In this document: piece after piece, positions 1 to 64,000 of the stretch
Layout of the letters: every line of letters begins with the position of its first letter
How positions within the stretch are numbered: position 1 is the first letter of the stretch
DNA from: an uncultured bacterium
Lineage (GTDB): Bacteria; JAGRBM01; JAHCIT01
Reading direction: 5' to 3'
Assembly (NCBI GenBank): GCA_964621525.1
Contig: CAZUMS010000007.1
Span: 2,015 to 66,014 of the forward strand
DNA length: 64,000 bases
Notes under the pieces: generated by a model
The model's database searches: none
The model's input: the letters and a program-made list of their open reading frames with translations, nothing else
Told to the model about the DNA's origin: nothing
Program-made: the position numbers and the translations under genes

Positions 1-823
1 GGGATCCCGGTGATCTTCTCCGTCTGCTCGGCCGGCCACTGCTTCGCGATCCGCTCGGCGGCCTCGTAGTTCTTCATATATTTGCGGACCTTGGCCTGGT
101 CCACGCCACCGGTGGCGATCAGTTCGTTCAGGAACGACAGCAGGAAAAAGACATCCGTATCGGGCCGGATGAACACCTGCTCGCCGAGGTTCCGGGCCGA
201 CTCGGTCTTGCGCGGATTGATCCAGAATACCCTGCCACCCCGTTGCTCCACCGCCTTGATGCGTTCGATGGCCCTCGGCATGCTCACGAAACTCATCTGC
301 GAAATGGCCGGATTGGAGCCGACGATGATCGTGCATTCCGAGGCGTCTACGTCCGGGATCGGCTGAATGGCCGGGGAACCGTACATCCGGGTCGTCACGG
401 CGAACTTGTTGTTGCAGTCCTGCGAACCGGCGGAAAAAAAGTTCTTGCTCCCGATCCCGGCAAGGAACCCCTGTGAAAAGACGGGGTGTGTACCACTGAA
501 GGCGGCCGGATTACCCATGTACATGGCGATGGACGACGGCCCATGCGTCTTGCGGAGCGCCTTCACTTTCTCACCGATCTCGGCAAACGCACGGTCCCAG
601 GTGATGCGGACCCACTGGTTGCCCACGCGCTTCATGGGGTGACGGATCCGGTCGGGAGAGTGGTGAACCTCGCCGAACTTGATCCCCTTGATGCAGACGT
701 AACCCTGCGTGACCACATGATCGCGGTCTGGCTCCACCTTTACGATACGGTTGTCCTCGACGGTGACTTCAAGACCGCAGGCGGCTTCACAGATGCGGCA
801 GAAGGTAGTTTTGGTTTCAGCCA
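1..823 (-). CDS. Molybdopterin-dependent oxidoreductase (FdhF/NasA-like), N-terminal part; gene continues past window start
   Basis: Reverse-complement translation from ATG at 823 gives MAETKTTFCRICEAACGLEV...C, the N-terminal Cys4 [4Fe-4S] motif of molybdopterin oxidoreductases, followed by a MopB-like region (GSNPAIS..., RPDTD). No stop codon before position 1. Not in the ORF track because it is truncated by the window edge. Confidence 0.6.
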
Positions 824-864
824 TAACAGTGCTCCCCGGAACAAGAATCTGATCACTTCATAAA

Positions 865-878
865 TGACGCGCGCGTCA
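865..878. promoter_or_regulatory. Perfect 14-bp palindrome TGACGCGCGCGTCA about 40 bp upstream of the oxidoreductase start; candidate operator for a dimeric regulator
   Basis: Self-complementary sequence seen directly in the intergenic region between the divergent/convergent genes at 823 and 983. Confidence 0.3.
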
Positions 879-982
879 GTCTACAGAGATGCCTGCCCCG
901 GCACAAGCGAAAACAGGCGCCTCAAGGGGCATCCCGCCGGATGAGTCAGATCGAGGGAAATGTCTCTAAATTGGCGGGCCGC

Positions 983-1813
983 TCAGGCCACGTTCAAAAG
1001 GGTTTCGCGCGGCGCGACGAGCCGGATCAGGGTAATCTCGCTCGGGCAGTCACGGCGCCAGGGGACCGCCGTGTAGCCGAGGCCGCGGTTCACGTAGAGC
1101 TTCGAATGGTGCGGCTTTACCGGTGTGGGGCGAGTGAAACGGCCCCGGTCATAGGGTCCCAGCACATTGGCGATGTGCAACCGGCGGCCGGTCGGGAGCT
1201 CGAGCGAGAGCTGGCCGCCGTGGGTGTGGCCCGAAAGCTGAAGGTCGAACCCAAGTTTCGCCGCCACCGGGAAAGCATCCGGCCGGTGCGACAGAAGGAC
1301 ATGATACCGGGCAGGATCAAGCCCGCCCCGGGCGAACTCCGTAAGTTTCGGGTAGTCGTGAACGTCAGACAGCGCGGTCATCGGGTCGTCGATACCCCAC
1401 ACCGTGAGACCCGGCAGCGCATCCGACTCCCACTTCTCGCCGCGCAGAACGACCGCATGGGTTTTCTGCCGGTAAAGTTTTGTCAGCCGGTTAGGACCGA
1501 AATAGAAATCATGATTGCCGAGAATCGCAATCGTCGCCACGCGGGGGTTCAGGTTGTCGAACGGTTCGATATAGTCCGGCTCGTAAATCCGGTTCCAGTC
1601 CATGGCGTCGCCGGTAATGACGACAAGATCCGGCCGCAGGGCATTGATACGCTCGATGTTCTCCGCCCACTGCTCCGCCCGGTGGTAACGGCCGATGTGC
1701 AGGTCGGAAATCTGGACGATCTTCGTACCGTGAAGCCGGGTGAGATGGGCCGGCAGATCCTCGTAGACTTCGTCGATATGGGCCGGATCGGTATGGCGCT
1801 GCCAGAGGCTCAT
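983..1813 (-). CDS. Calcineurin-like metallophosphoesterase
   Basis: Motifs DLHIG, GDAMDW, GNHDFY and GHTHGGQ typical of the metallophosphatase fold. Confidence 0.75.
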   Translation of the reverse strand: MSLWQRHTDPAHIDEVYEDLPAHLTRLHGTKIVQISDLHIGRYHRAEQWAENIERINALRPDLVVITGDAMDWNRIYEPDYIEPFDNLNPRVATIAILGNHDFYFGPNRLTKLYRQKTHAVVLRGEKWESDALPGLTVWGIDDPMTALSDVHDYPKLTEFARGGLDPARYHVLLSHRPDAFPVAAKLGFDLQLSGHTHGGQLSLELPTGRRLHIANVLGPYDRGRFTRPTPVKPHHSKLYVNRGLGYTAVPWRRDCPSEITLIRLVAPRETLLNVA

Positions 1814-1883
1814 TCGGACTCCAGTGTAGGCCGCACGGCGGACCGTTCAAAAACGGGTTGTCCCCATGCCCGGCAAAGGGGTG

Positions 1884-1909
1884 CCCCCGCTCCGTTTCCG
1901 GAGCGGGGG
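1884..1909 (-). terminator. GC-rich hairpin (ccccgctccg-tttc-cggagcgggg) downstream of hsp20; putative terminator with a weak U-tract
   Basis: 10-bp perfect stem seen in sequence 40 nt after the hsp20 stop codon; no strong T-run. Confidence 0.3.
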
Positions 1910-1949
1910 CGTTCAGGGGGAGGGAACAATTCTGCCGTCAAGGCCTGCG

Positions 1950-2375
1950 TTAGTTCGCCTTGATGTCAATACGCTTCGGCTTGTCGGCCTCGCGCTTGGG
2001 GAGCGTCAGGGTGAGTACGCCGTCCTTCACCTTGGCTTCGACCTTCCCGTTGTCGATCTGGTACGGAAGCGTCACCGTACGGCTGAACTTGCCCAGGCTC
2101 CGCTCGCGGCGCACGTAATTATCCTTCTTCTCCTCGGATTCGGCCTTGCGCTCGCCGGCGACGTACACCGTGTCGCCTTCCACCGAAATCTCGAGATCCC
2201 CGGCCGGAACCCCCGGCACATCCATCTTCAGCACGTAGCCGTCAGCGGTCTCCACGGCGTCGATCGCCGGAACCGCCGTCGAAACGGCCGATGATGCGAA
2301 ATCGCCGAAAAAGCGGTCGAAATCCTGCCACGGGTTGCGGGCCTCGTAAGGCACCAGTCCTGAACGAAACAGCAT
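1950..2375 (-). CDS. Hsp20/alpha-crystallin small heat-shock protein
   Basis: Alpha-crystallin domain pattern (DV.E..D.Y......PG......I.V......L.I.G....); RBS AAGGAG 7 nt upstream of ATG. Confidence 0.85.
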   Translation of the reverse strand: MLFRSGLVPYEARNPWQDFDRFFGDFASSAVSTAVPAIDAVETADGYVLKMDVPGVPAGDLEISVEGDTVYVAGERKAESEEKKDNYVRRERSLGKFSRTVTLPYQIDNGKVEAKVKDGVLTLTLPKREADKPKRIDIKAN

Positions 2376-2621
2376 ATGAATACTCCTTTAATCCTGTCTG
2401 ACCGGCGGCCCTCCGCCGGGTTTCTGCCGCCAGTCCGCGGCGCACCGCTCATCTGTGTCCGCCCGGAAAGTTGTCAAGGGGCCGGATGCCGCTTCGGACA
2501 AAGATGAACGGAGTTTCACCGCCAGGATTGACGGCATGGGAGGCGTGGTTAGTTTCCGGGAAGCCCGGAAAAGAAACGGGCGGCCCTGAAGGCCGCCCGC
2601 TCCAGCTGTTTTCGGCGAATC

Positions 2622-3827
2622 TTATTTCAGGGTCTTTGCCGCGGCTTCGATGCGGTCCAGGCCCTTCGTGATCGCTTCCATCGAGGTCGCATACGACAGC
2701 CGCATGAATCCTTCGGCGCCGAACGGCCCGCCCGGAACCACCGCGACATTGTGCTCCTCGATCAGCCAGCCGGCGACGTCGATCGAGTTCGCCAGCGTCT
2801 TGCCGGCAGGGGTCTTCTTGCCGAGCAGTCCCTTGATGTTGGGGAATGCGTAGAAGGCCCCCTTCGGCGTAAAGCAGGAGATGCCGGGGATCGAGTTCAG
2901 GCGGCCGACGATATATTTGCGCCGCTTGTCGAACTCCGCCACCCAGCCGGTCAGGAACGAGTGGTCGCCGTTCAGCGCCGCGACGGAAGCCGCCTGCGCG
3001 ATCGACGTCGGGTTCGAGGTCGACTGTCCCTGGATCGTGTCCATGGCGGCGGTGAGCGCCTTCGGGGCGGCCGTAAATCCAATGCGCCAGCCGGTCATCG
3101 AGTAGGCCTTGCTCATGCCGTTGCAGATCACCGTGCGCTCGCGCCAGGCGGGCGAGATCGTGGCGATCGAGAAGAACGCCATGCCGTCGTAGGTCAGTTT
3201 CTCGTAGATGTCGTCAGAAACCACCCAGATATCCGAGTGCTTTTCCAGCACGGCGGCGAGGGCGCGGATCTGGGCTTCCGTGTACATGCCGCCCGTCGGG
3301 TTGGACGGCGAGTTCAGCACGAATATCTTCGTCTTCGGCGTGATCGCCTTTTCGAGTTCCTGCGGCGTCATGCAGAAGCCGTTCGACTCCTGCGTCTCGA
3401 CGCATACCGGGGTGCCGCCGCAGAAGGCCACCATTTCGGGGTAGCTCACCCAGTAGGGAGCCGGGATGATGACCTCCTCGCCCTCCTCGATCAGCGCCAT
3501 GAAGATGTTGAACAGGCTGTGTTTGCCGCCCACGGATACAAGGATTTCCCCCGGCGTGAACTCCAGCCTGTAGTCGCGCTTGAACTTGGCGACGATGGCT
3601 TCCTTCAGCTCTTTCGTGCCGCCCACGGGCGTGTATTTCGTCTGGCCCTTGTCGAGCGCCGTCTTGGCCGCGTTCTTGATGTGGTCGGGCGTGTCGAAGT
3701 CCGGTTCACCGGCGCCGAAGCCGACGACATCGATCCCCTTGGCCTTCAGCTCATTCGCTTTCGCCGTAATGGCGAGGGTAGCCGAGGGCTGGATCTTGTG
3801 GTTGCGGGAAGCGAGCTTGAGCTTCAT
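2622..3827 (-). CDS. Class I PLP-dependent aminotransferase (aspartate aminotransferase family)
   Basis: NSPSNPTG and SKAYSMTGWRIG (PLP-lysine) motifs. Start placed at MKLKLAS (ATG 3825-3827, RBS GGAG upstream); the ORF-track N-terminal extension to 3956 is rejected. Confidence 0.8.
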   Translation of the reverse strand: MKLKLASRNHKIQPSATLAITAKANELKAKGIDVVGFGAGEPDFDTPDHIKNAAKTALDKGQTKYTPVGGTKELKEAIVAKFKRDYRLEFTPGEILVSVGGKHSLFNIFMALIEEGEEVIIPAPYWVSYPEMVAFCGGTPVCVETQESNGFCMTPQELEKAITPKTKIFVLNSPSNPTGGMYTEAQIRALAAVLEKHSDIWVVSDDIYEKLTYDGMAFFSIATISPAWRERTVICNGMSKAYSMTGWRIGFTAAPKALTAAMDTIQGQSTSNPTSIAQAASVAALNGDHSFLTGWVAEFDKRRKYIVGRLNSIPGISCFTPKGAFYAFPNIKGLLGKKTPAGKTLANSIDVAGWLIEEHNVAVVPGGPFGAEGFMRLSYATSMEAITKGLDRIEAAAKTLK

Positions 3828-3915
3828 GGGGACTCCGTTGCCACCGGCCCGTCGGGGCCCGGTTGGGAGCCCTTCCCTAGCCGGTAGGGAAGTTCCGCTC
3901 AAGAAGGGAGAATGG

Positions 3916-4398
3916 TCAGTTTTTCCGCAATTTTGCCCGGAGCTGTTTCTCGACACTTTCGGGGATCATGCCGTGGGTCTCTCCGCCGAGCTTGACGATC
4001 TCCTTGATGAGCGTGCTGGAGAGGTGGGAGTAGCGGCTATCGGTCACCATGAACAGGGTTTCGGTCTCAGGGCGCATCTGCTTGTTGGAGAGCGCCATCT
4101 GGAACTCGTACTCGAAGTCGGAGAACGACCGGACGCCACGGATGATGATGGTCGCTCCGCGTTTGGCCATGAAGTCCACGAGCAGGCCGTCAAAGAGTTC
4201 GACCGAGACGTTGCCCAGTGGCTTCACAAGCTCGCCGACCATCGTCACCCGCTCCTGCGGCGTGAAGACCGCATTTTTCGAGGTGTTGTTCGCGATCGTG
4301 ATAATGAGCTTTTCGGCGACCCGGGAGGCCCGCTCGATGACGTTCAGGTGTCCGTTGGTCGGCGGATCAAAGGATCCCGCGTAGACGGCGGTTTTCAA
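3916..4398 (-). CDS. coaD: Phosphopantetheine adenylyltransferase
   Basis: MKTAVYAGSFDPPTNGHL N-terminus (nucleotidyltransferase H/T-x-G-H motif), about 160 aa. Confidence 0.85.
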   Translation of the reverse strand: MKTAVYAGSFDPPTNGHLNVIERASRVAEKLIITIANNTSKNAVFTPQERVTMVGELVKPLGNVSVELFDGLLVDFMAKRGATIIIRGVRSFSDFEYEFQMALSNKQMRPETETLFMVTDSRYSHLSSTLIKEIVKLGGETHGMIPESVEKQLRAKLRKN

Positions 4399-4991
4399 GG
4401 CGTTATGCCCTCCCCCGGCTTCACCTCGTACACTGTCACGCCGGTATCGCCCCAGGCGTGCGTGGATACGGGCACAAGCCTTCCGGCCGCTGCGCCGGCA
4501 TCCGGAGGGTGTTTCTGCGGATGCTCGATCACAACGACCGAACCGGGCGGAATGCTAACTGACGAACTCGTCAAGGCAAGGAGTTCGCTGTAATCGGTGC
4601 CCGTATAGGGGGGATCGGCGAACACAAGGAGACTACCGCCGGACGGCGCCTTCCGGAGGTATTGAACGACCCTCAGCGGTTCCAGGACTGCCCGGTCATC
4701 CACGCCGAGGGACCGGATGTTCCCGAGAATCGTCCGCTGGGCATCCCGGTCGGATTCCACAAATATCGCCCGCGGAACGCCCCGGGATAAGGCCTCAAGA
4801 CCGAGTGCTCCGCTTCCCGCATAAAGGTCCAGAGCAGCGGAGAAGCTCTCCCAGCTACGGCCGGTCTTCGCAAACAGGCTGGTCAGTACGTTGAACACCG
4901 CCCCCCGGACCTTGTCCGAAGTCGGCCGTGTGCGCCCGGACGCGGGGGCACTCAGGGGCCGGGAGCGGAATTCGCCGGCGACAATACGCAT
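4395..4991 (-). CDS. rsmD: 16S rRNA (guanine966-N2)-methyltransferase RsmD
   Basis: RsmD-like N-terminus (RIVAGEFRSRPL), SAM-binding DLYAGSGALG and DPPY motif; ATGA overlap with coaD. Confidence 0.75.
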   Translation of the reverse strand: MRIVAGEFRSRPLSAPASGRTRPTSDKVRGAVFNVLTSLFAKTGRSWESFSAALDLYAGSGALGLEALSRGVPRAIFVESDRDAQRTILGNIRSLGVDDRAVLEPLRVVQYLRKAPSGGSLLVFADPPYTGTDYSELLALTSSSVSIPPGSVVVIEHPQKHPPDAGAAAGRLVPVSTHAWGDTGVTVYEVKPGEGITP

Positions 4992-5052
4992 GAGAAGGGT
5001 CCCCGCAGGGGGCCTCCGCCCCGCCAGAGCGGGACGGAGGCCATGATAGCGG

Positions 5053-6615
5053 TTAGTCCTTCAGGTGCGCGTTGCGGCGCAGGAACGTCGGGACTTCCAG
5101 GTTCCCGAGTTCCGTCGAGGGGTTCGAGAACCGGCGCCGTCCCGTCACCGAACCGCCCGGCGGGCTGGACTGTGCCGGGGACGCCACGCGGGTCTGGGTC
5201 GAATCCAGATCCTTCGAGGTGTCCTCGAACAGGTTCGCCGCTTCTCGGGGGTTCGGGGTCATGCGGGTCATCTCGCCATTCGGCATCGTCACGCGGATCG
5301 AGGCCGGGGGGGGCGGCGTCGTCATCACCGTGGCGGCCGGGTTTGCGCCGGTCCAGGCGGGCCCCTGCGCCGGGTACACCCGCTGGCCGCGATCCACGGC
5401 CGGAATCGGTGCCGTGAGGCGCTGGCCCGGCTGGACCTGGGGCTGCACGGCGGCAGCCGTCTGGAAGCCGGTCGCCACGACCGTCACCCGGACATGTTCG
5501 CCCATCGATTCGTCGATCACCGCACCAACGATGATGTTGGCGTCCTCGTGAGCGGCCTTCTGGATCAGCGAGGTCGCCTCGTCCAGTTCGGCGAGCGCGA
5601 AGTCCGACGAACCCGTCACGTTGATCAGTACGCCCATGGCACCGTGAATCGACACTTCGTCGAGCAGCGGCGAGTTCACCGCCATCCGGGCGGCCTCGAC
5701 CGCACGGTTCTCGCCCTTGGCCATGCCCGTGCCCATGAGCGCGAGGCCAGCTCCACTCATGATCGTCCGCACGTCGGCGAAGTCCACGTTCACGAGGCCG
5801 CTTTCGGTCACGATGTCGGCGATACCTTTCACGGCCTGGCCGAGCACCTCGTCCGCCTTCATGAAGGCCGCCTTCATTGTCATCTTGTTCCCTGCCAGCG
5901 CGAGGAGCCGGGAGTTCGGGATTGTCACGAGCGCGTCGACGGCCTGCCGGAGCTCGGCGATGCCGGCCTCGGCGTTCCTGGCACGCGGACGGCCCTCGAA
6001 CGGGAATGGGCGGGTCACGACGCCCACGGTGAGAGCCCCGCACTCACGCGCGATCTGGGCGATCACCGGAGCGGCCCCCGTACCTGTACCGCCGCCCATC
6101 CCGGCGGTGACGAACACCATGTCGGCTCCCTGGAGCGCCTCGCGGATCCGCTCGCGGTCCTCGAGGGCCGCCTGGCGGCCCATGTCGGGCCGCGCACCCG
6201 CACCCAGGCCCCGCGTGCAGTCCCGGCCGATTTGCACCTTGACCTTCGGCATCGAACGTTCGAGCGCCTGGAGGTCCGTATTGGCGCTAATGAAATCGAC
6301 GCTGTGGACCATCTCCGCGGCGATCATGGAGTTCACGGCGTTGCAGCCGGCTCCGCCCACACCGATCACCTTGATGCTGACCTGGTGCGAGGTCTGCGGT
6401 ATTTCATCGAACTGGAACGAGCGGGCGGGCGCGACGGAAGCGACCGTCACCGGCTCCTCCGGCGCGTGCATCCCGTCCATGAGGGCTTCCGGACTCTGGA
6501 TGCCGTCGTCGATCACCTCAACCTCGTCGTATTCCTCGCCCTCGGGGCGCGGAAAATCGAGGCTCAGGTTCCCCGGTGATCCTTCTTCGTCCTCAAACTT
6601 GAATTTCTCCTTCAT
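5053..6615 (-). CDS. ftsZ: Cell division GTPase FtsZ with long Pro-rich C-terminal linker and conserved C-terminal peptide
   Basis: Tubulin signature GGGTGTG, T7 loop, C-terminal LEVPTFLRR tail; last gene of the dcw cluster. Confidence 0.95.
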
Positions 6616-6737
6616 GACTTCTCGCTTATCTCCCTGCGTCCGGCTTGGCTGTATGGGCGCCGGACAGGCCCGCCCTCGGATATCTCCCCCGCCCGTCCGC
6701 GAACCCCCCGGTCCGCCTTCGGGCGATAAAGAACGTT

Positions 6738-7982
6738 TTAGAAAAACTCTGCGAACGTCTCCCGGACTCCGCGCCCGAGACGCGAGAACAGGCCGTCGCC
6801 CGCCCCCCGCCGGCCGCCCGCACGGGCACCGGCTCCGAACATCCGGTACTTGCTGCCGTACTGAACCAGGCCGATCGGCGTCGCGAAGCGCGGGTCATGG
6901 ACCATGTCCACAAGCCCGCCGATGCCGGAGGGCTCGCCCACCCGCGCCGGCAGGTCGAGCACGCGCTCGGCCACATCCGCGATACCTGCAAGCGAGGCCG
7001 TTCCGCCGGTGATGACACAGCCGGCGGCCAGCAGGTTCTTGAATCCCGAACGGATCAGTTCGCTGTCAATCAGCGTGAAAATCTCGTCCACGCGCGGTTC
7101 GACGATCTGGGCGAGCGTCTTGCGCTCCACGCGGCGCGGCGGGCGGCCGCCCACGCCCGAAACCTCGATCATCTCTTCGTCGGCGACCATCGACAGGCTC
7201 GCGCAGCCGTGCTGGATCTTGACCTTTTCGGCCTCCTGACTCGGCGTACGGAGCCCCTGCGCGACGTCCTTGGTAATATGCTGGCCCGCCACCGGAACCA
7301 CCGCGGTATGCCGGATCGCTCCGTTGATGTAGATGGCGATGTCGCAGGTGCCGCCACCGATGTCGAACAGGGCGACGCCGAGTTCCTTCTCATCGGGCGT
7401 AAGCACCGCCTCCCCGGAAGCGATCTGGGTAAGCACGATATCGGAGACGTGCAGCCCCGAACGGTGGCAGCTTTTCATGATGTTCTGCACGCTGGAGGCG
7501 AGTCCGGTGACGATGTGGACCCGGGCCTCAAGCCGGACGGCACTCATGCCCAGCGGATCGCGCACGTTGTCCTGGTCGTCAACGATGAAATCCTGCGGCA
7601 GGATGTGGACGATCTCCCGGTCGGCCGGCAGCGGAACGGCGCGGGCGGCTTCGACGACGCGCTGGATATCCACGTCGCGGATCTCGTTGTTCTTCACCGC
7701 GATAAGGCCGGTAGAATTGAACCCCTTGATGTGCGAGCCCGCGATACCGGCGTATACCGACTCGACCTTCACCCCCGACATCGTCTCGACTTCGTAGAGG
7801 GCGTGCTTGATCGCTTCGACCGTGTGCTCGATGTTGACGACCACGCCCCGGGAAAGCCCCCGGGACGGTGCCGTTCCGACGCCCACCACTTCGAGCTCGT
7901 TGTCGCGTATCTCGGCAACGACCGCACAGACCTTTGTCGTTCCGATATCGAGCCCCGCGAGAATCTCCTCACGCTTTGCCAT
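6738..7982 (-). CDS. ftsA: Cell division protein FtsA (actin-like ATPase)
   Basis: [16 protein letters not shown] phosphate-1 motif, [12 protein letters not shown], position between ftsQ and ftsZ. Confidence 0.9.
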
Positions 7983-8041
7983 GGCTATCTCCCTGATTTT
8001 CCTGCGCCGTCCGGTGCTCCTTTAGCCCTCTGTGCCTTTTC

Positions 8042-8983
8042 TCAAATCTCTAGACTTTTCTTCTGTCCGGCCGCTCCCGGCGCGCTGCCCGCACCCGGAA
8101 GCTGGACCGGTATCTCGCGCGGGCCGGCCGGCTGGATCCCCGCCCCGCCGCCCGGACCAGCCGGGTCCGCCGCCGGAGGCGTGCGCAGCTTGAGCACGGC
8201 CATCCGCTGCGATCGGAAGTCGATGGAGCCGACATCGAGGCCCCGGTCCTCCAGGTCGAGAAAAATCGCCTGAAGCTGTTTCCACTTGACGTCCCACGGC
8301 ACCAGGCCGAGGTGTACCACCGGCACCGCCTCCGACGAATAGAGCGACATGCCCCGGCCCGCCTCCCAGCGGATCTCCTCGAGCGAGTCGAGATCGGGGC
8401 GGCCGCCCCTTCCGATCAGCGCCAGCAACGCGACCGCATCCGAGACGGCTTCAAGCGAAGCGGCGTCCTTGCGCCGGATCTGGGCGATGTCGATACCCGT
8501 GAGGATGGGGAAGTCGGTATTGTCGGAATCCCGGACCGTCTTGAAGACCTTGCCGGCAGACGACACGTAGTAGAGACCGCCGCTCTGGAGGATCGCCACC
8601 GGAACGTGCTCGGTGACATCGACGACCAGCGTCGAGGGAAGACGGCGGTATACCCGGGCCGAGGCCACCCAGGGGTGCTTTTCCACGTCTTCCTTGAGGC
8701 GCCCCAGTTCCAGCTTGAACAGGTTCTGGTCCGGACCGAGCGCCAGCAGTCCGGCGATGTCGCCCGCCGCCGCCCGTTCGTTATGCAGCACGATCACCTG
8801 CTTCACGTTGAAATGCGGGCTCTCGCTCACCGCCCGCCAGAGGGCGTAGCCGCCGCCCACGAACACCCCGGCCGCAAGCAGCGCCACCAGAAGCCCCGCT
8901 CCGGCACGGAGCAGCGGGCTCCGGCCCTCCCGGGGCTTCTTCCGGCGATTGGCCGGACGGCGCAGGGTGATCGTGCGGTTCAT
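8042..8983 (-). CDS. ftsQ: Cell division protein FtsQ/DivIB (POTRA domain)
   Basis: Single N-terminal TM helix plus POTRA-like region; conserved position between ddl and ftsA. Start set at MNRTITL (ATG 8981-8983) abutting the ddl stop. Confidence 0.75.
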   Translation of the reverse strand: MNRTITLRRPANRRKKPREGRSPLLRAGAGLLVALLAAGVFVGGGYALWRAVSESPHFNVKQVIVLHNERAAAGDIAGLLALGPDQNLFKLELGRLKEDVEKHPWVASARVYRRLPSTLVVDVTEHVPVAILQSGGLYYVSSAGKVFKTVRDSDNTDFPILTGIDIAQIRRKDAASLEAVSDAVALLALIGRGGRPDLDSLEEIRWEAGRGMSLYSSEAVPVVHLGLVPWDVKWKQLQAIFLDLEDRGLDVGSIDFRSQRMAVLKLRTPPAADPAGPGGGAGIQPAGPREIPVQLPGAGSAPGAAGQKKSLEI

Positions 8984-8984
8984 C

Positions 8985-9959
8985 TCAGCGCTTCTTTCCC
9001 TTTCCGCCGAGCTTGAGCGATGCGGTGTCCAGTATCCGTTCGCAGAGCTGCGGGAACGGGATTCCGGCCCGCGCCGCAATCTTGGGGACGAGGGACAGCT
9101 CGGTCATTCCGGGCAGTGTGTTCACCTCGAGGACGTAGTTCTCGAACGTGTCGGTCACGATGAAATCGATCCGCGAGAGGCCGTCGCAGCCTGTCACCTT
9201 GTGAGCGAGGATCGCGTCGGCCGAAAGCCGGTGCTCGATCACCGTATCGAGCGGGGCCGGAACCAGATACTCGGTCTCGCCCTTCGTATATTTCGCCTTG
9301 TAGTCGTAGAACTCGCGACGGGTACGGATCTCGACCGTTCCGAGGGCACGGTCCCCGAGGACGGCAACGGCGATTTCGCGGCCCTTCACGTACCGCTCGA
9401 CGATGACCTTCTGGCTGTAACCGAATGCGTCGCGCAGTGCATCGGCGAGCTTCGCCCGGGTCTTCACGATGGAAACGCCGACGGACGAGCCCTCGTCATT
9501 GGGTTTGACCACGACCGGGTAGCCGAACGGCGAATTATAGGCCTTCGCGGCTGCCGGGGTCCCGTACTGACGGACATCCAGTTCCACGAACGGCGCTTCG
9601 GTCAGGCCAGCCGCGCGGAAAATCTTCTTTGCCGCCGCTTTGTCCATGCTGATGGCCGCCGAGGTGACACCGGGGCCTGTGTACGGAATACCGGCGATCT
9701 CGAGGAGCCCCTGGACGCAGCCGTCCTCGCCGTACTTGCCGTGGAGGGCATTGAACACGACGTCCACCTTCTTCTGAATCAGGACCTGGGCGAGATCGCG
9801 GCCTGCATCGATATCGACGACGCTATAGCCGAGACTCTTCAGTGCGCCGGAAATGGCCTTACCCGAGCGGAGCGAGACGTCACGCTCGCTCGAGAGTCCG
9901 CCCATGAGGACTCCGACCTTTTTCTGCTTCCAGGGATGTTCCGCTGCCATGTGACTCAT
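8985..9959 (-). CDS. ddl: D-alanine--D-alanine ligase
   Basis: KVGVLMGGLSSEREVSLRSG N-terminus, ATP-grasp motifs. Start chosen at ATG 9957-9959 with RBS AAAGGA; the ORF-track TTG at 9992 is less likely. Confidence 0.9.
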   Translation of the reverse strand: MSHMAAEHPWKQKKVGVLMGGLSSERDVSLRSGKAISGALKSLGYSVVDIDAGRDLAQVLIQKKVDVVFNALHGKYGEDGCVQGLLEIAGIPYTGPGVTSAAISMDKAAAKKIFRAAGLTEAPFVELDVRQYGTPAAAKAYNSPFGYPVVVKPNDEGSSVGVSIVKTRAKLADALRDAFGYSQKVIVERYVKGREIAVAVLGDRALGTVEIRTRREFYDYKAKYTKGETEYLVPAPLDTVIEHRLSADAILAHKVTGCDGLSRIDFIVTDTFENYVLEVNTLPGMTELSLVPKIAARAGIPFPQLCERILDTASLKLGGKGKKR

Positions 9960-9966
9960 AATCCTT

Positions 9967-10932
9967 TCAGCGAGCCACGCCCGGCTCGCCAATCACCTGT
10001 ATTTCCATTTCCAGTTCCATGCCGGATTTCTCCGCTACCATGCGACGGACATGCTGAATCACCGCTTCTACGTCTCTCGCCATCGCCCCCGGCGACCCGA
10101 CGATGAAATTCGCGTGCAACTCGCTCACACGGGCTCCGCCCACGGCGTAACCCTTGAGTCCCGCGGCCTCGATGAGCCGCCCCGCATGGTCTCCCGGAGG
10201 GTTCTTGAAGATAGATCCCGCGTTGGGTTCCGAGAGCGGCTGGGTCGCCGTCCGGTGGGACGAAAACGAACGGAGCCGGTCCTTCGCTTCCGCCACATCG
10301 CCCGAGGGCACGGCCAGTTCCGCCCATGCGACGGCATCTCCGGCCGCAAGACCGCTCCGCCGGTAGGCAAGACGGAGCGCTTCCAGCGGGCGCGTCTCGA
10401 TATCGCCTCCGCCGGTCACAATGCAGGCCCTGGTCAGGAACTCCCGGATTTCCCCTCCGTGCGCACCGGCATTCATCCGCACTGCGCCCCCGACAGTGCC
10501 CGGAATCAGCCCCAGGAACTCGAGCCCAACGAGTCCCCGGCCGTGGCAGAACTTCACAATCTGTGCATTTAGCGCACCACCCCCCGCCCGTACAAGGGTC
10601 CGCCCGTCGTTCGTACCGATTTCCTCGATCCGTTCGAACCCGCCGCCAAGCACCACGATCACACCGGGGAAACCCCCATCCCTTACAAGAAGATTCGTCC
10701 CGCGACCCAGCAGGAACCGCTCTACGCCTTCCTGGGCACAAAGCCTCACCAGCGCCGCGAGTTCCTCCGCTGTGTGAACCTCGGCGAACAGCGCCGCCGG
10801 GCCACCCAGACGGAAGGCCGTATGGCGGGCAAGTGGTTCGTCCCGGCGCAGACGGGCACCGAGCAGCGCCTGGAGTTCTTCTCCCACGCGCTCCACGCCG
10901 CCCGATATTCTCTGTGCCGCCGCCATGATCAC
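9967..10932 (-). CDS. murB: UDP-N-acetylenolpyruvoylglucosamine reductase
   Basis: FAD-binding PCMH domain (FRLGGPAALF...), MurB C-terminal domain; ATGA overlap with murC. Confidence 0.9.
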   Translation of the reverse strand: MIMAAAQRISGGVERVGEELQALLGARLRRDEPLARHTAFRLGGPAALFAEVHTAEELAALVRLCAQEGVERFLLGRGTNLLVRDGGFPGVIVVLGGGFERIEEIGTNDGRTLVRAGGGALNAQIVKFCHGRGLVGLEFLGLIPGTVGGAVRMNAGAHGGEIREFLTRACIVTGGGDIETRPLEALRLAYRRSGLAAGDAVAWAELAVPSGDVAEAKDRLRSFSSHRTATQPLSEPNAGSIFKNPPGDHAGRLIEAAGLKGYAVGGARVSELHANFIVGSPGAMARDVEAVIQHVRRMVAEKSGMELEMEIQVIGEPGVAR

Positions 10933-12326
10933 CCTGCGGAACCTCCCGCTGCCCGGCGCTCCAGGGCTGCGAGGACTTCCTCGCCCACCTGATAGACATT
11001 GCCCGCGCCGAGCGTGATGAACAGGTCGCCGTCCAGCAGCTCGGAGGGGAGAGCTGCAGCGGCTTCCTTCACGGAGCCTGCCGCCTGAACCTTACGGACG
11101 CCCCGGGCCTGAAGCCCTTTCACGAGCGCCTCGGCCGAGATCCCCGCGATGGGCGCCTCCCCGGCCGGATAGATGTCGCAGATCCAAAGCGCATCGGCGT
11201 CGTTAAAGCAGGTCATGAATTCGTCGAACAGCGACTGGGTTCGCGAAAACCTGTGCGGCTGGAAGCAGACGACGATCCGCCGTCCGGGACAGGCGCGCCG
11301 GGCGGTTTCGAGGGTCGCCCGGATCTCCGCCGGATGATGGCCATAGTCGTCCACCACGAGGATGCCGCCCGCCTCGCCACGTATCTCGAACCGGCGGTGG
11401 ACGCCCGTGAACCGCTCAAGTCCGGCAAGGATCTTCGGCAGCGGAATCCCCAGTTCAAGCCCTACGGCAACAGCGGCCAGCGAGTTCTGGACGTTGTGGC
11501 GGCCGGGAACGCTCAGACGGACCTCGGCGCCCTCGCGGCCGTCGACGACGAGCCGGTAAACGCTTCCGAAGCCTTCGGTGCGGATGTCCACAGCCTGGAT
11601 ATCGGCTGCGGCGGCAAAGCCGTACGTGCGGATTCGCCGCGTTACCTGCGGAAGAATCGACTGGACCTCGGGATGGTCAATGCAGGCGACCACAAGGCCG
11701 AAGAACGGTACCTTGTTGGCAAAGTCGATGAATGCCTGCCTGTAGTTGGCGAAACTGCCCCAGTAGTCGAGATGTTCGGCGTCGATATTTGTGATGACGT
11801 TGATGGAGCTGGCCAACCGGAGGAACGTGCCGTCGGACTCGTCCGCCTCGGCGACGAAGAATTCGCCTGCACCGGGCCGGGCATGCGAGCCGAATACCCG
11901 GAGCCGGCCGCCGACAATCACCGTCGGATCCAGGGCGCCCGTCTCCAGCACGAGGCCCACCATGGAGGTCGTCGTGGTCTTGCCGTGGGTGCCCGCAATG
12001 GCGACGCCGTATTTCATCCGCATCAGCTCGGCGAGCATCTCGGCGCGTGGGATCACCATAATGCCGCGTTCCCGGGCGGCGGCAGCCTCGGGGTTCGAGA
12101 CTGGAATCGCCGTCGAAAGGACAACCACGTCCGCACCCTCGATGTTCTCCGCCCGGTGGCCCTCGAAGACCTTCGCCCCAAGCGCCTCGAGCCGGCGGGT
12201 CGTTTCCGACGGCTTCAGGTCGGAACCCGATACCGGATACCCGCGGTTCAGAAGAATCTCCGCAATTCCGCTCATGCCGGAACCGCCGATGCCCACGAGG
12301 TGGATTTTTTTCAGTCTGCCGTACAT
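10929..12326 (-). CDS. murC: UDP-N-acetylmuramate--L-alanine ligase
   Basis: IHLVGIGGSGMSGIAEIL and AGTHGKTTTT Mur ligase motifs. Confidence 0.9.
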   Translation of the reverse strand: MYGRLKKIHLVGIGGSGMSGIAEILLNRGYPVSGSDLKPSETTRRLEALGAKVFEGHRAENIEGADVVVLSTAIPVSNPEAAAARERGIMVIPRAEMLAELMRMKYGVAIAGTHGKTTTTSMVGLVLETGALDPTVIVGGRLRVFGSHARPGAGEFFVAEADESDGTFLRLASSINVITNIDAEHLDYWGSFANYRQAFIDFANKVPFFGLVVACIDHPEVQSILPQVTRRIRTYGFAAAADIQAVDIRTEGFGSVYRLVVDGREGAEVRLSVPGRHNVQNSLAAVAVGLELGIPLPKILAGLERFTGVHRRFEIRGEAGGILVVDDYGHHPAEIRATLETARRACPGRRIVVCFQPHRFSRTQSLFDEFMTCFNDADALWICDIYPAGEAPIAGISAEALVKGLQARGVRKVQAAGSVKEAAAALPSELLDGDLFITLGAGNVYQVGEEVLAALERRAAGGSAG

Positions 12327-12448
12327 TGCACTCTACTCCTCACCGGCGCGGCCTCCCCTCACCTTCCGGTGCGGCCATCGCCAACCCTTTTGCCTGACAT
12401 CCCGCCTGCCGTGCCCGCTCCCCGGGGCCCCGGCCGGCGGCCATTTAC

Positions 12449-13561
12449 CTATGCCGCCTTCCGGCCCTCCGTATGCGGCTGCCCGCCGTTTCTCCCCAGA
12501 TCCGACAGGCAGATATCCACGATTTCCTTTGCCGCGTCCGGATGTCCGAACCGGCGCATCGCCTCGCTCATTACCAAAAGCCGCTGGCGGTCCCCGAGCA
12601 GCGAAACTATTTCCTTCGACAGCTTTTCCTCCGTCGCTTCGCCCTGCGGAACAAGCAGGGCGCCGCCGCCGGCCACGCAGTCCCTGGCATTCATCGTCTG
12701 GTGATCGTCGGTCGCGAACGGGAACGGAATGAACAGCGCGGGACGCCCAAAGGCGGCGATCTCCGCCACCGTGGAGGCGCCCGAGCGGCTCACCACCAGC
12801 GTGGCGCTTTCGATCAGCGATGCCATGTCGTCCACAAACTCCACTGCCTTCGCGCCGGCGGGTTCACCCGCATACAGCTTTTCCGTTGCGGCGAGGTTCC
12901 CCCGGCCGCACTGATGCACCCAGCCGGTGAGCCCTGCCGGAAGGCGCTTCCAGACCGGAGGCATCCGCTCGTTCAGGAATTTCGCTCCCTGCGAACCGCC
13001 GAGCACGACGACGGAGTTCTGCTCCGGCAGGGCTTTCGACGAGGATGCACGGCGGCGGATATCCGACCGGATGGGATTGCCCGTAATTACTGCCTTTCGG
13101 ACCGGGAACTGCGCGCGTGCCCCTTCGAACCCGAGGAATACCCGGCGGACGATCCGGCCGAGAATCCGGTTCGTGAATCCTGCCCGGGAGTTCTGCTCCT
13201 GCACGGCAGTGAATCTGCCCAGAAGTCTCGCCGCCAGCACGACTGGCCCCGATGCATAGCCGCCGACCCCGAGTACGATGTCCGGCTGGAACCGGCGGAC
13301 GATCTGGAGCGAGCCCGCGAACGCCAGCGGCAGCTTCATGAGGTTTTTCAGCTTGGACACGAAACCGAGACCTTTAAGCCCCGCCACTTCGATAAACTCA
13401 TGCGGGAGTTTCCGTTCCGGCAGCACTCTCGCTTCGATGCCGTTCCGTGTGCCCACGAACAGAACCTCGTTCTCCGGACTGCGGGCGAGGAACTCCTCCG
13501 CCACCGCAATTCCGGGGAACAGGTGCCCGCCGGTGCCGCCGCCTGCCACAAGCAGTTTCAT
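12449..13561 (-). CDS. murG: Undecaprenyldiphospho-muramoylpentapeptide beta-N-acetylglucosaminyltransferase
   Basis: MKLLVAGGGTGGHLFPGIAVAEE N-terminus, GT28 fold; ATGA overlap with ftsW. Confidence 0.9.
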   Translation of the reverse strand: MKLLVAGGGTGGHLFPGIAVAEEFLARSPENEVLFVGTRNGIEARVLPERKLPHEFIEVAGLKGLGFVSKLKNLMKLPLAFAGSLQIVRRFQPDIVLGVGGYASGPVVLAARLLGRFTAVQEQNSRAGFTNRILGRIVRRVFLGFEGARAQFPVRKAVITGNPIRSDIRRRASSSKALPEQNSVVVLGGSQGAKFLNERMPPVWKRLPAGLTGWVHQCGRGNLAATEKLYAGEPAGAKAVEFVDDMASLIESATLVVSRSGASTVAEIAAFGRPALFIPFPFATDDHQTMNARDCVAGGGALLVPQGEATEEKLSKEIVSLLGDRQRLLVMSEAMRRFGHPDAAKEIVDICLSDLGRNGGQPHTEGRKAA

Positions 13562-14700
13562 GCGGAGGTCCTCCGGGCGACGGCCAGCAGCATGCCGATC
13601 AGCCAGAAATGGACGATCAGGCTCGATGCGCCGACCGAGAAAAACGGCAACGGGAGCCCCTTGGTGGGGGCAAGGCCCATGACCACTGCAAGGTTAAAGA
13701 ACGCCTCGGCGGCGATGAGGATCGAAACCCCCGCCGCGATCAGCATTTCGAACCGGTTGTCCGCCCGGTTCGCCACCCGGATCCCCGACAGGATCAGCCA
13801 CAGGAACAGGACGACCACGAGAATGACGCCGATAAATCCGGCTTCTTCTGCCAGCACGCTGAAGATAAAATCCGTGTGTGCCTCCGGCAGGAAATGCAGC
13901 TTCTGACGGGAATCACCGAGGCCGACCCCCGTGACTCCACCCTTGGCGAAGGCGATAAGCGATTGCACGAGCTGGAAACCCGAATCCTTCGAATTTTCCC
14001 AGGGCCGCAGGAATGCCGTTACGCGCTGCATGCGCCATGGGGTGAAAACGATCATCGCAGCCACCCCGGCCATACCCGCAAGACCGAGCGAAGCGAGGTG
14101 CAGCAGACGGGCGCCAGCCACAAAGAGCATCCCGAAAACCACAAGACCGACCACAACCGTGGTGCCAAGATCCGGCTGAATCAGAATTAGCGCCAGCGCC
14201 GGTGCCGGGACGAGCAGAGCAGGCAGGAAACCTCCCGTCCATGACTCGAGGCGCTCGTCCTGCGCCATGGACGAGAGACCCCGGGCCATGACGAGAATGA
14301 CAGCGAGTTTGGCGAACTCGGAAGGCTGAAACGACAGCCCGGCGATCCGGAACCAGCGGCGGGCACCGTTCGCTTCGGTGCCGATTCCCGGAATCAGCAC
14401 GGCGATCAGCATCAGAATGGCCAGCGCATAAAAAGGCGTGCCGAATTTCGCCCATTTGGAGGGATCGGTCTTCAGGGTAATGAAAGCCAGCACCATGCCG
14501 ATACCGGCACCGATTCCCTGACGGATCAGATAATGGAACTCGTCACCGTAGAGTTCCTTCGCCCGGAGGCCGCTGGCGCTGAACACCATCACGAGCCCGA
14601 TCACGAGCAGGAACCCCACGGGCAGCACGATGCCGGCCGCTGACGGATGCGTTTTGGCTTCCATCGACCGGCGGACGAGGCGGCGGGCGGCTTCTTTCAC
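13558..14700 (-). CDS. ftsW: Peptidoglycan glycosyltransferase/lipid II flippase FtsW (SEDS family)
   Basis: Ten-TM SEDS pattern, conserved position between murD and murG. Confidence 0.9.
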   Translation of the reverse strand: MKEAARRLVRRSMEAKTHPSAAGIVLPVGFLLVIGLVMVFSASGLRAKELYGDEFHYLIRQGIGAGIGMVLAFITLKTDPSKWAKFGTPFYALAILMLIAVLIPGIGTEANGARRWFRIAGLSFQPSEFAKLAVILVMARGLSSMAQDERLESWTGGFLPALLVPAPALALILIQPDLGTTVVVGLVVFGMLFVAGARLLHLASLGLAGMAGVAAMIVFTPWRMQRVTAFLRPWENSKDSGFQLVQSLIAFAKGGVTGVGLGDSRQKLHFLPEAHTDFIFSVLAEEAGFIGVILVVVLFLWLILSGIRVANRADNRFEMLIAAGVSILIAAEAFFNLAVVMGLAPTKGLPLPFFSVGASSLIVHFWLIGMLLAVARRTSA

Positions 14701-16043
14701 AGCCTGGCCACCTCCTGCTCGAACACTTCACCCCGGTGGGCATAGTTCCTGAACTGGTCGAAGCTGGAGCAGGCCGGTGCCAGCAGCACAGTGTCGCCCG
14801 AAACCGCAGCCTTCCGGGCAAGTTTCACGGCGTCCGGAAGAAATTCGGCTGTCTCTACCGGAACCGGGCCGCGAAGTTCTCCGGCCAGACGGTCGCGGGA
14901 TGAACCGAACGCGATAACGTGTTTCACGTTCCGGCCAAGTTTCTCGCGGATCGGACCGTAGCTTCCACCCTTTTCGATACCGCCCACGAGCAGGACAACG
15001 CCGGAAGGGAACCCCTCGAGGGCCCGAACGACCGCACCGACGTTGGTTGCCTTGGAATCGTTGAAATAGGAGACGCCGTCCAGAACCCGGACCAGCTCGC
15101 ACCGGTGACGCAGGCCCCTGAACTCGCGGACCGTTTTTTCGATCGCCTCCCAGGACGCGCCCATGAGCCGAGCACCCAGGATCGAGGCGGCGAGATTCTC
15201 CCGGTTATGGAGTCCCTTGAGCGGCGACACCGCGAGATCGATGCTCCGGCTTTCGCCGTTCAGCCGGATTTCAGCCAAAGCGCCCTTTACCGAAACCCCT
15301 TCGCCCGGAAGCACGGCACCGTTGGCGGAGAACCAGACCTTCCGGCAGGAGAGCCCACCGGCCCGGTTCACGATGGCGGGGTCATCCGCCGAGAGTACCG
15401 CCCAGTCACCGGGACCCATGGCACGAAATACCCGGAACTTGGCCGCCGCATAGGCATCGAACGACGGGTAACGGTCCAGGTGATCTTCCGTGATGTTCAG
15501 GAGGATCGATACCACGGGCCGGAACTTTTCGACCGTCTCGCACTGGTAGGACGACACCTCGAACACGATCGAATCGAAAGGACGTCCGGCTGCTTCGAAT
15601 ACCGGGGTTCCAAGGTTCCCGCCCACGAACAAGGTCCAACCTGAAGCCTTGAGGAACTCGCCTACGAGCGTCGTCGTCGTGGACTTTCCGTTGGTTCCCC
15701 CGATCACGATGACTGGGCCCTGGAGATCGGGCCAGACCGTTTCGAGATCGCCGGTGAGGCGGATACCCCGGGCAGCAGCCTCGGCGAGCGGCGGACTTGC
15801 CAGAGGTACACCGGGACTCACCATCACGAAAGCCACCCCGGCGAAGAACGCCTCAGGATGGCCGCCAAGGAAGGTCTCGGCTTTCAGGGAATCCACAACG
15901 GCCTTCGTCTCGGCATCCAGCTCCGTACGGGTGTCGGAGACGCGGAGCCGCGCCCCGCCGGCCGCAAGGTAGCGGCAGGCCGAGAGGCCGGTCTTGCCCA
16001 GCCCCACAACCCCTACCGTCTGTCCTTCGTACCGGCCGCTCAC
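14697..16043 (-). CDS. murD: UDP-N-acetylmuramoylalanine--D-glutamate ligase
   Basis: VGVVGLGKTGLS N-terminus, GTNGKSTTT P-loop. Confidence 0.9.
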   Translation of the reverse strand: MSGRYEGQTVGVVGLGKTGLSACRYLAAGGARLRVSDTRTELDAETKAVVDSLKAETFLGGHPEAFFAGVAFVMVSPGVPLASPPLAEAAARGIRLTGDLETVWPDLQGPVIVIGGTNGKSTTTTLVGEFLKASGWTLFVGGNLGTPVFEAAGRPFDSIVFEVSSYQCETVEKFRPVVSILLNITEDHLDRYPSFDAYAAAKFRVFRAMGPGDWAVLSADDPAIVNRAGGLSCRKVWFSANGAVLPGEGVSVKGALAEIRLNGESRSIDLAVSPLKGLHNRENLAASILGARLMGASWEAIEKTVREFRGLRHRCELVRVLDGVSYFNDSKATNVGAVVRALEGFPSGVVLLVGGIEKGGSYGPIREKLGRNVKHVIAFGSSRDRLAGELRGPVPVETAEFLPDAVKLARKAAVSGDTVLLAPACSSFDQFRNYAHRGEVFEQEVARL

Positions 16044-16047
16044 GTCA

Positions 16048-17124
16048 CTACCTCAGTTTCAGGGTCGAGAAACTCACCAGCGCGAGAATTATGGAGATGA
16101 TCCAGAACCGGACCGTAACCCGGGTCTCCGGCCAGCCCACCTCCTCGAAATGGTGATGAAGCGGCGCCATGCGAAAGATCCGCTTGCCGCCGCTCAGCTT
16201 GAAATAACCCACCTGCAGCATCACCGAGACCGTCTCGATGACGAACACACCGCCCACGATGACGAGCAGGAATTCGTGCTTGGCCAGCACGGCGATCGTG
16301 CCGAGCAACGCACCGAGGGCGAGCGCGCCCACGTCGCCCATGAAGACCAGTGCGGGATGGCAGTTAAACCAGAGAAACGCGAGGCCCGCACCTGCTGCGG
16401 CCGACCCCACGACGCTGAGCTCTCCGGCTCCGGGGATAAAAGGGAGCTGCAGATAATCGGCGATCTTCTGGTTGCCGGTCAGATACGCCAGAACCGCATA
16501 GGTACCGCAGCAGATAATCGCAGGCCCGATGGCAAGCCCGTCGAGTCCGTCTGTAAGATTCACGGCATTGGCCGCACCCACGATCACAACCATCGCGACG
16601 GCGATGTAGAAAATCCCGATATCGGGGCGCAGTTCCTTCATAAAGGGGAAGGACAGCTCCGTCGAAATGCCATTGTTCCAGACCCAGAAACCCACCGCTC
16701 CGGCGATGGCGAATTCACCTGCCAGACGGATCTTCCCCGGAAGCCCCTTGGTGTTCTTCTTCGTGATCTTGAGCCAGTCGTCGTAGAAGCCGATAAAACC
16801 GAAGCCGGTGGTCGTGAAGATCACGAGCCAGATCTTTTCCGAATCGAGCCGGGCCCACAGGAGCACGGAAATGAAGATCGCGCCGAGCACGAGGATTCCG
16901 CCCATGGTCGGTGTCCCCTGCTTGGTGAGATGCGTCTGCGGGCCATCTGTTCGGACCTGCTGGCCATATTTGAGCGCCCGGAGCCGCTCGATCACCTTCG
17001 GCCCCGCGAGCACGCCGATCAGGAAGGCCGTCACGGCGGCACCCAGTGACCGGAACGTGATGTACCGGAACACGTTGAACGCGAAAAACTCGTCCGCGAG
17101 CGGATACAGGAGCCAGTACAGCAT
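16048..17124 (-). CDS. mraY: Phospho-N-acetylmuramoyl-pentapeptide transferase
   Basis: MraY polytopic membrane protein with conserved DD and NAVNLTDGLDGLA motifs. Confidence 0.95.
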   Translation of the reverse strand: MLYWLLYPLADEFFAFNVFRYITFRSLGAAVTAFLIGVLAGPKVIERLRALKYGQQVRTDGPQTHLTKQGTPTMGGILVLGAIFISVLLWARLDSEKIWLVIFTTTGFGFIGFYDDWLKITKKNTKGLPGKIRLAGEFAIAGAVGFWVWNNGISTELSFPFMKELRPDIGIFYIAVAMVVIVGAANAVNLTDGLDGLAIGPAIICCGTYAVLAYLTGNQKIADYLQLPFIPGAGELSVVGSAAAGAGLAFLWFNCHPALVFMGDVGALALGALLGTIAVLAKHEFLLVIVGGVFVIETVSVMLQVGYFKLSGGKRIFRMAPLHHHFEEVGWPETRVTVRFWIISIILALVSFSTLKLR

Positions 17125-18554
17125 CAGTGCGCGCCTCCCATGCCGGGGCCGCCCAGCCGTTCAAGAAGGGGATCGGCGACCTTTTCCATGGCCGAAGTCC
17201 TCGAACCCTTAATCACGATCCGCTCGCCGCCCTTGAGTCCCGCGACAAGCGCCTCAAGCAACGAAACGTGGCTCTCAAACGCCTCCGCAAGTTTCACACC
17301 CGCCTCGCGGGCACCGCTTGCGATCAGTTTCCCGCCAGCGCCCCAGGCATAGATTGCGGACATCCCGAAACGGCCTGCCGCCCTTCCGACCTCGCGATGC
17401 AGGCTGTCGGAGTCCGCACCCAGCTCCCCCATCTGGCCGAGCACGGCGATCTTGGGTCCGTTGCCGCTCAGGGTATCGAGCGAAGCCATCGCCACTTCCA
17501 TCGATGCGGGATTCGCGTTGTAGCAGTCCACGAATACCTGCGTACCGCCGGGGGTGCGCACAAGGCGGCCCCTCAGCGAACCCGGTTCGGCGGCCTCAAG
17601 AGCTTCGCGGACGGCATCCGCCGGAATCCGGAGTCCCATAGCAAGTGCGGCCGCCGCCATGGCATTCATCACATTGTGGCGGCCCACGAGCGGCAACCGG
17701 ACCGGGATTTTCTCCATGCCGTAAACCAGCGTAAACCGTTGCGCACCGTCGTCCTCTGTCCGGTGATCCAGAGCGGCGACATCGGCGTCCTGACCGGATC
17801 CGTAGCGGATTTTCATGCCGCCGAAACCTTCAGCAATCTTCAGGCACCATTCATCATCGGTGTTCACCGCCAGGAAACCGTCCGGCGGCAGATGGCGGAT
17901 CACTTCGGCTTCGGCTCTGGCGACACCTTCGATGCTGCCCAGCCCCTCAAGGTGCTCAGGTCCGATGTTCGTGATGACGGCACCCTGGGGCCGTGCAAGA
18001 CCAGCCAGCCGGTCGATCTCGCCGGGGTGATTCATGCCCAGCTCGAGTACGGCGAACCGGTGATAAGGCTCGAATCGCAGGATCGTGAGCGGAACGCCGA
18101 GATCGTTATTGAACGATCCGTGGGTAAAGAGCGACGGAGCAAAGGCCCGGCAGATCGCACCGGCGAGGTTTTTCGTGGTGGTTTTTCCGTTTGAGCCGCA
18201 GACGGCCACGACGGTTCCCTCGAATTCGGCCCGGCGGGCTTCGGCGAGCTTCCAGAGCGCCAGCCTGGGATCGGCGACGACGATCGCGCCCACGCGGCCC
18301 ATCCGTTCGAGCGGTTCCAGTTCCGGCAATCCGCCGGTGCTGCCATCCAGCACGACAGCCGATGCCCCAAGACTGGCGGCCTTTGTGACAAAGGAATGGC
18401 CGTGCACTTTCTCGCCTTTCAGGGCGAAGAAGATCTCTCCCGGCACGAGCGAGCGGGTGTCGATGGACGCACCGGAACCGGCCCGGTCGGTGGCAATAAG
18501 CACTTCGCCGCCGGTCACTTTTACAAGCCGGTCAAAATCGACGAATGGGGTCAC
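17124..18554 (-). CDS. murF: UDP-N-acetylmuramoyl-tripeptide--D-alanyl-D-alanine ligase
   Basis: GSNGKTTTK P-loop, MurF N-terminal pattern (DTRSLVPGEIFFALKGEKVHGH). Start proposed at GTG 18552-18554, overlapping the murE TGA as GTGA; the ORF-track TTG at 18662 overlaps murE by 111 nt and is rejected. Confidence 0.8.
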   Translation of the reverse strand: MTPFVDFDRLVKVTGGEVLIATDRAGSGASIDTRSLVPGEIFFALKGEKVHGHSFVTKAASLGASAVVLDGSTGGLPELEPLERMGRVGAIVVADPRLALWKLAEARRAEFEGTVVAVCGSNGKTTTKNLAGAICRAFAPSLFTHGSFNNDLGVPLTILRFEPYHRFAVLELGMNHPGEIDRLAGLARPQGAVITNIGPEHLEGLGSIEGVARAEAEVIRHLPPDGFLAVNTDDEWCLKIAEGFGGMKIRYGSGQDADVAALDHRTEDDGAQRFTLVYGMEKIPVRLPLVGRHNVMNAMAAAALAMGLRIPADAVREALEAAEPGSLRGRLVRTPGGTQVFVDCYNANPASMEVAMASLDTLSGNGPKIAVLGQMGELGADSDSLHREVGRAAGRFGMSAIYAWGAGGKLIASGAREAGVKLAEAFESHVSLLEALVAGLKGGERIVIKGSRTSAMEKVADPLLERLGGPGMGGAH

Positions 18555-20119
18555 AGCCGGCCCTCCTGCTTCAGCTTCATGGCCTCGCCTGCTTCCAGCC
18601 GGTCGTCGAACGGGAACTTCTCCGTGCCGACAATCTGGTAGGTTTCGTGCCCCTTGCCGCAAATGGCGACGATGTCTCCCGGGCGGGCCATACGGATCGC
18701 CTCGCGGATCGCATCCCGGCGTTCCGGGATCCGGAGATAACCCCGGCCGCTGCCGAGTACCGGGAAACTGGCCTCGCGAAAGCCCGCCTCACAGTCATCC
18801 AGAATCCTGGCCGGGCTTTCGGTCCGGGGGTTATCGGACGTGAGAATGACCGCATCACTGAACCGGGCAGCAGCCGCGGCCATCTTCGGACGTTTCGTGG
18901 CATCACGGTCGCCGCCGCAGCCGAATACCGTAATCAGCTTCCCGGCAGTGAGCGGACGGAGCGTCGAGAGAACATTCTCCACCGCATCGGGTGTGTGCGC
19001 GTAATCCACGAACAGTTCAAAACCGCCCGGCCCGTCCACCCGCTCCAGCCGGCCCGGCGGAGGCAGAGCCAGTTCGAGTCCGCGGGCGACCGTCTCCAGA
19101 GGGAAGCCCATTCCCGCACCCGCCGCGAAGGCACCCAGCAGGTTCGACAGATTGAATGCGCCTGTCAGGCGGGACCGGAGTGTTATCGCTCCCTGCGGCG
19201 AGCGAATCACGGACGAGATGCCCCCGGCAGAGATTGTGGCGGTCTCGGGATAAACATCGGCGCCAGCCGATGCCTCCCGCGAAAACGTAAGCGTGCGGAT
19301 GCCGGCAGGAACCCGGCGGACCAGTTCCGCGCCGAGTGGATCATCCAGGTTGATGACAGCTACCTTACGTTCTTTAGACGAAGCCGGAAGCAGGGCCGTG
19401 AACAGTCTGGCCTTCGATTCGAAGTAGTGTTCGAGTGTCCGGTGGTAGTCGAGGTGATCCCGGGTCAGGTTCGTAAAGACGGCACAGTCGAGTTCGAGCC
19501 CGTCGGTACGCCGCTGATCGAGAGCATGCGACGAGATCTCGATGGCGAGCGACCGGGCTCCGGCCTTTACGGCGCGGGCAAGCCAGCTCTGGAGGGTCAC
19601 CGCGCCGGGCGTCGTCTGGGCCGCTTCTTCCACATGGCCCGGCCACCGGACTTCCACCGTGCCGATCAGGGCCGTCGGAAGATCCGCGGTACGAAAAACC
19701 GATTCAAGCAGGAAAGCGGTCGTTGTCTTGCCGTTTGTCCCCGTCACGGCCGCTGCCCTGAGCCTGCGTGACGGATGCCCGTAAATGGCGGCAGCCACAG
19801 GGCCGAGCGCCTTTCGGGTATCCTGAGTGAGCAGAACGGCTTGGGAAGGAAAGCGCCTGGCCAGATCGCGTGCGAGAACAGGATTGTCGAGCAGAACTCC
19901 CGAGGCCCCGCGCTCCAGCGCTTCGGCCGCCCACTGATGGCCGTCGTGCCTGGCGCCGCGAAGGGCGGCAAAAAGGGATCCGGCGCCGGACGAGCGGTGG
20001 TCGTCGGCGCAGGCCGTGAAGTCCACCGCCGTCCCGGAAGCGGGACGGCCGACGGCTTCGATCTCCCTGATCTCTTCGAGCAGCACTTCGAGCCTCACTT
20101 CAGTCCTCGTTGCGGCCAT
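18551..20119 (-). CDS. murE: UDP-N-acetylmuramoyl-L-alanyl-D-glutamate--2,6-diaminopimelate ligase
   Basis: TGTNGKTTTAFL P-loop and Mur ligase central/C-terminal domains. Start placed at MAATRTEV (ATG 20117-20119) matching MurE N-termini; the upstream 71-codon extension in the ORF track is rejected. Confidence 0.85.
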   Translation of the reverse strand: MAATRTEVRLEVLLEEIREIEAVGRPASGTAVDFTACADDHRSSGAGSLFAALRGARHDGHQWAAEALERGASGVLLDNPVLARDLARRFPSQAVLLTQDTRKALGPVAAAIYGHPSRRLRAAAVTGTNGKTTTAFLLESVFRTADLPTALIGTVEVRWPGHVEEAAQTTPGAVTLQSWLARAVKAGARSLAIEISSHALDQRRTDGLELDCAVFTNLTRDHLDYHRTLEHYFESKARLFTALLPASSKERKVAVINLDDPLGAELVRRVPAGIRTLTFSREASAGADVYPETATISAGGISSVIRSPQGAITLRSRLTGAFNLSNLLGAFAAGAGMGFPLETVARGLELALPPPGRLERVDGPGGFELFVDYAHTPDAVENVLSTLRPLTAGKLITVFGCGGDRDATKRPKMAAAAARFSDAVILTSDNPRTESPARILDDCEAGFREASFPVLGSGRGYLRIPERRDAIREAIRMARPGDIVAICGKGHETYQIVGTEKFPFDDRLEAGEAMKLKQEGRL

Positions 20120-20210
20120 CTTTCCGGACCGTTCCAGACTCCCCCGGAGTCCTGAAGGCCGGCTGCCGTTCCCTCCACGTCCGCTCCCCATGCGGCGCGG
20201 AGGGCTCATC

Positions 20211-22205
20211 TCACGGCGGTGGGCGCAAATCAACAACCACCTTTCCGATATTTCCGAGCAGGGTTCCCGCACGCGGGGACTGGTCCACCACGACACCGGA
20301 ACCCCGGAATTCAAACACCACGTTATGCTCACGTCCCCACGCGAGCAGGCGGCGGGTCATCAGGCCGGTAAAATCAGGCAGCCGGTCCGGCGTGCTGCCG
20401 TCGGCGTCCTCGAGCACCGGCACGGTGTCCCGGACGGCCGGGAGCCCCACCTTGCCGTGGTATGCTGCCGGAACCACGGCGGAAGTACCGGCGAGGAGCT
20501 GCGGAAGCTCCCCCACCGTCGGCGAGACCGCCAGAATGGACAACGTCTGCTCGGCGACGGCCCGGAATACGGGTCCCGCCGTGAGACCGCCATAGACGAT
20601 GCCCTGTGGTTCATCGATCGAAACCGCGATCACGAACTTCGGGTCCTGGCTCGGCACGAAGCCGACGAAAGAACCAATACGCGCCTTGGCAGAGTATCCG
20701 CGCTTGTTCGTCTCGTGCTTCTGCGCAGTCCCGGTTTTCCCGGCAATCGAGTAACCCATGACGCTCGCCTGAGCGCCGGTGCCGTCGGGCTCAACGACGG
20801 TTTCCAGAATCTGCGTCAGCGTACGTGCCGTCTTCTCGCTGATGACGCGCTCAAGCTGCGGTTGCTGACTGTCCAGCACCGGAGCGCCGGATGCGTTCCG
20901 CACGCGGGCAAGGAGCCGGGGACGCGGGAGACGGCCGCCGTTGGCGATGGCCGACATGGCCCGGGCTACCTGGAGGGGCGTCACCGAAATACCCTGTCCG
21001 AAAGCTACCGTCGCCCACTGGACATCGCCCATTTTCGCTGTCGGGCCGAGAATTCCCTTTTCTTCGCCGGGAAGATCGATCTCCGAACGGGAACCGAAGC
21101 CAAAGCGGCGCATGTAGTCGAGGTGCGTTTTCTTCCCCAGCTTCTGGGCAATCTTGATGGAGCCGATGTTCGAGCTGAACTTGAGGACTTCTGCCGCGCT
21201 GATAACCTTATGCGGGTGATCGTCGCGGAAGACATTTTTTGCGAATTCCCACTTGCCATTTTCACAGTCGATCTTCGTCGATGTCGAAATTACGCCTTCT
21301 TCGAGGGCGCCAGCGAACAGGAACGTCTTGAGTGTCGAACCGGGCTCCCAGACGCTGCCGATTGCATCGTTGCGCCAGCGGTCCGAGGGGTAACTCCGGT
21401 ACCGGTTCGGATCGAAATCGGGATAATTCGCCATGGCGAGCACGTCGCCGGTCCAGGGGTCCATGACGATGGCCGTTCCGCCCTTGGCTTTCGTACGCTC
21501 GATGCCCGCCTGCAGTTCACGCTCGGCGATCTCCTGGATTCTCGCATCCAGCGTAATGTGGACCGAGTCACCGTCAGTGGACTTCTCCGGTGCTTCCTGC
21601 CCGATCTGGAAAAAGCGGCCGCGCGCATCGCGCTCGCCGACGATCTGCCGGTCCCTGCCCCGTAAAATGGCATCGAAAGCGTATTCAAGACCGGCGAGGC
21701 CATTGGAATCGATTCCTGTAAACCCAAGCACCGGCCCGGCGAGCGAACCGTGCGGATAGATGCGCTTGCTGTCCTCGATGAAATCGATGCCCCGGATTTC
21801 AAGGGCCCGAACCTGTTCGACAACGTCGCGGTCCACCTGCCGGGCAATCCAGACAAAGCTCTTCGGACTGCCCAGTTTCTGGAGCAGGTCGTTCTCCTTC
21901 ACCTTGAGAATTTTCGCCAGCTTCTTCGCCACGGCCGCCGGCTTTTCAATCATGCCGGGGTGGGCCCAGATGCTTTCGGCCGGAACGCTGACGGCCAGTT
22001 CGGTTCCGTTCCGGTCAATGATGCTTCCCCGGGCGGCAGGGATCGTGATGGAGATCTGGTTCTGGGTACGGGCCCATTTCGGCAGCCCGTCCATGGCCTT
22101 CAGTTGAACCGACGCGGCACGCACGACGAGCGCCAGCGACATGAGCACGGCCACCGTGCCCACCCAGACCAGCCGGGTACGGGAGGAGTCCGTTGTGAAG
22201 CTCAC
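20211..22205 (-). CDS. ftsI: Peptidoglycan D,D-transpeptidase FtsI (PBP3-type class B PBP)
   Basis: N-terminal TM anchor, PBP dimerisation region, transpeptidase motifs (STLKTF, SSN, KTGTA). Confidence 0.85.
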   Translation of the reverse strand: MSFTTDSSRTRLVWVGTVAVLMSLALVVRAASVQLKAMDGLPKWARTQNQISITIPAARGSIIDRNGTELAVSVPAESIWAHPGMIEKPAAVAKKLAKILKVKENDLLQKLGSPKSFVWIARQVDRDVVEQVRALEIRGIDFIEDSKRIYPHGSLAGPVLGFTGIDSNGLAGLEYAFDAILRGRDRQIVGERDARGRFFQIGQEAPEKSTDGDSVHITLDARIQEIAERELQAGIERTKAKGGTAIVMDPWTGDVLAMANYPDFDPNRYRSYPSDRWRNDAIGSVWEPGSTLKTFLFAGALEEGVISTSTKIDCENGKWEFAKNVFRDDHPHKVISAAEVLKFSSNIGSIKIAQKLGKKTHLDYMRRFGFGSRSEIDLPGEEKGILGPTAKMGDVQWATVAFGQGISVTPLQVARAMSAIANGGRLPRPRLLARVRNASGAPVLDSQQPQLERVISEKTARTLTQILETVVEPDGTGAQASVMGYSIAGKTGTAQKHETNKRGYSAKARIGSFVGFVPSQDPKFVIAVSIDEPQGIVYGGLTAGPVFRAVAEQTLSILAVSPTVGELPQLLAGTSAVVPAAYHGKVGLPAVRDTVPVLEDADGSTPDRLPDFTGLMTRRLLAWGREHNVVFEFRGSGVVVDQSPRAGTLLGNIGKVVVDLRPPP

Positions 22206-22573
22206 GAATCCTCCTTCACCGGTTCACCGAACACACGACGCATGATCTCGGGCTTCACCTGCAGAACCTGCGCCGGGCTCCTCGGCATGAGTCCAAGCCG
22301 CTTGCGGGAGTCCCGCTCGATGCGGGCCGGGTTCTTGAGGGCCGAAATTTCGGTCAGCAGTTCCTTCTCGCGCATTTCAAGGCTGCGCTCCTCGCGGCGA
22401 AGCTCGCCTGTCCTCATGGCGGCATGCACGAGCTCCGTGCGTGACCAGGCGAACCCGACCCCGAAAGCGAGTGCGAGCGCGAAGGTGCCCGCGATCACGA
22501 GAACGCTGGGGCCGCGGCCGGTGCCCTGCTGGAGCCGGACCGAGCGGCTGGAGGCGAGGGAAACTGTCGTCAT
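22202..22573 (-). CDS. ftsL: Cell division protein FtsL-like (small bitopic coiled-coil protein)
   Basis: About 120 aa, single TM helix followed by a coiled-coil segment; conserved position between rsmH and ftsI with ATGA overlaps on both sides. Confidence 0.6.
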   Translation of the reverse strand: MTTVSLASSRSVRLQQGTGRGPSVLVIAGTFALALAFGVGFAWSRTELVHAAMRTGELRREERSLEMREKELLTEISALKNPARIERDSRKRLGLMPRSPAQVLQVKPEIMRRVFGEPVKEDS

Positions 22574-23502
22574 GCCGCCGCCCTCCGCTCGAGAATCCGG
22601 AGCCGTGCGCTGCGGGCCCGCGGATTTGCTTCCAGTTCGGACTCAGACGGCGCGATATCCTTGAGCGCCCGGTAGGCAGGCACCTCAAGCGGCTGTCCGG
22701 TTACAGGGTCTTTTGCGGCGGACGAGAGCGCCCTGAACGCCTGTTTCACCATCCGGTCCTCGAGGGAGTGGAAGGTGATCACGGCAAACCGTCCTCCGGC
22801 CTTCAGCCGCGGCGGGATGGCCGTGAGCGCATGCTCAAGATTCCCAAGCTCGTCATTCACACGGATGCGGAGCGCCTGAAAGGTCTTCGTGGCGGGGTGA
22901 ATCTTCCGTCCCCGGCGGCCGCCCACGGCCTTTTCGACAACCGACGCCAGTTCGGCCGTCGTCTTTACCGGACGGGCGGCAATGATCGCCCGGGCAATCC
23001 GGCGGCTCTCGGTCTCGCCACCCAGATGGAACAGCGTATCGGCAAGCTGCTTTTCGGAAAGCCCGTTCACGAGGTCGGAAGCCGTCACCCGGAGCTCCGG
23101 GTCGAGGCGCATGTCGAGAGGTTCGTCCTTCTGGAAGGAAAGCCCTTTGCCTTCCAGCTGGAGCGACGACCAGCCGAGATCGAGCAGGACGCCATCCACC
23201 GCAGGAGTCCCTAGTTCGTCCAGGATTTCCGGCAGACGGGCGAAATTCGCGCGCCGGAGGACGACTCGGGTGGCGAGAGGCCCCAGCCGCCCGCCACCCG
23301 TCTCCAGCGCCCGGGGGTCGACGTCCAGCGCGATCACGCGTCCCCCTTCCGGCAGGCGGCGCAGCAGTTCCCTTGTGTGCCCGCCTGCCCCGAACGTACC
23401 GTCGGCATAAAGCCCACCCCGTTCGGGCATGAGCGCACCGGCCGCCTCTTCGAGGAGGACGCTCCGGTGCTCGTCTTCGCGCTGCTCATGCTCTTCCACC
23501 AC
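22570..23502 (-). CDS. rsmH: 16S rRNA (cytosine1402-N4)-methyltransferase RsmH (MraW)
   Basis: GTFGAGGHT SAM motif, DLGWSS..Q motif. Confidence 0.9.
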   Translation of the reverse strand: MVEEHEQREDEHRSVLLEEAAGALMPERGGLYADGTFGAGGHTRELLRRLPEGGRVIALDVDPRALETGGGRLGPLATRVVLRRANFARLPEILDELGTPAVDGVLLDLGWSSLQLEGKGLSFQKDEPLDMRLDPELRVTASDLVNGLSEKQLADTLFHLGGETESRRIARAIIAARPVKTTAELASVVEKAVGGRRGRKIHPATKTFQALRIRVNDELGNLEHALTAIPPRLKAGGRFAVITFHSLEDRMVKQAFRALSSAAKDPVTGQPLEVPAYRALKDIAPSESELEANPRARSARLRILERRAAA

Positions 23503-23518
23503 TCATCCCGAAACTTTC

Positions 23519-23932
23519 TCATTGCCCGCGAACCGGCCGGATCTGCTCGAGATCGGCGGGGTTCCAGAGCTCGAATCCCTTGACGATCGAAACCGCAACG
23601 AGGGAACTGCCAAGTTCCAGCTCCTTGCGAAGGCGCGGCGGCAGAACAAGGCGCCACTGTTCGTCAAACATGCTGTCCGTCGCATCCATCATCAGCTTGC
23701 GGATCTCGTCTTCCTGCGATTCGCTGCCGATCACGTCCAGGCTCTCGGAAAGCTTCTCGAGCCGCGGGGCGAAATAGGCGAACGGAAAGATCTGGCAGCA
23801 GGGTTTTTCGCGGTTGCGCGTGATGAACACACGCCGGTGCGGATCCATCGACTGGAACTCGTCGCGCCACTTTGTCGGCAAGGCGATTCGCCCCTTGCCG
23901 TCCATCGTGATGTCGTGACGTCCAATGAACAC
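23519..23932 (-). CDS. mraZ: Transcriptional regulator MraZ
   Basis: MFIGRHDITMDGKGRIALP, duplicated MraZ (DXXXR) fold; first gene of the dcw cluster. Confidence 0.9.
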   Translation of the reverse strand: MFIGRHDITMDGKGRIALPTKWRDEFQSMDPHRRVFITRNREKPCCQIFPFAYFAPRLEKLSESLDVIGSESQEDEIRKLMMDATDSMFDEQWRLVLPPRLRKELELGSSLVAVSIVKGFELWNPADLEQIRPVRGQ

Positions 23933-24248
23933 CGGTTTTCCCCAACAGCTTCCCGAAAAACCCCAAGACCTTTCGGGTAGTTACGAGCCAAATGGAGAGG
24001 AGATTCATATCTCCACTTTATTCCACTTTGCGCCATTCTCTGCCATCTATGAACCACTGTCAAGAATTCCTTATCAATTTCAGTAGGTTAGCTTCATTTT
24101 CAATGAGCCGTAAGTGCTACGTATGATACTAAATAGCTGCATTTGTCGCCATCAAAGGCACAATAAGTTGTGGTGAAAAGATGGTGAATCCGGCCGATTT
24201 CAGCCGCGTTTTTCCACTGGAGGGGGAATCAGCACCTCGTTGAAGTGC
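23933..24248 (-). promoter_or_regulatory. 316-bp AT-rich non-coding region upstream of mraZ; probable dcw-cluster promoter/operator region
   Basis: Sharp compositional drop (AT-rich, runs like ttattccacttt and tcaattttcaatgag) relative to about 65% GC flanks; lies directly 5' of mraZ. Confidence 0.45.
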
Positions 24249-25301
24249 TCAGGAGCGGGATTTCAACCGTTCATAGACCACGAGTGGCGCAACCATGACA
24301 AGTGTGGCGATCTGCTGCACCAGTACGAGGGTCGAGAGAGCGATCAGTTTGGGCTCGGCGATCTCCCAGGAAGGGGGTAGAAAGTAGAGCAATGCCGCCT
24401 CGCGGGAGCCGGTCCCGAGAAAGCCCGCCGGAATGATCGTCGCGATGCCGAGCACGGCCCAGATCACGAGCACTTGTACCGGCTCAATGACGATCGTTAC
24501 TGCCCGGCAGAACAGGAACAGGGCGATGCCAATAGGCACGAAGGCGGCGAGTGTCGTCAGGACGATCCACACTCGGCCAATGCGCGTCCGTCCCCGGAGC
24601 CACACGCCGATCTGGAACAGCATGCCGCGAATGCCGCCATGATGCGACGTCTCCGCCCCTTCTGGCGCCAACAGGTACCGGGGCACGAGCAGGAAGCCGA
24701 TGAAGATGAACGCCGCCCCCAGTAGCGGAAAGATGCCAAAGACATTAACTGGAACGTCCGCGTAACCGAGCTTCGAAAACGGCAGGACGACCGAGTCGGG
24801 TATCGCGCTGCACCCCAGGCCGAGGACGATCAGCACGGCCGCACCGTCCAGAACTCGCTCCGTAATGCCGGCCGCCAGCGCCGCACTCCAGGAGTAACCT
24901 TCTTCCTTCAGGTCCATACATTTGAAGAAATCGCCAACACGCCCCGGCGTCACCACGCCCCAGAACGCCGCCTTGAGAAAACTGTAGACATGCCTCCAGA
25001 ACCGCCCCGGCTCCGGAGGAGCGCCCTCGCCCGGATGGGCGAACATCGTCCACCGCCAGGCGCGAAAGCCCTGATAGAAAGGTGTCATCCCCATGCCGAG
25101 CAGAACGAGGCCGAGATGGGCGTTCTCGAGTTCGGCCTTTACCTTGCGGATGTCGAACTTGAGAACGAACAGGACGAAAATGCCCACACCGGCAATCTGG
25201 ATGGCGCGCTGGACGAGCGGATGGTTCAGGATGCCCGTTTTCCGGGGCAGACCGGGTTCGACTTCGACGGAAACGGGCGGAATGCCCGGCGATTCGTTCA
25301 C
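24249..25301 (-). CDS. Flippase-like (lysylphosphatidylglycerol-synthase TM region / UPF0104) integral membrane protein
   Basis: About 8 TM helices; PGRVGDFFK and PAGFLGTGSREAALLYFL resemble the conserved PGG(L/V)G(V)RE motifs of the family. Confidence 0.5.
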   Translation of the reverse strand: MNESPGIPPVSVEVEPGLPRKTGILNHPLVQRAIQIAGVGIFVLFVLKFDIRKVKAELENAHLGLVLLGMGMTPFYQGFRAWRWTMFAHPGEGAPPEPGRFWRHVYSFLKAAFWGVVTPGRVGDFFKCMDLKEEGYSWSAALAAGITERVLDGAAVLIVLGLGCSAIPDSVVLPFSKLGYADVPVNVFGIFPLLGAAFIFIGFLLVPRYLLAPEGAETSHHGGIRGMLFQIGVWLRGRTRIGRVWIVLTTLAAFVPIGIALFLFCRAVTIVIEPVQVLVIWAVLGIATIIPAGFLGTGSREAALLYFLPPSWEIAEPKLIALSTLVLVQQIATLVMVAPLVVYERLKSRS

Positions 25302-25309
25302 GGATTCGC

Positions 25310-25588
25310 CTAGATGTCCTCGCCGAACCGGTTGGCGAACAGTTCGCGGGTTTTCTCAAGGAGCACGGCGGCATCCTCGCCCTCGGCAGTCACATCGACT
25401 TCCTCGCCCTGCGAGGCGGCGAGCGTCAGCACTCCCAGAATGGACCGGCCGTTAACCGTCTGGCCATCCTTGGACAGCCAGACCTCCGACTTGTACTTCT
25501 GGAAGAGTTGCACGAGAACGGCCGACGCCCGGGCGTGAAGGCCGAGCCGGTTCACGATCTTGAGCCTGACGGTCGGCATGGAGTTCAA
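25310..25588 (-). CDS. ptsH: Phosphocarrier protein HPr/NPr
   Basis: GLHARAS (His15) and NGRSILGVL (Ser46) signatures; ATGA overlap with upstream EIIA. Confidence 0.85.
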   Translation of the reverse strand: MNSMPTVRLKIVNRLGLHARASAVLVQLFQKYKSEVWLSKDGQTVNGRSILGVLTLAASQGEEVDVTAEGEDAAVLLEKTRELFANRFGEDI

Positions 25589-26013
25589 CCCACCTGCGAC
25601 TTCTCGGCCTTGCGGGGCGAGAGGATTTCACTGGCCAGCGAGATGTTCTGGCGGCCGGCAGCCTTGAGTTCCTGGGCCAGCTCGCCCACGGAAACCCGGT
25701 TCTGGCGGCTTGTCACCATTTTCAACAGCATCGGGAGATTGACGCCCGAGAGGACTTCGACCCGCTCTGGTTCGAGGAACGACAGGCTCACGTTCGACGG
25801 CGTGCCGCCGAACATGTCGGTCAGGATCAGCACGCCTTCGCCTGTGTCCACCTTTTTCATCGCAGCCTTGATCTGCTCGGCAGAAACCTGCGGAGCGTCG
25901 GTGGCGCCCTGCCCCACGACTTCGACCTGCTCCTGGCGGCCGGCGATGAATTCGGCGGCTTCGCGCAGGGCCTGGCCCAGGGAGGCGTGGGTAACGATCA
26001 CAATTCCTATCAA
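25585..26013 (-). CDS. PTS EIIA component, mannose/fructose family
   Basis: IGIVIVTHASLG N-terminus with the phosphorylatable His of the EIIA-Man fold. Confidence 0.75.
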   Translation of the reverse strand: MIGIVIVTHASLGQALREAAEFIAGRQEQVEVVGQGATDAPQVSAEQIKAAMKKVDTGEGVLILTDMFGGTPSNVSLSFLEPERVEVLSGVNLPMLLKMVTSRQNRVSVGELAQELKAAGRQNISLASEILSPRKAEKSQVG

Positions 26014-26077
26014 ACCGGTTCCCCTTCCGTCGGGCAGAACAACCGCGCGGGGTGGGTAACTCCCATGCCCCCCGAGG

Positions 26078-26956
26078 TCAACCCGCCCCTGCGTCTCCCG
26101 GCAGCTCGCGATGACGCACCCGGACCTGATACCCCTGTTCTCTCAAAAAACCGGCCAGCCAGAGGGCAAGGACAACGCTGCGGTGCTGGCCACCTGTGCA
26201 GCCAAAGGCGATGGTGAGCTGGCTCCTGCCCTCCCGAGCGAACCCCGGCAGGGCAGCCGAAATCAGAGCGCCCACATCGGAAGTAAACCCCTTCGCCTCG
26301 GGCCGAGCCATGACGTAGTCGTATACTGCCCGGTCGCTGCCGGTGAGGTCCCGGAGTTTTTCATCCCAGTAGGGGTTCGGCAGAAACCGGACATCGAAAA
26401 TGAAATTTGCCTCAGGCGGGATGCCCTGACGGTAGGCGAACGAGAGTATGTTCACTGCCAGCAGGGATTTCTGATCCACATCGGCTCCGCCGTACTGCCG
26501 GACCAGCAGGGAGCGGAGGTCATGGACCGACAGACCGGTGGTATCAACCACGCGGTTCGCCCGGCTCCTGACGGGCTCGAGCAGCGCCCGTTCCTTCCTG
26601 AGCCCCTCTTCGATCGAATCGTTCCCTTGGGCGAGCGGCGGACGCCTGCGGGTCGCTGTGAACCGGCGCAGCAGTGCCTCGTCGGAAGCTTCCAGGAAGA
26701 TGATCTCGGACGTACGGCCGGCTTCTTTCAGCTTGCGGAGCGCGGGGTCGAGGTCGGCGAGAAATGCCCCTTCGCGGACATCGACCCCCGCAACAACCAT
26801 TCCTTCGGCTCCCGGACGGCGACCGACCAGTTCCGCGAGATCGGGCAACAGACCCGCGGGGATATTGTCCACACAGTAAAAACCAAGATCTTCGAAAGTC
26901 TTAAGCGCCGTCGTCCGTCCGGCTCCAGACATGCCTGTGACAAGGATAAGCCGCAT
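26078..26956 (-). CDS. rapZ: RNase adapter protein RapZ (YhbJ)
   Basis: MRLILVTGMSGAGRTTALK Walker A, RapZ C-terminal region; conserved position after hprK. Confidence 0.9.
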   Translation of the reverse strand: MRLILVTGMSGAGRTTALKTFEDLGFYCVDNIPAGLLPDLAELVGRRPGAEGMVVAGVDVREGAFLADLDPALRKLKEAGRTSEIIFLEASDEALLRRFTATRRRPPLAQGNDSIEEGLRKERALLEPVRSRANRVVDTTGLSVHDLRSLLVRQYGGADVDQKSLLAVNILSFAYRQGIPPEANFIFDVRFLPNPYWDEKLRDLTGSDRAVYDYVMARPEAKGFTSDVGALISAALPGFAREGRSQLTIAFGCTGGQHRSVVLALWLAGFLREQGYQVRVRHRELPGDAGAG

Positions 26957-27925
26957 CTATTCGATATCCTCGTCCGCAGTCCCGGCCCCCGGCTTGCGGT
27001 CGGCGATCCGGCGGATCAGCCGTTCCTCAAATTCCCGGGCGGAATAAATACCCCGTTGCTTGAGCATCTGGTTGCGGGCGGCGACTTCAAGAATAGCCGT
27101 CATGTTACGGCCCGGTGTCACGGGAATAATGAGCAACGGGATCTTCACGCCCATCAGTTCGTGGAACTTCTCCTCGACGCCCAGCCGGTCGTAGTCCTGT
27201 TCCGCCTTCCACTCGACAAGCTGGACGACGAGCTCGATCTTCTTGCGCTCGCGGATCGATGAGATGCCGAACAGCTCCCGCATGTTCAGGATGCCGAGAC
27301 CGCGGATCTCCATGTGGTGCTGGAGCACTGCGCTGCCCATGCCGATCAGGTTCGCCGGCGGACGTTTCATGATCTCGACGACGTCGTCGGCGATGAACCT
27401 GTGCCCGTTCAGAACGAGATCGAGGGCACATTCGCTCTTTCCGATGCCGCTTTTCCCGATCAGCAGGATGCCGATACCGAAAACGTCCACCAGGACGCCG
27501 TGTACTGTCGTCCGTTCGGACAGGGCCTCCTCGAGTTTCCGGGAAACGCGTTGCACGAATACCGTCGTGTCGTGGGCTGTCCGGAGCAGCGGGACGTCCA
27601 TTTTTTCGCAGACCCGGCGCAGGATCTCCGGCACCGGCAGCCGGGACGTGATGACGAACCCGAGCACGCCCGAACGGAGCAGCCGTTCAAGATCGGCCTC
27701 ATGGCCGGAACCGGCACTCTCCAGGTAACTGATCTCGGCCTTGCCAAGGAGCTGAAGCCGTTCGGGATGGTGGTGATCCAGGAAACCGGTGAGGTGAAGG
27801 CCCGTTTTCTGGACTTTTTCGGACGTGACGGTACGTGCGAAAGCGTCATCGCTGCCCGCGATACGTTCGATTTCGAGCGAAAACTCGTCAGGTTCAAGCA
27901 GGTTCGCGAGCCTGATCGTGGTCAT
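26957..27925 (-). CDS. hprK: HPr kinase/phosphorylase
   Basis: GILLIGKSGIGKSECALDL P-loop and HprK C-terminal catalytic domain. Confidence 0.9.
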   Translation of the reverse strand: MTTIRLANLLEPDEFSLEIERIAGSDDAFARTVTSEKVQKTGLHLTGFLDHHHPERLQLLGKAEISYLESAGSGHEADLERLLRSGVLGFVITSRLPVPEILRRVCEKMDVPLLRTAHDTTVFVQRVSRKLEEALSERTTVHGVLVDVFGIGILLIGKSGIGKSECALDLVLNGHRFIADDVVEIMKRPPANLIGMGSAVLQHHMEIRGLGILNMRELFGISSIRERKKIELVVQLVEWKAEQDYDRLGVEEKFHELMGVKIPLLIIPVTPGRNMTAILEVAARNQMLKQRGIYSAREFEERLIRRIADRKPGAGTADEDIE

Positions 27926-27956
27926 CCGGCCTCCCGGGGTGGGAACGACGGAGAGT

Positions 27957-28427
27957 CTACGCTACGCGGTCGTCCGCGTCTAAGAGGGCGGCCGAGATTC
28001 CTTCCCCGTCCCGGCTGGCCATGAGCCGGCTGCGGCAGGCAGGATCCTTGAGAAGCCGCGCGAGCCGGGCCAGCACCTTGAGATGATGGGCCGGATCGTT
28101 GTCGGGTGCGAGGAGCCCCACAAACAGGCGGGTCGGTTCACCGTCTGCCGATCCAAACGGAATCCCCTGTGGATGAAGCCCCACGACGACCACTACTTCT
28201 GGCAGGCCCCGGATCTTTCCGTGAGGAATCGCAACGCCTTCGGTGAGCGCTGTCGAACCCAGCCGCTCCCGCTCGGTAAGCGCATGCCGGATGACTGAAG
28301 CCTCGCAGCCGCCGCAACCGGCGGCGAGCACCGACAGCTCGGCAACCACCTCGTCGGCGTTCGTCCCCCTTAGGGCGGGCTCGAAACGGGCCCTCGTTGT
28401 GAGTATCGGCCTGATCTTCATCGTCAC
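27957..28427 (-). CDS. ptsN: PTS EIIA-Ntr nitrogen regulatory protein
   Basis: EIIA(Fru/Ntr) fold with the conserved His in GVAIPHGK; position between hpf and hprK. Confidence 0.8.
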   Translation of the reverse strand: MTMKIRPILTTRARFEPALRGTNADEVVAELSVLAAGCGGCEASVIRHALTERERLGSTALTEGVAIPHGKIRGLPEVVVVVGLHPQGIPFGSADGEPTRLFVGLLAPDNDPAHHLKVLARLARLLKDPACRSRLMASRDGEGISAALLDADDRVA

Positions 28428-28521
28428 TCGCGCTGAGGGTCCGCGGGAAATGCAGACCGCATGCCCCGGTTAGCCGACACCGCCCGCACGGGCAACCCTC
28501 CGGAGCCGTTTTCCGCGAGGT

Positions 28522-28558
28522 CAGAAAGGAAAACGGGCAGCCCCTCCGGGGCCGCCCG
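28522..28558 (-). terminator. Intrinsic terminator downstream of hpf
   Basis: On the minus strand, stem gggcggcccc-gga-ggggctgccc is followed by gttttcctttc; lies about 25 nt after the hpf stop. An adjacent second inverted repeat ccgttttcc/ggaaaacgg is at 28506-28535. Confidence 0.45.
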
Positions 28559-28581
28559 CCATCCTGCTCGAAGGCCTTCGC

Positions 28582-29136
28582 TCAGTCTTCGGGAACGATG
28601 AGCCCCAGCGCCCCGTCCTTGCGCTTGTAGACCACATTGATCTCGTCGCTCTGGACGTTCCGGAACACGAGGAACTTGTTCTTCATATAGTCGAGCTGGA
28701 GCGCTGCCTCGTCCACGCTCATGGGCTTGCCGGCGACCGGCTCGATCCGGATGATCTGCGGCCCGGTCCCGCCCCTCGTATCCGCCCGGGAAGCCTTCTT
28801 CACGGTCTCCTTCGCCGCTTCCTTGTAGGAACCCGCGTGTGTCGAACCGTGATGCTGCTTCGCCTTGTCCTTGTGGCGGCGGAGCTGCTTCTCGATCTTG
28901 TCGATGGCGAAATCGAGCGTCGCGTACATGTCGGAGGTCGAATGCTCCGCTTTCACCAGCGTCCCATGCGCCTCGATCTGGATTGCCGCCCGGTGGCGAT
29001 CCTTCTCCGCGGTCAAGGTGACATGGGCCTCGATCGGTTCGTCGAGGTATTTCTTGACCTTCTGGAGCTTCGTATCCACGTATCCCCGGAGGGCATCGCT
29101 GGACGGCATGTGCCGGAAGGTGACGTTGGTCTGCAT
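28582..29136 (-). CDS. hpf: Ribosome hibernation promoting factor (long form)
   Basis: MQTNVTFRHM...S30AE/YfiA fold plus C-terminal dimerisation extension; directly downstream of rpoN. Confidence 0.9.
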   Translation of the reverse strand: MQTNVTFRHMPSSDALRGYVDTKLQKVKKYLDEPIEAHVTLTAEKDRHRAAIQIEAHGTLVKAEHSTSDMYATLDFAIDKIEKQLRRHKDKAKQHHGSTHAGSYKEAAKETVKKASRADTRGGTGPQIIRIEPVAGKPMSVDEAALQLDYMKNKFLVFRNVQSDEINVVYKRKDGALGLIVPED

Positions 29137-29213
29137 GATGTGTTGGTCGGTTCCTTTCGATTGGGTTGGGGCTGGCGGCTCTGCTCCCTTGCGGGGCCTG
29201 TCCGGCCTGGATA

Positions 29214-30755
29214 CTAGTAGAATTTCCGCCGCTTGGAAGAGGATGGGATTCCGAGCTGTTCGCGATATTTGGTGAGCGCCCGGCGGGAGATACTGATTCC
29301 CTCTTCCTTCAGCCGGTTCACGATCTCCATGTCAGTCAGCGGTTCGCCAGTCTCTTCGCCGACCATCTTCTTCAGCCGTTCCTTCACCGACTCGCTGGCG
29401 ACTGAACCGCCATAGGTCGTTGAGATGCCGGAGTTGAAAAAATACTTGAGCTCGAAGATCCCCCGCGGCGTATGAACATACTTGTTGCTCGTGACGCGGG
29501 AGACGGTTGATTCGTGCATCCCGATGTCCTCGGCGACGTCGCGGAGGATCAGCGGTTTCAGGTGTGTGATGCCGTGGTCCAGGAATTCGCGCTGGAACTT
29601 CACGATCGATTCGACGACCCGGTAAATCGTCCGCTTGCGCTGGTGAACGCTCTTGATGAGCCATTCGGCATTGCGGAGCTTGTCCCGGACGTAATCCCGC
29701 GTCGCTTTGGAGCCGCTCCCCGCCTGGTTACGGAGCAGCTTAAGGTAGTGGGGGCTCACGCGAATAGCCGGCAGATCGTCGTCGTTCAGCACGATCCGGT
29801 AACCCCCCGCCGGATCCTTTTCGATATACACGTCCGGGACGATGTACTGGTTATCGGAGGTATCCTGCCAGCTTCGCGCGGGCTCGGGCTCGAGAGTCTT
29901 CAGATAGTTAAGTGCCTCGATGATTTTCTCGGGCGTCTCCTTGAGCCGGCGGGCCAGGGGTTTCACGTTCCGTCCGTCCACGAGATCAAGATGCTTGTCG
30001 ACGATTTCCCAGGACAGGGAACCATCAAACCCCAGCACCTCGAGCTGCGCCAGCATGCATTCGCGGAGGCTCCGCGAACAGATACCCGGAGGATCGAGGA
30101 GCCTGAGCTTGCCGATGACCGATTCTACCTCGGCTGCAACGGCCCCAGTTGCTTCGGCAATCTCCTCGCTGGTGATGGGCCTCGACTCCAGCCGGCTGCC
30201 ATCCACGCTCGTGGTTTCGGCAAGGTAGCCCCGCTCATCCAGGTTCTCGATGCAGTAGGCGGCGATCAGCCGTTCCTTCTCGTCAAAGTCCCCCATCTTG
30301 ATCTGCCAGAGGAGGTGCTCCGAGAGGGTTTCCGGCCGGGAGATCGATGACTGGATAAACTCCCGGGTCTCGTCGTCCATGCCATCGGAGGAAACGTTCG
30401 GGTGGGAACGTTCAAGATTGTAGGATTCGAGGTAGCTGTCCCAGTCGAACTCGCCGACCCCCTCCCCCTCCTGACCGGTAAGCTCTTTGCCAGGGGTTTC
30501 TGGAACGTCCACAACGGCAGGAGCCTCGACAGCGTCCTCCGGAAGAGGCCGCTCCTCCATCTGCTCAAGCATCGGGTTTTCGAGGAGTTGTTCCTGGATG
30601 TGCTCGGCCAGCTCAAGCCGGTTCAGCTGCAGAAGCTTGATCGCCATCTGCAACTGGGGCGTCATCGTGAGTGTCTGGCGCTGCTGAAGGCCAACACTCA
30701 TCTGCTGTCGGGGGCCGATCGACATTTCCCAAGTAATTCCAGCTACTTGAGACAC
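29214..30755 (-). CDS. rpoN: RNA polymerase sigma-54 factor
   Basis: N-terminal Gln/Leu-rich region I, core-binding domain, C-terminal RpoN box (ARRTVTKYRE-like RRALTKYREQLGI). Confidence 0.95.
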   Translation of the reverse strand: MSQVAGITWEMSIGPRQQMSVGLQQRQTLTMTPQLQMAIKLLQLNRLELAEHIQEQLLENPMLEQMEERPLPEDAVEAPAVVDVPETPGKELTGQEGEGVGEFDWDSYLESYNLERSHPNVSSDGMDDETREFIQSSISRPETLSEHLLWQIKMGDFDEKERLIAAYCIENLDERGYLAETTSVDGSRLESRPITSEEIAEATGAVAAEVESVIGKLRLLDPPGICSRSLRECMLAQLEVLGFDGSLSWEIVDKHLDLVDGRNVKPLARRLKETPEKIIEALNYLKTLEPEPARSWQDTSDNQYIVPDVYIEKDPAGGYRIVLNDDDLPAIRVSPHYLKLLRNQAGSGSKATRDYVRDKLRNAEWLIKSVHQRKRTIYRVVESIVKFQREFLDHGITHLKPLILRDVAEDIGMHESTVSRVTSNKYVHTPRGIFELKYFFNSGISTTYGGSVASESVKERLKKMVGEETGEPLTDMEIVNRLKEEGISISRRALTKYREQLGIPSSSKRRKFY

Positions 30756-30879
30756 TTAAGCAGCCGGATGATCCTTCTCTTGCGAAAATTATACCAATCG
30801 CAACGAGAACGGTCTAGAGAGTCATATGCAAAAACCGGGGATAACCGGATAACCCTCTGGGATTACTGGGCTATTTTAT

Positions 30880-32556
<1,677 letters not shown>

Positions 32557-32599
32557 TCAACCAGAACGGGGGCAAGAATTCACCGGAACGGAAAACCGG

Positions 32600-35500
32600 T
32601 CAGGGAGGTGGCAGGGTTGTGAACTCGAAGTCGCGGATTTCACCGTTATCCGCGCCAACCGAGTACTGGTGCACCGATCCGGCCGGGATCGACGGCGGAG
32701 TCGTCCGGCTCCAGACCGGGGTCTGGAGATTGATGAGCGTCAGGTTATTGCCCGAGCTGTCCCGCTCGCTGCTCGGCACTACCAGCCAGCCGGGACCGAC
32801 GATGGTAGCCCGGGGCGACGATGCCGGCGCATCAATGGTCGCCACTTTGACCGGGCTGCTGAAGGTAACGTCAGTTCCGCCCACGGGGGCCACCGTGTAC
32901 TGGGACGTATCCAGCACATAGATCCGCTTGAACGGAGTGACTGTCCGGTTCACCAGAACGAAGGCAGCGGAACCGTGCGTCCGTATTTCGATAACAGTAC
33001 CGCCGCCGCCCGTCTCCAGATTGAGCGGGAACGTCTTGGGCGTAAGCACGGAGGCATCCTTGGGCCGGCAGACCGATTCGGCACATCCGCCACCAGAGCG
33101 CCAGCGCCAGAACTGGGTCAGGTCGATGGTCGATACCTTCAGTGTGGCGCCAGTCGTACCGGCTGCGAACGCCCGGTCGCCTTCGATCCTGAGTGCTTCA
33201 ACGGAACGCGGATAGGCGTCATTGCCCGACCCGCGTTCGACTGTGCGGCTGTTGCCCGCCTGGAAGTTCACCTGGCAGTTGGCATTAAAATCCGCTGCGC
33301 TCAGATTGTCGAGATTCAGCCAGAACAGGCGCGCGGCATCCACGCTGCCGGCCGAGTAACCAACCAGCAGCAGATTGTCTCGGATCGCAAACGACTGCGG
33401 CAGTGCGCCTGTGATCGGATCAGTAACGATTTCAATCTGCTTTACGTTAACACAATGGCTGCCGTCGGCGATTGGAGTAACCAGGTTCACTTCTGCCCCG
33501 GTGTTCAAGTCATGCGCGACGATCCGGTACTGGGACAGCTGGATCTGGGCAATCGAATAGACCCGTTCTCTGCCCTCATCGACTATCACCGAATGGATAC
33601 CGTAACCATCGGCATCCGCCGACGTATCGGTGCTTAGGCCGTTCACGCCCGGGAGGTCCGCATTCTGGTCCAGCTCTGCATCCACCTGCGGATCAATCAC
33701 ATTGAGATCGTGACGGCCGGTGACGCCAGGATCCTCGCTCACGAACAGCACGCTCTCGCCAACGGAGGTCCCGTAGTAGAACGACTTCTCGATTCGGTCG
33801 AGGCGCTGGATGGCTCCTGTCGGCGAATACCCGGTGTTGATCCGGACACTCTGTTCGCCCGTCACGTTGTCGGTATCCACAGCCCTTGCGACGTAGAGGG
33901 GCGGCGCAATCTCAGTGAAATCACGCTGCTCGGCAACCGCAATGGCATTCGCGGCCGGCATCGTGACGAAAATCCGCTGCCGTGCGTCGGTCTCCGCCAG
34001 ATCATACGCGATGCGGGTCCAGACGCCACGGGCATCGCCCGCGAACAGGTTCGGGTAGGCTTCGGTCGCCTCGAATGGAATTTCGTTATAGGTGAGCGGC
34101 GGATACGGCGAAGCCTGGAGCCAGGGTTTATTGGCGTGTCCGGCATCCGGAGCCTGCCGTTCGTGACGGAACTGGAGGAGCTGGCTCGTGGTCGAATTGA
34201 ACAGGAAGCCCAGCTTGTCAGTGGCCGCAATAACCGTGGCGCCGCCATTCTGGTTGGCCGGCGGACCGCCGAGGTTAAAGACATTCTCCGCCTCGGCGAG
34301 AACATTCTGTCCCTGCATTTCGGCGCAGAGCGTCTCCTGGCTCACAGAAGGCGGGCCGCTGTCGGCGATACCGTCGTAGACCCGCAAGCAGCCGAGGTCG
34401 TCCGTCTGCAGCGTGTTGTTGTTTCCGGGGTCGAACAGATTCAGCATCGCCACCGTCGTCGGCGTCGTATCGGTACCGGCGTTCTTGAAGCCGTTGGAAA
34501 TCGAGATCATCAGCGTAAACCGGTCGTCGCGGTCGTTGATATCGGAGCCCGTTGTGTCCCGGTCGTCACGCACCGAGACCGCGTGAGCGAGGGCGCGGAC
34601 AATGCCTCCGCCCAGGGTTGCGGTGCGGGCCGACTGCGTACGGGTGAGCGTGATGCCGGCGGGGAGTCCCGAAGCGTTGAAACTGCCGTTCATGTCCACG
34701 ACGTTCATGCTGTCCATGATGCGGAACTGGGTAATCGTGCCCGGCGGAAGCCCGTCACATCCGTCTGCCCGGATCGTGAACCGGATGGGGTCGCTGGCAT
34801 GCAGGCCGACCACGGTATACCGGTATACGCGGGAACCGCCGCCCGAGGTCTTGAGCAGCAGGACGTCCTGCGGCTGAATACGGTCATCGGCGGTCGCCCG
34901 GATACCGTCGGTACCGTACAGCCCGCCCCCGGGGAGTCCTGCGACGGCCACATCGACGTCCACCGGAACCGTGACGATATCGTCTTCCTCGCGCTGGTCC
35001 GGGGTCGTATTTGGCGAACCTGTCACGCGGCCGTTCGGATCCAGCACACACTGGTGGTTGCTGTAGCCCTGACCTGACCCCGTACCCGTCAGGATACCGT
35101 CGAATGAAATCGTAAGGCCCAGCCCCGGCCGGCTGGAAGGCAGGGGAAGTCCCGAGCGGGACAGGTCGGGCCGGACATCAACCGGGTAGACGCTCTGCGG
35201 CCGGTCATTGAGGGCATCGGCACTGGGATCGTTCGTCGTCGCCCGCACCGTCAGAAAGCCGATATCCCGCCGCACCCGGCCTTCGAGCGAATAAGGTACC
35301 TGGGGCTTCTCGAACCGGAACGGTTGCCAGAACCGGAGAGGCCGGTTCGAGTAGCGGTAAACATTTTCGTATGCACCGCCCGGCTGGAACTCGGCATACG
35401 TCAGCGTGAACTGATCGGACAGGAAATCTCCCGGAAGGTTCGTCTGCCGGCCCAGGATCATCGTGATACCGGTGTTCCGGTTCGGGTCCGGGACTGGAAC

Positions 35501-38500
35501 ACTGACGGAATCCGCGCCTGGAGCTCCGGCACAGCTGCCGGACTGGGCGGCGATGTAATTATCCGGAATCGTGTCCCCATTGGTATCGAAACAGACGCTC
35601 GACTGGAGCGCCGAATAGGAGCTCGTATAGGGATCAAAATCCGTGTCGATTTCACAGAGCACCCATTCCCGGCTTCCGGGCACCTCGGGCTCCTGACAGA
35701 GCGCCGTCGTGTACCCGTAACAGGGACTCCCGCCGCAGGCCGTGTTCCCCTGGAACGGGAATCGGATCTCCTCATCGTCGGTCCACTCGTCACCGTCCGT
35801 TTCATCGGATTCAGGATCGGGAGTCAGGGAAAACACGGAGAGTCCGCCGTGGGTAGGACCGCCAGTATTGGGGTCCGATTCCACCACCGCGTAAAGATAG
35901 GCCTCGTCGTCCATGTCCCGGTCGCCATCACCGTCGCTGTCCTGATGGTCTACGACGAGCTGTGTGGCACCTGCAAAGGAGAGCGTCGCCGAATAATCCG
36001 TTTCCCGCAGGGCCAGCAGCGGAATCACGCCCGAGGGCTGAGGAGTGCCGGTTGTCGCGACACTCGTGTCCGGACGGTCGAAATGGAGCTGGTTGTCGAA
36101 GTCGAGGCTGAGGTTGAAGACGTACAGGACGTTGTAGATCGGGTCCGAAACGAACACCCGTCCCATCGTGACACCGTCGATACCGCCGTCCGGAGCGAAG
36201 ACCGCGGCATAACGCGGCGACACCGGAATCGTGACACCCGAAGACTGGCGGCCCTGGCACGGCGCGGTGAACACCGGCGGCGCGTTCGGATCAAGGGCGC
36301 TTTCACAGGACGGACCACGGTCGGGATAAGGTACACGGATCCGGGTGATGCCGGGCTCGGCCCGGAGACTGGTCGTAAATTGGTCGTTATCCCCATCGAT
36401 TTCCCGGTACCGGGATACGATCCGGAACTCGACCCCCGGCACCGATACCTGCACTGGATTCAAGGTACCGTTCAGTACCAGCCGGTTCGAAGCGCCGGGG
36501 ACACCCTCCACCGCCGTGATGACCCGCCGGGTTTCGAGCGGAGATCCGGGACGTACGATCAGCACGTCGCCGGCCGATACCGAGCAGTCGTTGCTCGCAT
36601 CCGCCGTGAAATCCCCGAGGTCGATGCCGCGATTGCAGTCGTAATTGCGCTCGACGAGGAAATCGGAGGAGAGCGACTCCACAACGTTGTTGGTCGTGCC
36701 GCCCACAAGGTTCAGGTCGTTGCCCTGCACAAGCACTTCCTCGGCGATCCGGATAACGGAGAGATCGCCGCTGCCCGAGTTCACGACGACGGCGCGGTCC
36801 ATGAGCGGCTGCCCGTCCTCTCCGAATGCTCCCGGATCGGAACTGAAGAAGGCGATTCCGAGCGGCTTCAGGCCGCTGGATCGGATGGTCTGAAGACCGA
36901 AAGTCTGGTCCGTATCCACGCTGGCGACTTCCGGCGTCGCAGTGCTGTAATCGATACCGATCCGGTCAAGCTGCGAAAGCGTCCGGTTCGAGACGTAGCC
37001 GACATCAAAACGGCTCGTGTAACTCACCAGTTTCGAAACGGAAGCTTCCCCGGTGCAACCAACGTCATCATAGACCGTCAGTGCGATCTGTCCGGTTTCC
37101 GGGGGCGGCGTGAGCGTCAGTTCGAAGCGGCCCTGATTCACGTCGCCGGTATTCGTGAGTCCGACGCCACCGGTAATCCCGTTCGAGATATTCACGCAAT
37201 TCGTAATGCCCGCCCCGTCGTCGGCCTTGACCGAATAGCGCGTGTTGCTGACGCCGCTTCCGAAGGGCGACGGGTCATCCGGAGATTTCACCACCGAGCC
37301 CAGGGCGCCCCGGACAATAAAGCTGCTGACAATGGTGCCGTCAGAACCGGCGGAAAGGTTGTTCTCGATCGGGTGGAAGATCTCGACCCGGGCGATATTC
37401 ACCGGCGGGGGCGGACGGTTCAGGAGACCCAGGGCGAACCGGAAATCAACGAAGGTCGAAGGCCGCGCCGTGATAGCCGCCCGCACGGTAAGGACTCCCG
37501 CCGAGGCGCTTCCGGTGAATAGTAAATCCTGTGATGCCGCACCCGACGCGGTCGTTATCGCCCGCTGGTTCGGAGGAACTTGCTGATCGACCGGACACAG
37601 GCTCGGATCTCCGCCCGAAAGGTCGACAGACGGGAGCGTCGCAAACCCGCTGGACTGCACCGCATAGGTGACGCAAACCGGTGCTTCGGCCGAATCCGGG
37701 GCCGGACGTCCCCACTGGTCGCGGACCATGACGCCCATGGCGTACGGGCCGAGATCGTTCGTGAGATCGGCCTCGCGGTCAGCCTGCGTGACTTCGCTCG
37801 TGTACTCGATCGTCGTTCCGGCAGGACGCTCGGCCCGGACCCGGAACGTCACACCCGTTTCCGGAACCACCGGGACGGCATTGGTGAATGTCCCAGGCAC
37901 CGGATTGGTCGTCGAAGTCGCGCGGACCACGTACTCGCCGCTGACGACGGAAGCACTGGCCGACCCGCCCGTAGTGATGTTCGCCCGGACCGCGGGACTG
38001 CCAGTGCACAGCAGCGTCGTGCCGGGGCTTCCGCACGAGGAACCCGAACCCTGCGACAGTTGGGGCAGCGTGAGGCCGCCGACCGCTTCCCCCGGCGAGT
38101 TCTGGTACTGAATGCTGATGGTCGATGATACCGGCACGCCATAACGGTCGATGATGTTCACGGTGAGCGGTGCAGCTTCCGGCGTCTCGGCCGCGAAGTT
38201 GCTCGCACAGGTCGTGTTGAACGGACAGATCTGCCCCGAACCGGAAACGATCTGAATGACGCCCTGGTCCGCATCGGCCACCGGCAGCACGAACTGGGTG
38301 GCGGTCGTCGGGATGAACTCGGCCCCGAAGACGTTCGTCACGATCGCCTCGACGACCACCTCGCCGGAAGCACAAGTATCCAGCGGTGTGACCCGCACCT
38401 GCGTACGCCCGGCTCCGTCAATCGGCAGCGTCAGATCAAAGTCGGTATCGTTCAGCAGCGCAGGACAGTTGCCCACGATATCCACCCGGAAAGTGACGTA

Positions 38501-39469
38501 AGGCGCCGTCAGGGGATCGGCGGTGTACGACGTCGCCGGTTGCTGCGCCACAAGGTCGTAGACGAAGGTTTCGAGCGGAACGCCGAGTTCGATGAGCGGG
38601 AATCCCGCCTGCCCGTTTCCGCCGAGCGCCGTGATATCCAGCGAACCGCGGGCGAACGTGTACGAGTTCTGAGCCGTCAGCTCCTCCGGAGTCGCCTGCA
38701 GCACCGTACCAGCGTCCGGCCCATCGTTATCGACGATAAGCACCTGGACGGCCGCAGTGACCTGGAACTCGCCGGGCGGCAGTTCCCCGTTTGCATTCGG
38801 AGTCAGGATCTGGATCTGGGTATCGCTAATCGAGATGAATCCCATGCCGTCGGGAGCGCAGTCGACCGAGGCCGGCGTCATCCCGAACGGAACGTCGCAT
38901 TCCAGCCGCACTGCCGGACCGGAAGGCTGCGGGAAGATAAAGGCAACACGCAGGATCTGGCCCGCCTCAACCTCGAAACCGCCGCCAGCGATCGTCACCG
39001 GGTCGGCTCCGAAGGTATCTCCGCTCGACGGATTGATTGCTCCCGCCGACAGCAGCGCAAGTCCCTCCCCGAGGTTGATCTCCCCAAGGATCGCCTTTTC
39101 GATAATCAGCACGTCGCCGAGGGTGATATCACCCGCGTCGTTTGCGGCATTGTCATCGCCGCCCAGGAATCTCGTGGCAAGATCCGGGTAACGCACTTCC
39201 CCCGGCAAACAGGTAATGCAGGGAGCAAGCGGGAACACGTTCGCGGAGTTCAGCTCCGCCACCGTCGGTTCCACTCCCCGTAACGCGAAGGAGCGGATTA
39301 GCAGCAGGTCGCCGAGGGTAATCAGCCCGTCGGGGTTGCCTCGTGGATAGATGTCGCCGAACCGGCCTGCGGCACGGGCGTCGCCTGCTACCAAGGTCAC
39401 GGCAAACAGCGCCGCCGCGAGCCACGCTCGCGGCCGGGACCGCCCTGGTGCCGTCAGAAAGCTTTTCAT
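32600..39469 (-). CDS. Giant (2289 aa) secreted protein of unknown function with duplicated dockerin-like N-terminal motif and YVTN-type beta-propeller-like strands
   Basis: Uninterrupted 6.87-kb ORF with coding-like codon usage; signal peptide MKSFLTAPGRSRPRAWLAAALFAVTLVAGDARAA; duplicated motif GLITLGDLLLIRSFAL / GDITLGDVLIIEKAIL; segments such as VGYVSNRTLSQLDRIGIDYS and AVVVNSGSGDLSVIRI; Gly/Thr/Asp/Pro-rich. Confidence 0.8.
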   Translation of the reverse strand: MKSFLTAPGRSRPRAWLAAALFAVTLVAGDARAAGRFGDIYPRGNPDGLITLGDLLLIRSFALRGVEPTVAELNSANVFPLAPCITCLPGEVRYPDLATRFLGGDDNAANDAGDITLGDVLIIEKAILGEINLGEGLALLSAGAINPSSGDTFGADPVTIAGGGFEVEAGQILRVAFIFPQPSGPAVRLECDVPFGMTPASVDCAPDGMGFISISDTQIQILTPNANGELPPGEFQVTAAVQVLIVDNDGPDAGTVLQATPEELTAQNSYTFARGSLDITALGGNGQAGFPLIELGVPLETFVYDLVAQQPATSYTADPLTAPYVTFRVDIVGNCPALLNDTDFDLTLPIDGAGRTQVRVTPLDTCASGEVVVEAIVTNVFGAEFIPTTATQFVLPVADADQGVIQIVSGSGQICPFNTTCASNFAAETPEAAPLTVNIIDRYGVPVSSTISIQYQNSPGEAVGGLTLPQLSQGSGSSCGSPGTTLLCTGSPAVRANITTGGSASASVVSGEYVVRATSTTNPVPGTFTNAVPVVPETGVTFRVRAERPAGTTIEYTSEVTQADREADLTNDLGPYAMGVMVRDQWGRPAPDSAEAPVCVTYAVQSSGFATLPSVDLSGGDPSLCPVDQQVPPNQRAITTASGAASQDLLFTGSASAGVLTVRAAITARPSTFVDFRFALGLLNRPPPPVNIARVEIFHPIENNLSAGSDGTIVSSFIVRGALGSVVKSPDDPSPFGSGVSNTRYSVKADDGAGITNCVNISNGITGGVGLTNTGDVNQGRFELTLTPPPETGQIALTVYDDVGCTGEASVSKLVSYTSRFDVGYVSNRTLSQLDRIGIDYSTATPEVASVDTDQTFGLQTIRSSGLKPLGIAFFSSDPGAFGEDGQPLMDRAVVVNSGSGDLSVIRIAEEVLVQGNDLNLVGGTTNNVVESLSSDFLVERNYDCNRGIDLGDFTADASNDCSVSAGDVLIVRPGSPLETRRVITAVEGVPGASNRLVLNGTLNPVQVSVPGVEFRIVSRYREIDGDNDQFTTSLRAEPGITRIRVPYPDRGPSCESALDPNAPPVFTAPCQGRQSSGVTIPVSPRYAAVFAPDGGIDGVTMGRVFVSDPIYNVLYVFNLSLDFDNQLHFDRPDTSVATTGTPQPSGVIPLLALRETDYSATLSFAGATQLVVDHQDSDGDGDRDMDDEAYLYAVVESDPNTGGPTHGGLSVFSLTPDPESDETDGDEWTDDEEIRFPFQGNTACGGSPCYGYTTALCQEPEVPGSREWVLCEIDTDFDPYTSSYSALQSSVCFDTNGDTIPDNYIAAQSGSCAGAPGADSVSVPVPDPNRNTGITMILGRQTNLPGDFLSDQFTLTYAEFQPGGAYENVYRYSNRPLRFWQPFRFEKPQVPYSLEGRVRRDIGFLTVRATTNDPSADALNDRPQSVYPVDVRPDLSRSGLPLPSSRPGLGLTISFDGILTGTGSGQGYSNHQCVLDPNGRVTGSPNTTPDQREEDDIVTVPVDVDVAVAGLPGGGLYGTDGIRATADDRIQPQDVLLLKTSGGGSRVYRYTVVGLHASDPIRFTIRADGCDGLPPGTITQFRIMDSMNVVDMNGSFNASGLPAGITLTRTQSARTATLGGGIVRALAHAVSVRDDRDTTGSDINDRDDRFTLMISISNGFKNAGTDTTPTTVAMLNLFDPGNNNTLQTDDLGCLRVYDGIADSGPPSVSQETLCAEMQGQNVLAEAENVFNLGGPPANQNGGATVIAATDKLGFLFNSTTSQLLQFRHERQAPDAGHANKPWLQASPYPPLTYNEIPFEATEAYPNLFAGDARGVWTRIAYDLAETDARQRIFVTMPAANAIAVAEQRDFTEIAPPLYVARAVDTDNVTGEQSVRINTGYSPTGAIQRLDRIEKSFYYGTSVGESVLFVSEDPGVTGRHDLNVIDPQVDAELDQNADLPGVNGLSTDTSADADGYGIHSVIVDEGRERVYSIAQIQLSQYRIVAHDLNTGAEVNLVTPIADGSHCVNVKQIEIVTDPITGALPQSFAIRDNLLLVGYSAGSVDAARLFWLNLDNLSAADFNANCQVNFQAGNSRTVERGSGNDAYPRSVEALRIEGDRAFAAGTTGATLKVSTIDLTQFWRWRSGGGCAESVCRPKDASVLTPKTFPLNLETGGGGTVIEIRTHGSAAFVLVNRTVTPFKRIYVLDTSQYTVAPVGGTDVTFSSPVKVATIDAPASSPRATIVGPGWLVVPSSERDSSGNNLTLINLQTPVWSRTTPPSIPAGSVHQYSVGADNGEIRDFEFTTLPPP

Positions 39470-39493
39470 CGCTCTGATCTCCTAACGGCCTTC

Positions 39494-42400
39494 TCAGGGT
39501 TGTCCGTAGTTCTTGTTGGAATGAACCGCCGTCGGCGGGTCGAACTTCAGCGGGGCATCTTGGATATCGGCTGCGGTAACGTATCGCTGGATTGACGAGT
39601 TCGCCGCCCCAGGAACAACCTGTGTAATTTCTCCGATACCAGGATCATAAGGGAGCCGGGTCGCCAGCGTATCACAGGGCCCTTCCGAGCAACGCTCCTT
39701 AATCGTAAAGCGCGTGCGGATCACTTCACGTGAACCCGGGCTTCCCGCCGGGAATATATAGGCATTGGAACCCGTCGACTGAAGGATTCGCACTCGATCA
39801 CTACCGGACTGCACAATCAAGTTATCCAAGAGTACGCCGAGTGGAGCCAGAAAGTCCTGGCCCGTGGGCGAAGCCGGATCGGTGGCGCTGTAAATTAGAT
39901 GGCCGTCGTTGAATTCAAAGACCAGCGTGAAACCGGCGAAATCCACCTGGCTCGAACCGGAAGTCCGGGTCATGGGGAACTGGTAGTTCACCTCGCGGCG
40001 CACGCTCTTCACGTTCACCGAGCCGCTCGTCTGACAAAGCGGCTGCTTGGCCACCGGGCAACCGTTCAGGGATGCAGTGACTGTGGTCGTCGCCGAGGAC
40101 GACGGCGCCAGCGCAGGATTACCGTCCGAGACGACGCAGGCCCGTCCCTGGAAGGTTGAGCCCACAAGGTCGGTGGCAACCGGCCCGCTCACCAGCGTGG
40201 TCTGGCAGGCGAACAGGGGATTGGCGCTCGGATTACCGCCGTTGTGACGATAGAGACTGCCGGTCGCACCCGAAAGGCTGAAATCGATGGGTGAGGTGGA
40301 ACCGGTATTGATATTGCCGCCGTTCAGCTTCTGGACCTTCACCACCGCCACCCGCGAGAAGAAACCGAGGTTACGGTAATCGGTATTCGCGCCGGCCGAA
40401 GTAATGCCGTATTCGGTGGCGAATGCCGCATTCGTTGCCGCGTGACGGGTGTAGATCGGGTCCGATGTCGGCACGCCGGAATTCAGGACTTCCGGATTCA
40501 CAAACTCGATTGTCACCCGGCCGGGCAGTTCGCCGTCCGGGGCAAGGTTAAATGTCACTTCGGACTGGACCAGCGTCACAGGATCGAGCTGCGGGCTTCC
40601 GGAGGTGGTCTCCTGCAGGCGCACGATCATCGCACCGGTCTGCGAAGCCGCACGGCTCGAGCTCCGGGCACGGACGTAAACAGCGGCAATACCGTCGACG
40701 ATGGGTTCGGTCACGTTGGCAATCGAGAAGTTGGTCGTTGCCAGACTGGGCGGACTACCCGTCGAATTGAAGATCGGGTTCATTCCCGACGTGACCACCG
40801 ACCCCTTGCCGAACTGAAGTTCGACGCCGTTGGATTCGCCGGAATCGCCATCGGCATCCGTTTCAACACCGTCCGCCGAACCGGCCGGATCGTCCACCGT
40901 TCCCGAAGAACGTCCCTTATCGATGAACCGGAGTGTGTAACCGGCATCGTTCGGCACCTGATAGGTAATCTCCGGATTCCCGCCGCCCGGGCACATGATC
41001 TGCCCGTCGACTGCCTGGCCGAAGTAAAGCTGACCGAAGGTCCGGACGCTGCACTCGTAATACATGCAGTCGCCGCCGTTCGGGAACGAACCCGATGCCC
41101 GGTTGTTGTTCGCCTCGATGGTCCGGCTGCTGCTGTTCTGGAGGCAGGCGGCAGGACTCGCAAAGGCCGGGACCTTGCGAGTGCAGGTCACTGCCACCGG
41201 CGACAAACAGCTGGGATTTACAACGACCGACTGGCTGTCCGACGGCAGGCCCACTGTCGAGGCGGACACCGGCGTTACCGACATGTTGATCCGGTAGGGA
41301 TTCGCCGGCGACGTGGCAACGAGCGGCGGCATCAGGAAGGCAAAACCGGTTTCGTTGTCGTCGAGATCGAGCGGCATCCAGCCTGCGGCGACCTCGTTCG
41401 TAATCGATAGATTGTCCTGACCGGCCGTCTGGACCGATGAGTTGTGATAAGCGCCCGAACCCCGGACTACATAGGGAGGCTGCGTCTGTTGCCCGGTATA
41501 CGTCATGCTGACGGCAACCTGTGTATCCTGGAACGTCGCATCTTCCTTGAGCTGGAAACAGTCGTCGTACGCGCCGAGATCGTTGACCGACCGGCAGGTG
41601 GACGGAAGGAGCTGAAGACGGAGCGGGATACGTGGAATATTGGTAATCCCTTCGCCGATCCGGTTGGAACAGATGTCTGCGGGAGTGCCGCGGAAAATGC
41701 CGAAGTCTCCACAGCGGGTATTCACCTCCGTCGAACAGGCCGACGAGTTGAATGCTCCACCCTCTGCAAAGCACTGGGGGGCATAGAGAATCGGCTTTTC
41801 CGGACACTGGGCGATCTTGAGCCCGGCGGTGTTCACGCCCGGCGTCACCGTACAACCACCAAGCGGCGTACTCGCGGCGGTCGGGTCCACCCACTTCACA
41901 ATGAAGGGGAGTGCCGGGTCCGGTCGCAGACGCAGACGGTTTTCCTCGCCGGCAACGCTCTTGCCGATGAAGTTCCGGGTTCCCCAGCCGCCCGCGTCCA
42001 CCGGCGCGAGAGCGGCCTGGCTGCCATAACGGCGGGTGGCCGGCGGCGTCGCCACCACGGGGCCGGCGGTGCTGAACTTGAGCTGCGGGAAGATCTTGGT
42101 AAAGCCCGCGCCGGAACGTACCTTGACCGAATTCCGCGTGACGCGGAGGAATACCGAGTTCACGCACGAATCGGCTGTACCAGAATCGCCGCAGGAAACC
42201 AGAATGCTGGGCGTCTTGGCGCCGTTGGCCGTCGAGCTGAAACCGCAATCGCTGGCGTTCAGAACGATCGAACTGTCGTTCGGATCAAGCGCGTTTTCGC
42301 AACTCACCTGGATCTGTGTGCCTTCCCGGAGGCAAACGACATTGCCGACACCGGGTGCATAAGCGTTGCAAGGCGCGTTCTGGGCATCTTCGTCGGCCGA

Positions 42401-43492
42401 GATGATGCGGATGTCGATGCGGAACTCGTCGGCCCGGCTCTGGCTGAGACCCACCCAGCCGTCAAGACCGCCGCCCGCGGGCGTTTCCGTCGGCAGGTTC
42501 GACAGTTCGGGGATATTCACCGGATTCGGCAGGAGGGCGTTCAGACGGGAAACAACACCCCAGTCCACACGGACCGGCGCGCCGACGTCCTCGAACACCG
42601 TCACCTCTTCATCGTCGAAAATCGCTCCGTTCCCCGAGAGTGCCGCCCGGACGGTAAGGGTTCCCCCGTCGGGATAGAGAGTCGTCGTGGTAAATGTGAC
42701 GCTTGCCGTGCCGTCAGCATCCAGCGTGACCGGAGTGGACGGAGTGAAGATGCCGAGCGGATCGGTCGAGGTGAAAATCAGCTGATAGGCTGCCGCCGGA
42801 GTCCCGGTAATCACATCGCCGTCCTGATTACGGAGCTGCGCCTTCACGGTTGTAGATCCGCCCGTCACGGTCAGCAGAAAGTCGTTGGCTTCGAAAATCT
42901 CGACCTCAGTGGGAATCGTCGGGTCGGGCTCGAAGACCACGTTGTTGATGTTCTGGATCAGCGTGGTGAGGTTCGGATTCCCCGAATCGATGTGCGATAC
43001 AGATACGCTGTAGTTACCGCTTTCAGTGGCGCGCACATAGAACGTCAGCGCCGCGCCGTCCGGAACTGCCGAGACCGTCACGGACTGGTAATGAACCGAG
43101 TCTGCCGCCGAATCGAGATGAATCCGGGCGCCCTCGGGCGCCGTCACGACCAGCCCGACCGGGGCCAGCGTCCCGGCCGCCTCGCCGGTGGCAGTGATCG
43201 ATGCCTGGATACGGTACTGCTCGACACCGTTGGCGATGCAGACCGTCGCGCCCGTCCCGGTGCAGCCAATTGCCGTCCGGGTTACGGACATGGAATATTC
43301 GACGTCGGTGGGAACCTCGACCGTGCGTGTTCCGCCACCACCACCGCCGCCGCCGCTACTGCCGCCGCCGCCACAACCCGCGCCGACGAGAACAACCGTC
43401 ATGAGCAGAACCCCCCAGCGCCAGCCGGAGAAAAACCGCTCTACAGAATTCCATTCAGTCATTGTTTTCCGAAAATACATCGCACTCTCCAC
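39494..43492 (-). CDS. Large (1332 aa) predicted surface lipoprotein of unknown function, Gly-linker then Cys-rich and Thr/Ser-rich regions
   Basis: Lipobox LVGAGC followed by GGGGSSGGGGGGGG linker; 4-kb uninterrupted ORF; ends 24 nt before the 2289-aa gene (same strand), suggesting an operon. Confidence 0.8.
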   Translation of the reverse strand: MESAMYFRKTMTEWNSVERFFSGWRWGVLLMTVVLVGAGCGGGGSSGGGGGGGGTRTVEVPTDVEYSMSVTRTAIGCTGTGATVCIANGVEQYRIQASITATGEAAGTLAPVGLVVTAPEGARIHLDSAADSVHYQSVTVSAVPDGAALTFYVRATESGNYSVSVSHIDSGNPNLTTLIQNINNVVFEPDPTIPTEVEIFEANDFLLTVTGGSTTVKAQLRNQDGDVITGTPAAAYQLIFTSTDPLGIFTPSTPVTLDADGTASVTFTTTTLYPDGGTLTVRAALSGNGAIFDDEEVTVFEDVGAPVRVDWGVVSRLNALLPNPVNIPELSNLPTETPAGGGLDGWVGLSQSRADEFRIDIRIISADEDAQNAPCNAYAPGVGNVVCLREGTQIQVSCENALDPNDSSIVLNASDCGFSSTANGAKTPSILVSCGDSGTADSCVNSVFLRVTRNSVKVRSGAGFTKIFPQLKFSTAGPVVATPPATRRYGSQAALAPVDAGGWGTRNFIGKSVAGEENRLRLRPDPALPFIVKWVDPTAASTPLGGCTVTPGVNTAGLKIAQCPEKPILYAPQCFAEGGAFNSSACSTEVNTRCGDFGIFRGTPADICSNRIGEGITNIPRIPLRLQLLPSTCRSVNDLGAYDDCFQLKEDATFQDTQVAVSMTYTGQQTQPPYVVRGSGAYHNSSVQTAGQDNLSITNEVAAGWMPLDLDDNETGFAFLMPPLVATSPANPYRINMSVTPVSASTVGLPSDSQSVVVNPSCLSPVAVTCTRKVPAFASPAACLQNSSSRTIEANNNRASGSFPNGGDCMYYECSVRTFGQLYFGQAVDGQIMCPGGGNPEITYQVPNDAGYTLRFIDKGRSSGTVDDPAGSADGVETDADGDSGESNGVELQFGKGSVVTSGMNPIFNSTGSPPSLATTNFSIANVTEPIVDGIAAVYVRARSSSRAASQTGAMIVRLQETTSGSPQLDPVTLVQSEVTFNLAPDGELPGRVTIEFVNPEVLNSGVPTSDPIYTRHAATNAAFATEYGITSAGANTDYRNLGFFSRVAVVKVQKLNGGNINTGSTSPIDFSLSGATGSLYRHNGGNPSANPLFACQTTLVSGPVATDLVGSTFQGRACVVSDGNPALAPSSSATTTVTASLNGCPVAKQPLCQTSGSVNVKSVRREVNYQFPMTRTSGSSQVDFAGFTLVFEFNDGHLIYSATDPASPTGQDFLAPLGVLLDNLIVQSGSDRVRILQSTGSNAYIFPAGSPGSREVIRTRFTIKERCSEGPCDTLATRLPYDPGIGEITQVVPGAANSSIQRYVTAADIQDAPLKFDPPTAVHSNKNYGQP

Positions 43493-43588
43493 GGGAAACT
43501 GTCCTGCCCTGTGCCATCACCGGCAGCCATGCGTTCCGAATGGCTCCAGACAGCCAATCCCCTGATTTCGGGACCGGTCTGCCGCCCA

Positions 43589-43607
43589 CGCCCGGCGCGG
43601 CCGGGCG
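43589..43607. other. Perfect GC hairpin cgcccggc-gcg-gccgggcg followed by TCTTT in the 400-bp divergent intergenic region
   Basis: Seen in sequence; about 100 bp upstream of the lipoprotein start, no plus-strand gene upstream. Confidence 0.25.
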
Positions 43608-43891
43608 TCTTTAGCGCTGACAGAGTTCCGTCAATAAGAGCATTATGGCGCTCCGGGTTCAAGCAAGGAACTGGCTTACGAATGATTACATCCAGAATCC
43701 GCAAGGAATTAAAGGATCTAGATCACGGAATTCACAGCGCGGCGCGTCAGCGGATCGTAACGCTTCGTTGCGGTCCGGTACGGGATTTTTCATAATGCCG
43801 GAACGGTGAGTGCTTCATTCCGCCTCGCGCGGAGGCAGGTCCCGGATAACCGGCGATTTGCCCTTTCCACCTCGGAGAAAACCGGAACCCC

Positions 43892-46800
43892 GTGTCAGAA
43901 GAATCCAAAAGCGATCCTGGCAGTGGCCAGCTTCTACAGCTTCTGGCCGAACGGGAAGAACTGCTCGCCCGGCTGGCGCGTGAGACAGCCCGCGAACGGG
44001 CCGAATCGCTTGAGTTCGTCAACCGGTTCCGCGACACGATCGCCGAAAAGGACCGGGCTCTGGAAAAACTGGCTGCCGGGGCCTCGGCCTCGGACGCGCA
44101 ACTCCGGTCGGCGCAGGAAAGCATCAGGGAACTGACCGGCAGGCTCGATACTGCTGAAACCCGCCTCCTGGAAGAACAGCAGAAATCGGATGGCATCCGG
44201 GCATCCTTCGATTCCGAACTGAAGAACCGGGACTCGGAGATTCTGCGGCTCAGCCGTGAACTCGCCGGCGAAGCCGCCGCGAGGCAGCAGATCGAGAAGG
44301 AGTTCTCTGCTGCCCGCGACGACTGGCGCTCCAGTGAACAGCGCCTGCATCAGGAAACCGTCAATGCCCAGAGCGAACTGCGGCTTTTGCGAGAGCGCAG
44401 CGCCGCACTCACGGCTGAACGGGACGGCTTCGCCGCCCGGCTCGAAGCCGGTCAGGAACGGACCGGAGCTCTCGGCCGTGAACTCGATGAACTCCGGGAG
44501 AAGGCCCGCAGCCTCGAAAACTCGCTTGCCGGTTCCCATGCCGCCGCCGAAACGGAACGCACCCGGCTGAACGGGCAGATCGACACGCTGCACCGTGAGC
44601 GGGAGACACTCGGACAAAATGTCCAGCGGCTGGAACGCGAGACGGCACGGCTCGAGGCTCTGCTCCGTGAGGCTCACGAACGCCTTGCCGAACGCGAGCG
44701 GGGGCTCGCACAGCTTGCCCGCTCGGCAGCAGCCGAGCGTATGGAAGCGACAAGGCGGCTCGACGCCGCAGCCGCTTCGGCCCTCGAATCCGCACAGCGG
44801 ATCACCTCGCTAGAGAGCCGCCTCGAAGCGGCAGTCCAGGAGGCGAGAGTCCAGATGGCGCGGGCCGAGCGGACGGCCCTCGACCTCAAATCCGAACAGG
44901 AGGCCCGTGCCTCCGATGCAGCCCGGTTCCACGAAGAACTGAGAACGCTGGACCGCCAGATCGCCGATCTCCGCGAACACCGGGCCCGTGAACAGGAACG
45001 GCTCGTTTCGGCCGAAGCGCTCGCCGCACAGTTTCGCGAGGAGGCCGGGCGCGCCCGGAGCGAAGCCTCCCTCGAGGCCGCCCGTCAGCAGGAAACCTTG
45101 CTCGCCGAACAGGGCGAACATGCCCGCCGGATGGCCGCACTCGATTCACGTCTCGTGTCGCTGGAGGCGGAGCGCATGTCAGTCGCCTCGCGTGCAGCCG
45201 CCGCCGAAACGGAGGCCGAAGGGCTCCGCCGGCAGCTCGCCGGACTTCAGGACGTGTTCCAGCAGATCCGGAGCGACAGCGCAGCCGCGTCCGGCCAGAA
45301 CCAGCAGACGATCCAGCAGGCAATCCAGAACTGGGAAAGCGTCTCCGCCGCAGCGGGCGCCCAGAGCGGCAAGCTGGCTCAAACCGTTTCCGAGCTGGAA
45401 AGCCGCCTTTCGGAAATCGCACGCCGGCACGACGAACGGCGGGATGAGATCCTCAAGCTTGAGAACCTGCTCGCCGAACGGGAAAAAATCCTGGCCGATA
45501 TTGTCGGCGGGCAGAGCGAGGAGGTCCGCCGCTACGAAAGCCAGCTTGAGGAGGCCCGTTCGCGAATTCGCAGCCTCGAAGCGGCCGTCACAGCATCTGG
45601 CGGCAGTCTGCCGGCAGCGCTGGCGGCATCAGACAGCGCGGGCTCGATCCAGGATGAGCTCGCCCGCCTCCGGGCGGAAACGCACGGTCTCTCCAAATCG
45701 CTCGATGCCGCCGTCCGCAAGGCAATCGCCGAAAGCGGGCGTTCGCCGGAACTCGCCGGGCAACTGGCACGGATCGAAACGAAACTCTCGGCTTTGAACG
45801 CCGAGGACCGGGACCGGCGGTTCGCCGAACTTCTTCAGGCCGCACAGGCCGACGCCAGGCAGGTTCAGGAGCAGGTGCGAACGGAGCTGCGCAACCTGCT
45901 CCAGAAGATTTCCGGAAGCCCTCAGGGCCCGAAGGACCCGCTCCGCCTCGATCCGGCGGATCTGAAACGTATCCAGACGGATATCGATCAGCGCCTGACC
46001 CGCAGCGAACGGCAGGTAAACGATCTTGCCGCAGCTTTCGAGAACTTCATCCGGCAGCCGCAGACGACGCCGAATTCCGGCGCGCTGGCAAAAACCATCG
46101 AGGCGGTCCGGACGGAAACCCGTGCTTCGACGGAACTCCTCCGGCGCGAAATCGCGGCCATCGCCGCCCAGACGCCGGGGACGGCAGCGGCCAAAACCGC
46201 CGATCTCAAGCTCGCCACCCAGCTCGCCGCCCTCGAAAAGCGGTTACCGCTGCCGGGCACGCGGATGGCCGGAACGGACCGGGCGATAGCCGCCACCATC
46301 GCCGCCGCCGGGTTCCTGCTGATCGTCTTCGGTCTTGCGGGCGTCGCCTGGCGGCAGTGGAGGCTCGAAAACCGTCTTCTTACCTCTTATCAACCAGAAC
46401 TCTTCTCGGGCAGGTCCGCCGCTTCGGCGCTGGAAGCGCCGGAACTCGATACTCCCCTGCCCTACGAAACGGATGGAGATCAGGCAGAAATTTCGGGGCG
46501 GGCCTCACAGGCCCAGGGAGTCGTCATGCACATCGATGGCGTGTTTTTCGCAGCCGTCCCTGTGCGGGGAGGAAAATTCCTCGTGGACCGGATCCCGCTC
46601 GAACCCGGCAGCCACCGGGTCGAACTCTGGGCGTTTACGCCCGGGCAGGGGTTCTCGCCGCCCGTATCCGGAGATTTCGTCCGCAGGCAGTCGGCCGAAG
46701 CCGCACGGATTACCGAGCCGCCCCGGACAGTCCTGACCGGCCTGAACGTGGAACGCGGCCCCACCGACCGCCGCGAGATCGGCCTTACGTTCGATGGCGA

Positions 46801-47452
46801 CGGCGCGGCCGGTGCCGAAGTCGTCATGGACACCCTTAGGCAGAAGCGAATCCAGACGACAGTGTTCCTCACCGGTAAATTTATCGACGAGAACCCAGCG
46901 CTCGTACGCCGCATCGTCCAGGACGGCCATGAGGTCGGCAACCACACGGACACGCACCCGCACCTCACCACCTTCAATGAGAACAACCGCCACGACACCC
47001 GGCCTGAAGTGAACAAGGCGTGGTTTCAGGACGAACTGGTGCGGACATCGGCGAAATTCGAAGAGGTGACGGGGAAACCCATGTCGCACATCTGGCGGGC
47101 GCCCTACGGCGAGGTGAACGCCGAAATCCTCCGCTGGGCGCACGAACTGGGCTACCGGCACGTTGGCTGGACGCGGGACTATACGCGGAGCCTCACGCTC
47201 GACTCGCTGGACTGGGTCATCAACCACAGGGACAAGAACTACCAGCCCGGCGGAAAGATCGTGGACCGGCTTCTCAGCTTCGAGCGGAACTCCCGTGACG
47301 GCGTCAACGGGGGGATCGTGCTGATGCACCTCGGCACCCAGCGCCAGCTGGACGACTCCGTTGCCCTGCACCTGCCCCGGCTCATCGATGAATGGCGGGA
47401 CCGCGGCTACCGGTTCGTGAAAGTCTCGACGTGGCTTCCCGAAGAATCCTGA
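43892..47452 (+). CDS. 1186-aa fusion protein: N-terminal ~780-aa coiled coil, one TM helix, beta-sandwich-like linker domain, C-terminal NodB-type polysaccharide deacetylase (CE4)
   Basis: GTG start; Ala/Glu/Arg/Leu-rich heptad-like sequence for ~780 aa; TM AIAATIAAAGFLLIVFGLAGVAW (46283-46360); NodB motifs TFDGDG, HTDTH (H-S/T-x-x-H), RAPY (RxPY), LMH. Confidence 0.8.
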   Translation: MSEESKSDPGSGQLLQLLAEREELLARLARETARERAESLEFVNRFRDTIAEKDRALEKLAAGASASDAQLRSAQESIRELTGRLDTAETRLLEEQQKSDGIRASFDSELKNRDSEILRLSRELAGEAAARQQIEKEFSAARDDWRSSEQRLHQETVNAQSELRLLRERSAALTAERDGFAARLEAGQERTGALGRELDELREKARSLENSLAGSHAAAETERTRLNGQIDTLHRERETLGQNVQRLERETARLEALLREAHERLAERERGLAQLARSAAAERMEATRRLDAAAASALESAQRITSLESRLEAAVQEARVQMARAERTALDLKSEQEARASDAARFHEELRTLDRQIADLREHRAREQERLVSAEALAAQFREEAGRARSEASLEAARQQETLLAEQGEHARRMAALDSRLVSLEAERMSVASRAAAAETEAEGLRRQLAGLQDVFQQIRSDSAAASGQNQQTIQQAIQNWESVSAAAGAQSGKLAQTVSELESRLSEIARRHDERRDEILKLENLLAEREKILADIVGGQSEEVRRYESQLEEARSRIRSLEAAVTASGGSLPAALAASDSAGSIQDELARLRAETHGLSKSLDAAVRKAIAESGRSPELAGQLARIETKLSALNAEDRDRRFAELLQAAQADARQVQEQVRTELRNLLQKISGSPQGPKDPLRLDPADLKRIQTDIDQRLTRSERQVNDLAAAFENFIRQPQTTPNSGALAKTIEAVRTETRASTELLRREIAAIAAQTPGTAAAKTADLKLATQLAALEKRLPLPGTRMAGTDRAIAATIAAAGFLLIVFGLAGVAWRQWRLENRLLTSYQPELFSGRSAASALEAPELDTPLPYETDGDQAEISGRASQAQGVVMHIDGVFFAAVPVRGGKFLVDRIPLEPGSHRVELWAFTPGQGFSPPVSGDFVRRQSAEAARITEPPRTVLTGLNVERGPTDRREIGLTFDGDGAAGAEVVMDTLRQKRIQTTVFLTGKFIDENPALVRRIVQDGHEVGNHTDTHPHLTTFNENNRHDTRPEVNKAWFQDELVRTSAKFEEVTGKPMSHIWRAPYGEVNAEILRWAHELGYRHVGWTRDYTRSLTLDSLDWVINHRDKNYQPGGKIVDRLLSFERNSRDGVNGGIVLMHLGTQRQLDDSVALHLPRLIDEWRDRGYRFVKVSTWLPEES

Positions 47453-47481
47453 AGCGCCCGGCCTCCTCGTGGTTTGTCTAT

Positions 47482-47742
47482 ATGGTCCGCTGTTCGGACG
47501 GCACGCTCTACACAGGCGCCACCACCGACATCGGGAAGCGGCTTACGGCCCACAATACGGGCCGGGGCGCCCGGTACACCCGCAGCCGCCATCCCGTTAC
47601 CCTCGCCTACCTTGAAGAAGTCCAGGACCGGTCCAGCGCATTGCGACGCGAAGCAGCGATTAAACGTTTTGACAAGCCCGCCAAGGAAGACCTTGCAAGC
47701 AAATTTATCTCGAACCAACGAATCTTTCTGAAGCGTTTTTAA
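47482..47742 (+). CDS. GIY-YIG nuclease superfamily small protein (UPF0213/YhbQ-like)
   Basis: VYMVRCSDGTLYTGATTDIGKRLTAHN...GARYT matches the GIY-YIG core. Start placed at ATG 47482, after the upstream gene stop; the ORF-track start at 47392 overlaps the deacetylase gene and is rejected. Confidence 0.7.
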   Translation: MVRCSDGTLYTGATTDIGKRLTAHNTGRGARYTRSRHPVTLAYLEEVQDRSSALRREAAIKRFDKPAKEDLASKFISNQRIFLKRF

Positions 47743-47852
47743 GCAACCCCCGCGAAAAACAGCAAAATTCCGGCTCCCCGCCTTCGGCGCGGGCGGCGAA
47801 TCGTCTATACTCACCGCATTCCTCCGGAGGGAGAAAGAGGCGAAAGCCCGTC

Positions 47853-48278
47853 ATGGTTAACAGCTACCAGCTTCAGCAGAGCTACTCTCAGATGAAAGAA
47901 CTGGGCCGGTTCAGCATGCCCGAAGCCCGGCTTCAGGATGTGTTCCAGACCCTGTCCCGGATTGCACCGACCTGCATGATCGACCCGGCTATCGCCAAGG
48001 GATTCGTCAACTGGCTTACCCACAACGACGAAGTGCTGAGCCCTGCCGTCATCACCGAGCTTGCCCGTGCCGAACTGGCGTTGCGCGACCTCAAGACGCT
48101 GCCCGTTCAGGTACAGGAAGGCCTCACCCTGCCCGAGCAGCTCGACCTGACCGAAAAGGAACTGATCAAGCGCGCACTCGCACTGCACCGCCGCAAGGGC
48201 GACGCCGCCCAGGCGCTCGGCATTCCGCAGAGCACGCTGTCCACAAAGCTCCGCAAGTTCGGCCTGTCTGACGACTGA
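47853..48278 (+). CDS. Small Fis-family DNA-binding protein (stand-alone Fis-type HTH)
   Basis: C-terminus LTEKELIKRALALHRRKGDAAQALGIPQSTLSTKLRKFGL closely resembles the Fis/NtrC-type HTH; 141 aa. Confidence 0.7.
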   Translation: MVNSYQLQQSYSQMKELGRFSMPEARLQDVFQTLSRIAPTCMIDPAIAKGFVNWLTHNDEVLSPAVITELARAELALRDLKTLPVQVQEGLTLPEQLDLTEKELIKRALALHRRKGDAAQALGIPQSTLSTKLRKFGLSDD

Positions 48279-48353
48279 GCCGCAAGCAGAGCCCCGCCCG
48301 GCCGGGAATGCCGGAAGTGTCCGGAACTATTTTCTTCGGGGGAGGAAAACAGG

Positions 48354-48794
48354 ATGAACGGCAGCAACGGGATCCATGAGCGGCTCCGGGAACTCAGGGA
48401 GCTTCTCGGCCTTACGGCAGGCGAGTTCGCCCGCAAGGCGGGTGTGAAGGCACGGACGATCGCCCTCTGGGAAGAGGAAATGGAAAGGCCGGGAGCCGAC
48501 GACCTCGGACGGCTTCAGAAAGCCTTCAACGTGGACCTGAACTGGCTTCTCGCCGCCGACTACCGGCCCGGGTACGCCGGTCAGGTCACGGTACGCGGCG
48601 GACGGATCGAGGATCCGCTCCTGTTCCACAATGGCAGAGAACCCCGGGAAGCGGTCCGTGTCGTCAGCCAGTATCGCTCCATGAGCAGCGATGACCGGAG
48701 CTTCGTGCACAAGGTCTTCGAAAGTATCGCCGAGATGCCGCCGGTCCTTGAAGCACCCTCGGTAAATCCAGGCGCCATGAAACGCCGGAACTGA
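48354..48794 (+). CDS. XRE-family (Cro/C1-type HTH) transcriptional regulator
   Basis: LRELRELLGLTAGEFARKAGVKARTIALWE HTH_3 pattern; RBS GGAGG 9 nt upstream of ATG. Confidence 0.7.
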   Translation: MNGSNGIHERLRELRELLGLTAGEFARKAGVKARTIALWEEEMERPGADDLGRLQKAFNVDLNWLLAADYRPGYAGQVTVRGGRIEDPLLFHNGREPREAVRVVSQYRSMSSDDRSFVHKVFESIAEMPPVLEAPSVNPGAMKRRN

Positions 48795-48809
48795 AAACTG
48801 CCTGCCGGA

Positions 48810-50528
48810 TCAGACCGGCAGATCGACACCTTTTGCGAGAAGCGCGCGGCGCTCCAGCATGGATCGCAGTGCTTCAAACCGGCCACGCCAGTCCTGCTGG
48901 CAGAGCCGCGTCCGTTCTTCCGGGGAGAGTGAAACCCGGATACCATACAGATGTTCCAGCTCAAGAAGCATTTCGTCGATCAGGATCGAGACACTGTCGG
49001 ATCTGAGCGGCACGCCGGACAGCCGGACCACCGGAATCTGGACACCGCCGAACTGGTCGGAGCCGAACAGGCCGCCAGGACCGAACCGCTCCTTGGGCAG
49101 CGGACTCCAGACCACAACTTTGGCGCCATCCTGAAGCAATGCCCCGAGCGCGAATTCGAACTTGGGCCGCGCAACCGGCGAGGAAGCGTCGATCCAGAGC
49201 AGTGCACGCTCGGGCTCCGTCACGGCTCCGAGCAGCGCTCTCGCCGCCCGCTGCTCGTCCTCCTCGCGCGCGGGATAGACGGCCTCATGGAGTTTCGTCC
49301 GGCCAGATGCCGCCAGCAGCGCATGGGCGACAAAACCAGGATGCTCACCTTCCAGCAGAATGACCCCGGCTCCGTTCCGGATCGCTCCGAAGACGGCCTG
49401 TGAGACCGTGAGCACCTCGGGGGCAGCCGAAGGCCAGAGCAGTTCGGGCGAACCGGAAATGCGGCTCTCGTTGCTCCAGCCGGTGAGCCGGATTCGGCTC
49501 TCCGGGTTGAGGACCGCCTGTCCCGGCCGGAGCCGGCGCAGCAGGCCGTCCAGCCGAACCATGTCCTTTCGGCCGTACAGCTTCGATCTCGCCTCGGGCG
49601 CCAGCCGGATCGCCGGCACGCCCCCGCCTGGTCCTTCGAACACGAGGCCCACCGGACTCTCCATCATGCCGGACAGCCGCTCAACGAGTGCCTCCACCGA
49701 CGGAAGTTCGGCCACCATTTTTTCCAGCCGGGCAAGTTCCCCGAGGAACCGCGACCGTTCGTTCGGCCACAGATTGCCTATCGAGCCGAAGAGGTCGGGG
49801 AGCGCATCCGAAATCACGATCCGCGTGTAGACCGTGACCGGCACCATCATCAGCCCCGGACCGACGAAATAAAGATGATTGTCATCGAACAGGACCGGCA
49901 GCACCTGATTGGTCATCATGACCACCGCAAAGGTTCCGAAGAACGTCGCCGCCGCGATCAGGATGCGGTTGCGGTTGTTCCAGCGGATCCGAAGCCAGTT
50001 GCGGTGGATCCACCAGATCTCGAACCCGAACAGTCCGAAATGGAAAAGCGAGGGGAGCATCATCAACGGGCCATAGTGCCAGACCGGCTGCCCGTGCTCG
50101 ATCGTCACCGATTCGATCGTGAGCGGCGTCAGAACCGCCGGCAGGTGTGTGGCGATCCCGAGCACGAGCACCGGCACAGCCAGTCTGGGGGACGGAGGCT
50201 CGAGTGTGGCGAAAGCCAGGAGGAGAAAGAACCCCGCAGGATGACCGACGGCCGGGCCCACGAAAGCGAGGCGTCCGGCGATGAGCAGTGCCTCCTCCGA
50301 ACCGGCCAGCCAAATGCCTGCATAGGCGAATATCCAGGCGGCAATACTGAGACTCAGTACAAATGCCCAGTACCCTGACGAAGGAATCAGGCTCCGCTTC
50401 CAGGCCACGCAGCCCGCCGTGATCGCATAGATACCGAACAGAGCCAGAAGCATGATGCTAACCAGTACAGTAGCCTTCCCGGAAGAAATAGCTTCCGTGC
50501 TTCGAAAATACCTGACTCCAGTATACAA
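48810..50528 (-). CDS. 7TM receptor (7TMR-DISM-like) fused to a degenerate sigma-54-activator AAA+ domain; no DNA-binding domain
   Basis: Seven predicted TM helices in the first ~260 aa. C-terminal region aligns motif by motif to bEBP central domains (ILLEGEHPGFVAHALL vs LITGESGTGKE..ARAIH; closing ...CQQDWRGRFEALRSMLERRA vs ..YDWPGNVRELENVIERA). Walker A Lys, Walker B DE and GAFTGA are absent. Confidence 0.65.
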   Translation of the reverse strand: MYTGVRYFRSTEAISSGKATVLVSIMLLALFGIYAITAGCVAWKRSLIPSSGYWAFVLSLSIAAWIFAYAGIWLAGSEEALLIAGRLAFVGPAVGHPAGFFLLLAFATLEPPSPRLAVPVLVLGIATHLPAVLTPLTIESVTIEHGQPVWHYGPLMMLPSLFHFGLFGFEIWWIHRNWLRIRWNNRNRILIAAATFFGTFAVVMMTNQVLPVLFDDNHLYFVGPGLMMVPVTVYTRIVISDALPDLFGSIGNLWPNERSRFLGELARLEKMVAELPSVEALVERLSGMMESPVGLVFEGPGGGVPAIRLAPEARSKLYGRKDMVRLDGLLRRLRPGQAVLNPESRIRLTGWSNESRISGSPELLWPSAAPEVLTVSQAVFGAIRNGAGVILLEGEHPGFVAHALLAASGRTKLHEAVYPAREEDEQRAARALLGAVTEPERALLWIDASSPVARPKFEFALGALLQDGAKVVVWSPLPKERFGPGGLFGSDQFGGVQIPVVRLSGVPLRSDSVSILIDEMLLELEHLYGIRVSLSPEERTRLCQQDWRGRFEALRSMLERRALLAKGVDLPV

Positions 50529-50669
50529 TCACTACGGAAGGTATAAACAGCTTTACCCACTAAAGTCGATCCAGCTGGTAACCACCGGCTGAATTTGCAT
50601 CAAGCTACCCTCCAAATGAGGTTTTTCCGGATACACTATTCAGAAGTCCGGGAAAGGTGACCGGTTTCA

Positions 50670-51797
50670 TTGTCCGAGCCTCTCTACATTGTCGGACAGA
50701 ATGATTCGCTGATCCTGACGATCAGCGAGTGGGCATGCCGCCATGGGCTCGATGCCACCCGCAAGGAATCCGGGCGGATCCAGCCGCCGGGACGCCTGGT
50801 CTGGATCGCGGAGCGTTACGCCTCAGAGATTCCCCGGGAGTTGCTGCCCCTGATTGCCAGCTTCCCGAGCCTCGCCTGCCTGCCTCACGATGCCGAAGCC
50901 CTTGCCCGTAAGTGCATCGATACCGGTTTCGCTGAGCAGGTGTTCATCCCGACCTCCGAACGCGTTCTTTGCTCTAAACTGGAATTGCTTATCGATAATA
51001 CGAAATCCACGGACGCCGGCGGATACACCGGCCACGGCACCATGATGCTTGCTTCCCTTGCGGCTTCGCTGGCAGGACGCCGCACGCTGGAACTCGCCCG
51101 TCAGTCGGCCCTGCTCCCTGCTCCTGTCCTGCTTGCCGGTGAAGAGGGCGTGGAGTTCGAACCACTCGCACGGGCCGTCCATGCTGCCGGGCTGCGTTCG
51201 GTTGGACCGTTTGTGAGAGTCGATGCCTCCACGACTGGCGACCGGATGATGTCCGAACGGATCCCCGAAGCCTGTGGCCAGGCAGCCGGAGGGACACTAT
51301 TCATTCACCGTGTGGATATGCTCGATCCCGACGCACAGAAAATCCTTTCCTTCAGGCTCTCCATGCGAAATCCCGGAGGACGGGAACCCAGCGGCTGGAA
51401 GCTGATCGCATCGTCGGTTTCCAGTCTCGATGCACTCGCGCGGAGCGGGAACTACCTTCGCACGCTTGCCGACCAGCTCTCTGTTTTCGTGCTTCAGATT
51501 CCGCCCGTGAGGGAGCGCCTGGACGGTTTTGCGGTACTCTGCAGCGAACTGCTCCGGGAACTTGCCGCGCAGCTCAAGGTTCCCGAAAAGCGGCTTAGTC
51601 CCGAGGTGACGAAGCAGCTTGCCACCTGCCGATGGCCATTCAATGTCGCTGAACTGCGGGCCGTTCTGGAGAACGGAATGAGCCGTTCCCTCGGCGACGA
51701 AATCGGTGTTGAAGAGATCAGCCTGCCGGGCGAGACCAGCCCGCTGGAGCGGAAGCTGTGGCTCACACCTGACGGACAGGGCGGCAAGCCAAACTGA
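50670..51797 (+). CDS. Pseudo-receiver domain fused to a degenerate sigma-54-activator AAA+ domain; no GAFTGA and no HTH
   Basis: Central region aligns to NtrC: VLLAGEEGVEFEPLARAVHAAGLRSVGPFVRVDAS / GGTLFIHRVDMLDPDAQKILSFRL / IPPVRERLDGFAVLCSELL / RWPFNVAELRAVLEN; Walker A GEEGVEFE (Lys lost), Walker B DE lost, GAFTGA loop deleted. N-terminal ~110 aa are REC-like without the acceptor Asp. Confidence 0.7.
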   Translation: MSEPLYIVGQNDSLILTISEWACRHGLDATRKESGRIQPPGRLVWIAERYASEIPRELLPLIASFPSLACLPHDAEALARKCIDTGFAEQVFIPTSERVLCSKLELLIDNTKSTDAGGYTGHGTMMLASLAASLAGRRTLELARQSALLPAPVLLAGEEGVEFEPLARAVHAAGLRSVGPFVRVDASTTGDRMMSERIPEACGQAAGGTLFIHRVDMLDPDAQKILSFRLSMRNPGGREPSGWKLIASSVSSLDALARSGNYLRTLADQLSVFVLQIPPVRERLDGFAVLCSELLRELAAQLKVPEKRLSPEVTKQLATCRWPFNVAELRAVLENGMSRSLGDEIGVEEISLPGETSPLERKLWLTPDGQGGKPN

Positions 51798-51977
51798 TGG
51801 AACGCATCCTGCTTGTTACGTCCGAAAATGCTGCGGTTGCCCCGTCAGCAGACGCTCTTCGCCGATGCATTGCATTAAAATGGACAAATATGCTTCTACT
51901 GGCCCGCTATCTATGATACGAGGCAAACAGCCGTTTGGGACGGAATGCAAAAAACAAATCGAAGGAGCCCACTCCCA

Positions 51978-52619
51978 GTGCTGAATTTCAAACTCCCCGC
52001 TATCACCCTCTCTGCAATGCTCGTGTTCGCGGCTGGATGCGCCGACAAGGAACCGCCGAAAGAACAGGCAGGCGAAAAGGGCTCACAGGCCCCTGCCGGT
52101 GACGCCAAAGCGGAAGGCGACAAGGCCGGTGCCAAGACCGGCGACGGAGTGAAAGAATCCGACATCCCCGCCGGCAACAAGTCCGGCACCCTGAATGAAA
52201 AGGGCCAGGTGAACGAGAAGGCCGGCAAGGACAGCGCGTCCAAAGGCTCTGCCGCCTCGGCCGACTCCGAAATCGATCCCTCTTCCATTGAGGACATCTA
52301 TTTCGACTACGACCAGTCCGATCTTCGTGCGGAATCGCGCGACACCCTGAAGAAGGTTGCCGCCGTACTCAAGAAGTCAAAGGACGCGACGCTCACGATC
52401 GAAGGCCACTGCGACGCCCGCGGCACCGAAGAGTACAATCAGGCTCTCGGCCAGCGCCGTGCTGATGCCGCCCGTAGTTACCTCGTGAACCTCGGTGTCG
52501 CCCGCAAGCGGATCAGCACCGTCTCTTTCGGCGAGTCCCAGGCGAACCAGAATGCCGACGGCGAAGCCGCCTGGCAGAAGGACCGCCGCGGCGCATTCGT
52601 ATTCAAGACCGGTAACTGA
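51978..52619 (+). CDS. pal: Peptidoglycan-associated lipoprotein (OmpA-family C-terminal domain)
   Basis: Lipobox MLVFAAGC, OmpA motif FDYDQSDLR...TIEGHCDARGTEEYNQALGQRRA; GTG start 10 nt after RBS GAAGGAG. Confidence 0.85.
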   Translation: MLNFKLPAITLSAMLVFAAGCADKEPPKEQAGEKGSQAPAGDAKAEGDKAGAKTGDGVKESDIPAGNKSGTLNEKGQVNEKAGKDSASKGSAASADSEIDPSSIEDIYFDYDQSDLRAESRDTLKKVAAVLKKSKDATLTIEGHCDARGTEEYNQALGQRRADAARSYLVNLGVARKRISTVSFGESQANQNADGEAAWQKDRRGAFVFKTGN

Positions 52620-52720
52620 CCGGTTTCGGATCGCTGCACGAAGGGCGTGGCCTCGATGGCCGCGCCCTTCGCACTTTTTCCCTGCGGCCCCGCTCCGGTT
52701 CGGCTATCCTCCCGCGCGAG

Positions 52721-53356
52721 ATGCAGGAATACCGCTCACTGCTCGAAGACGTCCGGATCCGGGCCGCGCTGGCTGCCAGGAAATCCCTGCTCCCGGTGAC
52801 CGCCGGCGCGCTCCCGGCGGCCCTGCTTTTCGCGGCCCTTCTCTCCGTCGCGAGCCGTGGTTCCGTGGGCTTCTTCCCAGCGGCAGCGACCGCCGTACCG
52901 GTCATCTGGAGTCTTGGCTTCTGGCTGTTCCGCCGGCAGCAGGACCGGTGGCTGCTGGCGCAGTCCGGACAGCCTTGCCGCTACGACGGCCGCTATCTGA
53001 CCTTCGAACGTCCTGACGAAGAGACCCAGCCACTAGAGGGAAGCACCGCTCCTTCCTCATTCACGATTGCCGACTGGGCAAAAAGGCTGAATCAGGGCAC
53101 GCTGGATCCTTCAGAACTGCCGCCCCCCGGCTACGTGAACGCTTCGGAACGGCGGAAAGCTGCCCGCGTACCGGCAATCATGATCCTGCTCCGGGGTTAC
53201 AACGCTCTGCGGGATGCCTATCTGAGCGGGGAACTGGCCGCCGACGGCACGCCGGTCTGGGACTTAAGGACCCGCCTCATCAAGGACATCGAAGAGGCCG
53301 CCTGGAAACAGGGTACCGTCACCGATCCGGGCTGGCACACGAGACCCCGGCTTTAA
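52721..53356 (+). CDS. Hypothetical membrane protein (2-3 TM helices), function unknown
   Basis: Coding-like ORF with hydrophobic segments LLPVTAGALPAALLFAALLSV and VPVIWSLGFWLF; no recognisable motif. Confidence 0.45.
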   Translation: MQEYRSLLEDVRIRAALAARKSLLPVTAGALPAALLFAALLSVASRGSVGFFPAAATAVPVIWSLGFWLFRRQQDRWLLAQSGQPCRYDGRYLTFERPDEETQPLEGSTAPSSFTIADWAKRLNQGTLDPSELPPPGYVNASERRKAARVPAIMILLRGYNALRDAYLSGELAADGTPVWDLRTRLIKDIEEAAWKQGTVTDPGWHTRPRL

Positions 53357-53472
53357 CCTCGCACCTCTTGGATGTAATCAGATGTAAATATCCCCAGCTT
53401 CTCCCCAAGCCTCTCCAGAGACATTTGCCGAGAATTCCCGAATGATATCAGTGTGCTAGGCGAGAAGCCTGC

Positions 53473-54891
53473 ATGCCTGTGCCGCCCGATGATTCCGCGC
53501 TAAACTTGCGAGCAGTGATGGGCATGGGGCTGAAACCGTACACGCAGCTTCCGGGTGAATATGCCCGGTGGATGCGACGTCTGATCTTCCGGCGTAACGA
53601 TGCGCTCCTGCGCAGGCTGCTGGTCGACCCCTCGGGCCGCATCGAAAGCTACTACCAGAACTACCGATCCTCGTTCGCTGGATCACGTCCCGTACCGGTC
53701 CACCGGTTCGATGCCGTCCGCGAGTTCCGCGACCGTGAGATCGTCGTCCTCGGCGACTTTCACACCTATGACCGGGTACCACTCGCCGCGCTGGACCTGG
53801 CCGAAGAACTGAACCGCCGGAATGAGCGCCTTGCCCTGGCGCTCGAGATATTCAGTATCCGGCAACAGCCGGAACTGGACGCCTACCTCGGCGGACGCCT
53901 CACGCTGAACGAACTGCGTGCCGTCTCCCGCTTCGACCGGATCTGGGGCGAAGAACTCTGGAACCACTATGTCCCCCTGCTCGCATGGGCACGGCGGAGA
54001 AAAATCCCCATTGCCGGCATCAATGTACCCGGCGAGTCCCTCGAGACCCGTGACCGGGCCGCCGCCGATGCCATCGCCCGGCTGCGCCGCCTGCATCCCG
54101 GACGTCAGACCGCCGTCCTGATCGGCGAGCTGCACACGGCGCCGGAGCACCTGCCGCGGGCGATCTGCGAAACGACCGGCATCGCCCCGGCGATCCTCCA
54201 CCAGTCTGCCGAGCCCATCGCCTGGAGGCTCGAACGGCGCGGCATTGCCGGCGAATGGGTCCGTCTCTCCCGGGACCGTTACGCACGCCTCATTGCACAC
54301 CCGGTCGTTCACCAGTCCACGTTCACGTACCGGGTGATGTCCGGCGACCACGCGGAATCTGTGGAAAACTGGGAACGGGCATTCCGTTACGTAACGAAGC
54401 GTATCGGCGATATTGCCGGCATCGACTTCCGGCCTTTGCTCTCGTTGATGCACGTTCACGCCTTGCCGGAGCAAAACACCCTGGCGATTTCAGACGCGGA
54501 GGGGCTTGTGCCGCCGCTCGAGGCCGAAGACCGTCCCGATATCGACCGGCTGGCGGCACTGGCAGGCCGTGCCGTGGTACGGTTCTCACGGTATCTCGCT
54601 TCCGGGAAACGCATGCCCCCCGATACGGAAGCCCTTGGAATCCGCGAAGAAGCCGCAGCCCATCTGGCCGAACTCTGGGTGAATCCTCTGTCGGCCCGCG
54701 ATCTCGTCCTCACGCGGCCCGCCGACCTCGCCTTCAGCATCGACCGATCGCTGGCAGCCGGGGAACTTTCCCCCCTCCTGCTCCGGAACCTGTTCCTCGG
54801 AACCGGCTACCCGCTCGAAACGGACCGGGATCTTCTCGAACGGATCGAGCGCGCCGCCCTCGAAGCCCCGCAGAAGTCTGCCGCCGGGTGA
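53473..54891 (+). CDS. ChaN/Tiki/TraB-superfamily protein (DUF399-like)
   Basis: Two GxxH motifs characteristic of the Tiki/TraB/ChaN fold (VVLGDFHTYD and LIGELHTAPEHL) and W..Y..LL.WAR...IPI.G.N.P pattern. Confidence 0.5.
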   Translation: MPVPPDDSALNLRAVMGMGLKPYTQLPGEYARWMRRLIFRRNDALLRRLLVDPSGRIESYYQNYRSSFAGSRPVPVHRFDAVREFRDREIVVLGDFHTYDRVPLAALDLAEELNRRNERLALALEIFSIRQQPELDAYLGGRLTLNELRAVSRFDRIWGEELWNHYVPLLAWARRRKIPIAGINVPGESLETRDRAAADAIARLRRLHPGRQTAVLIGELHTAPEHLPRAICETTGIAPAILHQSAEPIAWRLERRGIAGEWVRLSRDRYARLIAHPVVHQSTFTYRVMSGDHAESVENWERAFRYVTKRIGDIAGIDFRPLLSLMHVHALPEQNTLAISDAEGLVPPLEAEDRPDIDRLAALAGRAVVRFSRYLASGKRMPPDTEALGIREEAAAHLAELWVNPLSARDLVLTRPADLAFSIDRSLAAGELSPLLLRNLFLGTGYPLETDRDLLERIERAALEAPQKSAAG

Positions 54892-55005
54892 GGCGTAAAC
54901 ATCGTTCCTAACCTGCGGGAACAACTCGATTTATTTCCTTGAGCCTTGGCCCCGGGTGCGATATCTTGGGTTCCGGGTTTGAGGGCGGTCAGGAATTTTT
55001 CTGTC

Positions 55006-55887
55006 ATGGCCGGCGCCACTTCCCGTTTCGCACGCACCCTCCGCAAGCTGATCCAGCCCGAACAGGGCCCCCGCCCTTCCGTCAACCGGTTCGGGGGGCG
55101 CATCGTCGCCTTCACCGCACAGAAGGGCGGCGTCGGGAAGACAACGACCGCCGTGCAGCTCGCAGCCTCCCTCGCCCGCTATCACGGCAAGAAAGTTCTC
55201 CTTCTCGACCTCGATCCGCAGGGGCACGTCGCTTCGTCGATGAAGCGCCAGGTGTCGGACGGCGAAGGGTCGCTCTCGGAGTTTTTCATCAGCCGCGGCA
55301 CGACGGCGGACCTCCTGCGCCTGCGGCGTTCCACCAGCATCGGCGGGCTCGACGTGATCCCCGCCGACAGGAAACTCGCCGATGTGGAGAACGCAATCGC
55401 CGGGAAGTTCGGCAAGGAGTTTCTCCTCAAGAACGCGCTGCGCGGAATCCCGGACCCCTACGACTACATTCTCATCGACTGCCCGCCGCACATCGGCACG
55501 CTGACCGTGAATGCGCTTACGGCTGCCCACGGCCTGATCGTCCCCACCGACCTCTCGATCCTGTCTATGGAAGGCGTCCACGATCTGCTCGACACCGTGG
55601 GGCACATCTGCGAACACCTCAATCCCGACCTCGAGGTTTACGGCGTGCTGCTCACGAAGGTGGACAAGCGGAACAAGTCGCTGAACGAAACCTTAAGGAA
55701 GAACGTGGAGCAGGCGTTCGCCGAACTGCTCTTCGACGCCGAGATCTCCACCAATACCGCCATCCAGAAGGCCCAGATGCAGGGCAAGGTGATCTTCGAT
55801 CACGACCCCGCCTCCACCAGCGCCCACAACTACCGCGCTCTCGCCGCCGAATTCCTCGCCCGTGTACGGGAAGGAGAGCGGAACTGA
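55006..55887 (+). CDS. ParA/MinD-family P-loop ATPase
   Basis: Deviant Walker A IVAFTAQKGGVGKTTTA, DLDPQG, IIDCPP motifs. Start set at ATG 55006 with RBS AGGA 11 nt upstream; an Arg-rich overlapping ORF in another frame is rejected. Confidence 0.85.
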   Translation: MAGATSRFARTLRKLIQPEQGPRPSVNRFGGRIVAFTAQKGGVGKTTTAVQLAASLARYHGKKVLLLDLDPQGHVASSMKRQVSDGEGSLSEFFISRGTTADLLRLRRSTSIGGLDVIPADRKLADVENAIAGKFGKEFLLKNALRGIPDPYDYILIDCPPHIGTLTVNALTAAHGLIVPTDLSILSMEGVHDLLDTVGHICEHLNPDLEVYGVLLTKVDKRNKSLNETLRKNVEQAFAELLFDAEISTNTAIQKAQMQGKVIFDHDPASTSAHNYRALAAEFLARVREGERN

Positions 55888-55979
55888 GACTGTAAAGATT
55901 CGCTAACAGTCCAAGAATTATCCCCGTTTAATTCACCTCTGCGATATTCATTTATTATCGACTGAAGGTGATCTGGGAA

Positions 55980-57455
55980 ATGAACCGACGGGATTTTCTT
56001 CGCCGCAGCACATTGGCCTTTCCGCTGGCAGCTGCGGGTTGTGCCGGCACTTTCATACAATCCGGTGGGATCGTGCTTAACGATGTTCACTCGATGCTGA
56101 ATGCCACCCGCGTCCGGGATGTCACCCGGCCCGATACGCTGGAAAAGCTCATTGATGCCGTCATAAAGGCCCGCAGGCAGAAGGCCTGTGTCTCCATCTC
56201 CGGCGGACGGCACGCGATGGGAGCCCAGCAGTTTGGTACCGATAGCCTTCATGTCGATATCCGAGGTTTGAACCGTATCCTTTCCCTGGATGCCGAGCGG
56301 GGCATAATGGAGATGGAAGGCGGGATTCAGTGGCCGAAGCTGGTCGAAGACTACCTCAGGCTCCAGCAGGGCTCGTCCAGACAATGGGGGTTCAATCAGA
56401 AACAGACCGGCGCTGATGCACTCGGAGTCGGAGGGGCCATCAGCGCCAATGCCCATGGGCGCGGCCTGACGCTTAAACCAGTTGCCGGTTCCGTCATCTC
56501 GATGAAAGTCGTCTCCCCTTCAGGAGAACTGCTCGACGTCAGCCGGGAAAAGAATCCGGATCTGTTCCGGCTGATATGCGGCGGCTACGGTCTCTTCGGT
56601 CCCATCTACTCGGCAACCCTGCAGATGACACAACGCCGGAAGATGAAACGGGTGGTCGAACTGATCGACGCCGGTGAGATACCTGCAGCCGTGAAGCAGA
56701 GGATCCTCGATGGATATCTCTACGGGGATTTCCAGTTCGCCATCGATCCGGGCTCGGAAGACTTCCTGCGCAAGGGCGTCTTCGCCTGCTACGCACCCGT
56801 GCCGGACGACACACCGATACCTGACACGCAAAGGGAATTGACAAACACCGACTGGATCGAACTCCTCCGCCTCGCACACACAGACAAGGCCAAGGCGTTC
56901 GACAAATACTCCCGCTATTATCTCTCGACGAACGGCCAGATTTACTGGTCTGATACACACCAGATGAGCTTTTATCCTGAAGGCTATCATCTGGATCTGG
57001 ATCGTGTGCTGGGCCGCCAGACACCGGGCTCTGAAATGATCACCGAAATCTATGTCCAGCGCGACGATCTGCCCGAACTGCTCGAAGCCGTGGCAAAGCA
57101 TCTGCGTGGATCTTCTTCCGAACTGATCTACGGGACTTGCCGTTTCATCGAAAAGGATACGGACAGCTTCATGCCCTGGGCCAGGGAAAGTTATGCCTGC
57201 ACCGTCATGAACCTGCATGTGGACCACAGTCCCAGCGGCATGGAGAAGGCCAAGGCCGCCTTCCGGGGGCTGATCGATATCGCACGCAGGCGGGGTGGTA
57301 GCTACTTCCTCACCTATCACAAATGGGCGACCCGGGAGCAGGTACTCGACTGCTATCCTCAGTTTCCCGACTTCCTTCGCCTCAAGAAGGAATACGATCC
57401 CGAGGAACGGTTCCAGAGCGATTGGTACCGTCACCATGTGAATCTGCTGGGCTGA
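55980..57455 (+). CDS. Tat-exported FAD-binding (PCMH-type, FAD-linked oxidase) oxidoreductase
   Basis: Twin-arginine signal MNRRDFLRRSTLAFPLAAAGCAG; FAD_binding_4-like VSISGGRHAMGAQQFG; about 490 aa. Confidence 0.75.
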   Translation: MNRRDFLRRSTLAFPLAAAGCAGTFIQSGGIVLNDVHSMLNATRVRDVTRPDTLEKLIDAVIKARRQKACVSISGGRHAMGAQQFGTDSLHVDIRGLNRILSLDAERGIMEMEGGIQWPKLVEDYLRLQQGSSRQWGFNQKQTGADALGVGGAISANAHGRGLTLKPVAGSVISMKVVSPSGELLDVSREKNPDLFRLICGGYGLFGPIYSATLQMTQRRKMKRVVELIDAGEIPAAVKQRILDGYLYGDFQFAIDPGSEDFLRKGVFACYAPVPDDTPIPDTQRELTNTDWIELLRLAHTDKAKAFDKYSRYYLSTNGQIYWSDTHQMSFYPEGYHLDLDRVLGRQTPGSEMITEIYVQRDDLPELLEAVAKHLRGSSSELIYGTCRFIEKDTDSFMPWARESYACTVMNLHVDHSPSGMEKAKAAFRGLIDIARRRGGSYFLTYHKWATREQVLDCYPQFPDFLRLKKEYDPEERFQSDWYRHHVNLLG

Positions 57456-57460
57456 CGCAA

Positions 57461-57934
57461 GTGGAGCCGCCTCCGGAATACGACGCCCGGCGTACGGGGA
57501 TCATTCTCTCGGCCCTCCTTTTCCTGTTCAGCCTGAGAGTACTGGGGCAGATGCTCGTCGCCTTTCTGGATGTCACCTGGCTGCCACCGATGCATCAATG
57601 GTACTCGGGTCTCATGAGCTACGAGTACCTGATCCCCTCGCAGTTCGCGATCATTATCCTTTATGGAAAAATCTGCCGGGACATTCTCTCAGGAAGCGGT
57701 TATTTCGCTGTACACCGGAGCTGGTTTGCTGGTGGAGTCCGTCATTTCGGTTACGCATATCTGGCCGGAATGATCGCCCGCTACCCGGTTCAGATGGCAC
57801 TCCGGCCTGAACTCCGCTGGTTCGGGCAGACCATTCCGATCTTCTTTCACTGGGTACTGGCCTCGTTTCTGATCGTTTTCGGGCATTTTCACAAACGATG
57901 GCGGCGACCCAGAGTTCAGGATGCCTCGGCATGA
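57461..57934 (+). CDS. Hypothetical polytopic membrane protein (lower-GC patch)
   Basis: Four hydrophobic helices. GTG start proposed at 57461 just after the oxidase stop (alternative ATG at 57551). Stop overlaps the next gene start (ATGA). Confidence 0.45.
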   Translation: MEPPPEYDARRTGIILSALLFLFSLRVLGQMLVAFLDVTWLPPMHQWYSGLMSYEYLIPSQFAIIILYGKICRDILSGSGYFAVHRSWFAGGVRHFGYAYLAGMIARYPVQMALRPELRWFGQTIPIFFHWVLASFLIVFGHFHKRWRRPRVQDASA

Positions 57935-58611
57935 GCACCCGGTTCCTCGACTTATCCAACCCCGTTCATCGAAACGTCATGATCGTCGAGGCGAGTTGGA
58001 CTCTAGCCGTTGTGCTGCTTTGCCTCTTGCGGCTCATGGATTCCGTACTGGCTTTCCATTCCCCCATGTACTCAGGAAATCGGATCTATGGAGACCCCGA
58101 GAACGTAATCTGGACGGCAACTTTTGGATGCGGCATTCTGGCGATCTCGTTCTGGGCCACCGGATATTCACTGATCAAACGTCAGGGACGGATACTGGCG
58201 TTCCTCAGCCTCCCTGTATTGCTGACCATATCCCTCTCAGCCATTTTTCTGTCAGCTCGCATCGGTGGAATTTATTCGCATAGAAATGTCACGCGGATAA
58301 CCAGCGGCTTTTCCACAACGATCAACAGGATATCCCAGTATCAGCGAAGGCATGGCTTCCTTCCGGAATCGCAGTCCGAAGCTGTCAGCCAGGAGCTGCT
58401 TGTTCCCCCTGAGCACAGCCTGCCAGTATTTCGGAGTTTCCAGTATATCCCGCCGAATGATCAGAGCCCTGCATGGACATTACGGACCTTGTGTCCTTCC
58501 GGGATCACGCATTGCGATGTTCTGATTTACCAGTCCGACCAGGAATGTGAATACATGGCCGAAGGGGTTGAGGTCCGGCGCATCAACGGCTGGTGTTACT
58601 ACGATTACTAA
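57931..58611 (+). CDS. Hypothetical polytopic membrane protein with Cys-rich C-terminal tail (lower-GC patch)
   Basis: ATG 57931 overlapping the upstream stop; 4 TM helices; C-terminal CPSGITHCDV...CEYMAEGVEVRRINGWCYYDY. Confidence 0.5.
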   Translation: MSTRFLDLSNPVHRNVMIVEASWTLAVVLLCLLRLMDSVLAFHSPMYSGNRIYGDPENVIWTATFGCGILAISFWATGYSLIKRQGRILAFLSLPVLLTISLSAIFLSARIGGIYSHRNVTRITSGFSTTINRISQYQRRHGFLPESQSEAVSQELLVPPEHSLPVFRSFQYIPPNDQSPAWTLRTLCPSGITHCDVLIYQSDQECEYMAEGVEVRRINGWCYYDY

Positions 58612-58615
58612 ACAC

Positions 58616-58637
58616 TCCTGAGCGCATTTCCTCAGGA
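58616..58637 (+). terminator. Hairpin tcctgag-cgcatttc-ctcagga immediately after the stop of the 57931-58611 gene; weak terminator candidate
   Basis: 7-bp perfect stem 5 nt after TAA; only a short T-tract follows. Confidence 0.3.
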
Positions 58638-58684
58638 ATCAGTTTCAGCCCCAATAATTCCATGAAGAAGCCTCAAAAGTTGAA

Positions 58685-58715
58685 CCCCGCGTCCGGTGGT
58701 AGGCCGGACACGGGG
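58685..58715. terminator. 12-bp-stem GC hairpin (ccccgcgtccgg-tggtagg-ccggacacgggg) between convergent genes; likely bidirectional terminator
   Basis: Seen in sequence; on the minus strand it is followed by ttcaactttt, downstream of the 756-aa lipoprotein stop at 58762. Confidence 0.35.
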
Positions 58716-58761
58716 TTCGTTGCCTGGGGAGCAAACCCGGTCATTTGCCGGATCTTTTCAG

Positions 58762-60993
58762 TCAGTCGGGAAGGGGCGGCGGGACCGGACGGTAAATCAC
58801 CGGGAGGTCCAGCTTCGGCACCCGAACGAGCGTGTAATGGAGTCCTTCGGCCGGGTTTCCGGGCGAGGGCTCGAAAGCGACGACGAGCGCCGCCGGTTCC
58901 ACGATCGTGAACGCCCGGACCACGGAGATGCCTTCGCCGGGAGCGGTCAGAACGGCCAGCGTCTCGGTAGCGAAATCCACATCGACTTCAGCGGGAAGGA
59001 ATGAATAGCCGGTACGGAGTTCGCCGTACTGGGCTTCGCTCCGGACCGTAATGAAAGGCCGGGGCGGCGCGATGCCGTCCCAGTCGCCCGCGCCGATGAT
59101 ATCGGCCGGGAGTTCGCTCTCGTCGATCTCCACCTTGCGATGCAGGCGGTAGACGGAAAGCGGGATTCCTTCGCACGGCGGCCCGGCGATCTCCGTCCCC
59201 TCCGGCGCATCTTCGGCAATTTCGATCGTGAGCCCTTCCGCAATAAAGGACGACGGATAGGTAAACGGACCGCCCACGAAGCCCGGATTGTGGGCATGGT
59301 ACGGGTAGAGGAGCACATAAACGGCATCGCTGTCCGCGGCATCCAGGGTGAGGCATCCGTTCGGATGGCTGGTCAAGAGACCTTCCACCGTCATCACGTC
59401 CACCGGCAGGATACCGGGATCGGCCGGCAAACTGCCCGGCGCGGCGTCGCTCGAGACTACCGTGTCGCCTTCGCCCGCAGGCTCAGGTGGTTCGAACGGA
59501 GCGGCTTCCGAGACGAAGAACGGCCGTCCGGGACAAAAATCCACTTCGTCTGCGGCCGGTGTGCCGGTGATGATCGCCGGGAGACCCAGGTGCGATTCAT
59601 CCGCCCACCAGGCGTCGGCAACCTCTCCGATCGGCCGGATAAAGCCCATGGGCGTATCGAGGACGTTGCAGCCCCCCTCGATGTCCAGATGCAGAGCGAT
59701 GCCGACGATCTTGCGGTCGCCTTCGGGGGGCGGCGGCGGGGGAAGCTCCTCGTATTCCGAGATGTAGAACGGCAGCGAGAACCGGCACTGGCCCATGCGC
59801 CCGAACAGCGGGAAGCCGCGCACATGGAACGGATGACCGCGTTTCTCCACGTTCTTCAGCTCGCCCGCCAGGGGGCCCATCGGTTCCAGAACAGGAACAA
59901 GCGGCAGGACAGGCAGGATGACAGCCGGGAGCGGCATCGGTTCGGTCGCCGCATCGCCGCCGATGGAGATTTCCACCGGCCCGCCACCGATATCGACCGG
60001 CATTCCCGGCAGCGCACCCGGATACTGGGGCGGCTGGACCACAAATCCGTCCGGAAGATCGGCGCCTTCGTCAAAATCAGGCGTGCCTGGAGGCGGTAGC
60101 GGATCAATAAAGGGAGCCATTCCCGGCGGAACCAGCTGCCAGCAGCCCTCGTTCTCCCGGCTCTGACGGAGGATACCGCGCGCCTGTGCGGGTTTCGGTA
60201 CCGGCGGCGGGCCCTCGAAGGTCTTGTAATCCATGATCCGGACCAGCATGCCGCAACGGCCGGGCTCGAGAACTGGGACGACCTCGCCGATCGCCGCCAC
60301 CACAGTTCCGGCCGCGAGTTCTCCGATGCCCGCGGCCAGCGGGCCAACCGGTGCGATAAGCGCCCGGTCCATGTCGTTCGCGATGTCCGGCGCCGTGCTG
60401 AGCAGGCTCAGGCACTCGTCTGTCTTAACTACCTTGCCGATGAACTGGAGCGGAAGCGCTCCGGCAGGAAGCGTCTGGATCAGCGGCCGGAATTCCCGCC
60501 GCACCTCGAACACTTCGTCTGCCCCGCAACGGGGATCCAGGTCCGGACGCGGAGCGCCCTGCACGGTCACGGCATATCCGTCGGGCAGTTCCACTTCTCC
60601 GGCTTCCAGCGATTCGCCGTCGAACGGGAGGTTTTCCGGCGGAAGGTTCAGGACCAGCTCATACTGGTCTCCTTCGGAGGTTTCGAGCAGGACACAGGCG
60701 CCCTCCGGCCGGATCTCGATGGCTCCCGGCAGGGGCGGTGCGAAACCGCCGTCTCCATCAGGGGGTTCTCCGGCTCCGGGGAACCCCGGTTCAGCCGCCG
60801 CCGCCACGGACAGGGCGGTGACGGCAGAATCGCTGCTCAGCGACGCGATTCCAGAAAGTTCCTGTACCTGATAGTCCGGCTGGGGCCCGGACGGATTCCC
60901 GCCCGTCGTATTCTGGCCGCAGGCCGCGAGTGCCGCCGCTAGCAGCGATGCCGCGGCCAGCGAGTAAGCGGAGGACCGGCGTACGTTTTTCAT
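58762..60993 (-). CDS. Pro-rich predicted lipoprotein (about 744 aa), unknown function
   Basis: Start set at MKNVRRSSAYSLAAASLLAAALAACG (ATG 60991-60993, RBS AAAGGA 9 nt upstream); lipobox LAAC; many PPxP runs, no recognisable enzymatic motif. Confidence 0.7.
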   Translation of the reverse strand: MKNVRRSSAYSLAAASLLAAALAACGQNTTGGNPSGPQPDYQVQELSGIASLSSDSAVTALSVAAAAEPGFPGAGEPPDGDGGFAPPLPGAIEIRPEGACVLLETSEGDQYELVLNLPPENLPFDGESLEAGEVELPDGYAVTVQGAPRPDLDPRCGADEVFEVRREFRPLIQTLPAGALPLQFIGKVVKTDECLSLLSTAPDIANDMDRALIAPVGPLAAGIGELAAGTVVAAIGEVVPVLEPGRCGMLVRIMDYKTFEGPPPVPKPAQARGILRQSRENEGCWQLVPPGMAPFIDPLPPPGTPDFDEGADLPDGFVVQPPQYPGALPGMPVDIGGGPVEISIGGDAATEPMPLPAVILPVLPLVPVLEPMGPLAGELKNVEKRGHPFHVRGFPLFGRMGQCRFSLPFYISEYEELPPPPPPEGDRKIVGIALHLDIEGGCNVLDTPMGFIRPIGEVADAWWADESHLGLPAIITGTPAADEVDFCPGRPFFVSEAAPFEPPEPAGEGDTVVSSDAAPGSLPADPGILPVDVMTVEGLLTSHPNGCLTLDAADSDAVYVLLYPYHAHNPGFVGGPFTYPSSFIAEGLTIEIAEDAPEGTEIAGPPCEGIPLSVYRLHRKVEIDESELPADIIGAGDWDGIAPPRPFITVRSEAQYGELRTGYSFLPAEVDVDFATETLAVLTAPGEGISVVRAFTIVEPAALVVAFEPSPGNPAEGLHYTLVRVPKLDLPVIYRPVPPPLPD

Positions 60994-61142
60994 GATGGTC
61001 ATTCCTTTGCCGGGAAACCGCCCCTTGCGCATCCGGTGCGGTGCGGGGGTTTCCCTTGTCTGTGTTGTTTCCGTTCATGGCTACCATCCGGTGTCGAATC
61101 TGTTCCCCAGTGAAAGATCTCCGCGGTACGGACGGTCAGCTG

Positions 61143-63173
61143 CTATTCGAAGACATACCGCACCTCCGACTGTTCCCCCCTGGGTCCTCTCACCATCAGT
61201 TCCACTTCGGCCCGGTTCAGCGGCCCCGGCGACGTTCCGCAAGGCACCGGCCAGACAGCCGGCAGCGATATAGTCGCCTGGCTCTGGTCATCCGCGCTGG
61301 ACACCTCAATGGGTGCGAGCTGACAGACATTCGGCCCGCTCATCACGCGCCCGATCAGCTGGACCGAGACGATCGGATAGCTTTTCGGGAGCACCCACTG
61401 GATCGTGAGCGGTCCGCCGAGATTGGCTGCGGCCAGCGTGTGGAGCGTGGGTGAAGTGATCGCTGCCGCTTCGGTCGTGTTCGCTCCGAGCTGACGGGAC
61501 TGGATCGCCGGATCGGCCGTCTCCGGCGCCGCCGACGTCACCGTGATTTCAAACGTCTCACCGACGGCGGGCGGTGTCGGGCCCAGTGGCTGAAGGATCG
61601 AATAGACATCCCGCTGGAGCGTCAGGTTATCCGCCGGATTGGGCGTCGGCTTCACGATTTCGGTCCGCGGTTGTGGCAGCAGGAATAGCGATGTCGCCGA
61701 CGGGAACACGCCCGTCCCCGACGGCAGGCTCCGGACGGATGCCGCCGAGACAAGTCCCTGCGGCGCGAGCGCCTCGACAAGCAGCACCCGCTCCACCGTA
61801 GTCCCAGTCCCGGTCATGATCGTCCGGTGAATCGAGATAAGACGGCGGCGAGCAAGGTTCCGGTCGCCCGAGAATAACCAGCCGGAGGTCCCCTTTATCA
61901 TCGTGAACTCCACCGGAGGCCGCTTGAGAACCGCGAAGGGCGGCGGCACGTAATCCGGAAGCCCCGCTCCCGGCGGCAGCGGGGGAGGAGGCGCGTCCGG
62001 CGGTTCGAGGCTGCCCACGAACAACGGCCGGTCGACGATCTGGGGAATGGGACCCAGGGCAACACGAACCACCTTGTTGATCCGGTCGTAATGAACGAGC
62101 CGAACGGGTTCGGCCCCCACAACTTTCCCGCGCAGCATTCCGGCCAGCCGGGCGGCCGCGATATCCCGGTTCTCGCCCGCATTCAGATAGTCAGAAGCGA
62201 ACAGCGGCAAGAGATCGGATGCGGTGAGCAGCGTGCCGCGGCTATTGGCGATATCCGCCGCCCTCTGGATTACCGACTGGGCGCCGCTCATCGCCTCCCG
62301 GAGTTCCGTATCCCCCGGAAGCAGAAGTAGCTGCTCTTCGCCGCTATCACCCGACGGACCGATCGCGGACATTTCAAACCGGAGCTGACGTCCGTCGCCG
62401 GGAGAACCCGGCACGGCGGCGATTCCGATCTCTACCTGTACGTCGCCGTTCACGATCATGAAGGACCGGCGGTCCGGCGCGACCGTGAGGGAGTCCAGCA
62501 GGGCGTCGAAACCGGTTCCATCGGGGCTGAAGGCGGCTTCAAGGGCCAGCCCGTCGCTTCCGTAGGCTACCGGATCGGCGAGGAATGCCAGGTCTCCACC
62601 CGGGAATGCCCGCACGAGTGCGTCCGAGATCGGGCCGATAATGCTTTCGATCTCCTCCCGCGACGGGTAGGGGCTGGAGGGCCCGAATTCGGGGAAAACG
62701 TCGTCAAGCTCCAGATCAAGCGCGAGATAGTACACCGCCACCAGCAGGTCGCTGAACGGATGCACATTGATGTAAACGTAAGACTGTCCGGGGCCGGTTG
62801 CTCCGCCAGCGGAGGATTCCGAGCCTTCACTTCCGGTCACTGGACTGTCCATGGCTTCGGCTGCCGCATCGTCACTCGCCCGGGCGAAGGCATAGAGCGT
62901 GTGTCCGCTTTCCAGATCCGCCCGGACAAAATATGGAGGAACGAGCCGGGTGACATCGGCCTCGTAGAAGCCGGAGACGTCGGCTTCGGCCTCCACTTCG
63001 GCGCCATTCGCCCCGCGCACTGTCACCGACGCATAGGAGCCGGCGGCTCCTTCGGCGACGGTGCCCTGCACTGTGATGGCATTGCCCGTATCGATGCCGC
63101 CGCTTTCCCCGCAGGCACCCGCGCCCGCCAAAAGGATGAAAGCGGCAGCGATCCGGAGCAGCAGCCTGTTCAT
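61143..63173 (-). CDS. Predicted lipoprotein (676 aa), unknown function
   Basis: MNRLLLRIAAAFILLAGAGACG lipobox; ATGA overlap (63170-63173) with the upstream TIGR02147-like gene. Confidence 0.7.
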   Translation of the reverse strand: MNRLLLRIAAAFILLAGAGACGESGGIDTGNAITVQGTVAEGAAGSYASVTVRGANGAEVEAEADVSGFYEADVTRLVPPYFVRADLESGHTLYAFARASDDAAAEAMDSPVTGSEGSESSAGGATGPGQSYVYINVHPFSDLLVAVYYLALDLELDDVFPEFGPSSPYPSREEIESIIGPISDALVRAFPGGDLAFLADPVAYGSDGLALEAAFSPDGTGFDALLDSLTVAPDRRSFMIVNGDVQVEIGIAAVPGSPGDGRQLRFEMSAIGPSGDSGEEQLLLLPGDTELREAMSGAQSVIQRAADIANSRGTLLTASDLLPLFASDYLNAGENRDIAAARLAGMLRGKVVGAEPVRLVHYDRINKVVRVALGPIPQIVDRPLFVGSLEPPDAPPPPLPPGAGLPDYVPPPFAVLKRPPVEFTMIKGTSGWLFSGDRNLARRRLISIHRTIMTGTGTTVERVLLVEALAPQGLVSAASVRSLPSGTGVFPSATSLFLLPQPRTEIVKPTPNPADNLTLQRDVYSILQPLGPTPPAVGETFEITVTSAAPETADPAIQSRQLGANTTEAAAITSPTLHTLAAANLGGPLTIQWVLPKSYPIVSVQLIGRVMSGPNVCQLAPIEVSSADDQSQATISLPAVWPVPCGTSPGPLNRAEVELMVRGPRGEQSEVRYVFE

Positions 63174-64000
63174 GGCTTCTCCCTCCGGGTGAGCGGAACC
63201 ACATGGATACCGACCGAGAATACATCCCTCGGCTGGCCGTCCTGCGGTTCCATGCTGTAACGGTCGAGCAGTTCGGCACGATAACGGGTGATCTCGGCAA
63301 CGAACTCCTCGTACTGGGAACGGGACAGGTTAAGCGTCAGTGAGGTCACATTCCGTTCCTCTACCGGCAGTGCGTCCAGGCTCCGGGCCGCATTTTCGAG
63401 CATGGACCGGTGGAAGTTCCGGACGGCCAGCGAACGCACCGTCGGGGGAGTCGCCAGTTTGGGAGCAGTGGGTTTCAGAACACCGTCCGCGTTGCGCTCC
63501 ACGAGCCCGGCCTTCTCAAGTGCCTCCAGCGCCTTCTTCACATCCGCCGGCGGGACCTGCGGAAACAGCCGCTTCGAGATCCAGACCGGGTCCTCCCGGA
63601 AATCCTCCTGAAGCATCATCTGGTGGATCGCGAGAGCCCACCACATGGAATAGACGTCGTACTGGGCCTGTTCGATCATCACCGGTTCGCTGGCCGAACG
63701 GCGCATCTGGCGGAACCGGGTGTAGTAGCGGTTACGTTCCGAATCCGATTCCGCCTGACAGTAGAGGACAAGCGCCTCGAACTGGTCGTGCTCGCGGTCC
63801 GAGAGACCCAGGCCCCGGGCGAACTTCACGATTCCGCTCGAATTGAGCCCCCGCTTCCCTTCCATCACCAGCGACAGGAAGTTCGTCGTCGAATAACCGG
63901 CACGACGTGCGAACTGCCGCTGCGAGAATCCGCCGGGGCGGGTCTTGAGGTGAGCGACCATGGCCTTCAGATAGGCCCGGTAGTCCTCGAAGTCCGCCGG
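63170..64000 (-). CDS. TIGR02147/DUF4423-family HTH regulator, C-terminal ~275 codons; N-terminus beyond window end
   Basis: Frame stays open upstream of the annotated ATG to the window edge (…PADFEDYRAYLKAMVAHLKTRPGGFSQRQFARRAGYSTTNFLSLVMEGKRGLN), matching the DYR.YL…FS.R.FA.KAG..S.…L..V..GKR.L N-terminal HTH signature of the family. Confidence 0.6.
   Translation of the reverse strand, partial: PADFEDYRAYLKAMVAHLKTRPGGFSQRQFARRAGYSTTNFLSLVMEGKRGLNSSGIVKFARGLGLSDREHDQFEALVLYCQAESDSERNRYYTRFRQMRRSASEPVMIEQAQYDVYSMWWALAIHQMMLQEDFREDPVWISKRLFPQVPPADVKKALEALEKAGLVERNADGVLKPTAPKLATPPTVRSLAVRNFHRSMLENAARSLDALPVEERNVTSLTLNLSRSQYEEFVAEITRYRAELLDRYSMEPQDGQPRDVFSVGIHVVPLTRREKP

Follow-up and report, generated by a model that had tools for sequence, protein, structure and literature searches.

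A probable dockerin-type docking module, diverged by loop insertions, at the N-terminus of a giant secreted protein

A gene encoding a giant secreted protein of 2289 aa (32600..39469, minus strand, defined as an open reading frame with its translation) was found in the window, a 64,000-nucleotide stretch of bacterial DNA. The mature N-terminus of this protein carries a module (residues 34-135; 39065..39370, minus strand) that is very probably homologous to dockerins, judging from sequence comparisons which reach the known dockerins transitively through a family of compact modules. The module is highly diverged and non-cellulosomal, and belongs to a domain kind that is already known. As the overall reading we favour, with some reserve, a diverged dockerin-type module that docks the giant protein at the envelope.

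The start codon of the giant gene, ATG, is preceded by an AGGAG ribosome-binding site 9 nt on its 5′ side (39479..39483, minus strand, from sequence). Residues 1-33 (39371..39469, minus strand) were recognised by inspection as a signal peptide with a basic n-region, a hydrophobic core and an A-R-A cleavage motif, and the same layout was seen when the translations of the orthologues were compared. A Tat signal was also considered and was dropped because the twin arginine varies among the orthologues. There are five orthologues (2200-2329 aa), three with 58-61% identity and two (P0005 and P0008) with about 30%; the one named relative, at about 30% identity, belongs to a Bdellovibrionota MAG, and the host of the window is high-GC. 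The scan of representative genomes revealed the giant-protein locus in two loci only. Directly after the module lies a weak IPT/TIG-like Ig domain (residues 144-242; 38744..39040, minus strand; Pfam TIG E 0.0066, 16.9 bits against a cut-off of 20.9), the sole match when the giant protein was scanned in ten pieces. Outside the N-terminal region the giant protein gave zero Pfam, NCBIfam and PDB sequence matches; its NCBIfam scan and the comparison of a whole-protein profile with the PDB were also negative, and residues 31-150, used as a single sequence in a word-indexed search, retrieved nothing. The sigma-54 promoter consensus had zero matches in the 64-kb window.

The preliminary description had reported two copies of a dockerin-like motif in residues 38-133 of the 2289-aa protein, and this was borne out. 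Translation places the copies GNPDGLITLGDLLLIRSFAL and NDAGDITLGDVLIIEKAIL within 39358-39071 of the minus strand, at exactly these coordinates. Local alignment of residues 34-75 with residues 76-141 scored 42 against 22.8 +/- 4.4 for shuffled sequences (z = 4.3), a score reached by eight of 5000 shuffles. A loose regular expression of the motif, run over six frames of the 64-kb window, hit these two sites alone. Both copies are kept in the five orthologues, in the three at 58-61% identity and in the two at about 30%, and loop and helix residues are invariant across six orthologues of about 30-63% identity.

Repeat 1 (residues 38-63; 39281..39358, minus strand) was delimited by alignment to solved dockerins, with its helix taken from the AlphaFold2 model. 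It consists of the position-0 Gly and the following Asp (G38-D39), a 4-residue insertion YPRG, the loop N45-P-D47-G-L-I-T-L-G-D54 and helix 1 (52-62). The alignment to solved dockerins shows that the 'APxG' segment adds four residues to the loop in its canonical form. Nine residues are invariant in the six orthologues (G38, D39, P42, G44, P46, D47, G48, G53 and D54); the canonical calcium-ligand positions are occupied by D39, N45, D47 and D54, and position 3 is variable among the orthologues. The linker between the repeats (residues 64-75; 39245..39280, minus strand) leads into a short helix 2 (70-76) according to the AlphaFold2 secondary structure, and contains a conserved 'PT..EL' element common to the giant-protein module and the compact family.

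Repeat 2 starts with 'ANVFPLA' (residues 76-82; 39224..39244, minus strand), which in the hhalign and MAFFT alignments is the counterpart of 'GDVYPxG', Asn77 replacing the loop position-1 Asp; A76, N77, V78 and P80 are invariant in the six orthologues. The loop is then interrupted by an insertion of 27 residues, PCITCLPGEVRYPDLATRFLGGDDNAA (residues 83-109; 39143..39223, minus strand), seen as a gap in both alignments. The cysteines of the insertion form CxxC in the four close orthologues, are spaced otherwise in P0005 and are absent in P0008. AlphaFold2 confidence is lower over this segment (block means 64-84), and the insertions found at the same site in other members of the wider subfamily are shorter, with 5-15 residues. 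The end of the loop and helix 3 follow (residues 110-129; 39083..39142, minus strand), reading N-D-A-G-D-I-T-L-G-D119 with the helix at 117-127 in the model. Ala or Pro stands here in place of the canonical position-5 Asp, and D111, D114 and D119 are invariant; it is with residues 110-129 that Pfam Dockerin_1 matches, below its cut-off and over positions 5-25 of the profile.

The module therefore has two loop-plus-helix repeats in register with both loops interrupted, by four and by about 27 residues. From D39 to N77 there are 38 residues, which agrees with the canonical 34-36 once the four inserted residues are counted in. The 65-residue spacing that had been noted as atypical is explained, in the alignment to the compact family, by the 27 residues inserted in the second loop; the second repeat itself starts not near residue 105 but at A76-N77, where 'ANVFPL' corresponds to 'GDIYPR'. 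Calcium binding at the second loop is doubtful, judging from the sequence, because the position-1 and position-5 Asp are lost and the loop is broken by the insertion.

The link to dockerins came from an exhaustive hmmsearch of 1.84 billion proteins with a profile of four module sequences. There were 79 matches at E <= 1e-3, and 73 of these protein matches are compact two-repeat modules of about 65 residues with the pattern "GDxAPxGxPDGxInxxD...", at E-values down to 3e-8. The E-values of 3e-8 in this search were computed before any selection. The compact modules are themselves dockerins by profile: Pfam PF00404 matched 55 of the 73 (best E 2.3e-9), and a profile built from them matched both repeats of solved type-I dockerins (2CCL_B at E 2.6e-7, 1OHZ_B at 1.5e-6, also 4FL4_A and 4DH2_B), with weak matches to troponin C as well (E 0.06-0.1). 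By hhalign the giant-protein module aligned to the compact family over its full length with a single 27-residue gap and 99.3% probability, with an E-value that is inflated because the compact-family alignment was chosen using the module's own profile. Bridging hybrids were also found: P0034 and P0055 have one repeat of the canonical kind, 'GDVNGDGKVD', and one of the variant kind, 'ADVYPxGxPDG'.

From the profile-search matches we defined a 'GDxAPxGxPDG' subfamily. Its loop, GD-x-[AY]-P-x-G-x-P-D-G-x-[IV]-x-x-x-D, corresponds to the 12-residue calcium loop of canonical dockerins, lengthened by four residues after position 1. The giant-protein module shares this +4 variant loop and the 'LG...PT..EL' linker/helix pattern. 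Repeat 1 and the linker match the subfamily fully, and in repeat 2 the agreement covers the opening 'ANVFPL' and, beyond the insertion, the closing 'GDITLGD' with its helix. The giant-protein clade differs from the subfamily, where 0-15 residues are inserted, by its 27 residues in the second loop, by 'ANV' for 'GDV' and 'ND[AP]GD' for 'xPDG', and by its tie to a conserved lipoprotein gene. Subfamily hosts are mostly Gammaproteobacteria MAGs, and the module sits N-terminally or C-terminally in secreted proteins, often after TSP3 repeats (precomputed PF18884 and PF02412), on subtilisin-like proteases, or alone. In the large subfamily proteins P0051, P0067 and P0072 it also comes straight after the signal peptide.

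In direct comparisons the match to dockerins stayed below threshold. Dockerin_1 (PF00404, Pfam gathering threshold 22.9 bits) scored 14.3 bits on a 150-aa fragment and 15.6 bits on the native module, and it was the only Pfam family reported for it. Three of four orthologues also matched, at best with E 0.0045 and below the cut-off, and deletion of the insertion in silico gave 14-19 bits, still short of the threshold. The profile of the four orthologues retrieved no dockerin from the PDB, only noise (eIF2B-gamma at E 0.064), and hhalign of the module against four solved dockerins returned a probability of just 3.7%. The failure of a real dockerin relative to reach the Pfam cut-off would be due to the 4-residue and 27-residue loop insertions.

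With an alignment of the family, AlphaFold2 predicted three helices (52-62, 70-76 and 117-127) at pLDDT 84.6 and pTM 0.79; the four orthologues alone gave pLDDT 37, and the good model is owed to the alignment of dockerin-like sequences supplied. Eight of eleven Foldseek matches in the PDB were dockerins, with TM 0.58-0.74 on target length and a best E of 0.22, which is not significant. The top match was 2CCL_B (probability 0.90, TM 0.70 on target), and 1OHZ_B reached TM 0.74. The predicted model, which is confident, thus suggests the three-helix layout of dockerins, the Foldseek E-values being non-significant. The dockerin-like F-hand reading of the preliminary description is upheld through the intermediate family and the structure prediction, and its direct Pfam and profile comparisons remain sub-threshold. 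The combination that would speak against it, no dockerin profile match together with a non-F-hand fold, was not what we found, since the compact modules and the AlphaFold2 layout are both of dockerin type.

It might be argued that the resemblance arose by chance or composition and that the region is not related to dockerins, as every direct comparison with canonical dockerins is sub-threshold and all Foldseek E-values are 0.22 or more. However, profile-search E-values of 3e-8 and below were obtained in 1.84 billion proteins before selection, the compact family so matched is itself significantly dockerin, both repeats are in register across the whole module, and residues are invariant in orthologues down to about 30% identity. 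This explanation was already disfavoured and we regard it as very improbable.

Compared with type-I dockerins (PF00404; C. thermocellum Xyn10B, 1OHZ_B, 2CCL_B), the module likewise has two loop-plus-helix repeats and a short joining helix; its repeat 1 has the same position-0 Gly, position-1 Asp, D-G at positions 5-6, hydrophobic position 8 and Asp at 12, the inter-repeat register is the same, and these dockerins are the best PDB matches of the predicted three-helix fold. It differs by four additional residues, Y-P-R-G, behind position 1 of the first loop, by the 27-residue insertion and the lack of position-1 and position-5 Asp in loop 2, by its score below the Pfam cut-off, and by its N-terminal instead of the usual C-terminal placement. 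Its host bacterium also has no cellulosome context, and sequence searches in the 64-kb window found no cohesin. EF-hand proteins such as troponin C likewise have a helix after a loop of 12 residues, D-x-[DN]-x-D-G...D, but the module has no entering helix (F-hand only), and the pairing geometry and family similarity favour dockerins.

For the function of the module, protein docking is the role that we hold somewhat more probable than the others together. The giant protein would be exported by Sec, leaving the module at the mature N-terminus. By analogy with other dockerins the module may fold around calcium, in loop 1 if not in both loops, and through the face formed by helix 1 and helix 3 it may attach the giant protein to a partner protein by non-covalent contacts. 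In this way the giant protein would be held at the cell envelope.

Calcium-binding repeats stabilise many secreted proteins, and the module could instead be a dockerin-fold calcium-binding cap that has no dedicated partner and keeps the N-terminal end of the giant protein stable in the calcium-rich exterior. We think this rather unlikely, although bacterial thrombospondin-type-3 calcium-binding repeats (PF18884, PF02412) often precede the module in the subfamily, sequence searches revealed no cohesin in the lipoproteins or beside two stand-alone modules, and many non-cellulosomal dockerin-like modules reportedly lack a known cohesin according to the review of Peer et al. 2009, which PMC10066038 and PMC3821032 cite. 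Proteins composed of a signal peptide and the module only are common in the subfamily, and a mere cap would not be expected to stand alone. In addition, the helix residues (the L/I/V face and 'TLGD') are conserved to the same degree as the loop ligands, which fits a binding surface.

For the docking role, the likeliest partner would be the product of the gene directly upstream, because the two genes stand together in every locus examined. This co-oriented gene (39494..43492, minus strand, from the translation) encodes a lipoprotein of 1328-1332 aa that has an invariant lipobox (Gly-Cys40) and, behind it, a Gly-rich linker. It ends 24 nt before the giant gene, was directly upstream of it in all five loci examined, and in the Bdellovibrionota MAG (about 30% identity) the two genes abut. 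Strict conservation of the gene pair is the one piece of positive evidence linking the two proteins, and we name the lipoprotein tentatively as a candidate docking partner, less likely than not, which would be a receptor not recognisable as a cohesin by sequence. The preliminary description had suggested a cohesin-like module in this lipoprotein. Cohesin is a nine-stranded beta-sandwich, and the sequence comparisons gave no support for one: Pfam Cohesin (PF00963) did not match the lipoprotein or three orthologues, the lipoprotein profile retrieved from the PDB no cohesin and only scFv structures, which we attribute to the Gly-rich linker, and hhalign against a CipA cohesin gave 1.2% probability. 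A 17-residue 'YDP..EI' match to the CipA cohesin at the extreme C-terminus of the lipoprotein was judged to be chance because it lies too near the end for a cohesin. In the neighbourhoods of two stand-alone subfamily modules that were examined no cohesin was found either.

Another conserved neighbour, encoded divergently from the operon in four of the five loci, is a protein of 1186 aa that contains a Polysacc_deac_1 domain. It raises the idea that the module binds polysaccharide or peptidoglycan and so fixes the giant protein on a glycan layer modified by this deacetylase. We consider this improbable: the neighbourhood argument is weak, the module has no likeness to carbohydrate-binding modules, Dockerin_1 being its sole Pfam signal, and we know of no dockerin that binds carbohydrate.

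Docking of secreted proteins by dockerin folds outside cellulose degradation has a precedent in the toxin complexes of Clostridium perfringens, where non-cellulosomal dockerin and cohesin pairs with demonstrated binding are cited in PMC3821032 (its references 16, 29 and 30). Those pairs have recognisable cohesins and experimental binding, whereas the present system is known from sequence and no cohesin was detected. The lipoprotein and giant-protein cassette might be a new surface-anchoring system, in which a dockerin-type module with an enlarged second loop docks on a non-cohesin lipoprotein receptor; we put this forward as a speculation, less probable than the partnership itself. If true, a little-studied lineage would use the cassette to present a 2300-residue protein on its envelope, perhaps to attach to prey or to surfaces, and the large orphan 'GDxAPxGxPDG' subfamily would gain its first receptor type.

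Non-cellulosomal dockerin-like modules are numerous, and for almost none of them, to our knowledge, has a partner or a role been established; likewise we are aware of no member of the subfamily whose partner is known experimentally. The lipoprotein is offered here as a concrete candidate partner, testable because its gene is in every case followed immediately by that of the giant protein. The practical consequence would be modest unless the partner is confirmed, and the assignment covers the first ~135 of the 2289 residues, with the weak TIG-like domain to residue 242 and the rest featureless. The module also gives a handle on a dockerin subfamily that is common in environmental Gammaproteobacteria and under-annotated: among the 120 relatives listed, just six carried a precomputed PF00404 annotation.

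The giant protein (2289 residues) is encoded at 32600-39469 on the reverse strand, with AGGAG 9 nt before its ATG, which lies 24 nt past the stop of the preceding 1332-aa ORF. By sequence, the first 33 residues resemble a Sec signal peptide with A-R-A at its end. Within the dockerin-like module that follows (residues 34-135), the two motif copies GNPDGLITLGDLLLIRSFAL and NDAGDITLGDVLIIEKAIL lie in residues 38-133, which mapped exactly to 39358-39071 on the reverse strand, and a loose regular expression of the motif matched only these two copies in the six frames of the window. Local alignment of residues 34-75 with residues 76-141 gave a score of 42, compared with 22.8 ± 4.4 for shuffles (n=5000), of which 8/5000 reached 42. 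Therefore, by the alignment score and the unique sites, the duplication proposed in the preliminary description is real and beyond chance.

Among 5.8 billion proteins, a word-indexed search recovered the giant protein itself and three orthologues with 58-61% identity, and an exhaustive representative search added two further orthologues, P0005 and P0008 (2205 and 2200 aa, ~30% identity). Relatives in the representative-genome scan were confined to two MAGs, one of an uncultured bacterium (58% identity) and one of Bdellovibrionota (29%). In 6/6 orthologues, residues of the loops and helices in both copies were invariant or conservatively replaced, the positions so conserved being G38, D39, P42, G44, P46, D47, G48, G53 and D54 in the first copy and A76, N77, V78, P80, D111, D114, I115, D119 and V120 in the second.

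Direct comparison with known dockerins stayed below threshold. Pfam reported Dockerin_1 (PF00404) as the sole family on the module region, yet at 14.3-15.6 bits, under the cut-off of 22.9, and the match covered the second copy only (profile positions 5-25). NCBIfam showed no match to the module region, and the four-sequence module profile found no dockerin among PDB sequences. When the domains of the six orthologues were aligned, profile to profile, with four solved dockerins, repeat 1 was placed in the correct register with a probability of just 3.7%. By its sequence score the module is thus not a formal PF00404 member.

The same four-sequence profile, run by exhaustive hmmsearch on 1.84 billion representative proteins, revealed 79 proteins at E <= 1e-3. 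Other than chimeric P0018 and the orthologues of the giant protein, each contained a compact module of ~65 residues (the compact family), with a consensus of approximately xDGDxAPxGxPDGxxNxADxLxxxRxxLGxxTPTxxELxHGDVYPxGxPDGVINxxDxLLxxxxxL. Some of these modules lie at the very C-terminus, where they often follow thrombospondin-type-3 repeats or belong to subtilisin-like proteases; others come just past the signal peptide in large proteins (P0051, 1855 aa; P0067, 1243 aa; and P0072, 876 aa, among them); and others stand alone in small proteins (75-120 aa). Where a source was named, it was mostly Gammaproteobacteria MAG "hypothetical protein". P0018 (240 aa) joined a 32-residue stretch near-identical to the P0004-type module (FALGAAVPSASELNAANVFPLAPC) to unrelated membrane-protein-like sequence, and probably stems from a gene call in a metagenome assembly that is chimeric or frameshifted.

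By two sequence measures the compact family is a dockerin: Pfam Dockerin_1 matched 55/73 compact modules at E <= 0.01 (best 2.3e-9), and the compact-family profile matched both repeats of solved type-I dockerins (2CCL_B, 2.6e-7; 1OHZ_B, 1.5e-6), with 4FL4_A, 8ZVK_A, 4DH2_B and more also matched. A precomputed PF00404 hit was present in only 6/120 listed relatives, so the family stands at the margin of Pfam detection. In the solved-dockerin alignments, "AP-x-G" stood as four extra residues in the loop, after position 1 (the "GD" Asp) and before positions 3-6 ("x-P-D-G"). Two bridging hybrids, P0034 and P0055, contained a canonical first repeat "GDVNGDGKVD" and a variant second repeat "ADVYPxGxPDG", showing the two loop types to be interchangeable within one dockerin.

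The module aligned with this family in hhalign at a probability of 99.3% across both repeats with one 27-residue gap; the accompanying E-value is inflated, the compact family having been picked with the same profile, and the unbiased statistics are those of the exhaustive hmmsearch. An independent MAFFT alignment agreed on the layout. Repeat 1 comprises G38-D39, an insertion I-Y-P-R-G, N45-P-D47-G-L-I-T-L-G-D54 (loop positions 3-12) and helix 1. After a "PT..EL" linker that includes a short helix, repeat 2 begins with A76-N77-V-F-P-L, the counterpart of G-D-V-Y-P-x, is interrupted by 27 inserted residues (83-109, PCITCLPGEVRYPDLATRFLGGDDNAA), and ends with N110-D-A-G-D114-I-T-L-G-D119 and helix 3. 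D39 and N77 are 38 residues apart, which is the canonical 34-36 (counted on solved-dockerin alignment sequences) plus the four inserted. The 65-residue motif spacing, regarded as atypical in the preliminary description, is explained by the insertion in the second loop. At the same site other compact-family members contained insertions of 5-6 residues (~12 members), ~9 (P0050) and ~15 (P0060), which marks it as an insertion hot spot of the family. A CxxC in the insertion was found in the four close orthologues, with other spacing in P0005, and was absent from P0008, indicating that it is inessential to the giant-protein clade. In loop 2, position 1 is Asn not Asp and position 5 is Ala or Pro, with D111, D114 and D119 invariant.

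AlphaFold2 gave a pLDDT of 37 with only four sequences, and a mean pLDDT of 84.6 (pTM 0.79) with the family alignment (67 rows, module first), a model that leans on an alignment composed of dockerin relatives. Helices were predicted at residues 52-62, 70-76 and 117-127, and the insertion was modelled with lower confidence. Foldseek against PDB found 11 matches, of which 8/11 were dockerins, with a non-significant best E-value of 0.22, as expected because the ~60-residue fold is broken by the 27-residue insertion. The best match was 2CCL_B (probability 0.90, target-normalised TM 0.70), and others were 1OHZ_B (0.74), 5M2O_B (0.64) and 5N5P_B (0.58). The predicted structure is supportive, not decisive, of a dockerin fold. 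The preliminary description had set its F-hand reading against the case of no profile hit plus a non-F-hand fold; a supportive model and dockerin matches were found instead.

The dockerin reading is thus supported via transitive homology and predicted structure, and its direct Dockerin_1 score is sub-threshold. A chance resemblance, to which that low score might be ascribed, is less likely. As the PF00404 cut-off was missed, we filed the module as a diverged dockerin-superfamily member, placed in the "GDxAPxGxPDG" subfamily and distinguished by its enlarged second loop. Non-cellulosomal dockerin-like modules, as Peer et al. (2009; reference 42 of PMC10066038 and reference 38 of PMC3821032) are said to have described, are widespread and long known; the module is of this known kind, and new is the variant with the enlarged second loop. 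PMC10066038 mentions such modules on giant ORFs, where they may be adhesin elements; PMC3821032 sets out how dockerin sequences vary and the convention for the position-0 Gly.

By homology and predicted fold, the module would work like a dockerin. Most likely, the giant protein would be docked non-covalently, in a calcium-stabilised manner, to an envelope partner, for which the co-operonic lipoprotein is the leading, unproven candidate. The lipoprotein gene (39494-43492, reverse strand) was immediately 5' of the giant gene in 5/5 loci examined (the window, L001/L004, L003, L006 and L005, a Bdellovibrionota MAG in which one ORF directly adjoins the other). The conserved pair indicates that the two proteins are functionally linked; a link through the module would be hypothetical. 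A cohesin-like module in the lipoprotein, suggested previously, was unsupported at the sequence level: Pfam found no family beyond noise on it and three orthologues; its profile matched only scFv chains in PDB, spurious matches attributed to the Gly-rich linker; and hhalign with the C. thermocellum CipA cohesin (an approximate query) gave a probability of 1.2%, over 17 residues too near the C-terminus for a cohesin. A calcium-stabilised cap without partner, which this would suit, and a glycan-binding module are both less likely than docking. The lipoprotein N-terminus (43360-43492, reverse strand) has an invariant Gly-Cys40 lipobox and a long Gly/Ser linker; gene callers placed its start four codons downstream of GTG.

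Stand-alone compact proteins (P0009, P0010, P0012, P0016, P0019, P0123, P0083 and others; 75-120 aa) that consist of a signal peptide and the variant module only occur in many gammaproteobacterial MAGs. The neighbourhoods of two (loci L008 and L009) contained no cohesin or obvious partner.

The lipoprotein/giant cassette is located between a divergent 1186-aa deacetylase ORF and a housekeeping run of pyrG, rpoN, hprK and rapZ (the hpf and ptsN genes that lie between rpoN and hprK are annotated in orthologous loci L001 and L006 only), and this arrangement was repeated across four close loci. The 1186-aa ORF (43892-47452, forward strand), with polysaccharide deacetylase at residues 956-1090 only and ~950 unannotated N-terminal residues, was a conserved divergent neighbour in 4/5 loci. 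Besides rpoN, the window contained an AAA-lid-containing ORF (48810-50528) and a sigma-54 activator-like protein (50670-51797); no TGGCAC-N5-TTGCW promoter consensus was found in the entire window with <=1 mismatch.

The ~2000 remaining residues of the giant protein showed no Pfam or PDB sequence match. Just past the module, residues 144-242 (38744-39040, reverse strand) gave a weak IPT/TIG-like signal (E 0.0066, below cut-off). A conserved 'DDCSVSAGDVLIVRPG' in residues 951-1029 (36385-36618, reverse strand) scored a non-significant 1.5 bits to the module profile, a resemblance that is probably coincidental. The tail IRDFEFTTLPP[PN] (32600-32630, reverse strand), present in 4/4 close orthologues, is a conserved C-terminal element, and distant orthologues likewise end Pro-rich (...ATPPNP, ...LPPSAP).

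Follow-up and report, generated by a model that had tools for sequence, protein, structure and literature searches.

The window analysed here is a stretch of 64,000 nucleotides from an uncultured bacterium. One of its genes starts with GTG, contains no internal stop codon and encodes a four-part protein, in which a long helical region is followed by a transmembrane (TM) helix, a beta-sandwich and a CE4/NodB domain. Two giant genes run divergently from it, and the intergenic region holds a conserved non-coding block. The features are as follows:

43892..47452, + strand: whole gene including the stop codon, encoding the coiled coil, TM, beta-sandwich and NodB protein of 1,186 aa
43916..46234, + strand: residues 9-781, alpha-helical heptad-periodic region of about ten helices, predicted to be cytoplasmic (composition, periodicity, AF2)
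43937..44014, + strand: residues 16-41, recurring motif LLxERExxLAxLxRExxxER, copy 1
44678..44755, + strand: residues 263-288, the same motif, copy 2
45464..45541, + strand: residues 525-550, the same motif, copy 3
46274..46354, + strand: residues 795-821, single TM helix (Kyte-Doolittle peak 2.41; AF2 helix with pLDDT ~94)
46463..46684, + strand: residues 858-931, 7-strand Ig-like beta-sandwich, predicted to be periplasmic (AF2 pLDDT 90-96)
46754..47449, + strand: residues 955-1186, CE4/NodB-homology domain (Pfam PF01522, PDB sequence matches, Foldseek)
46787-46801, + strand: residues 966-970, MT1, TFDGD
46943-46957, + strand: residues 1018-1022, MT2, HTDTH
within 46973-47011, + strand: clade-specific 12-aa insertion NENNRHDTRPEV between MT2 and MT3
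47096-47107, + strand: residues 1069-1072, MT3, RAPY
47201-47215, + strand: residues 1104-1108, MT4, DSLDW
47321-47329, + strand: residues 1144-1146, MT5, LMH
39494..43492, - strand: divergent neighbour 1, Gly/Thr/Ser-rich lipoprotein of ~1,330 aa, lipobox LVGAG|C followed by a poly-Gly/Ser tether
32600..39469, - strand: divergent neighbour 2, secreted protein of 2,289 aa with a signal peptide and, by eye, a dockerin-like GDxxxxGxPDGxIxxxD
43667..43726, no strand: conserved non-coding block between the divergent genes (15-mer and palindrome)

The start codon is backed by an N-terminal motif that is conserved in orthologues too, and GC3 is uniform along the frame at 0.75, similar to that of the adjoining genes. 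An identical protein (P0001) is encoded on two contigs from different sources in public assemblies. A search for orthologues, suggested in the preliminary description of this DNA, found the same continuous architecture in five further lineages from independent samples (P0002, P0123, L011, P0124 and P0125/P0256), all of them uncultured Bdellovibrionota/"Deltaproteobacteria" MAGs without a stop between coiled coil and TM helix; all members derive from metagenomes or from MAGs of uncultured organisms. With the architecture intact in six lineages and GC3 uniform, the fusion of coiled coil, TM helix and NodB domain, reported earlier as one 3.56-kb ORF, is a single, real and conserved gene, neither two genes joined by a frameshift nor an assembly artefact.

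Residues 1-790 are rich in Ala (17.5%), Glu (12.9%), Arg (12.9%) and Leu (12.5%), and Pro is scarce, with 12 occurrences within the first 830 residues. In most 56-aa windows across residues 1-805, power at a period of 3.5 residues lies above the 99th percentile of shuffles with matched composition; it drops out around 246-350, 351-450 and 596-690, and the C-terminal 380 aa do not show it. AF2 models the N-terminus at low to modest confidence (pLDDT 64, pTM 0.29) as helix throughout (residues 9-62, 68-219, 237-405, 468-538, 543-568, 581-614, 618-674, 688-720, 729-760 and 770-781), with single helices of up to 169 residues. The significant periodicity and the all-helical model support the ~780-aa coiled coil described before; to call it "almost uninterrupted" is slightly generous, because the helices are segmented, more so past residue 405, residues 406-467 are unstructured or of low confidence, and the periodicity is lost in places. 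Profile searches against Pfam and NCBIfam recovered no domain in this region, but only sub-threshold generic coiled-coil matches (SMC_prok_B reaches 32 bits against a cut-off of 567).

Between close orthologues the coiled coil is 35-37% identical, as opposed to 68-71% for the C-terminal part; its length ranges from ~630 to 820 aa across the lineage, and the N-terminus of P0124 is barely alignable to that of the window protein (E 2e-4). Since the coiled coil diverges fast and varies in length, it is unlikely to act as an exact ruler, and some of it may serve as a neutral spacer. An HMM of the recurring motif, built on the copies from P0001, P0002 and P0123, matches P0124 and P0125 at 15.9, 15.2 and 9.8 bits (maximum of 200 shuffles, 6.4). 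The third copy stands at the head of the island in which the coiled coil is best conserved (QSEEVRRYE...RIRSLEAA...AVRK..AESGR).

The sole hydrophobic segment of the protein is the TM helix, which had been placed at 46283-46360 and lies slightly upstream of this. The charges that flank it are balanced, so that the positive-inside rule leaves the topology undecided. However, the N-terminus lacks a signal sequence, the helix comes only after 795 highly charged residues, and homologues of the TM, beta-sandwich and NodB portion begin with a bare signal-anchor or else have a B-box zinc ribbon ahead of the TM (6-8 Cys; 39 of 122 homologues), the zinc ribbon being a domain type of the cytoplasm. These features make an N-in/C-out topology very probable and thus favour the arrangement put forward earlier, a cytoplasmic arm with an extracytoplasmic deacetylase. 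The accompanying remark, which places the action of NodB domains outside the cytoplasm, is too general, as rhizobial NodB itself is cytoplasmic.

The beta-rich linker of ~140 aa noted before corresponds to residues 822-954. Its sandwich (strands at 78-151 of the 406-aa query in AF2 model m0d099e99912f) is kept in homologues, with a conserved VRGGKF motif, and Pfam Big_6 is recorded for the homologue P0051. The C-terminal part is modelled with a pLDDT of 90; residues 956-1090 match PF01522 (E 3.8e-28), and the four NodB motifs recognised in the preliminary description (TFDGD, HTDTH, RAPY and LMH) are all in place. Foldseek returned the pseudoenzyme BA3943 as top match, together with PdaA and Bc1960 (TM 0.88, rmsd 2.3). 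Residues D968, H1018, H1022, R1069, D1104, D1107, W1108 and H1146 are invariant across 122 homologues. A point absent from the earlier description is that motif 1 is non-canonical: the metal-binding Asp is replaced by Gly in the window protein, which leaves the Asp-His-His triad incomplete, and by Gly, Ala or Ser in nearly all 122 homologues. The Asp one position later is invariant in all six members of the window's clade and could complete the metal site.

The divergent transcription from giant surface-protein genes is real and is conserved in the window's clade, even where the other flank differs. Neither giant neighbour contains a recognisable known domain. Homologues of the lipoprotein occupy the same position in L001, L004 and L011 (48% identity) and in L007/L008 (25%, E 8e-11); those of the 2,289-aa protein do so in L001 and L004 (59-62%) and in L007 (27% over ~2,000 aa, E 2e-118). 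The head-to-head pair is thus found in the window, L001/2, L004/5, L011, L007/8 and L090, in the last by size and position only, where the gene in the place of the giant protein spans 2,200 aa or more. Across the clade the lipoprotein measures ~1,200-1,380 aa and the secreted protein ~2,200-2,360 aa. The opposite flank varies between loci (HTH_8 and sigma-54 activator genes on the one hand, FUR, L21, L27 and Obg on the other). Within the intergenic block, the 15-mer TTACGAATGATTACA at 43676-43690 is exact in four lineages (chance expectation in the window with up to 3 mismatches, 0.32 matches), and the symmetry of the 10-bp palindrome GATCTAGATC is kept by paired changes (GATTTAAATC in L001, L004 and L011). 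Support for an RNA structure is weak, and the block is probably an operator or promoter element common to the divergent genes.

The predicted periplasmic half falls within an uncharacterised but widespread clade of membrane-anchored TM, Ig-like and NodB proteins of diderm environmental bacteria. The N-terminus before the TM, presumably cytoplasmic, is modular in this clade: some members have nothing there, others a B-box zinc ribbon or long stretches of helix; most members have no long arm. A charged helical N-terminus of at least 290 aa with a single TM occurs in 18 of the best 150 cluster representatives at 50% identity, spread over at least two separate NodB clades. The claim that the architecture is undescribed is not supported as it stands, as the window protein is not a one-off; a literature search did, however, find no paper on a coiled coil, TM and NodB protein. 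The genes around members of the wider clade are a mixed set and do not point consistently to any substrate; in the 14 loci inspected, neighbours include Amidase_3 (twice), FtsK and a heptosyltransferase.

Uncharacterised relatives with another cytoplasmic module are the B-box zinc ribbon proteins found in Acidobacteriota, Thermodesulfobacteriota, NC10, KSB1 and further groups (among them P0004, P0019 and P0092). They are homologous to residues 795-1186 (36-54% identity, up to 95% coverage of that part) and have the TM, sandwich, NodB motifs and MT2-MT3 insertion in common with the window protein, whereas their cytoplasmic part is 20-160 aa, often with a 7-Cys zinc ribbon, in place of a ~795-aa coiled coil, their motif 1 is TFDGG, and the loci examined hold no giant-protein neighbours. 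The second long-helical clade (P0169, P0173, P0182, P0188, P0192, P0200, P0206, P0224, P0204) likewise combines a charged helical, presumably cytoplasmic region of 290-1,170 aa with one TM, an Ig-like domain and NodB. Its N-terminal module is its own, however, with a CxxCxNPDCP motif, helical repeats of 35-40 aa and, next to the membrane, a conserved ELKRQIRKAFENLT; its NodB domain (group 2) is 46% identical to that of the window's clade (group 1) and no nearer than the short forms (47% to group 1), and gene neighbourhoods differ.

Among characterised proteins, we compared the CE4 peptidoglycan (PG) deacetylases Bc1960 of B. cereus (4L1G/5O6Y), PdaA of B. subtilis (1W17/1NY1), PgdA of S. pneumoniae (2C1G) and Bd3279 of Bdellovibrio (5JP6). 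The window protein shares with these the NodB (beta/alpha) barrel (target-normalised TM-score 0.79-0.88 and rmsd 2.1-2.9 Å for Bc1960 and PdaA), the base Asp, the motifs H-x3-H (MT2), R-x-P-Y (MT3), D-x-x-D-W (MT4) and L-x-H (MT5), and a predicted extracytoplasmic location. It differs in its low identity (22-27%), its MT1 of TFDGD versus TFDDG (TFDNG in PdaA), the 12-aa insertion, the TM anchor and the coiled coil, and it falls far under every NCBIfam equivalog cut-off. The Fn3-like and NodB proteins Ba0330, Ba0331 (both lipoproteins), Bc0361 and BA3943 of B. anthracis/B. cereus also present a beta-sandwich ahead of NodB at the membrane surface, but are Gram-positive, have no known cytoplasmic domain and orient their domains differently (rmsd 9 Å across both domains). 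BA3943 shares a deviant motif 1 (PMC6115787), while in the window protein the catalytic residues besides the metal Asp are invariant.

Long heptad-periodic helices rich in Ala, Glu, Arg and Leu are also found in the bacterial scaffold or cytoskeletal proteins crescentin, Scy/FilP, Bdellovibrio Ccrp and EzrA, and in EzrA and the bitopic shape determinants H. pylori Csd5 and Magnetospirillum CcfM, which connect scaffolds in the cytoplasm with the wall, a single TM joins a coiled coil to envelope processes. Sequence homology to these proteins is not detectable, and none among them is known to have a catalytic CE4 domain. A diderm precedent for a dedicated PG deacetylase coupled genetically and spatially to a coiled-coil-containing envelope machine is SddA (YibQ) of E. 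coli, a periplasmic deacetylase of denuded glycan strands that is linked to EnvC (bioRxiv 10.1101/2025.02.18.638797); the two Amidase_3 genes near members of the wider clade recall this context. Unlike the window protein, SddA belongs to another fold family (PF04748, not PF01522) and is soluble and periplasmic, and its coiled coil sits on the separate periplasmic partner EnvC instead of a fused cytoplasmic arm.

Our best reading, to which we give about an even chance, is that of an N-in/C-out coiled-coil scaffold which positions a periplasmic glycan deacetylase and works with the giant envelope proteins. The most probable substrate would be PG, followed by a glycan of surface proteins; a full dcw cluster within the window indicates that the organism makes PG. 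Possible, though clearly less probable, is a deacetylase of exopolysaccharide (EPS), capsule or glycoprotein glycans like PgaB, IcaB, PelA or Agd3, which would act on a polymer or on glycans of the giant neighbours instead of PG and would be docked by the coiled coil to a cytoplasmic synthase or secretion machine. CE4 domains are active on many acetylated glycans, as the names of PDB matches also indicate, motif 1 is unlike that of proven PG GlcNAc deacetylases, and the genes that stay tightly linked to this one are not cell-wall genes but encode two giant Gly/Thr/Ser-rich proteins that are secreted or lipid-anchored. Nevertheless, neither EPS synthase nor export genes lie beside the gene in the window or in the 14 wider-clade loci, no glycosyltransferase-synthase, Wzx/Wzy, PCP/OPX or Pel/Pga/Ica-type gene adjoins it there or in the orthologous loci, and PG deacetylases and PdaA come out best in the comparisons of sequence and fold.

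It is unlikely that the NodB domain has ceased to be catalytic and now binds glycan, a role that has been proposed for Fn3-NodB proteins of B. anthracis, in a structural tether between a coiled-coil layer inside the cell and the cell wall or surface layer. The invariance of the base Asp, both metal His, the MT3 Arg, the MT4 Asp and Trp and the MT5 His in 122 sequences from many phyla is the pattern expected of an active enzyme, and B. subtilis PdaA, an active MurNAc deacetylase, also lacks the second Asp; in the window's clade, moreover, the shifted Asp (6 of 6 members) offers a substitute. What speaks for lost catalysis is the replaced metal-binding Asp, the Foldseek ranking of BA3943, the sandwich and NodB layout shared with Ba0330 and Ba0331, and the finding that CE4 proteins with an aberrant motif 1, such as BA3943 and Ba0150, lack activity or metal (PMC6115787; titles of PDB entries). 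Somewhat less likely still is an N-terminus that is just a helical extension of low complexity, which evolves fast and has neither a specific partner nor a part in assembly, on a protein that works as a plain membrane-anchored deacetylase like its short relatives. Its divergence, its variable length (634 to ~818 aa), its lack of a known domain and its dispensability in most clade members fit such an extension; a 1.9-2.4-kb frame kept open in six lineages, the heptad periodicity, the islands and recurring motif shared with distant members, and the recurrence of long helical modules in separate NodB clades do not. That a coiled-coil protein and a signal-anchored deacetylase were joined by frameshift, sequencing error or chimeric assembly has practically no probability left: long spurious ORFs are common in 62-66% GC DNA, many overlapping ORFs are listed and the window comes from a metagenome-type assembly, but the orthologue set, together with the identical protein on two contigs and the uniform GC3, refutes it.

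In the scaffold reading, the protein would be a bitopic inner-membrane protein whose Ig-like sandwich keeps a NodB-fold glycan de-N/O-acetylase near the outer face of the cytoplasmic membrane. The modules inside the cell would be interchangeable within the clade, the Bdellovibrionota-like lineage of the window having taken a coiled coil that may dimerise or oligomerise beneath the membrane and bind cytoplasmic partners through its few strongly conserved motif islands. The filaments and the link to a cytoskeletal or polar landmark that the preliminary description envisages would be hypothetical additions to this. Such an assembly could set where, or at what stoichiometry, the periplasmic enzyme acts, and the shared conserved control region would couple the gene to the large outer-membrane-type lipoprotein and the giant secreted protein. 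Because of this genetic coupling, the most likely role is a local modification of the envelope glycan, which would allow the giant surface structure to assemble, anchor or pass.

The deacetylase gene (43892-47452, forward strand) is an ORF of 1,186 codons with a GTG start and no interruption, and its GC3 (0.75) is the same as that of the adjoining genes. The identical protein is found on two public contigs, and five other lineages encode intact proteins with their domains in the same order (P0002, 1,046 aa; P0123, 1,139 aa; the ORF of locus L011, 1,209 aa; P0124, 1,023 aa; P0125/P0256, 1,165 aa). The possibility, raised in the preliminary description, that a frameshift had joined two genes can be set aside on these grounds: the coiled coil, transmembrane (TM) helix and NodB deacetylase domain are a single conserved polypeptide, and the proposed order of coiled coil, TM helix, linker and NodB domain is borne out by composition, periodicity, AlphaFold2 (AF2) modelling and Pfam. 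P0003 is a partial further member from a Bdellovibrionota MAG. By source names, this coiled-coil clade comes from uncultured 'Deltaproteobacteria'/Bdellovibrionota, with no isolate among its carriers. A scan of a genome collection yielded only three species representatives; a metagenome scan with generic NodB patterns retrieved, among the matches listed, only the wider clade of mostly short proteins, and a word-indexed homologue search with the full-length query retrieved only 2 proteins, the words of the coiled coil having saturated the candidates.

Residues 1-790 are dominated by Ala, Glu, Arg and Leu (17.5, 12.9, 12.9 and 12.5%), and only 12 prolines occur in the first 830 residues. In most windows of 56 residues as far as about residue 805, the power at a period of 3.5 residues is above the 99th percentile obtained from shuffles that preserve composition, and this periodicity is gone in the C-terminal 380 residues. 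AF2 models residues 1-822 of the monomer entirely as helix (e.g. 68-219 and 237-405, then about eight shorter helices), with helices reaching 169 residues; the pLDDT of this model is a modest 64, and residues 406-467 are of low confidence. The arm resembles, in composition only, coiled-coil-rich cytoskeletal and scaffold proteins, a functional class and not a homology family, whose extended heptad-periodic alpha-helix it displays. That it might be a known domain instead of a coiled coil finds no support in Pfam and NCBIfam, which return no domain for it; the matches to BLOC1_2, RPW8, SMC, Rad50 and Mplasa_alph_rch are sub-threshold, generic coiled-coil hits and not homology. Membership of the SMC/Rad50-type ATPases is likewise rejected, as SMC_prok_B scores 32.4 bits against a cut-off of 567 over the coiled-coil part of the profile only, and Pfam finds no ATPase domain in the protein.

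Within the window's group, the arm varies from 634 to 818 aa and is 35-37% identical, versus 68-71% for the rest of the protein. Despite this fast divergence, it keeps conserved islands such as QSEEVRRYE...RIRSLEAA...AVRK..AESGR..ELA..L.RIE.KL. A motif of about 22 residues, LLxERExxLAxLxRExxxER, is present three times (residues 16-41, 263-288 and 525-550), and an HMM of this motif built from close orthologues matches the distant P0124 and P0125 with 15.9, 15.2 and 9.8 bits, against no more than 6.4 bits for any of 200 shuffles. Judged from sequence conservation, the islands suggest specific contacts over a role as mere spacer.

The sole hydrophobic segment of the protein lies at residues 795-821. 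An N-in/C-out topology is very likely, because no signal peptide stands ahead of the 795 charged residues and because homologues carry a signal-anchor or a zinc ribbon before the TM helix; the positive-inside rule is uninformative for this helix. We consider it highly probable that the arm is cytoplasmic. In the AF2 model of residues 781-1186 (pLDDT 90), a seven-strand beta-sandwich (858-931) is followed by the (beta/alpha) barrel of a NodB domain (955-1186), an arrangement that resembles the Fn3 + NodB proteins of Bacillus anthracis.

Fold and profile place the NodB domain in carbohydrate esterase family 4 (CE4), of which it is a non-canonical member. Pfam PF01522 matches residues 956-1090 with 98.4 bits (cut-off 23.1, E 3.8e-28), Foldseek aligns the model with Bc1960 (E 7e-17, TM-score 0.88 on the target, rmsd 2.3 A), and the closest matches in sequence and fold are Bc1960, BA3943 and PdaA at 22-27% identity. 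The best NCBIfam match is PdaA, the delta-lactam-biosynthetic MurNAc de-N-acetylase (TIGR02884), with 95.9 bits against a cut-off of 298; because this best score of 96 bits is under the cut-off, the protein belongs to no named equivalog. The PgdA-type GlcNAc deacetylases (77 bits versus 400 and 56.5 versus 800; NF045821 and NF045820) and the rhizobial NodB chitooligosaccharide deacetylases (TIGR04243, 80.2 bits versus 240) are excluded in the same manner.

With regard to the glycan that the predicted deacetylase acts on, the window contains a complete dcw cluster on the reverse strand (5053-23502), and the organism therefore makes peptidoglycan:

5053-6615, reverse strand: ftsZ
8985-9992, reverse strand: ddl
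9956-10999: ORF at the expected place of murB, without a Pfam match
10929-12326, reverse strand: murC
12449-13561, reverse strand: murG
13558-14700, reverse strand: ftsW
14697-16043, reverse strand: murD
16048-17124, reverse strand: mraY
17124-18662, reverse strand: murF
18551-20332, reverse strand: murE
20211-22205, reverse strand: ftsI
22570-23502, reverse strand: mraW

Peptidoglycan is our tentative choice of substrate, at somewhat short of even confidence. We rejected a link between the deacetylase gene and this cluster, at a distance of 21 kb, since the intervening genes are housekeeping genes and the distant orthologues at L007 and L090 lie in another context. A glycan other than peptidoglycan is a less probable substrate. 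Neither in the window nor at the orthologous loci are there genes for exopolysaccharide (EPS) synthases or export beside the deacetylase gene, a setting unlike the synthase operons that encode deacetylases of the PgaB/IcaB/PelA type.

The preliminary description had named the motifs TFDGD, HTDTH, RAPY and LMH, and all are present together with DSLDW; MT2 (HTDTH, 1018-1022), MT3 (RAPY, 1069-1072), MT4 (DSLDW, 1104-1108) and MT5 (LMH, 1144-1146) follow the CE4 patterns H-[ST]-x-x-H, R-x-P-Y, D-x-x-D-W and L-x-H, respectively. Between MT2 and MT3, the clade has a conserved insertion of 12 residues, which reads NENNRHDTRPEV in the window protein. Canonical CE4 enzymes have an Asp-His-His metal triad and TFDDG as MT1, and deviant members, BA3943 and Ba0150 among them, lack activity or metal (PMC6115787). 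In the window protein, the metal-binding Asp of MT1 is missing, its place being taken by Gly969 (TFD-G-D); the position is Gly, Ala or Ser in the wider clade (TFD-[GAS]-G) and Asn in PdaA of B. subtilis (TFDNG), in which the second MT1 Asp has likewise been lost. A non-catalytic binding role of the NodB domain appears improbable. The catalytic base of MT1, D968, is present and invariant across 122 homologues, as are the metal-binding H1018 and H1022, R1069, D1104, D1107, W1108 and the catalytic H1146.

The predicted enzyme belongs to a membrane-anchored 'TM + Ig-like + NodB' clade, uncharacterised and defined in the present analysis. A word-indexed search with residues 781-1186, which left out P0002 and the window protein itself (P0001), gave 417 homologues at E <= 1e-10 (36-54% identity, coverage up to 95%), and an exhaustive search with a full-length two-sequence profile (A1) gave 355 at E <= 1e-30. 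Typical members of 370-480 aa share the TM helix, beta-sandwich and NodB domain and are hosted by Acidobacteriota, Thermodesulfobacteriota, NC10, KSB1 and others. The window protein has the features that define the clade, namely a single TM helix, the beta-sandwich, NodB with TFD[GAS][GD] and, between MT2 and MT3, an insertion that includes R-H-x-T. Ahead of the TM helix, members carry either little more than a signal-anchor or a B-box-like zinc ribbon with 6-8 Cys, the latter in 39 of 122 sequences; Pfam PF00643 is on record for P0037.

Long helical modules recur in this clade: in 18 of the best 150 cluster representatives, a charged helical stretch of 290 aa or more (31-39% D/E/K/R) precedes the single TM helix. 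Six of the 18 form the window's group, with a NodB identity of 54-85%; nine form a second group (P0169, P0173, P0182, P0188, P0192, P0200, P0206, P0224 and P0204; loci L009 and L091), and three are singletons. In the second group, the cytoplasmic regions reach 1,170 aa and consist of helical repeats of 35-40 aa; an N-terminal CxxCxNPDCP motif and a juxtamembrane ELKRQIRKAFENLT, which is conserved, are further features. Between the two groups NodB identity is 46%, and either is 46-47% identical to short forms; since the inter-group value is not above the short-form level, the long helical modules sit on separate branches of the enzyme tree. The preliminary description had called the fusion an undescribed architecture. 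We found no paper on such a fusion of coiled coil, TM helix and NodB, and none of the curated family models covers it, but with 18 similar proteins among the best 150 representatives it is less unique than supposed.

Gene neighbourhoods across the wider clade are heterogeneous and mostly housekeeping, with Amidase_3 twice, FtsK once and a heptosyltransferase once, and no consistent operon partner emerges beyond the two Amidase_3 adjacencies. These N-acetylmuramoyl-L-alanine amidase genes (L132 5865-6959 and L009 4917-6395) adjoin two unrelated clade members, reminiscent of the CwlD-PdaA and amidase-SddA pairings, although the cases are too few to call. The P0173 gene is flanked by an Amidase_3 gene on one side and by a che-type chemosensory operon on the other. 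At three NC10-type or related loci (L017 8366-9406, L016 8372-9463 and L101 7039-8130), two genes in the same orientation lie ahead of the short-form gene, first one of DsbD_TM type and then one of 346-363 aa, whose L017 copy has an MshEN domain (c-di-GMP-binding type); these three genes may form a conserved small operon.

The window's group has a more constant setting. Both giant surface-protein genes lie upstream of the deacetylase gene and divergent from it, in keeping with the earlier observation, and housekeeping genes follow directly downstream of the secreted giant:

39494-43492, reverse strand: lipoprotein of 1,332 aa, Gly/Thr/Ser-rich, with lipobox LVGAG-C, Gly at +2 and a long poly-Gly/Ser tether
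32600-39469, reverse strand: secreted protein of 2,289 aa with a signal peptide and an N-terminal dockerin-like calcium-loop motif (by eye, no Pfam match)
30880-32505, reverse strand: pyrG (CTP synthase)
29214-30755, reverse strand: rpoN
26957-27925, reverse strand: hprK
26078-26956, reverse strand: rapZ

Pfam, NCBIfam and PDB sequence searches found no relative of either giant; PDB matches of the lipoprotein to scFv are spurious, pairing Gly/Ser linkers with the poly-Gly tether. The giant pair stands head-to-head with the deacetylase gene at all clade loci that include upstream DNA (L001/2, L004/5, L011, L007/8 and L090), its homology being confirmed for L001, L004 and L007. The lipoprotein at L007 is 25% identical (E 8e-11); for the secreted giant, the alignment at this locus spans about 2,000 aa with 27% identity (E 2e-118). 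The opposite flank varies, with FUR, L21, L27 and Obg at L007 and L090, and the following genes in the window:

47392-47742, forward strand: GIY-YIG nuclease-domain ORF of 116 aa (Pfam E 2e-17)
47853-48278: Fis-type HTH_8 protein of 141 aa, adjoining the deacetylase gene in the four closest lineages
48354-48794: HTH_3 protein, downstream of the deacetylase gene
48810-50528: polytopic membrane protein of about 570 aa with an AAA-lid-like C-terminus
50670-51797: truncated-looking sigma-54 activator without receiver domain

As the giant pair is kept while the opposite flank varies, the conserved unit is a three-gene divergent module. The longest reading of the GIY-YIG ORF overlaps the deacetylase 3' end by 61 nt; its true start is probably further downstream. 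L004 carries the gene, but L001 does not.

The 400-bp region between the lipoprotein and deacetylase genes holds a block that is also conserved:

43667-43726 (core 43676-43690): non-coding block kept in four lineages
43641-43648: conserved CATTATGG, -10-like

The block includes an invariant 15-mer, TTACGAATGATTACA, also found at L001 9812-9826, L004 9694-9708 and L011 9607-9621, and a 10-bp palindrome that stays symmetric through paired changes (GATCTAGATC in the window, GATTTAAATC elsewhere). RNAalifold gives it -0.96 kcal/mol with few consistent pairs, and because support for an RNA structure is this weak, the block is probably a shared DNA operator or promoter. No sigma-54 promoter was found in this region, matches across the window being below chance, and Rfam has no match in the whole window.

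Cell-wall and surface-glycan deacetylases are usually viewed as soluble or simply anchored envelope enzymes, and to our knowledge little has been established on their spatial confinement in diderm bacteria. We propose, at even confidence, a periplasmic deacetylase that is positioned by its coiled coil and coupled to the giants. The arm would form a parallel dimer or a higher assembly, and its conserved islands would bind cytoplasmic partners; it is an evenly balanced matter whether assembly and partner binding determine where the periplasmic enzyme sits or clusters. The predicted enzyme would then alter the envelope glycan locally and let a structure of giant lipoprotein and secreted protein assemble or anchor. 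A functional coupling between the deacetylase and the giant envelope proteins is, in our view, as likely as not or slightly more likely. In E. coli, a diderm, SddA-EnvC provides a precedent for peptidoglycan deacetylation that is spatially controlled and tied to a coiled-coil machine (bioRxiv 10.1101/2025.02.18.638797). SddA belongs to another fold family, and the partner with the coiled coil is a separate protein.

We speculate further, as a long shot, that the secreted giant, the Gly/Ser-tethered lipoprotein and the coiled-coil deacetylase make up an unrecognised trans-envelope apparatus. A cytoplasmic coiled-coil lattice would be coupled, mechanically or spatially, across the inner membrane and by way of a patch of locally de-acetylated peptidoglycan, to the lipoprotein of the outer membrane and to a surface fibre or adhesin on the megadalton scale. 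If true, the apparatus would serve Bdellovibrionota-related bacteria as a focal-adhesion-like device or as an anchor for a surface layer, and the recurrent fusions of long helical modules to NodB would place cell-wall de-acetylation commonly under direct cytoplasmic spatial control. If the coiled coil were a mere spacer, the protein would be one more membrane-anchored CE4 enzyme.

Altogether, the recurrence of cytoplasmic modules and the conservation of the three-gene module are unexpected; all carriers are uncultured, and the mechanism is inferred. The repeated gain of zinc ribbons, helical repeats and coiled coils (about 1,170 aa at most) by this deacetylase clade suggests that glycan modification is positioned or controlled directly from the inside out, and the strict pairing with two orphan giants offers a concrete three-gene module and a first handle on the function of the giants.

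Follow-up and report, generated by a model that had tools for sequence, protein, structure and literature searches.

The window, i.e. the whole stretch of 64,000 nucleotides that was analysed, contains two divergent genes, ORF A (48810..50453, reverse strand) encoding a protein of 547 aa and ORF B (50670..51797, forward strand) encoding a protein of 375 aa. The first-pass annotation had placed here a pair of catalytically dead relatives of sigma-54 activators (bEBPs), and both reading frames are present with these boundaries. The product of ORF A combines a receptor of seven transmembrane (TM) helices with a degenerate bEBP-type AAA+ domain, while ORF B encodes a pseudo-receiver followed by a dead bEBP AAA+ domain and lid, with no HTH. 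The start of ORF A, an ATG at 50453, is backed by gene callers and by all homologs; the first TTG would give an alternative start, extending the gene to 48810..50528 (reverse strand) and the protein to 572 aa. Candidate sigma-70-like promoters were found for both genes around the intergenic region (50454..50669), with sites at 50547..50520 (-) and 50502..50529 (+), and the A-proximal half of this region is conserved in the relative with 87% identity (L004). Neither TGGCAC-N5-TTGC nor GGYHC-N5-TTGRR occurs in the intergenic region.

Two genes of small DNA-binding proteins are located beyond the 3' end of ORF A. An XRE-family HTH protein of 146 aa (48354..48794, forward strand; Pfam HTH_3, E 4.6e-11) is encoded convergently with A, only 15 bp separating the two stop codons, and a stand-alone Fis-type HTH_8 protein of 141 aa (Pfam E 3.7e-8) is encoded at 47853..48278 on the forward strand. 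Orthologs of both are present in locus L006 (52% and 77% identity, respectively), and their dN/dS values are 0.11 for the XRE protein and 0.03 for the Fis-type protein.

Residues 1-214 of A (49812..50453, reverse strand) form a HisKA_7TM-like region. The seven TM segments claimed from the sequence are seen as seven helices in the AF2 model, with a beta-hairpin at residues 113-127 separating TM4 from TM5 and a pLDDT of about 90 for the region, which gave generic 7TM/GPCR fold matches. The HisKA_7TM family (PF16927) was matched by five of 12 family-A members (best E 2e-7), the window copy having no match at E<=0.01. No HisKA/HATPase_c kinase core was found after the 7TM region in the Pfam domain search, and the output domain is the pseudo-AAA+. 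Residues 215-340 (49434..49811, reverse strand), which had no match in the databases searched, comprise a juxtamembrane motif (LPDLFGxxGxxxPNxRSRF), a small alpha/beta linker domain and a conserved TGW motif, located in a stretch that is disordered by AF2 secondary structure. The near-invariant columns of the family alignment (A1) in this part are L218, P219, D220, G226, R235, T324, G325 and W326.

The pseudo-AAA+ alpha/beta core of A occupies residues 341-480 (49014..49433, reverse strand) and is followed by a bEBP-type lid domain (residues 481-547 with the stop codon, 48810..49013, reverse strand). The strings quoted in the first-pass annotation, GEHPGFV and WRGRFEALRSMLERRA, are present in the translation. 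The P-loop position reads EGEHPGF (nt 49332-49352), and no family-A member in alignment A1 has a P-loop. The Walker B position reads LLWIDAS and lacks the conserved acidic pair (A1 and the hhalign alignment), the L1/GAFTGA hairpin is missing from the core in both the hhalign alignment and the AF2 model, both Arg fingers are missing (LFxSxxF at this position, with no conserved Arg), and WRGRFEAL at the sensor II position has no sensor II Arg. The lid carries the signature EDVSxLIDxxL ... PEER ... WxGxxExLRxxLER; A ends shortly after it, and HTH_8 was not matched. The only Pfam bEBP signal of A as a single sequence is to AAA_lid_14, at 17.7 bits and below the cutoff of 27; within the family, five of 12 members match AAA_lid_14 (best E 5.9e-7). 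A search of the PDB with the family-A profile matched 31 structures of bEBPs, the best at E 4.7e-7 over positions 448-547, and hhalign of family A against a bEBP alignment gave 97.2% and E 4e-11 over 249 columns, i.e. the whole AAA+ module. The AF2 model (pLDDT 81) consists of the TM helices, an AAA+-like alpha/beta core and the lid, and the PDB folds that it matches best are those of FlrC, ZraR, FleQ, NtrC1 and PspF. These comparisons place the C-terminal domain of A among the AAA+ domains of the bEBP clade, a relationship that is visible only through profiles and folds.

The relationship of ORF B to bEBPs is apparent in Pfam, with matches to Sigma54_activ_2 (E 2.1e-17, 64.1 bits, cutoff 25), Sigma54_activat (31.6 bits, cutoff 20.2) and AAA_lid_14 (E 4.6e-9, 36.4 bits, cutoff 27), and in the match to PspF in the PDB (E 5e-16). 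Its AF2 model (pLDDT 86) resembles the receiver and central domain of NtrC1 over 394 columns (Foldseek, E 5e-21), and full-length matches were to the REC+AAA structures of NtrC1, NtrX and LuxO. Residues 1-117 (50670..51020, forward strand) are a receiver-fold domain without the signature residues: residues 4-117 are predicted by AF2 to adopt a (beta-alpha)5-like flavodoxin-type fold that lacks alpha2, and Pfam Response_reg was not matched. In alignments A5 and A6 the acidic pair DD is replaced by xN, the phospho-acceptor Asp is absent (LVW-I for LLLD), the conserved Thr is Leu (CLPH) and the Lys is Ile (IP for KP), as had been proposed for the Asp from the sequence. These losses are common to B, its orthologs and the active paralogous bEBPs described below.

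The AAA+ core and lid of B (residues 134-350; 51069..51719, forward strand) contain the two strings quoted for it earlier, GEEGVEFE and WPFNVAELRAVLEN. The former (51138-51161) is a Walker A remnant corresponding to GERGTGKE of PspF, and two B orthologs have TENGMQTG and GPAGMQPV there. The Walker B remnant is LFIHRV (HR at 51306-51311) against LFLDEL of PspF, and LYLDGI and LYLEDV in two orthologs. GAFTGA of PspF aligns to a 14-residue gap in the window B; a deletion of 9-15 residues is found at the L1 loop position in all three B orthologs, and a GAFTGA-like string is absent from all frames of the window. At the Arg fingers (YLRTLADQL) the second, R168 in PspF, is replaced by Gln, and the first (R162 in PspF) is kept in the window B alone among B orthologs. 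Sensor II reads WPFNVAEL against WPGNIREL of PspF, the Arg being replaced by Ala327 (51648-51650). B, too, ends shortly after the lid and has no HTH_8 match. The orthologs in L006 and L014 are degenerate to the same degree, and B has degenerated within a subfamily of bEBPs that are otherwise intact.

The claims of an NtrC-type central domain in both proteins and of the loss, in both, of the Walker A Lys, the Walker B DE, GAFTGA and the Fis-type HTH are thus borne out (for the Walker residues by the PspF alignment, A1 and hhalign; for GAFTGA and the HTH by the alignments and Pfam), and the alignments reveal no intact Walker or GAFTGA motif in either protein. The term 'paralogs' holds for a deep bEBP ancestry; a recent duplication is contradicted by their pairwise BLASTP, which gives E=11.

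Family A, to judge from sequence searches, is a very rare and undescribed family of 7TM receptors that is dead in every member. It comprises 11 clusters at E<1e-10 among 1.84 billion protein representatives; complete members have about 550-570 aa, and all carriers are uncultured MAGs or metagenome contigs, with one distant member annotated as Bdellovibrionota. The loci recovered are of two types. The window-type loci are the window, L004/L005, L006 and L014. In every other recovered locus the A paralog follows a gene of an enzyme-like protein of ~965 aa, giving a canonical operon of the PaaK/LuxD-like enzyme, A and then often an XRE or HTH_8 gene, with a bEBP gene divergent from it wherever the contig reaches far enough (L008, L009/L010, L011, L012, L015 and L017). 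These partner bEBPs carry a B-like pseudo-receiver and are intact in Walker A, Walker B, the GAFTGA/GAYTGA/GSFTGA loop, WPGNxRELEN and HTH_8; B is 33-37% identical to them. The XRE protein of the window is 36% identical to a 146-aa XRE protein encoded directly downstream of the A paralog in L017, and an HTH_3 gene also follows the A paralog in L012. The Fis-type protein is 48% identical over its full length to a 139-aa HTH_8 protein near the L009/L010 module, and an HTH_8 gene adjoins the A paralog in L016. By these comparisons the XRE and Fis-type proteins are co-conserved components of both types of module. PADLOC gave no defence-system match for A, the 965-aa protein or a GIY-YIG protein, and only generic bEBP (RtcR-like) and XRE HTH matches.

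A putative sigma-54-like motif, GGYHC-N5-TTGRR, precedes the 965-aa gene at a distance of 38-57 nt, as an exact match in four loci and as a near match in one more, its -12 element being TTGA/TTGG instead of TTGC. It is missing in L009/L010, and this and the deviating -12 element are counted against the mechanism proposed below, as is the absence from the window-type locus of the enzyme gene, the presumed target of the canonical module. Neither the motif near A/B nor the ~965-aa gene was found in the window. The divergence of A correlates with that of its partner in the canonical modules (r=0.79, 10 pairs), which may just reflect species phylogeny.

What has been observed here comprises the domain architectures, the lost motifs, the conserved association of the genes and purifying selection. 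The best explanation, in which our confidence is evenly balanced, is that the A/B pair derives, in reduced and ATPase-dead form, from a rare but conserved signalling module that works by contact-based control; the origin of the window locus as a reduced, all-dead derivative of the canonical module is part of this explanation and stands at the same level. A is most likely a membrane sensor that steers its partner by direct protein contact and not by phosphorylation: a histidine kinase cannot switch the partner bEBP, because its receiver lacks the phospho-acceptor Asp. The 7TM part would sense a membrane or envelope signal, and the pseudo-AAA+ domain would bind the AAA+ or pseudo-receiver domain of the partner, holding it at the membrane or releasing it, and would thereby substitute for phosphotransfer in the role of an anti-activator or co-activator. 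As B has lost the HTH, the loop that contacts sigma-54 and the capacity to bind and hydrolyse ATP, a complex of A and B could only be an ATP-independent switch or scaffold. The output in the window may pass through the XRE (146 aa) and Fis-type (141 aa) proteins at sigma-70 promoters, or alternatively through titration of an active paralog. We infer the physical contact between A and B, the direction of control and the output route. The roles suggested in the first-pass annotation (regulators that form hetero-oligomers, anti-activators, or a signalling route by way of the Fis-HTH and XRE proteins) would agree with these comparisons. More tentatively, and with less confidence, family A may form a new class of transmembrane transducers, similar to one-component systems, that serve sigma-54 regulation: the AAA+ domain, derived from a bEBP and free of nucleotide, would dock into the ring of a phosphorylation-independent bEBP or cap it. 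Such a receptor would take over the whole part of the histidine kinase and be the bacterial equivalent of LAP1-Torsin. The window locus might then be a further step, with both partners pure pseudo-enzymes signalling to separate HTH proteins.

A competing explanation is unlikely, though the most probable of the rivals: dead B (and A) might enter common rings with an active pseudo-receiver bEBP from a canonical paralog module elsewhere in the same genome, so that these mixed rings are poisoned or tuned and the window pair is an inhibitory branch and not an independent pathway. One MAG (GCA_964565925.1) has a window-type pair (P0089, L006) as well as a canonical module (P0091, L009), the canonical module L017 and a contig identical to the window (L001) were obtained in one sequencing run, and the pseudo-receiver and overall AAA+ fold are common to B and the active paralogs; FleQ/FleT (PMC7277832) and HrpR/HrpS (PMC3105312) offer hetero-oligomeric precedents. 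The low identity of B to the active paralogs argues against such co-assembly, and the window-type pair keeps its own 7TM partner and HTH genes, suggesting a self-contained unit.

It is far less probable that the C-terminal domain of A is unrelated in role to bEBPs and that A and B are adjacent merely by inherited synteny. The window-type loci do have a long common syntenic block, from a polysaccharide deacetylase gene to a FAD oxidase gene, and adjacency inside the window clade alone is therefore weak evidence; however, paralogs at about 30% identity in other genomic surroundings are still located beside a pseudo-receiver bEBP, and the C-terminal domain of A itself derives from the bEBP clade.

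That A and B are functionless, pseudogenised remnants of a two-component/bEBP system is very improbable and largely refuted by the selection data. The loss of all catalytic motifs would agree with decay, as would the faster divergence of B than of A within the window clade (39% vs 46% identity), but the reading frames are intact in four genomes at 44-87% identity, and family A is kept at full length down to about 30% identity despite the loss of the P-loop. Against the 87% ortholog, dN/dS of the whole A protein is 0.117, with 0.029 for the pseudo-AAA+ core, which is the most constrained part of A, and 0.061 for the lid; the N-terminus of B has 0.18. The window locus is under purifying selection.

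Formation of the sigma-54 open complex needs ATP hydrolysis and the L1 loop (GAFTGA). The rpoN gene, correctly reported as 18 kb away (29214..30755, reverse strand), lies within the window and adjoins hprK and rapZ, which we take to be its usual neighbourhood, and for this reason, and since the A/B pair is unable to engage sigma-54, its proximity carries no weight; activation of sigma-54 by B through a non-canonical ATP-independent route is the least credible reading of all, as the GAFTGA loop is deleted, the ATPase residues are gone in three orthologs, there is no HTH and a sigma-54 promoter was not found near the locus.

The established switches of bEBPs are phosphorylation, ligand-binding domains and unrelated anti-activators. 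If the proposed contact-based control is true, a receptor that reuses the AAA+ domain of the activator in dead form would couple an envelope signal to sigma-54 in a manner distinct from these, and would clearly exemplify, in bacteria, the regulation of AAA+ machines by pseudo-AAA+ subunits. The window locus, a whole module turned pseudo-enzyme under strong purifying selection, is a natural case of the repurposing of an ATPase scaffold. In practical terms, family A is extremely rare and so far recorded solely in uncultured bacteria, and its mechanism is proposed by inference.

Among known systems, the NtrC-family bEBPs (PF00158, PF14532, PF25601; NtrC1, PspF, FleQ, FlrC) are like B in their REC-AAA+-lid layout and like the C-terminal domain of A in fold and lid signature, and the bEBPs that accompany the A paralogs, to which B is most closely related, are complete. 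A and B differ from them in lacking the Walker A Lys, Walker B DE, GAFTGA, sensor II Arg and HTH, and A in being embedded in the membrane by seven TM helices, an architecture of which a literature search found no description. VpsR, NtrX, Caulobacter NtrC and TyrR keep the HTH, usually nucleotide binding and mostly a phosphorylatable receiver, all three of which are absent from B. Like B, they are derived from bEBPs, lack GAFTGA and do not engage sigma-54, VpsR and NtrX being among its best fold and sequence matches; they are GAFTGA-less bEBP homologs that act with sigma-70 (PMC6158489).

FleT lacks a DNA-binding domain. FleQ/FleT of Rhodobacter sphaeroides (PMC7277832) and HrpR/HrpS of Pseudomonas syringae (PMC3105312) are pairs of bEBPs from neighbouring genes that form one complex, but these partners are active ATPases with GAFTGA, and none is a membrane protein. 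Control in trans by protein contact is described (PMC8528422 and PMC3791423) for bEBPs without a phosphorylatable receiver, and PspA-PspF, FleN-FleQ, HrpV-HrpS and NifL-NifA are likewise controlled, by regulators non-homologous to bEBPs. LapD is a membrane receptor that signals by catalytically dead enzyme domains (PMC3032553). In contrast to A, neither these regulators nor LapD have a bEBP-derived AAA+ domain or a 7TM fusion. In eukaryotes, LAP1 is a membrane-anchored AAA+-like fold without nucleotide-binding motifs that regulates Torsin in mixed rings (PMC4358337), and A, by its alignment and AF2 model, shares this organisation with LAP1/LULL1. There is no homology past the AAA+ superfamily, the window partner B is also dead, and the Arg finger, strictly conserved in LAP1, has no conserved counterpart in A, so that a LAP1-style trans-activation of the partner ATPase is unsupported. 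By analogy, LAP1-Torsin would be the closest mechanistic parallel for an A paralog and its active bEBP.

The two divergently transcribed ORFs described by the first-pass annotation are both present in the window, and every string quoted there was found in their translations. ORF A (minus strand) extends over 48810..50528 if the first possible TTG is taken as its start; the ATG at 50453, used by the gene callers and every homolog and giving a protein of 547 aa, is favoured further by a sigma-70-like promoter candidate (50547..50520) that overlaps the upstream TTG. ORF B (50670..51797, plus strand) encodes 375 aa. Overall, the analysis confirmed the earlier observation and supports its interpretation, which needs refining at two points. 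The paralogy of A and B is a deep one only, recent duplication being ruled out by pairwise BLASTP (E=11), and rpoN is indeed present (29214..30755, minus strand), but adjoins hprK and rapZ, its usual neighbourhood, and its proximity to the pair is irrelevant.

B passes the Pfam gathering thresholds of Sigma54_activ_2 (64 bits), AAA_lid_14 and Sigma54_activat (31.6 bits, the match covering the N-terminal part only), profiles of the NtrC-type sigma-54 activators (bEBPs). Many NCBIfam bEBP models were matched as well, far below their cutoffs, and PDB matches included PspF, NtrX, FlrC and NtrC1 (best E 5e-16). In the alignment to PspF, Walker A GERGTGKE is replaced by GEEGVEFE, Walker B LFLDEL by LFIHRV and sensor II WPGNIREL by WPFNVAEL; the region of GAFTGA, the loop contacting sigma-54, corresponds to a 14-residue gap, and the first arginine finger (R162) is retained in the window copy, the second (R168) being Gln. 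No Fis-type DNA-binding domain (HTH_8) was found after the lid. The PspF alignment and Pfam thus bear out the loss of the Walker A lysine, Walker B DE, GAFTGA and the HTH. In the AF2 model of B (pLDDT 86.3), the N-terminal domain is (beta-alpha)5-like and precedes an AAA+ core with its lid; the best PDB fold match of the model, with E 5e-21 across 394 columns, is the receiver+central structure of NtrC1, and NtrX and LuxO are further two-domain matches of this kind. The acidic pair, phospho-acceptor Asp, Thr and Lys of receivers are all substituted in the alignment of B, in agreement with the proposed REC-like domain lacking its phospho-acceptor.

As a single sequence, A gave a sub-threshold match to AAA_lid_14 and weak matches to FleQ, and nothing more; a word-index search returned only the identical protein and one ortholog, at 87% identity. 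With HMMER, 1.84 billion representatives were scanned exhaustively, giving 13 matches, 11 of them at E<1e-10, which, except for two fragments, are about 550-570 aa long and have a common layout. The profile of a 12-sequence alignment of this family A matches 31 PDB bEBP chains (best E 4.7e-7) across the beta4-to-lid region, and hhalign against an alignment of B and 24 ordinary bEBPs gave 97.2% probability and E 4e-11 over 249 columns, a span from the linker through the entire AAA+ core to the lid. The P-loop position of A reads EGEHPGF, and in the alignment and the hhalign comparison the P-loop, Walker B DE and arginine fingers are absent from every family-A member; judged from these sequences, the nucleotide site was already missing from the ancestor of the family. 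In the AF2 model (pLDDT 80.8), seven TM helices (residues 2-214) lead into a small linker domain; after a disordered stretch come a core of alternating alpha/beta elements and a lid of three helices. The model's top Foldseek PDB matches are FlrC, ZraR, FleQ, NtrC1, PspF and NtrX, the 7TM part matches GPCRs, and Pfam HisKA_7TM is matched by 5 of the 12 aligned members. Alignment, hhalign and AF2/Foldseek all uphold the reading of A as a 7TM region fused to a bEBP-type AAA+ domain without catalytic motifs. Family A, one distant member of which (P0090) is annotated as Bdellovibrionota, is new and very rare, as is its architecture, and both derive from a well-known family; a literature search found no description of a 7TM or membrane-anchored pseudo-bEBP.

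Related loci fall into two types. The window-type loci, namely the window, L004/L005 (A ortholog 87% identical), L006/L013 (46%) and L014 (44%), keep the gene order Fis-HTH, XRE, A, divergent B, OmpA-like gene and onwards. The B orthologs of L006 and L014 are as degenerate as B itself, with TENGMQTG or GPAGMQPV at the Walker A position, LYLDG or LYLED at Walker B, NLDEL at sensor II, GAFTGA deleted and no HTH. The canonical loci (L008, L009/L010, L011, L012, L015, L016 and L017) carry A paralogs about 30% identical to A in genomic surroundings that differ from the window type, and always with the same core: a gene of ~965 aa immediately upstream of the A paralog and, wherever the contig extends far enough, a divergent bEBP of ~457 aa. 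These bEBPs have in common with B the pseudo-receiver LxIVGxNPSL ... LVW ... CLPH ... LARKALxxGFxDYLCIP but, unlike B, have intact GETGxGKE, LFLDE and WPGNxRELEN motifs, a C-terminal HTH_8 and a sigma-54 contact loop (GAFTGA, GAYTGA or GSFTGA). Because bEBPs with the same pseudo-receiver are intact, B is, on sequence evidence, a degenerate member of this subfamily. One MAG (GCA_964565925.1) has both types of module.

The canonical A-paralog neighbourhood seems prone to bEBP degeneration. Eroded bEBP genes were seen downstream of A paralogs in L011 (7872-8540), L015 (5376-5918) and L008 (9694-11169): the 222-aa protein of L011 has a receiver-like N-terminus fused straight to lid and HTH_8, the AAA+ core being deleted, the contig-truncated 181-aa product of L015 resembles it, and that of L008 is a full REC-AAA+-HTH protein with GAAQGA in place of GAFTGA. 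Around the canonical modules, in the flanks of L009 and L010 and at L011 27-1067 and L012 866-1147, are genes of a mobile or defence-like kind (IS-type transposases, RHS toxin, PIN_4, Peptidase_M78 with DUF4411, T5orf172 and Fic), and the modules may belong to variable genomic islands.

The ~965-aa gene immediately precedes the A paralog in L008 (5066-7966), L009 (5072-7966), L011 (3209-6115), L012 (3257-6163), L015 (716-3631) and L017 (4078-6969). Its product has no Pfam or PADLOC match; in profile comparison the C-terminal half weakly matches phenylacetate-CoA ligase (E 4.7e-4) and the N-terminal half matches the LuxD thioesterase without reaching significance (E 0.14), and the protein may be a fused hydrolase and adenylate-forming enzyme. 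No homolog or remnant of it was found in the window by tblastn. The small HTH proteins of the window do have relatives at canonical loci: the 141-aa HTH_8 protein shares 48% identity, along its full length, with a 139-aa protein encoded near the L009/L010 module, and the 146-aa XRE protein is 36% identical to a 146-aa XRE of L017, which overlaps the 3' end of the A paralog and whose position is occupied by an HTH_3 gene in L012 and an HTH_8 gene in L016. PADLOC made no defence-system assignment.

The motif GGYHC-N5-TTGRR, which has the -24/-12 spacing of sigma-54 promoters but TTGA or TTGG rather than TTGC at -12, occurs 38-57 nt ahead of the start codon of the ~965-aa gene in L008 (5015), L011 (3158), L015 (665) and L017 (4021), all on the plus strand, and with one mismatch in L012 (near 3207); it was not seen there in L009/L010. 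The motif may represent a sigma-54 promoter variant specific to the lineage. The 64-kb window contains two such sites against 3.5 expected by chance, none near A or B, and no canonical sigma-54 promoter (TGGCAC-N5-TTGC, at most one mismatch) lies near the pair, whose intergenic region has sigma-70-like candidates for each gene. A sigma-54 candidate at 51798 (10/12), upstream of the OmpA-like gene, was dropped as it is not conserved in L006 or L014. The pattern fits a canonical module that is active and sigma-54-dependent, and a window-type one no longer under sigma-54 control; the promoter assignment itself is no more than suggestive.

Rfam found nothing above chance over 47300-52700. The A-proximal half of the A-B intergenic region (50470-50560) is near-identical in L004, the 87% relative, the B-proximal half having diverged; it holds an inverted repeat (CTTCCCGGAAG ... 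GGAAGAAATAGCTTCC) beside the sigma-70-like candidates and may be an operator. A non-coding block (51868-51935; GCATTAAA-T..AAAT-TGCTTC...CT-TGATA...GGCAAACAGC), which lies between the stop codon of B and the OmpA-like gene (51945..52619), is strongly conserved and common to the window, L006 and L014, where the flanking B proteins are 32-34% identical to window B in the same alignment. The block has no Rfam match and not the spacing of a sigma-54 promoter; it may serve the OmpA-like lipoprotein operon as promoter/operator or as RNA leader.

Three ORFs upstream of the module are very large: 32600-39469 (minus strand, 2289 aa), 39494-43492 (minus, 1332 aa, no Pfam match) and 43892-47452 (plus, 1186 aa), the latter two syntenic in L006. 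The 1186-aa protein carries a polysaccharide deacetylase domain at its C-terminus, and its N-terminal part resembles, by eye, a long coiled coil. The end of its gene is overlapped by the start of one for a 116-aa GIY-YIG nuclease-domain protein (47392-47742, plus), which is present in L004, missing from L006 and without a PADLOC match. Downstream of B, and following a ChaN-like haem-binding protein, is a ParA/MinD-type ATPase (54946-55887, plus; AAA_31 E 2e-48) whose synteny is conserved in L006. The anti-activator of FleQ, FleN, belongs to the same ATPase type.

The dead domains are kept by purifying selection. Nei-Gojobori dN/dS between the window and L004 is 0.117 for the whole of A, 0.22 for its 7TM region, 0.15 for the linker domain, 0.029 for the pseudo-AAA+ core and 0.061 for the lid; it is 0.11 for the XRE protein, 0.03 for the HTH_8 protein and 0.18 for B, of which 75 N-terminal codons were available. 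In canonical modules the divergence of A correlates with that of its partner (r=0.79, 10 pairs), which could reflect species phylogeny. Divergence within the window clade is faster for B than for A (39% vs 46% identity), consistent with relaxed constraint following loss of catalysis.

What has been shown comprises the two architectures, the lost motifs, how rare family A is, the conserved partnership of the genes and purifying selection; it concerns sigma-54 and AAA+ specialists, within the limits of uncultured hosts and an inferred mechanism. A would be a membrane sensor for a phosphorylation-independent bEBP, acting by direct contact of its nucleotide-free AAA+/lid domain with the partner. 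Neither A nor B of the window form is predicted to bind ATP, contact sigma-54 or bind DNA, so that the pair would have to be an ATP-independent switch, whose output would pass either through the XRE and Fis-type proteins conserved alongside it or through modulation of an active paralog. A role of A as an arginine-finger donor like LAP1 was rejected as unsupported, no Arg being conserved at that position; since A conserves no arginine finger, sequestration or assembly control of the partner is more likely than its catalytic complementation. LAP1 is a membrane-anchored, nucleotide-free AAA+-like regulator of Torsin in mixed rings (PMC4358337), and PspA and FleN act in trans on receiver-less or atypical bEBPs. 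A would resemble LAP1 as a membrane-anchored, nucleotide-free AAA+-like regulator, and PspA and FleN in acting in trans on a bEBP.
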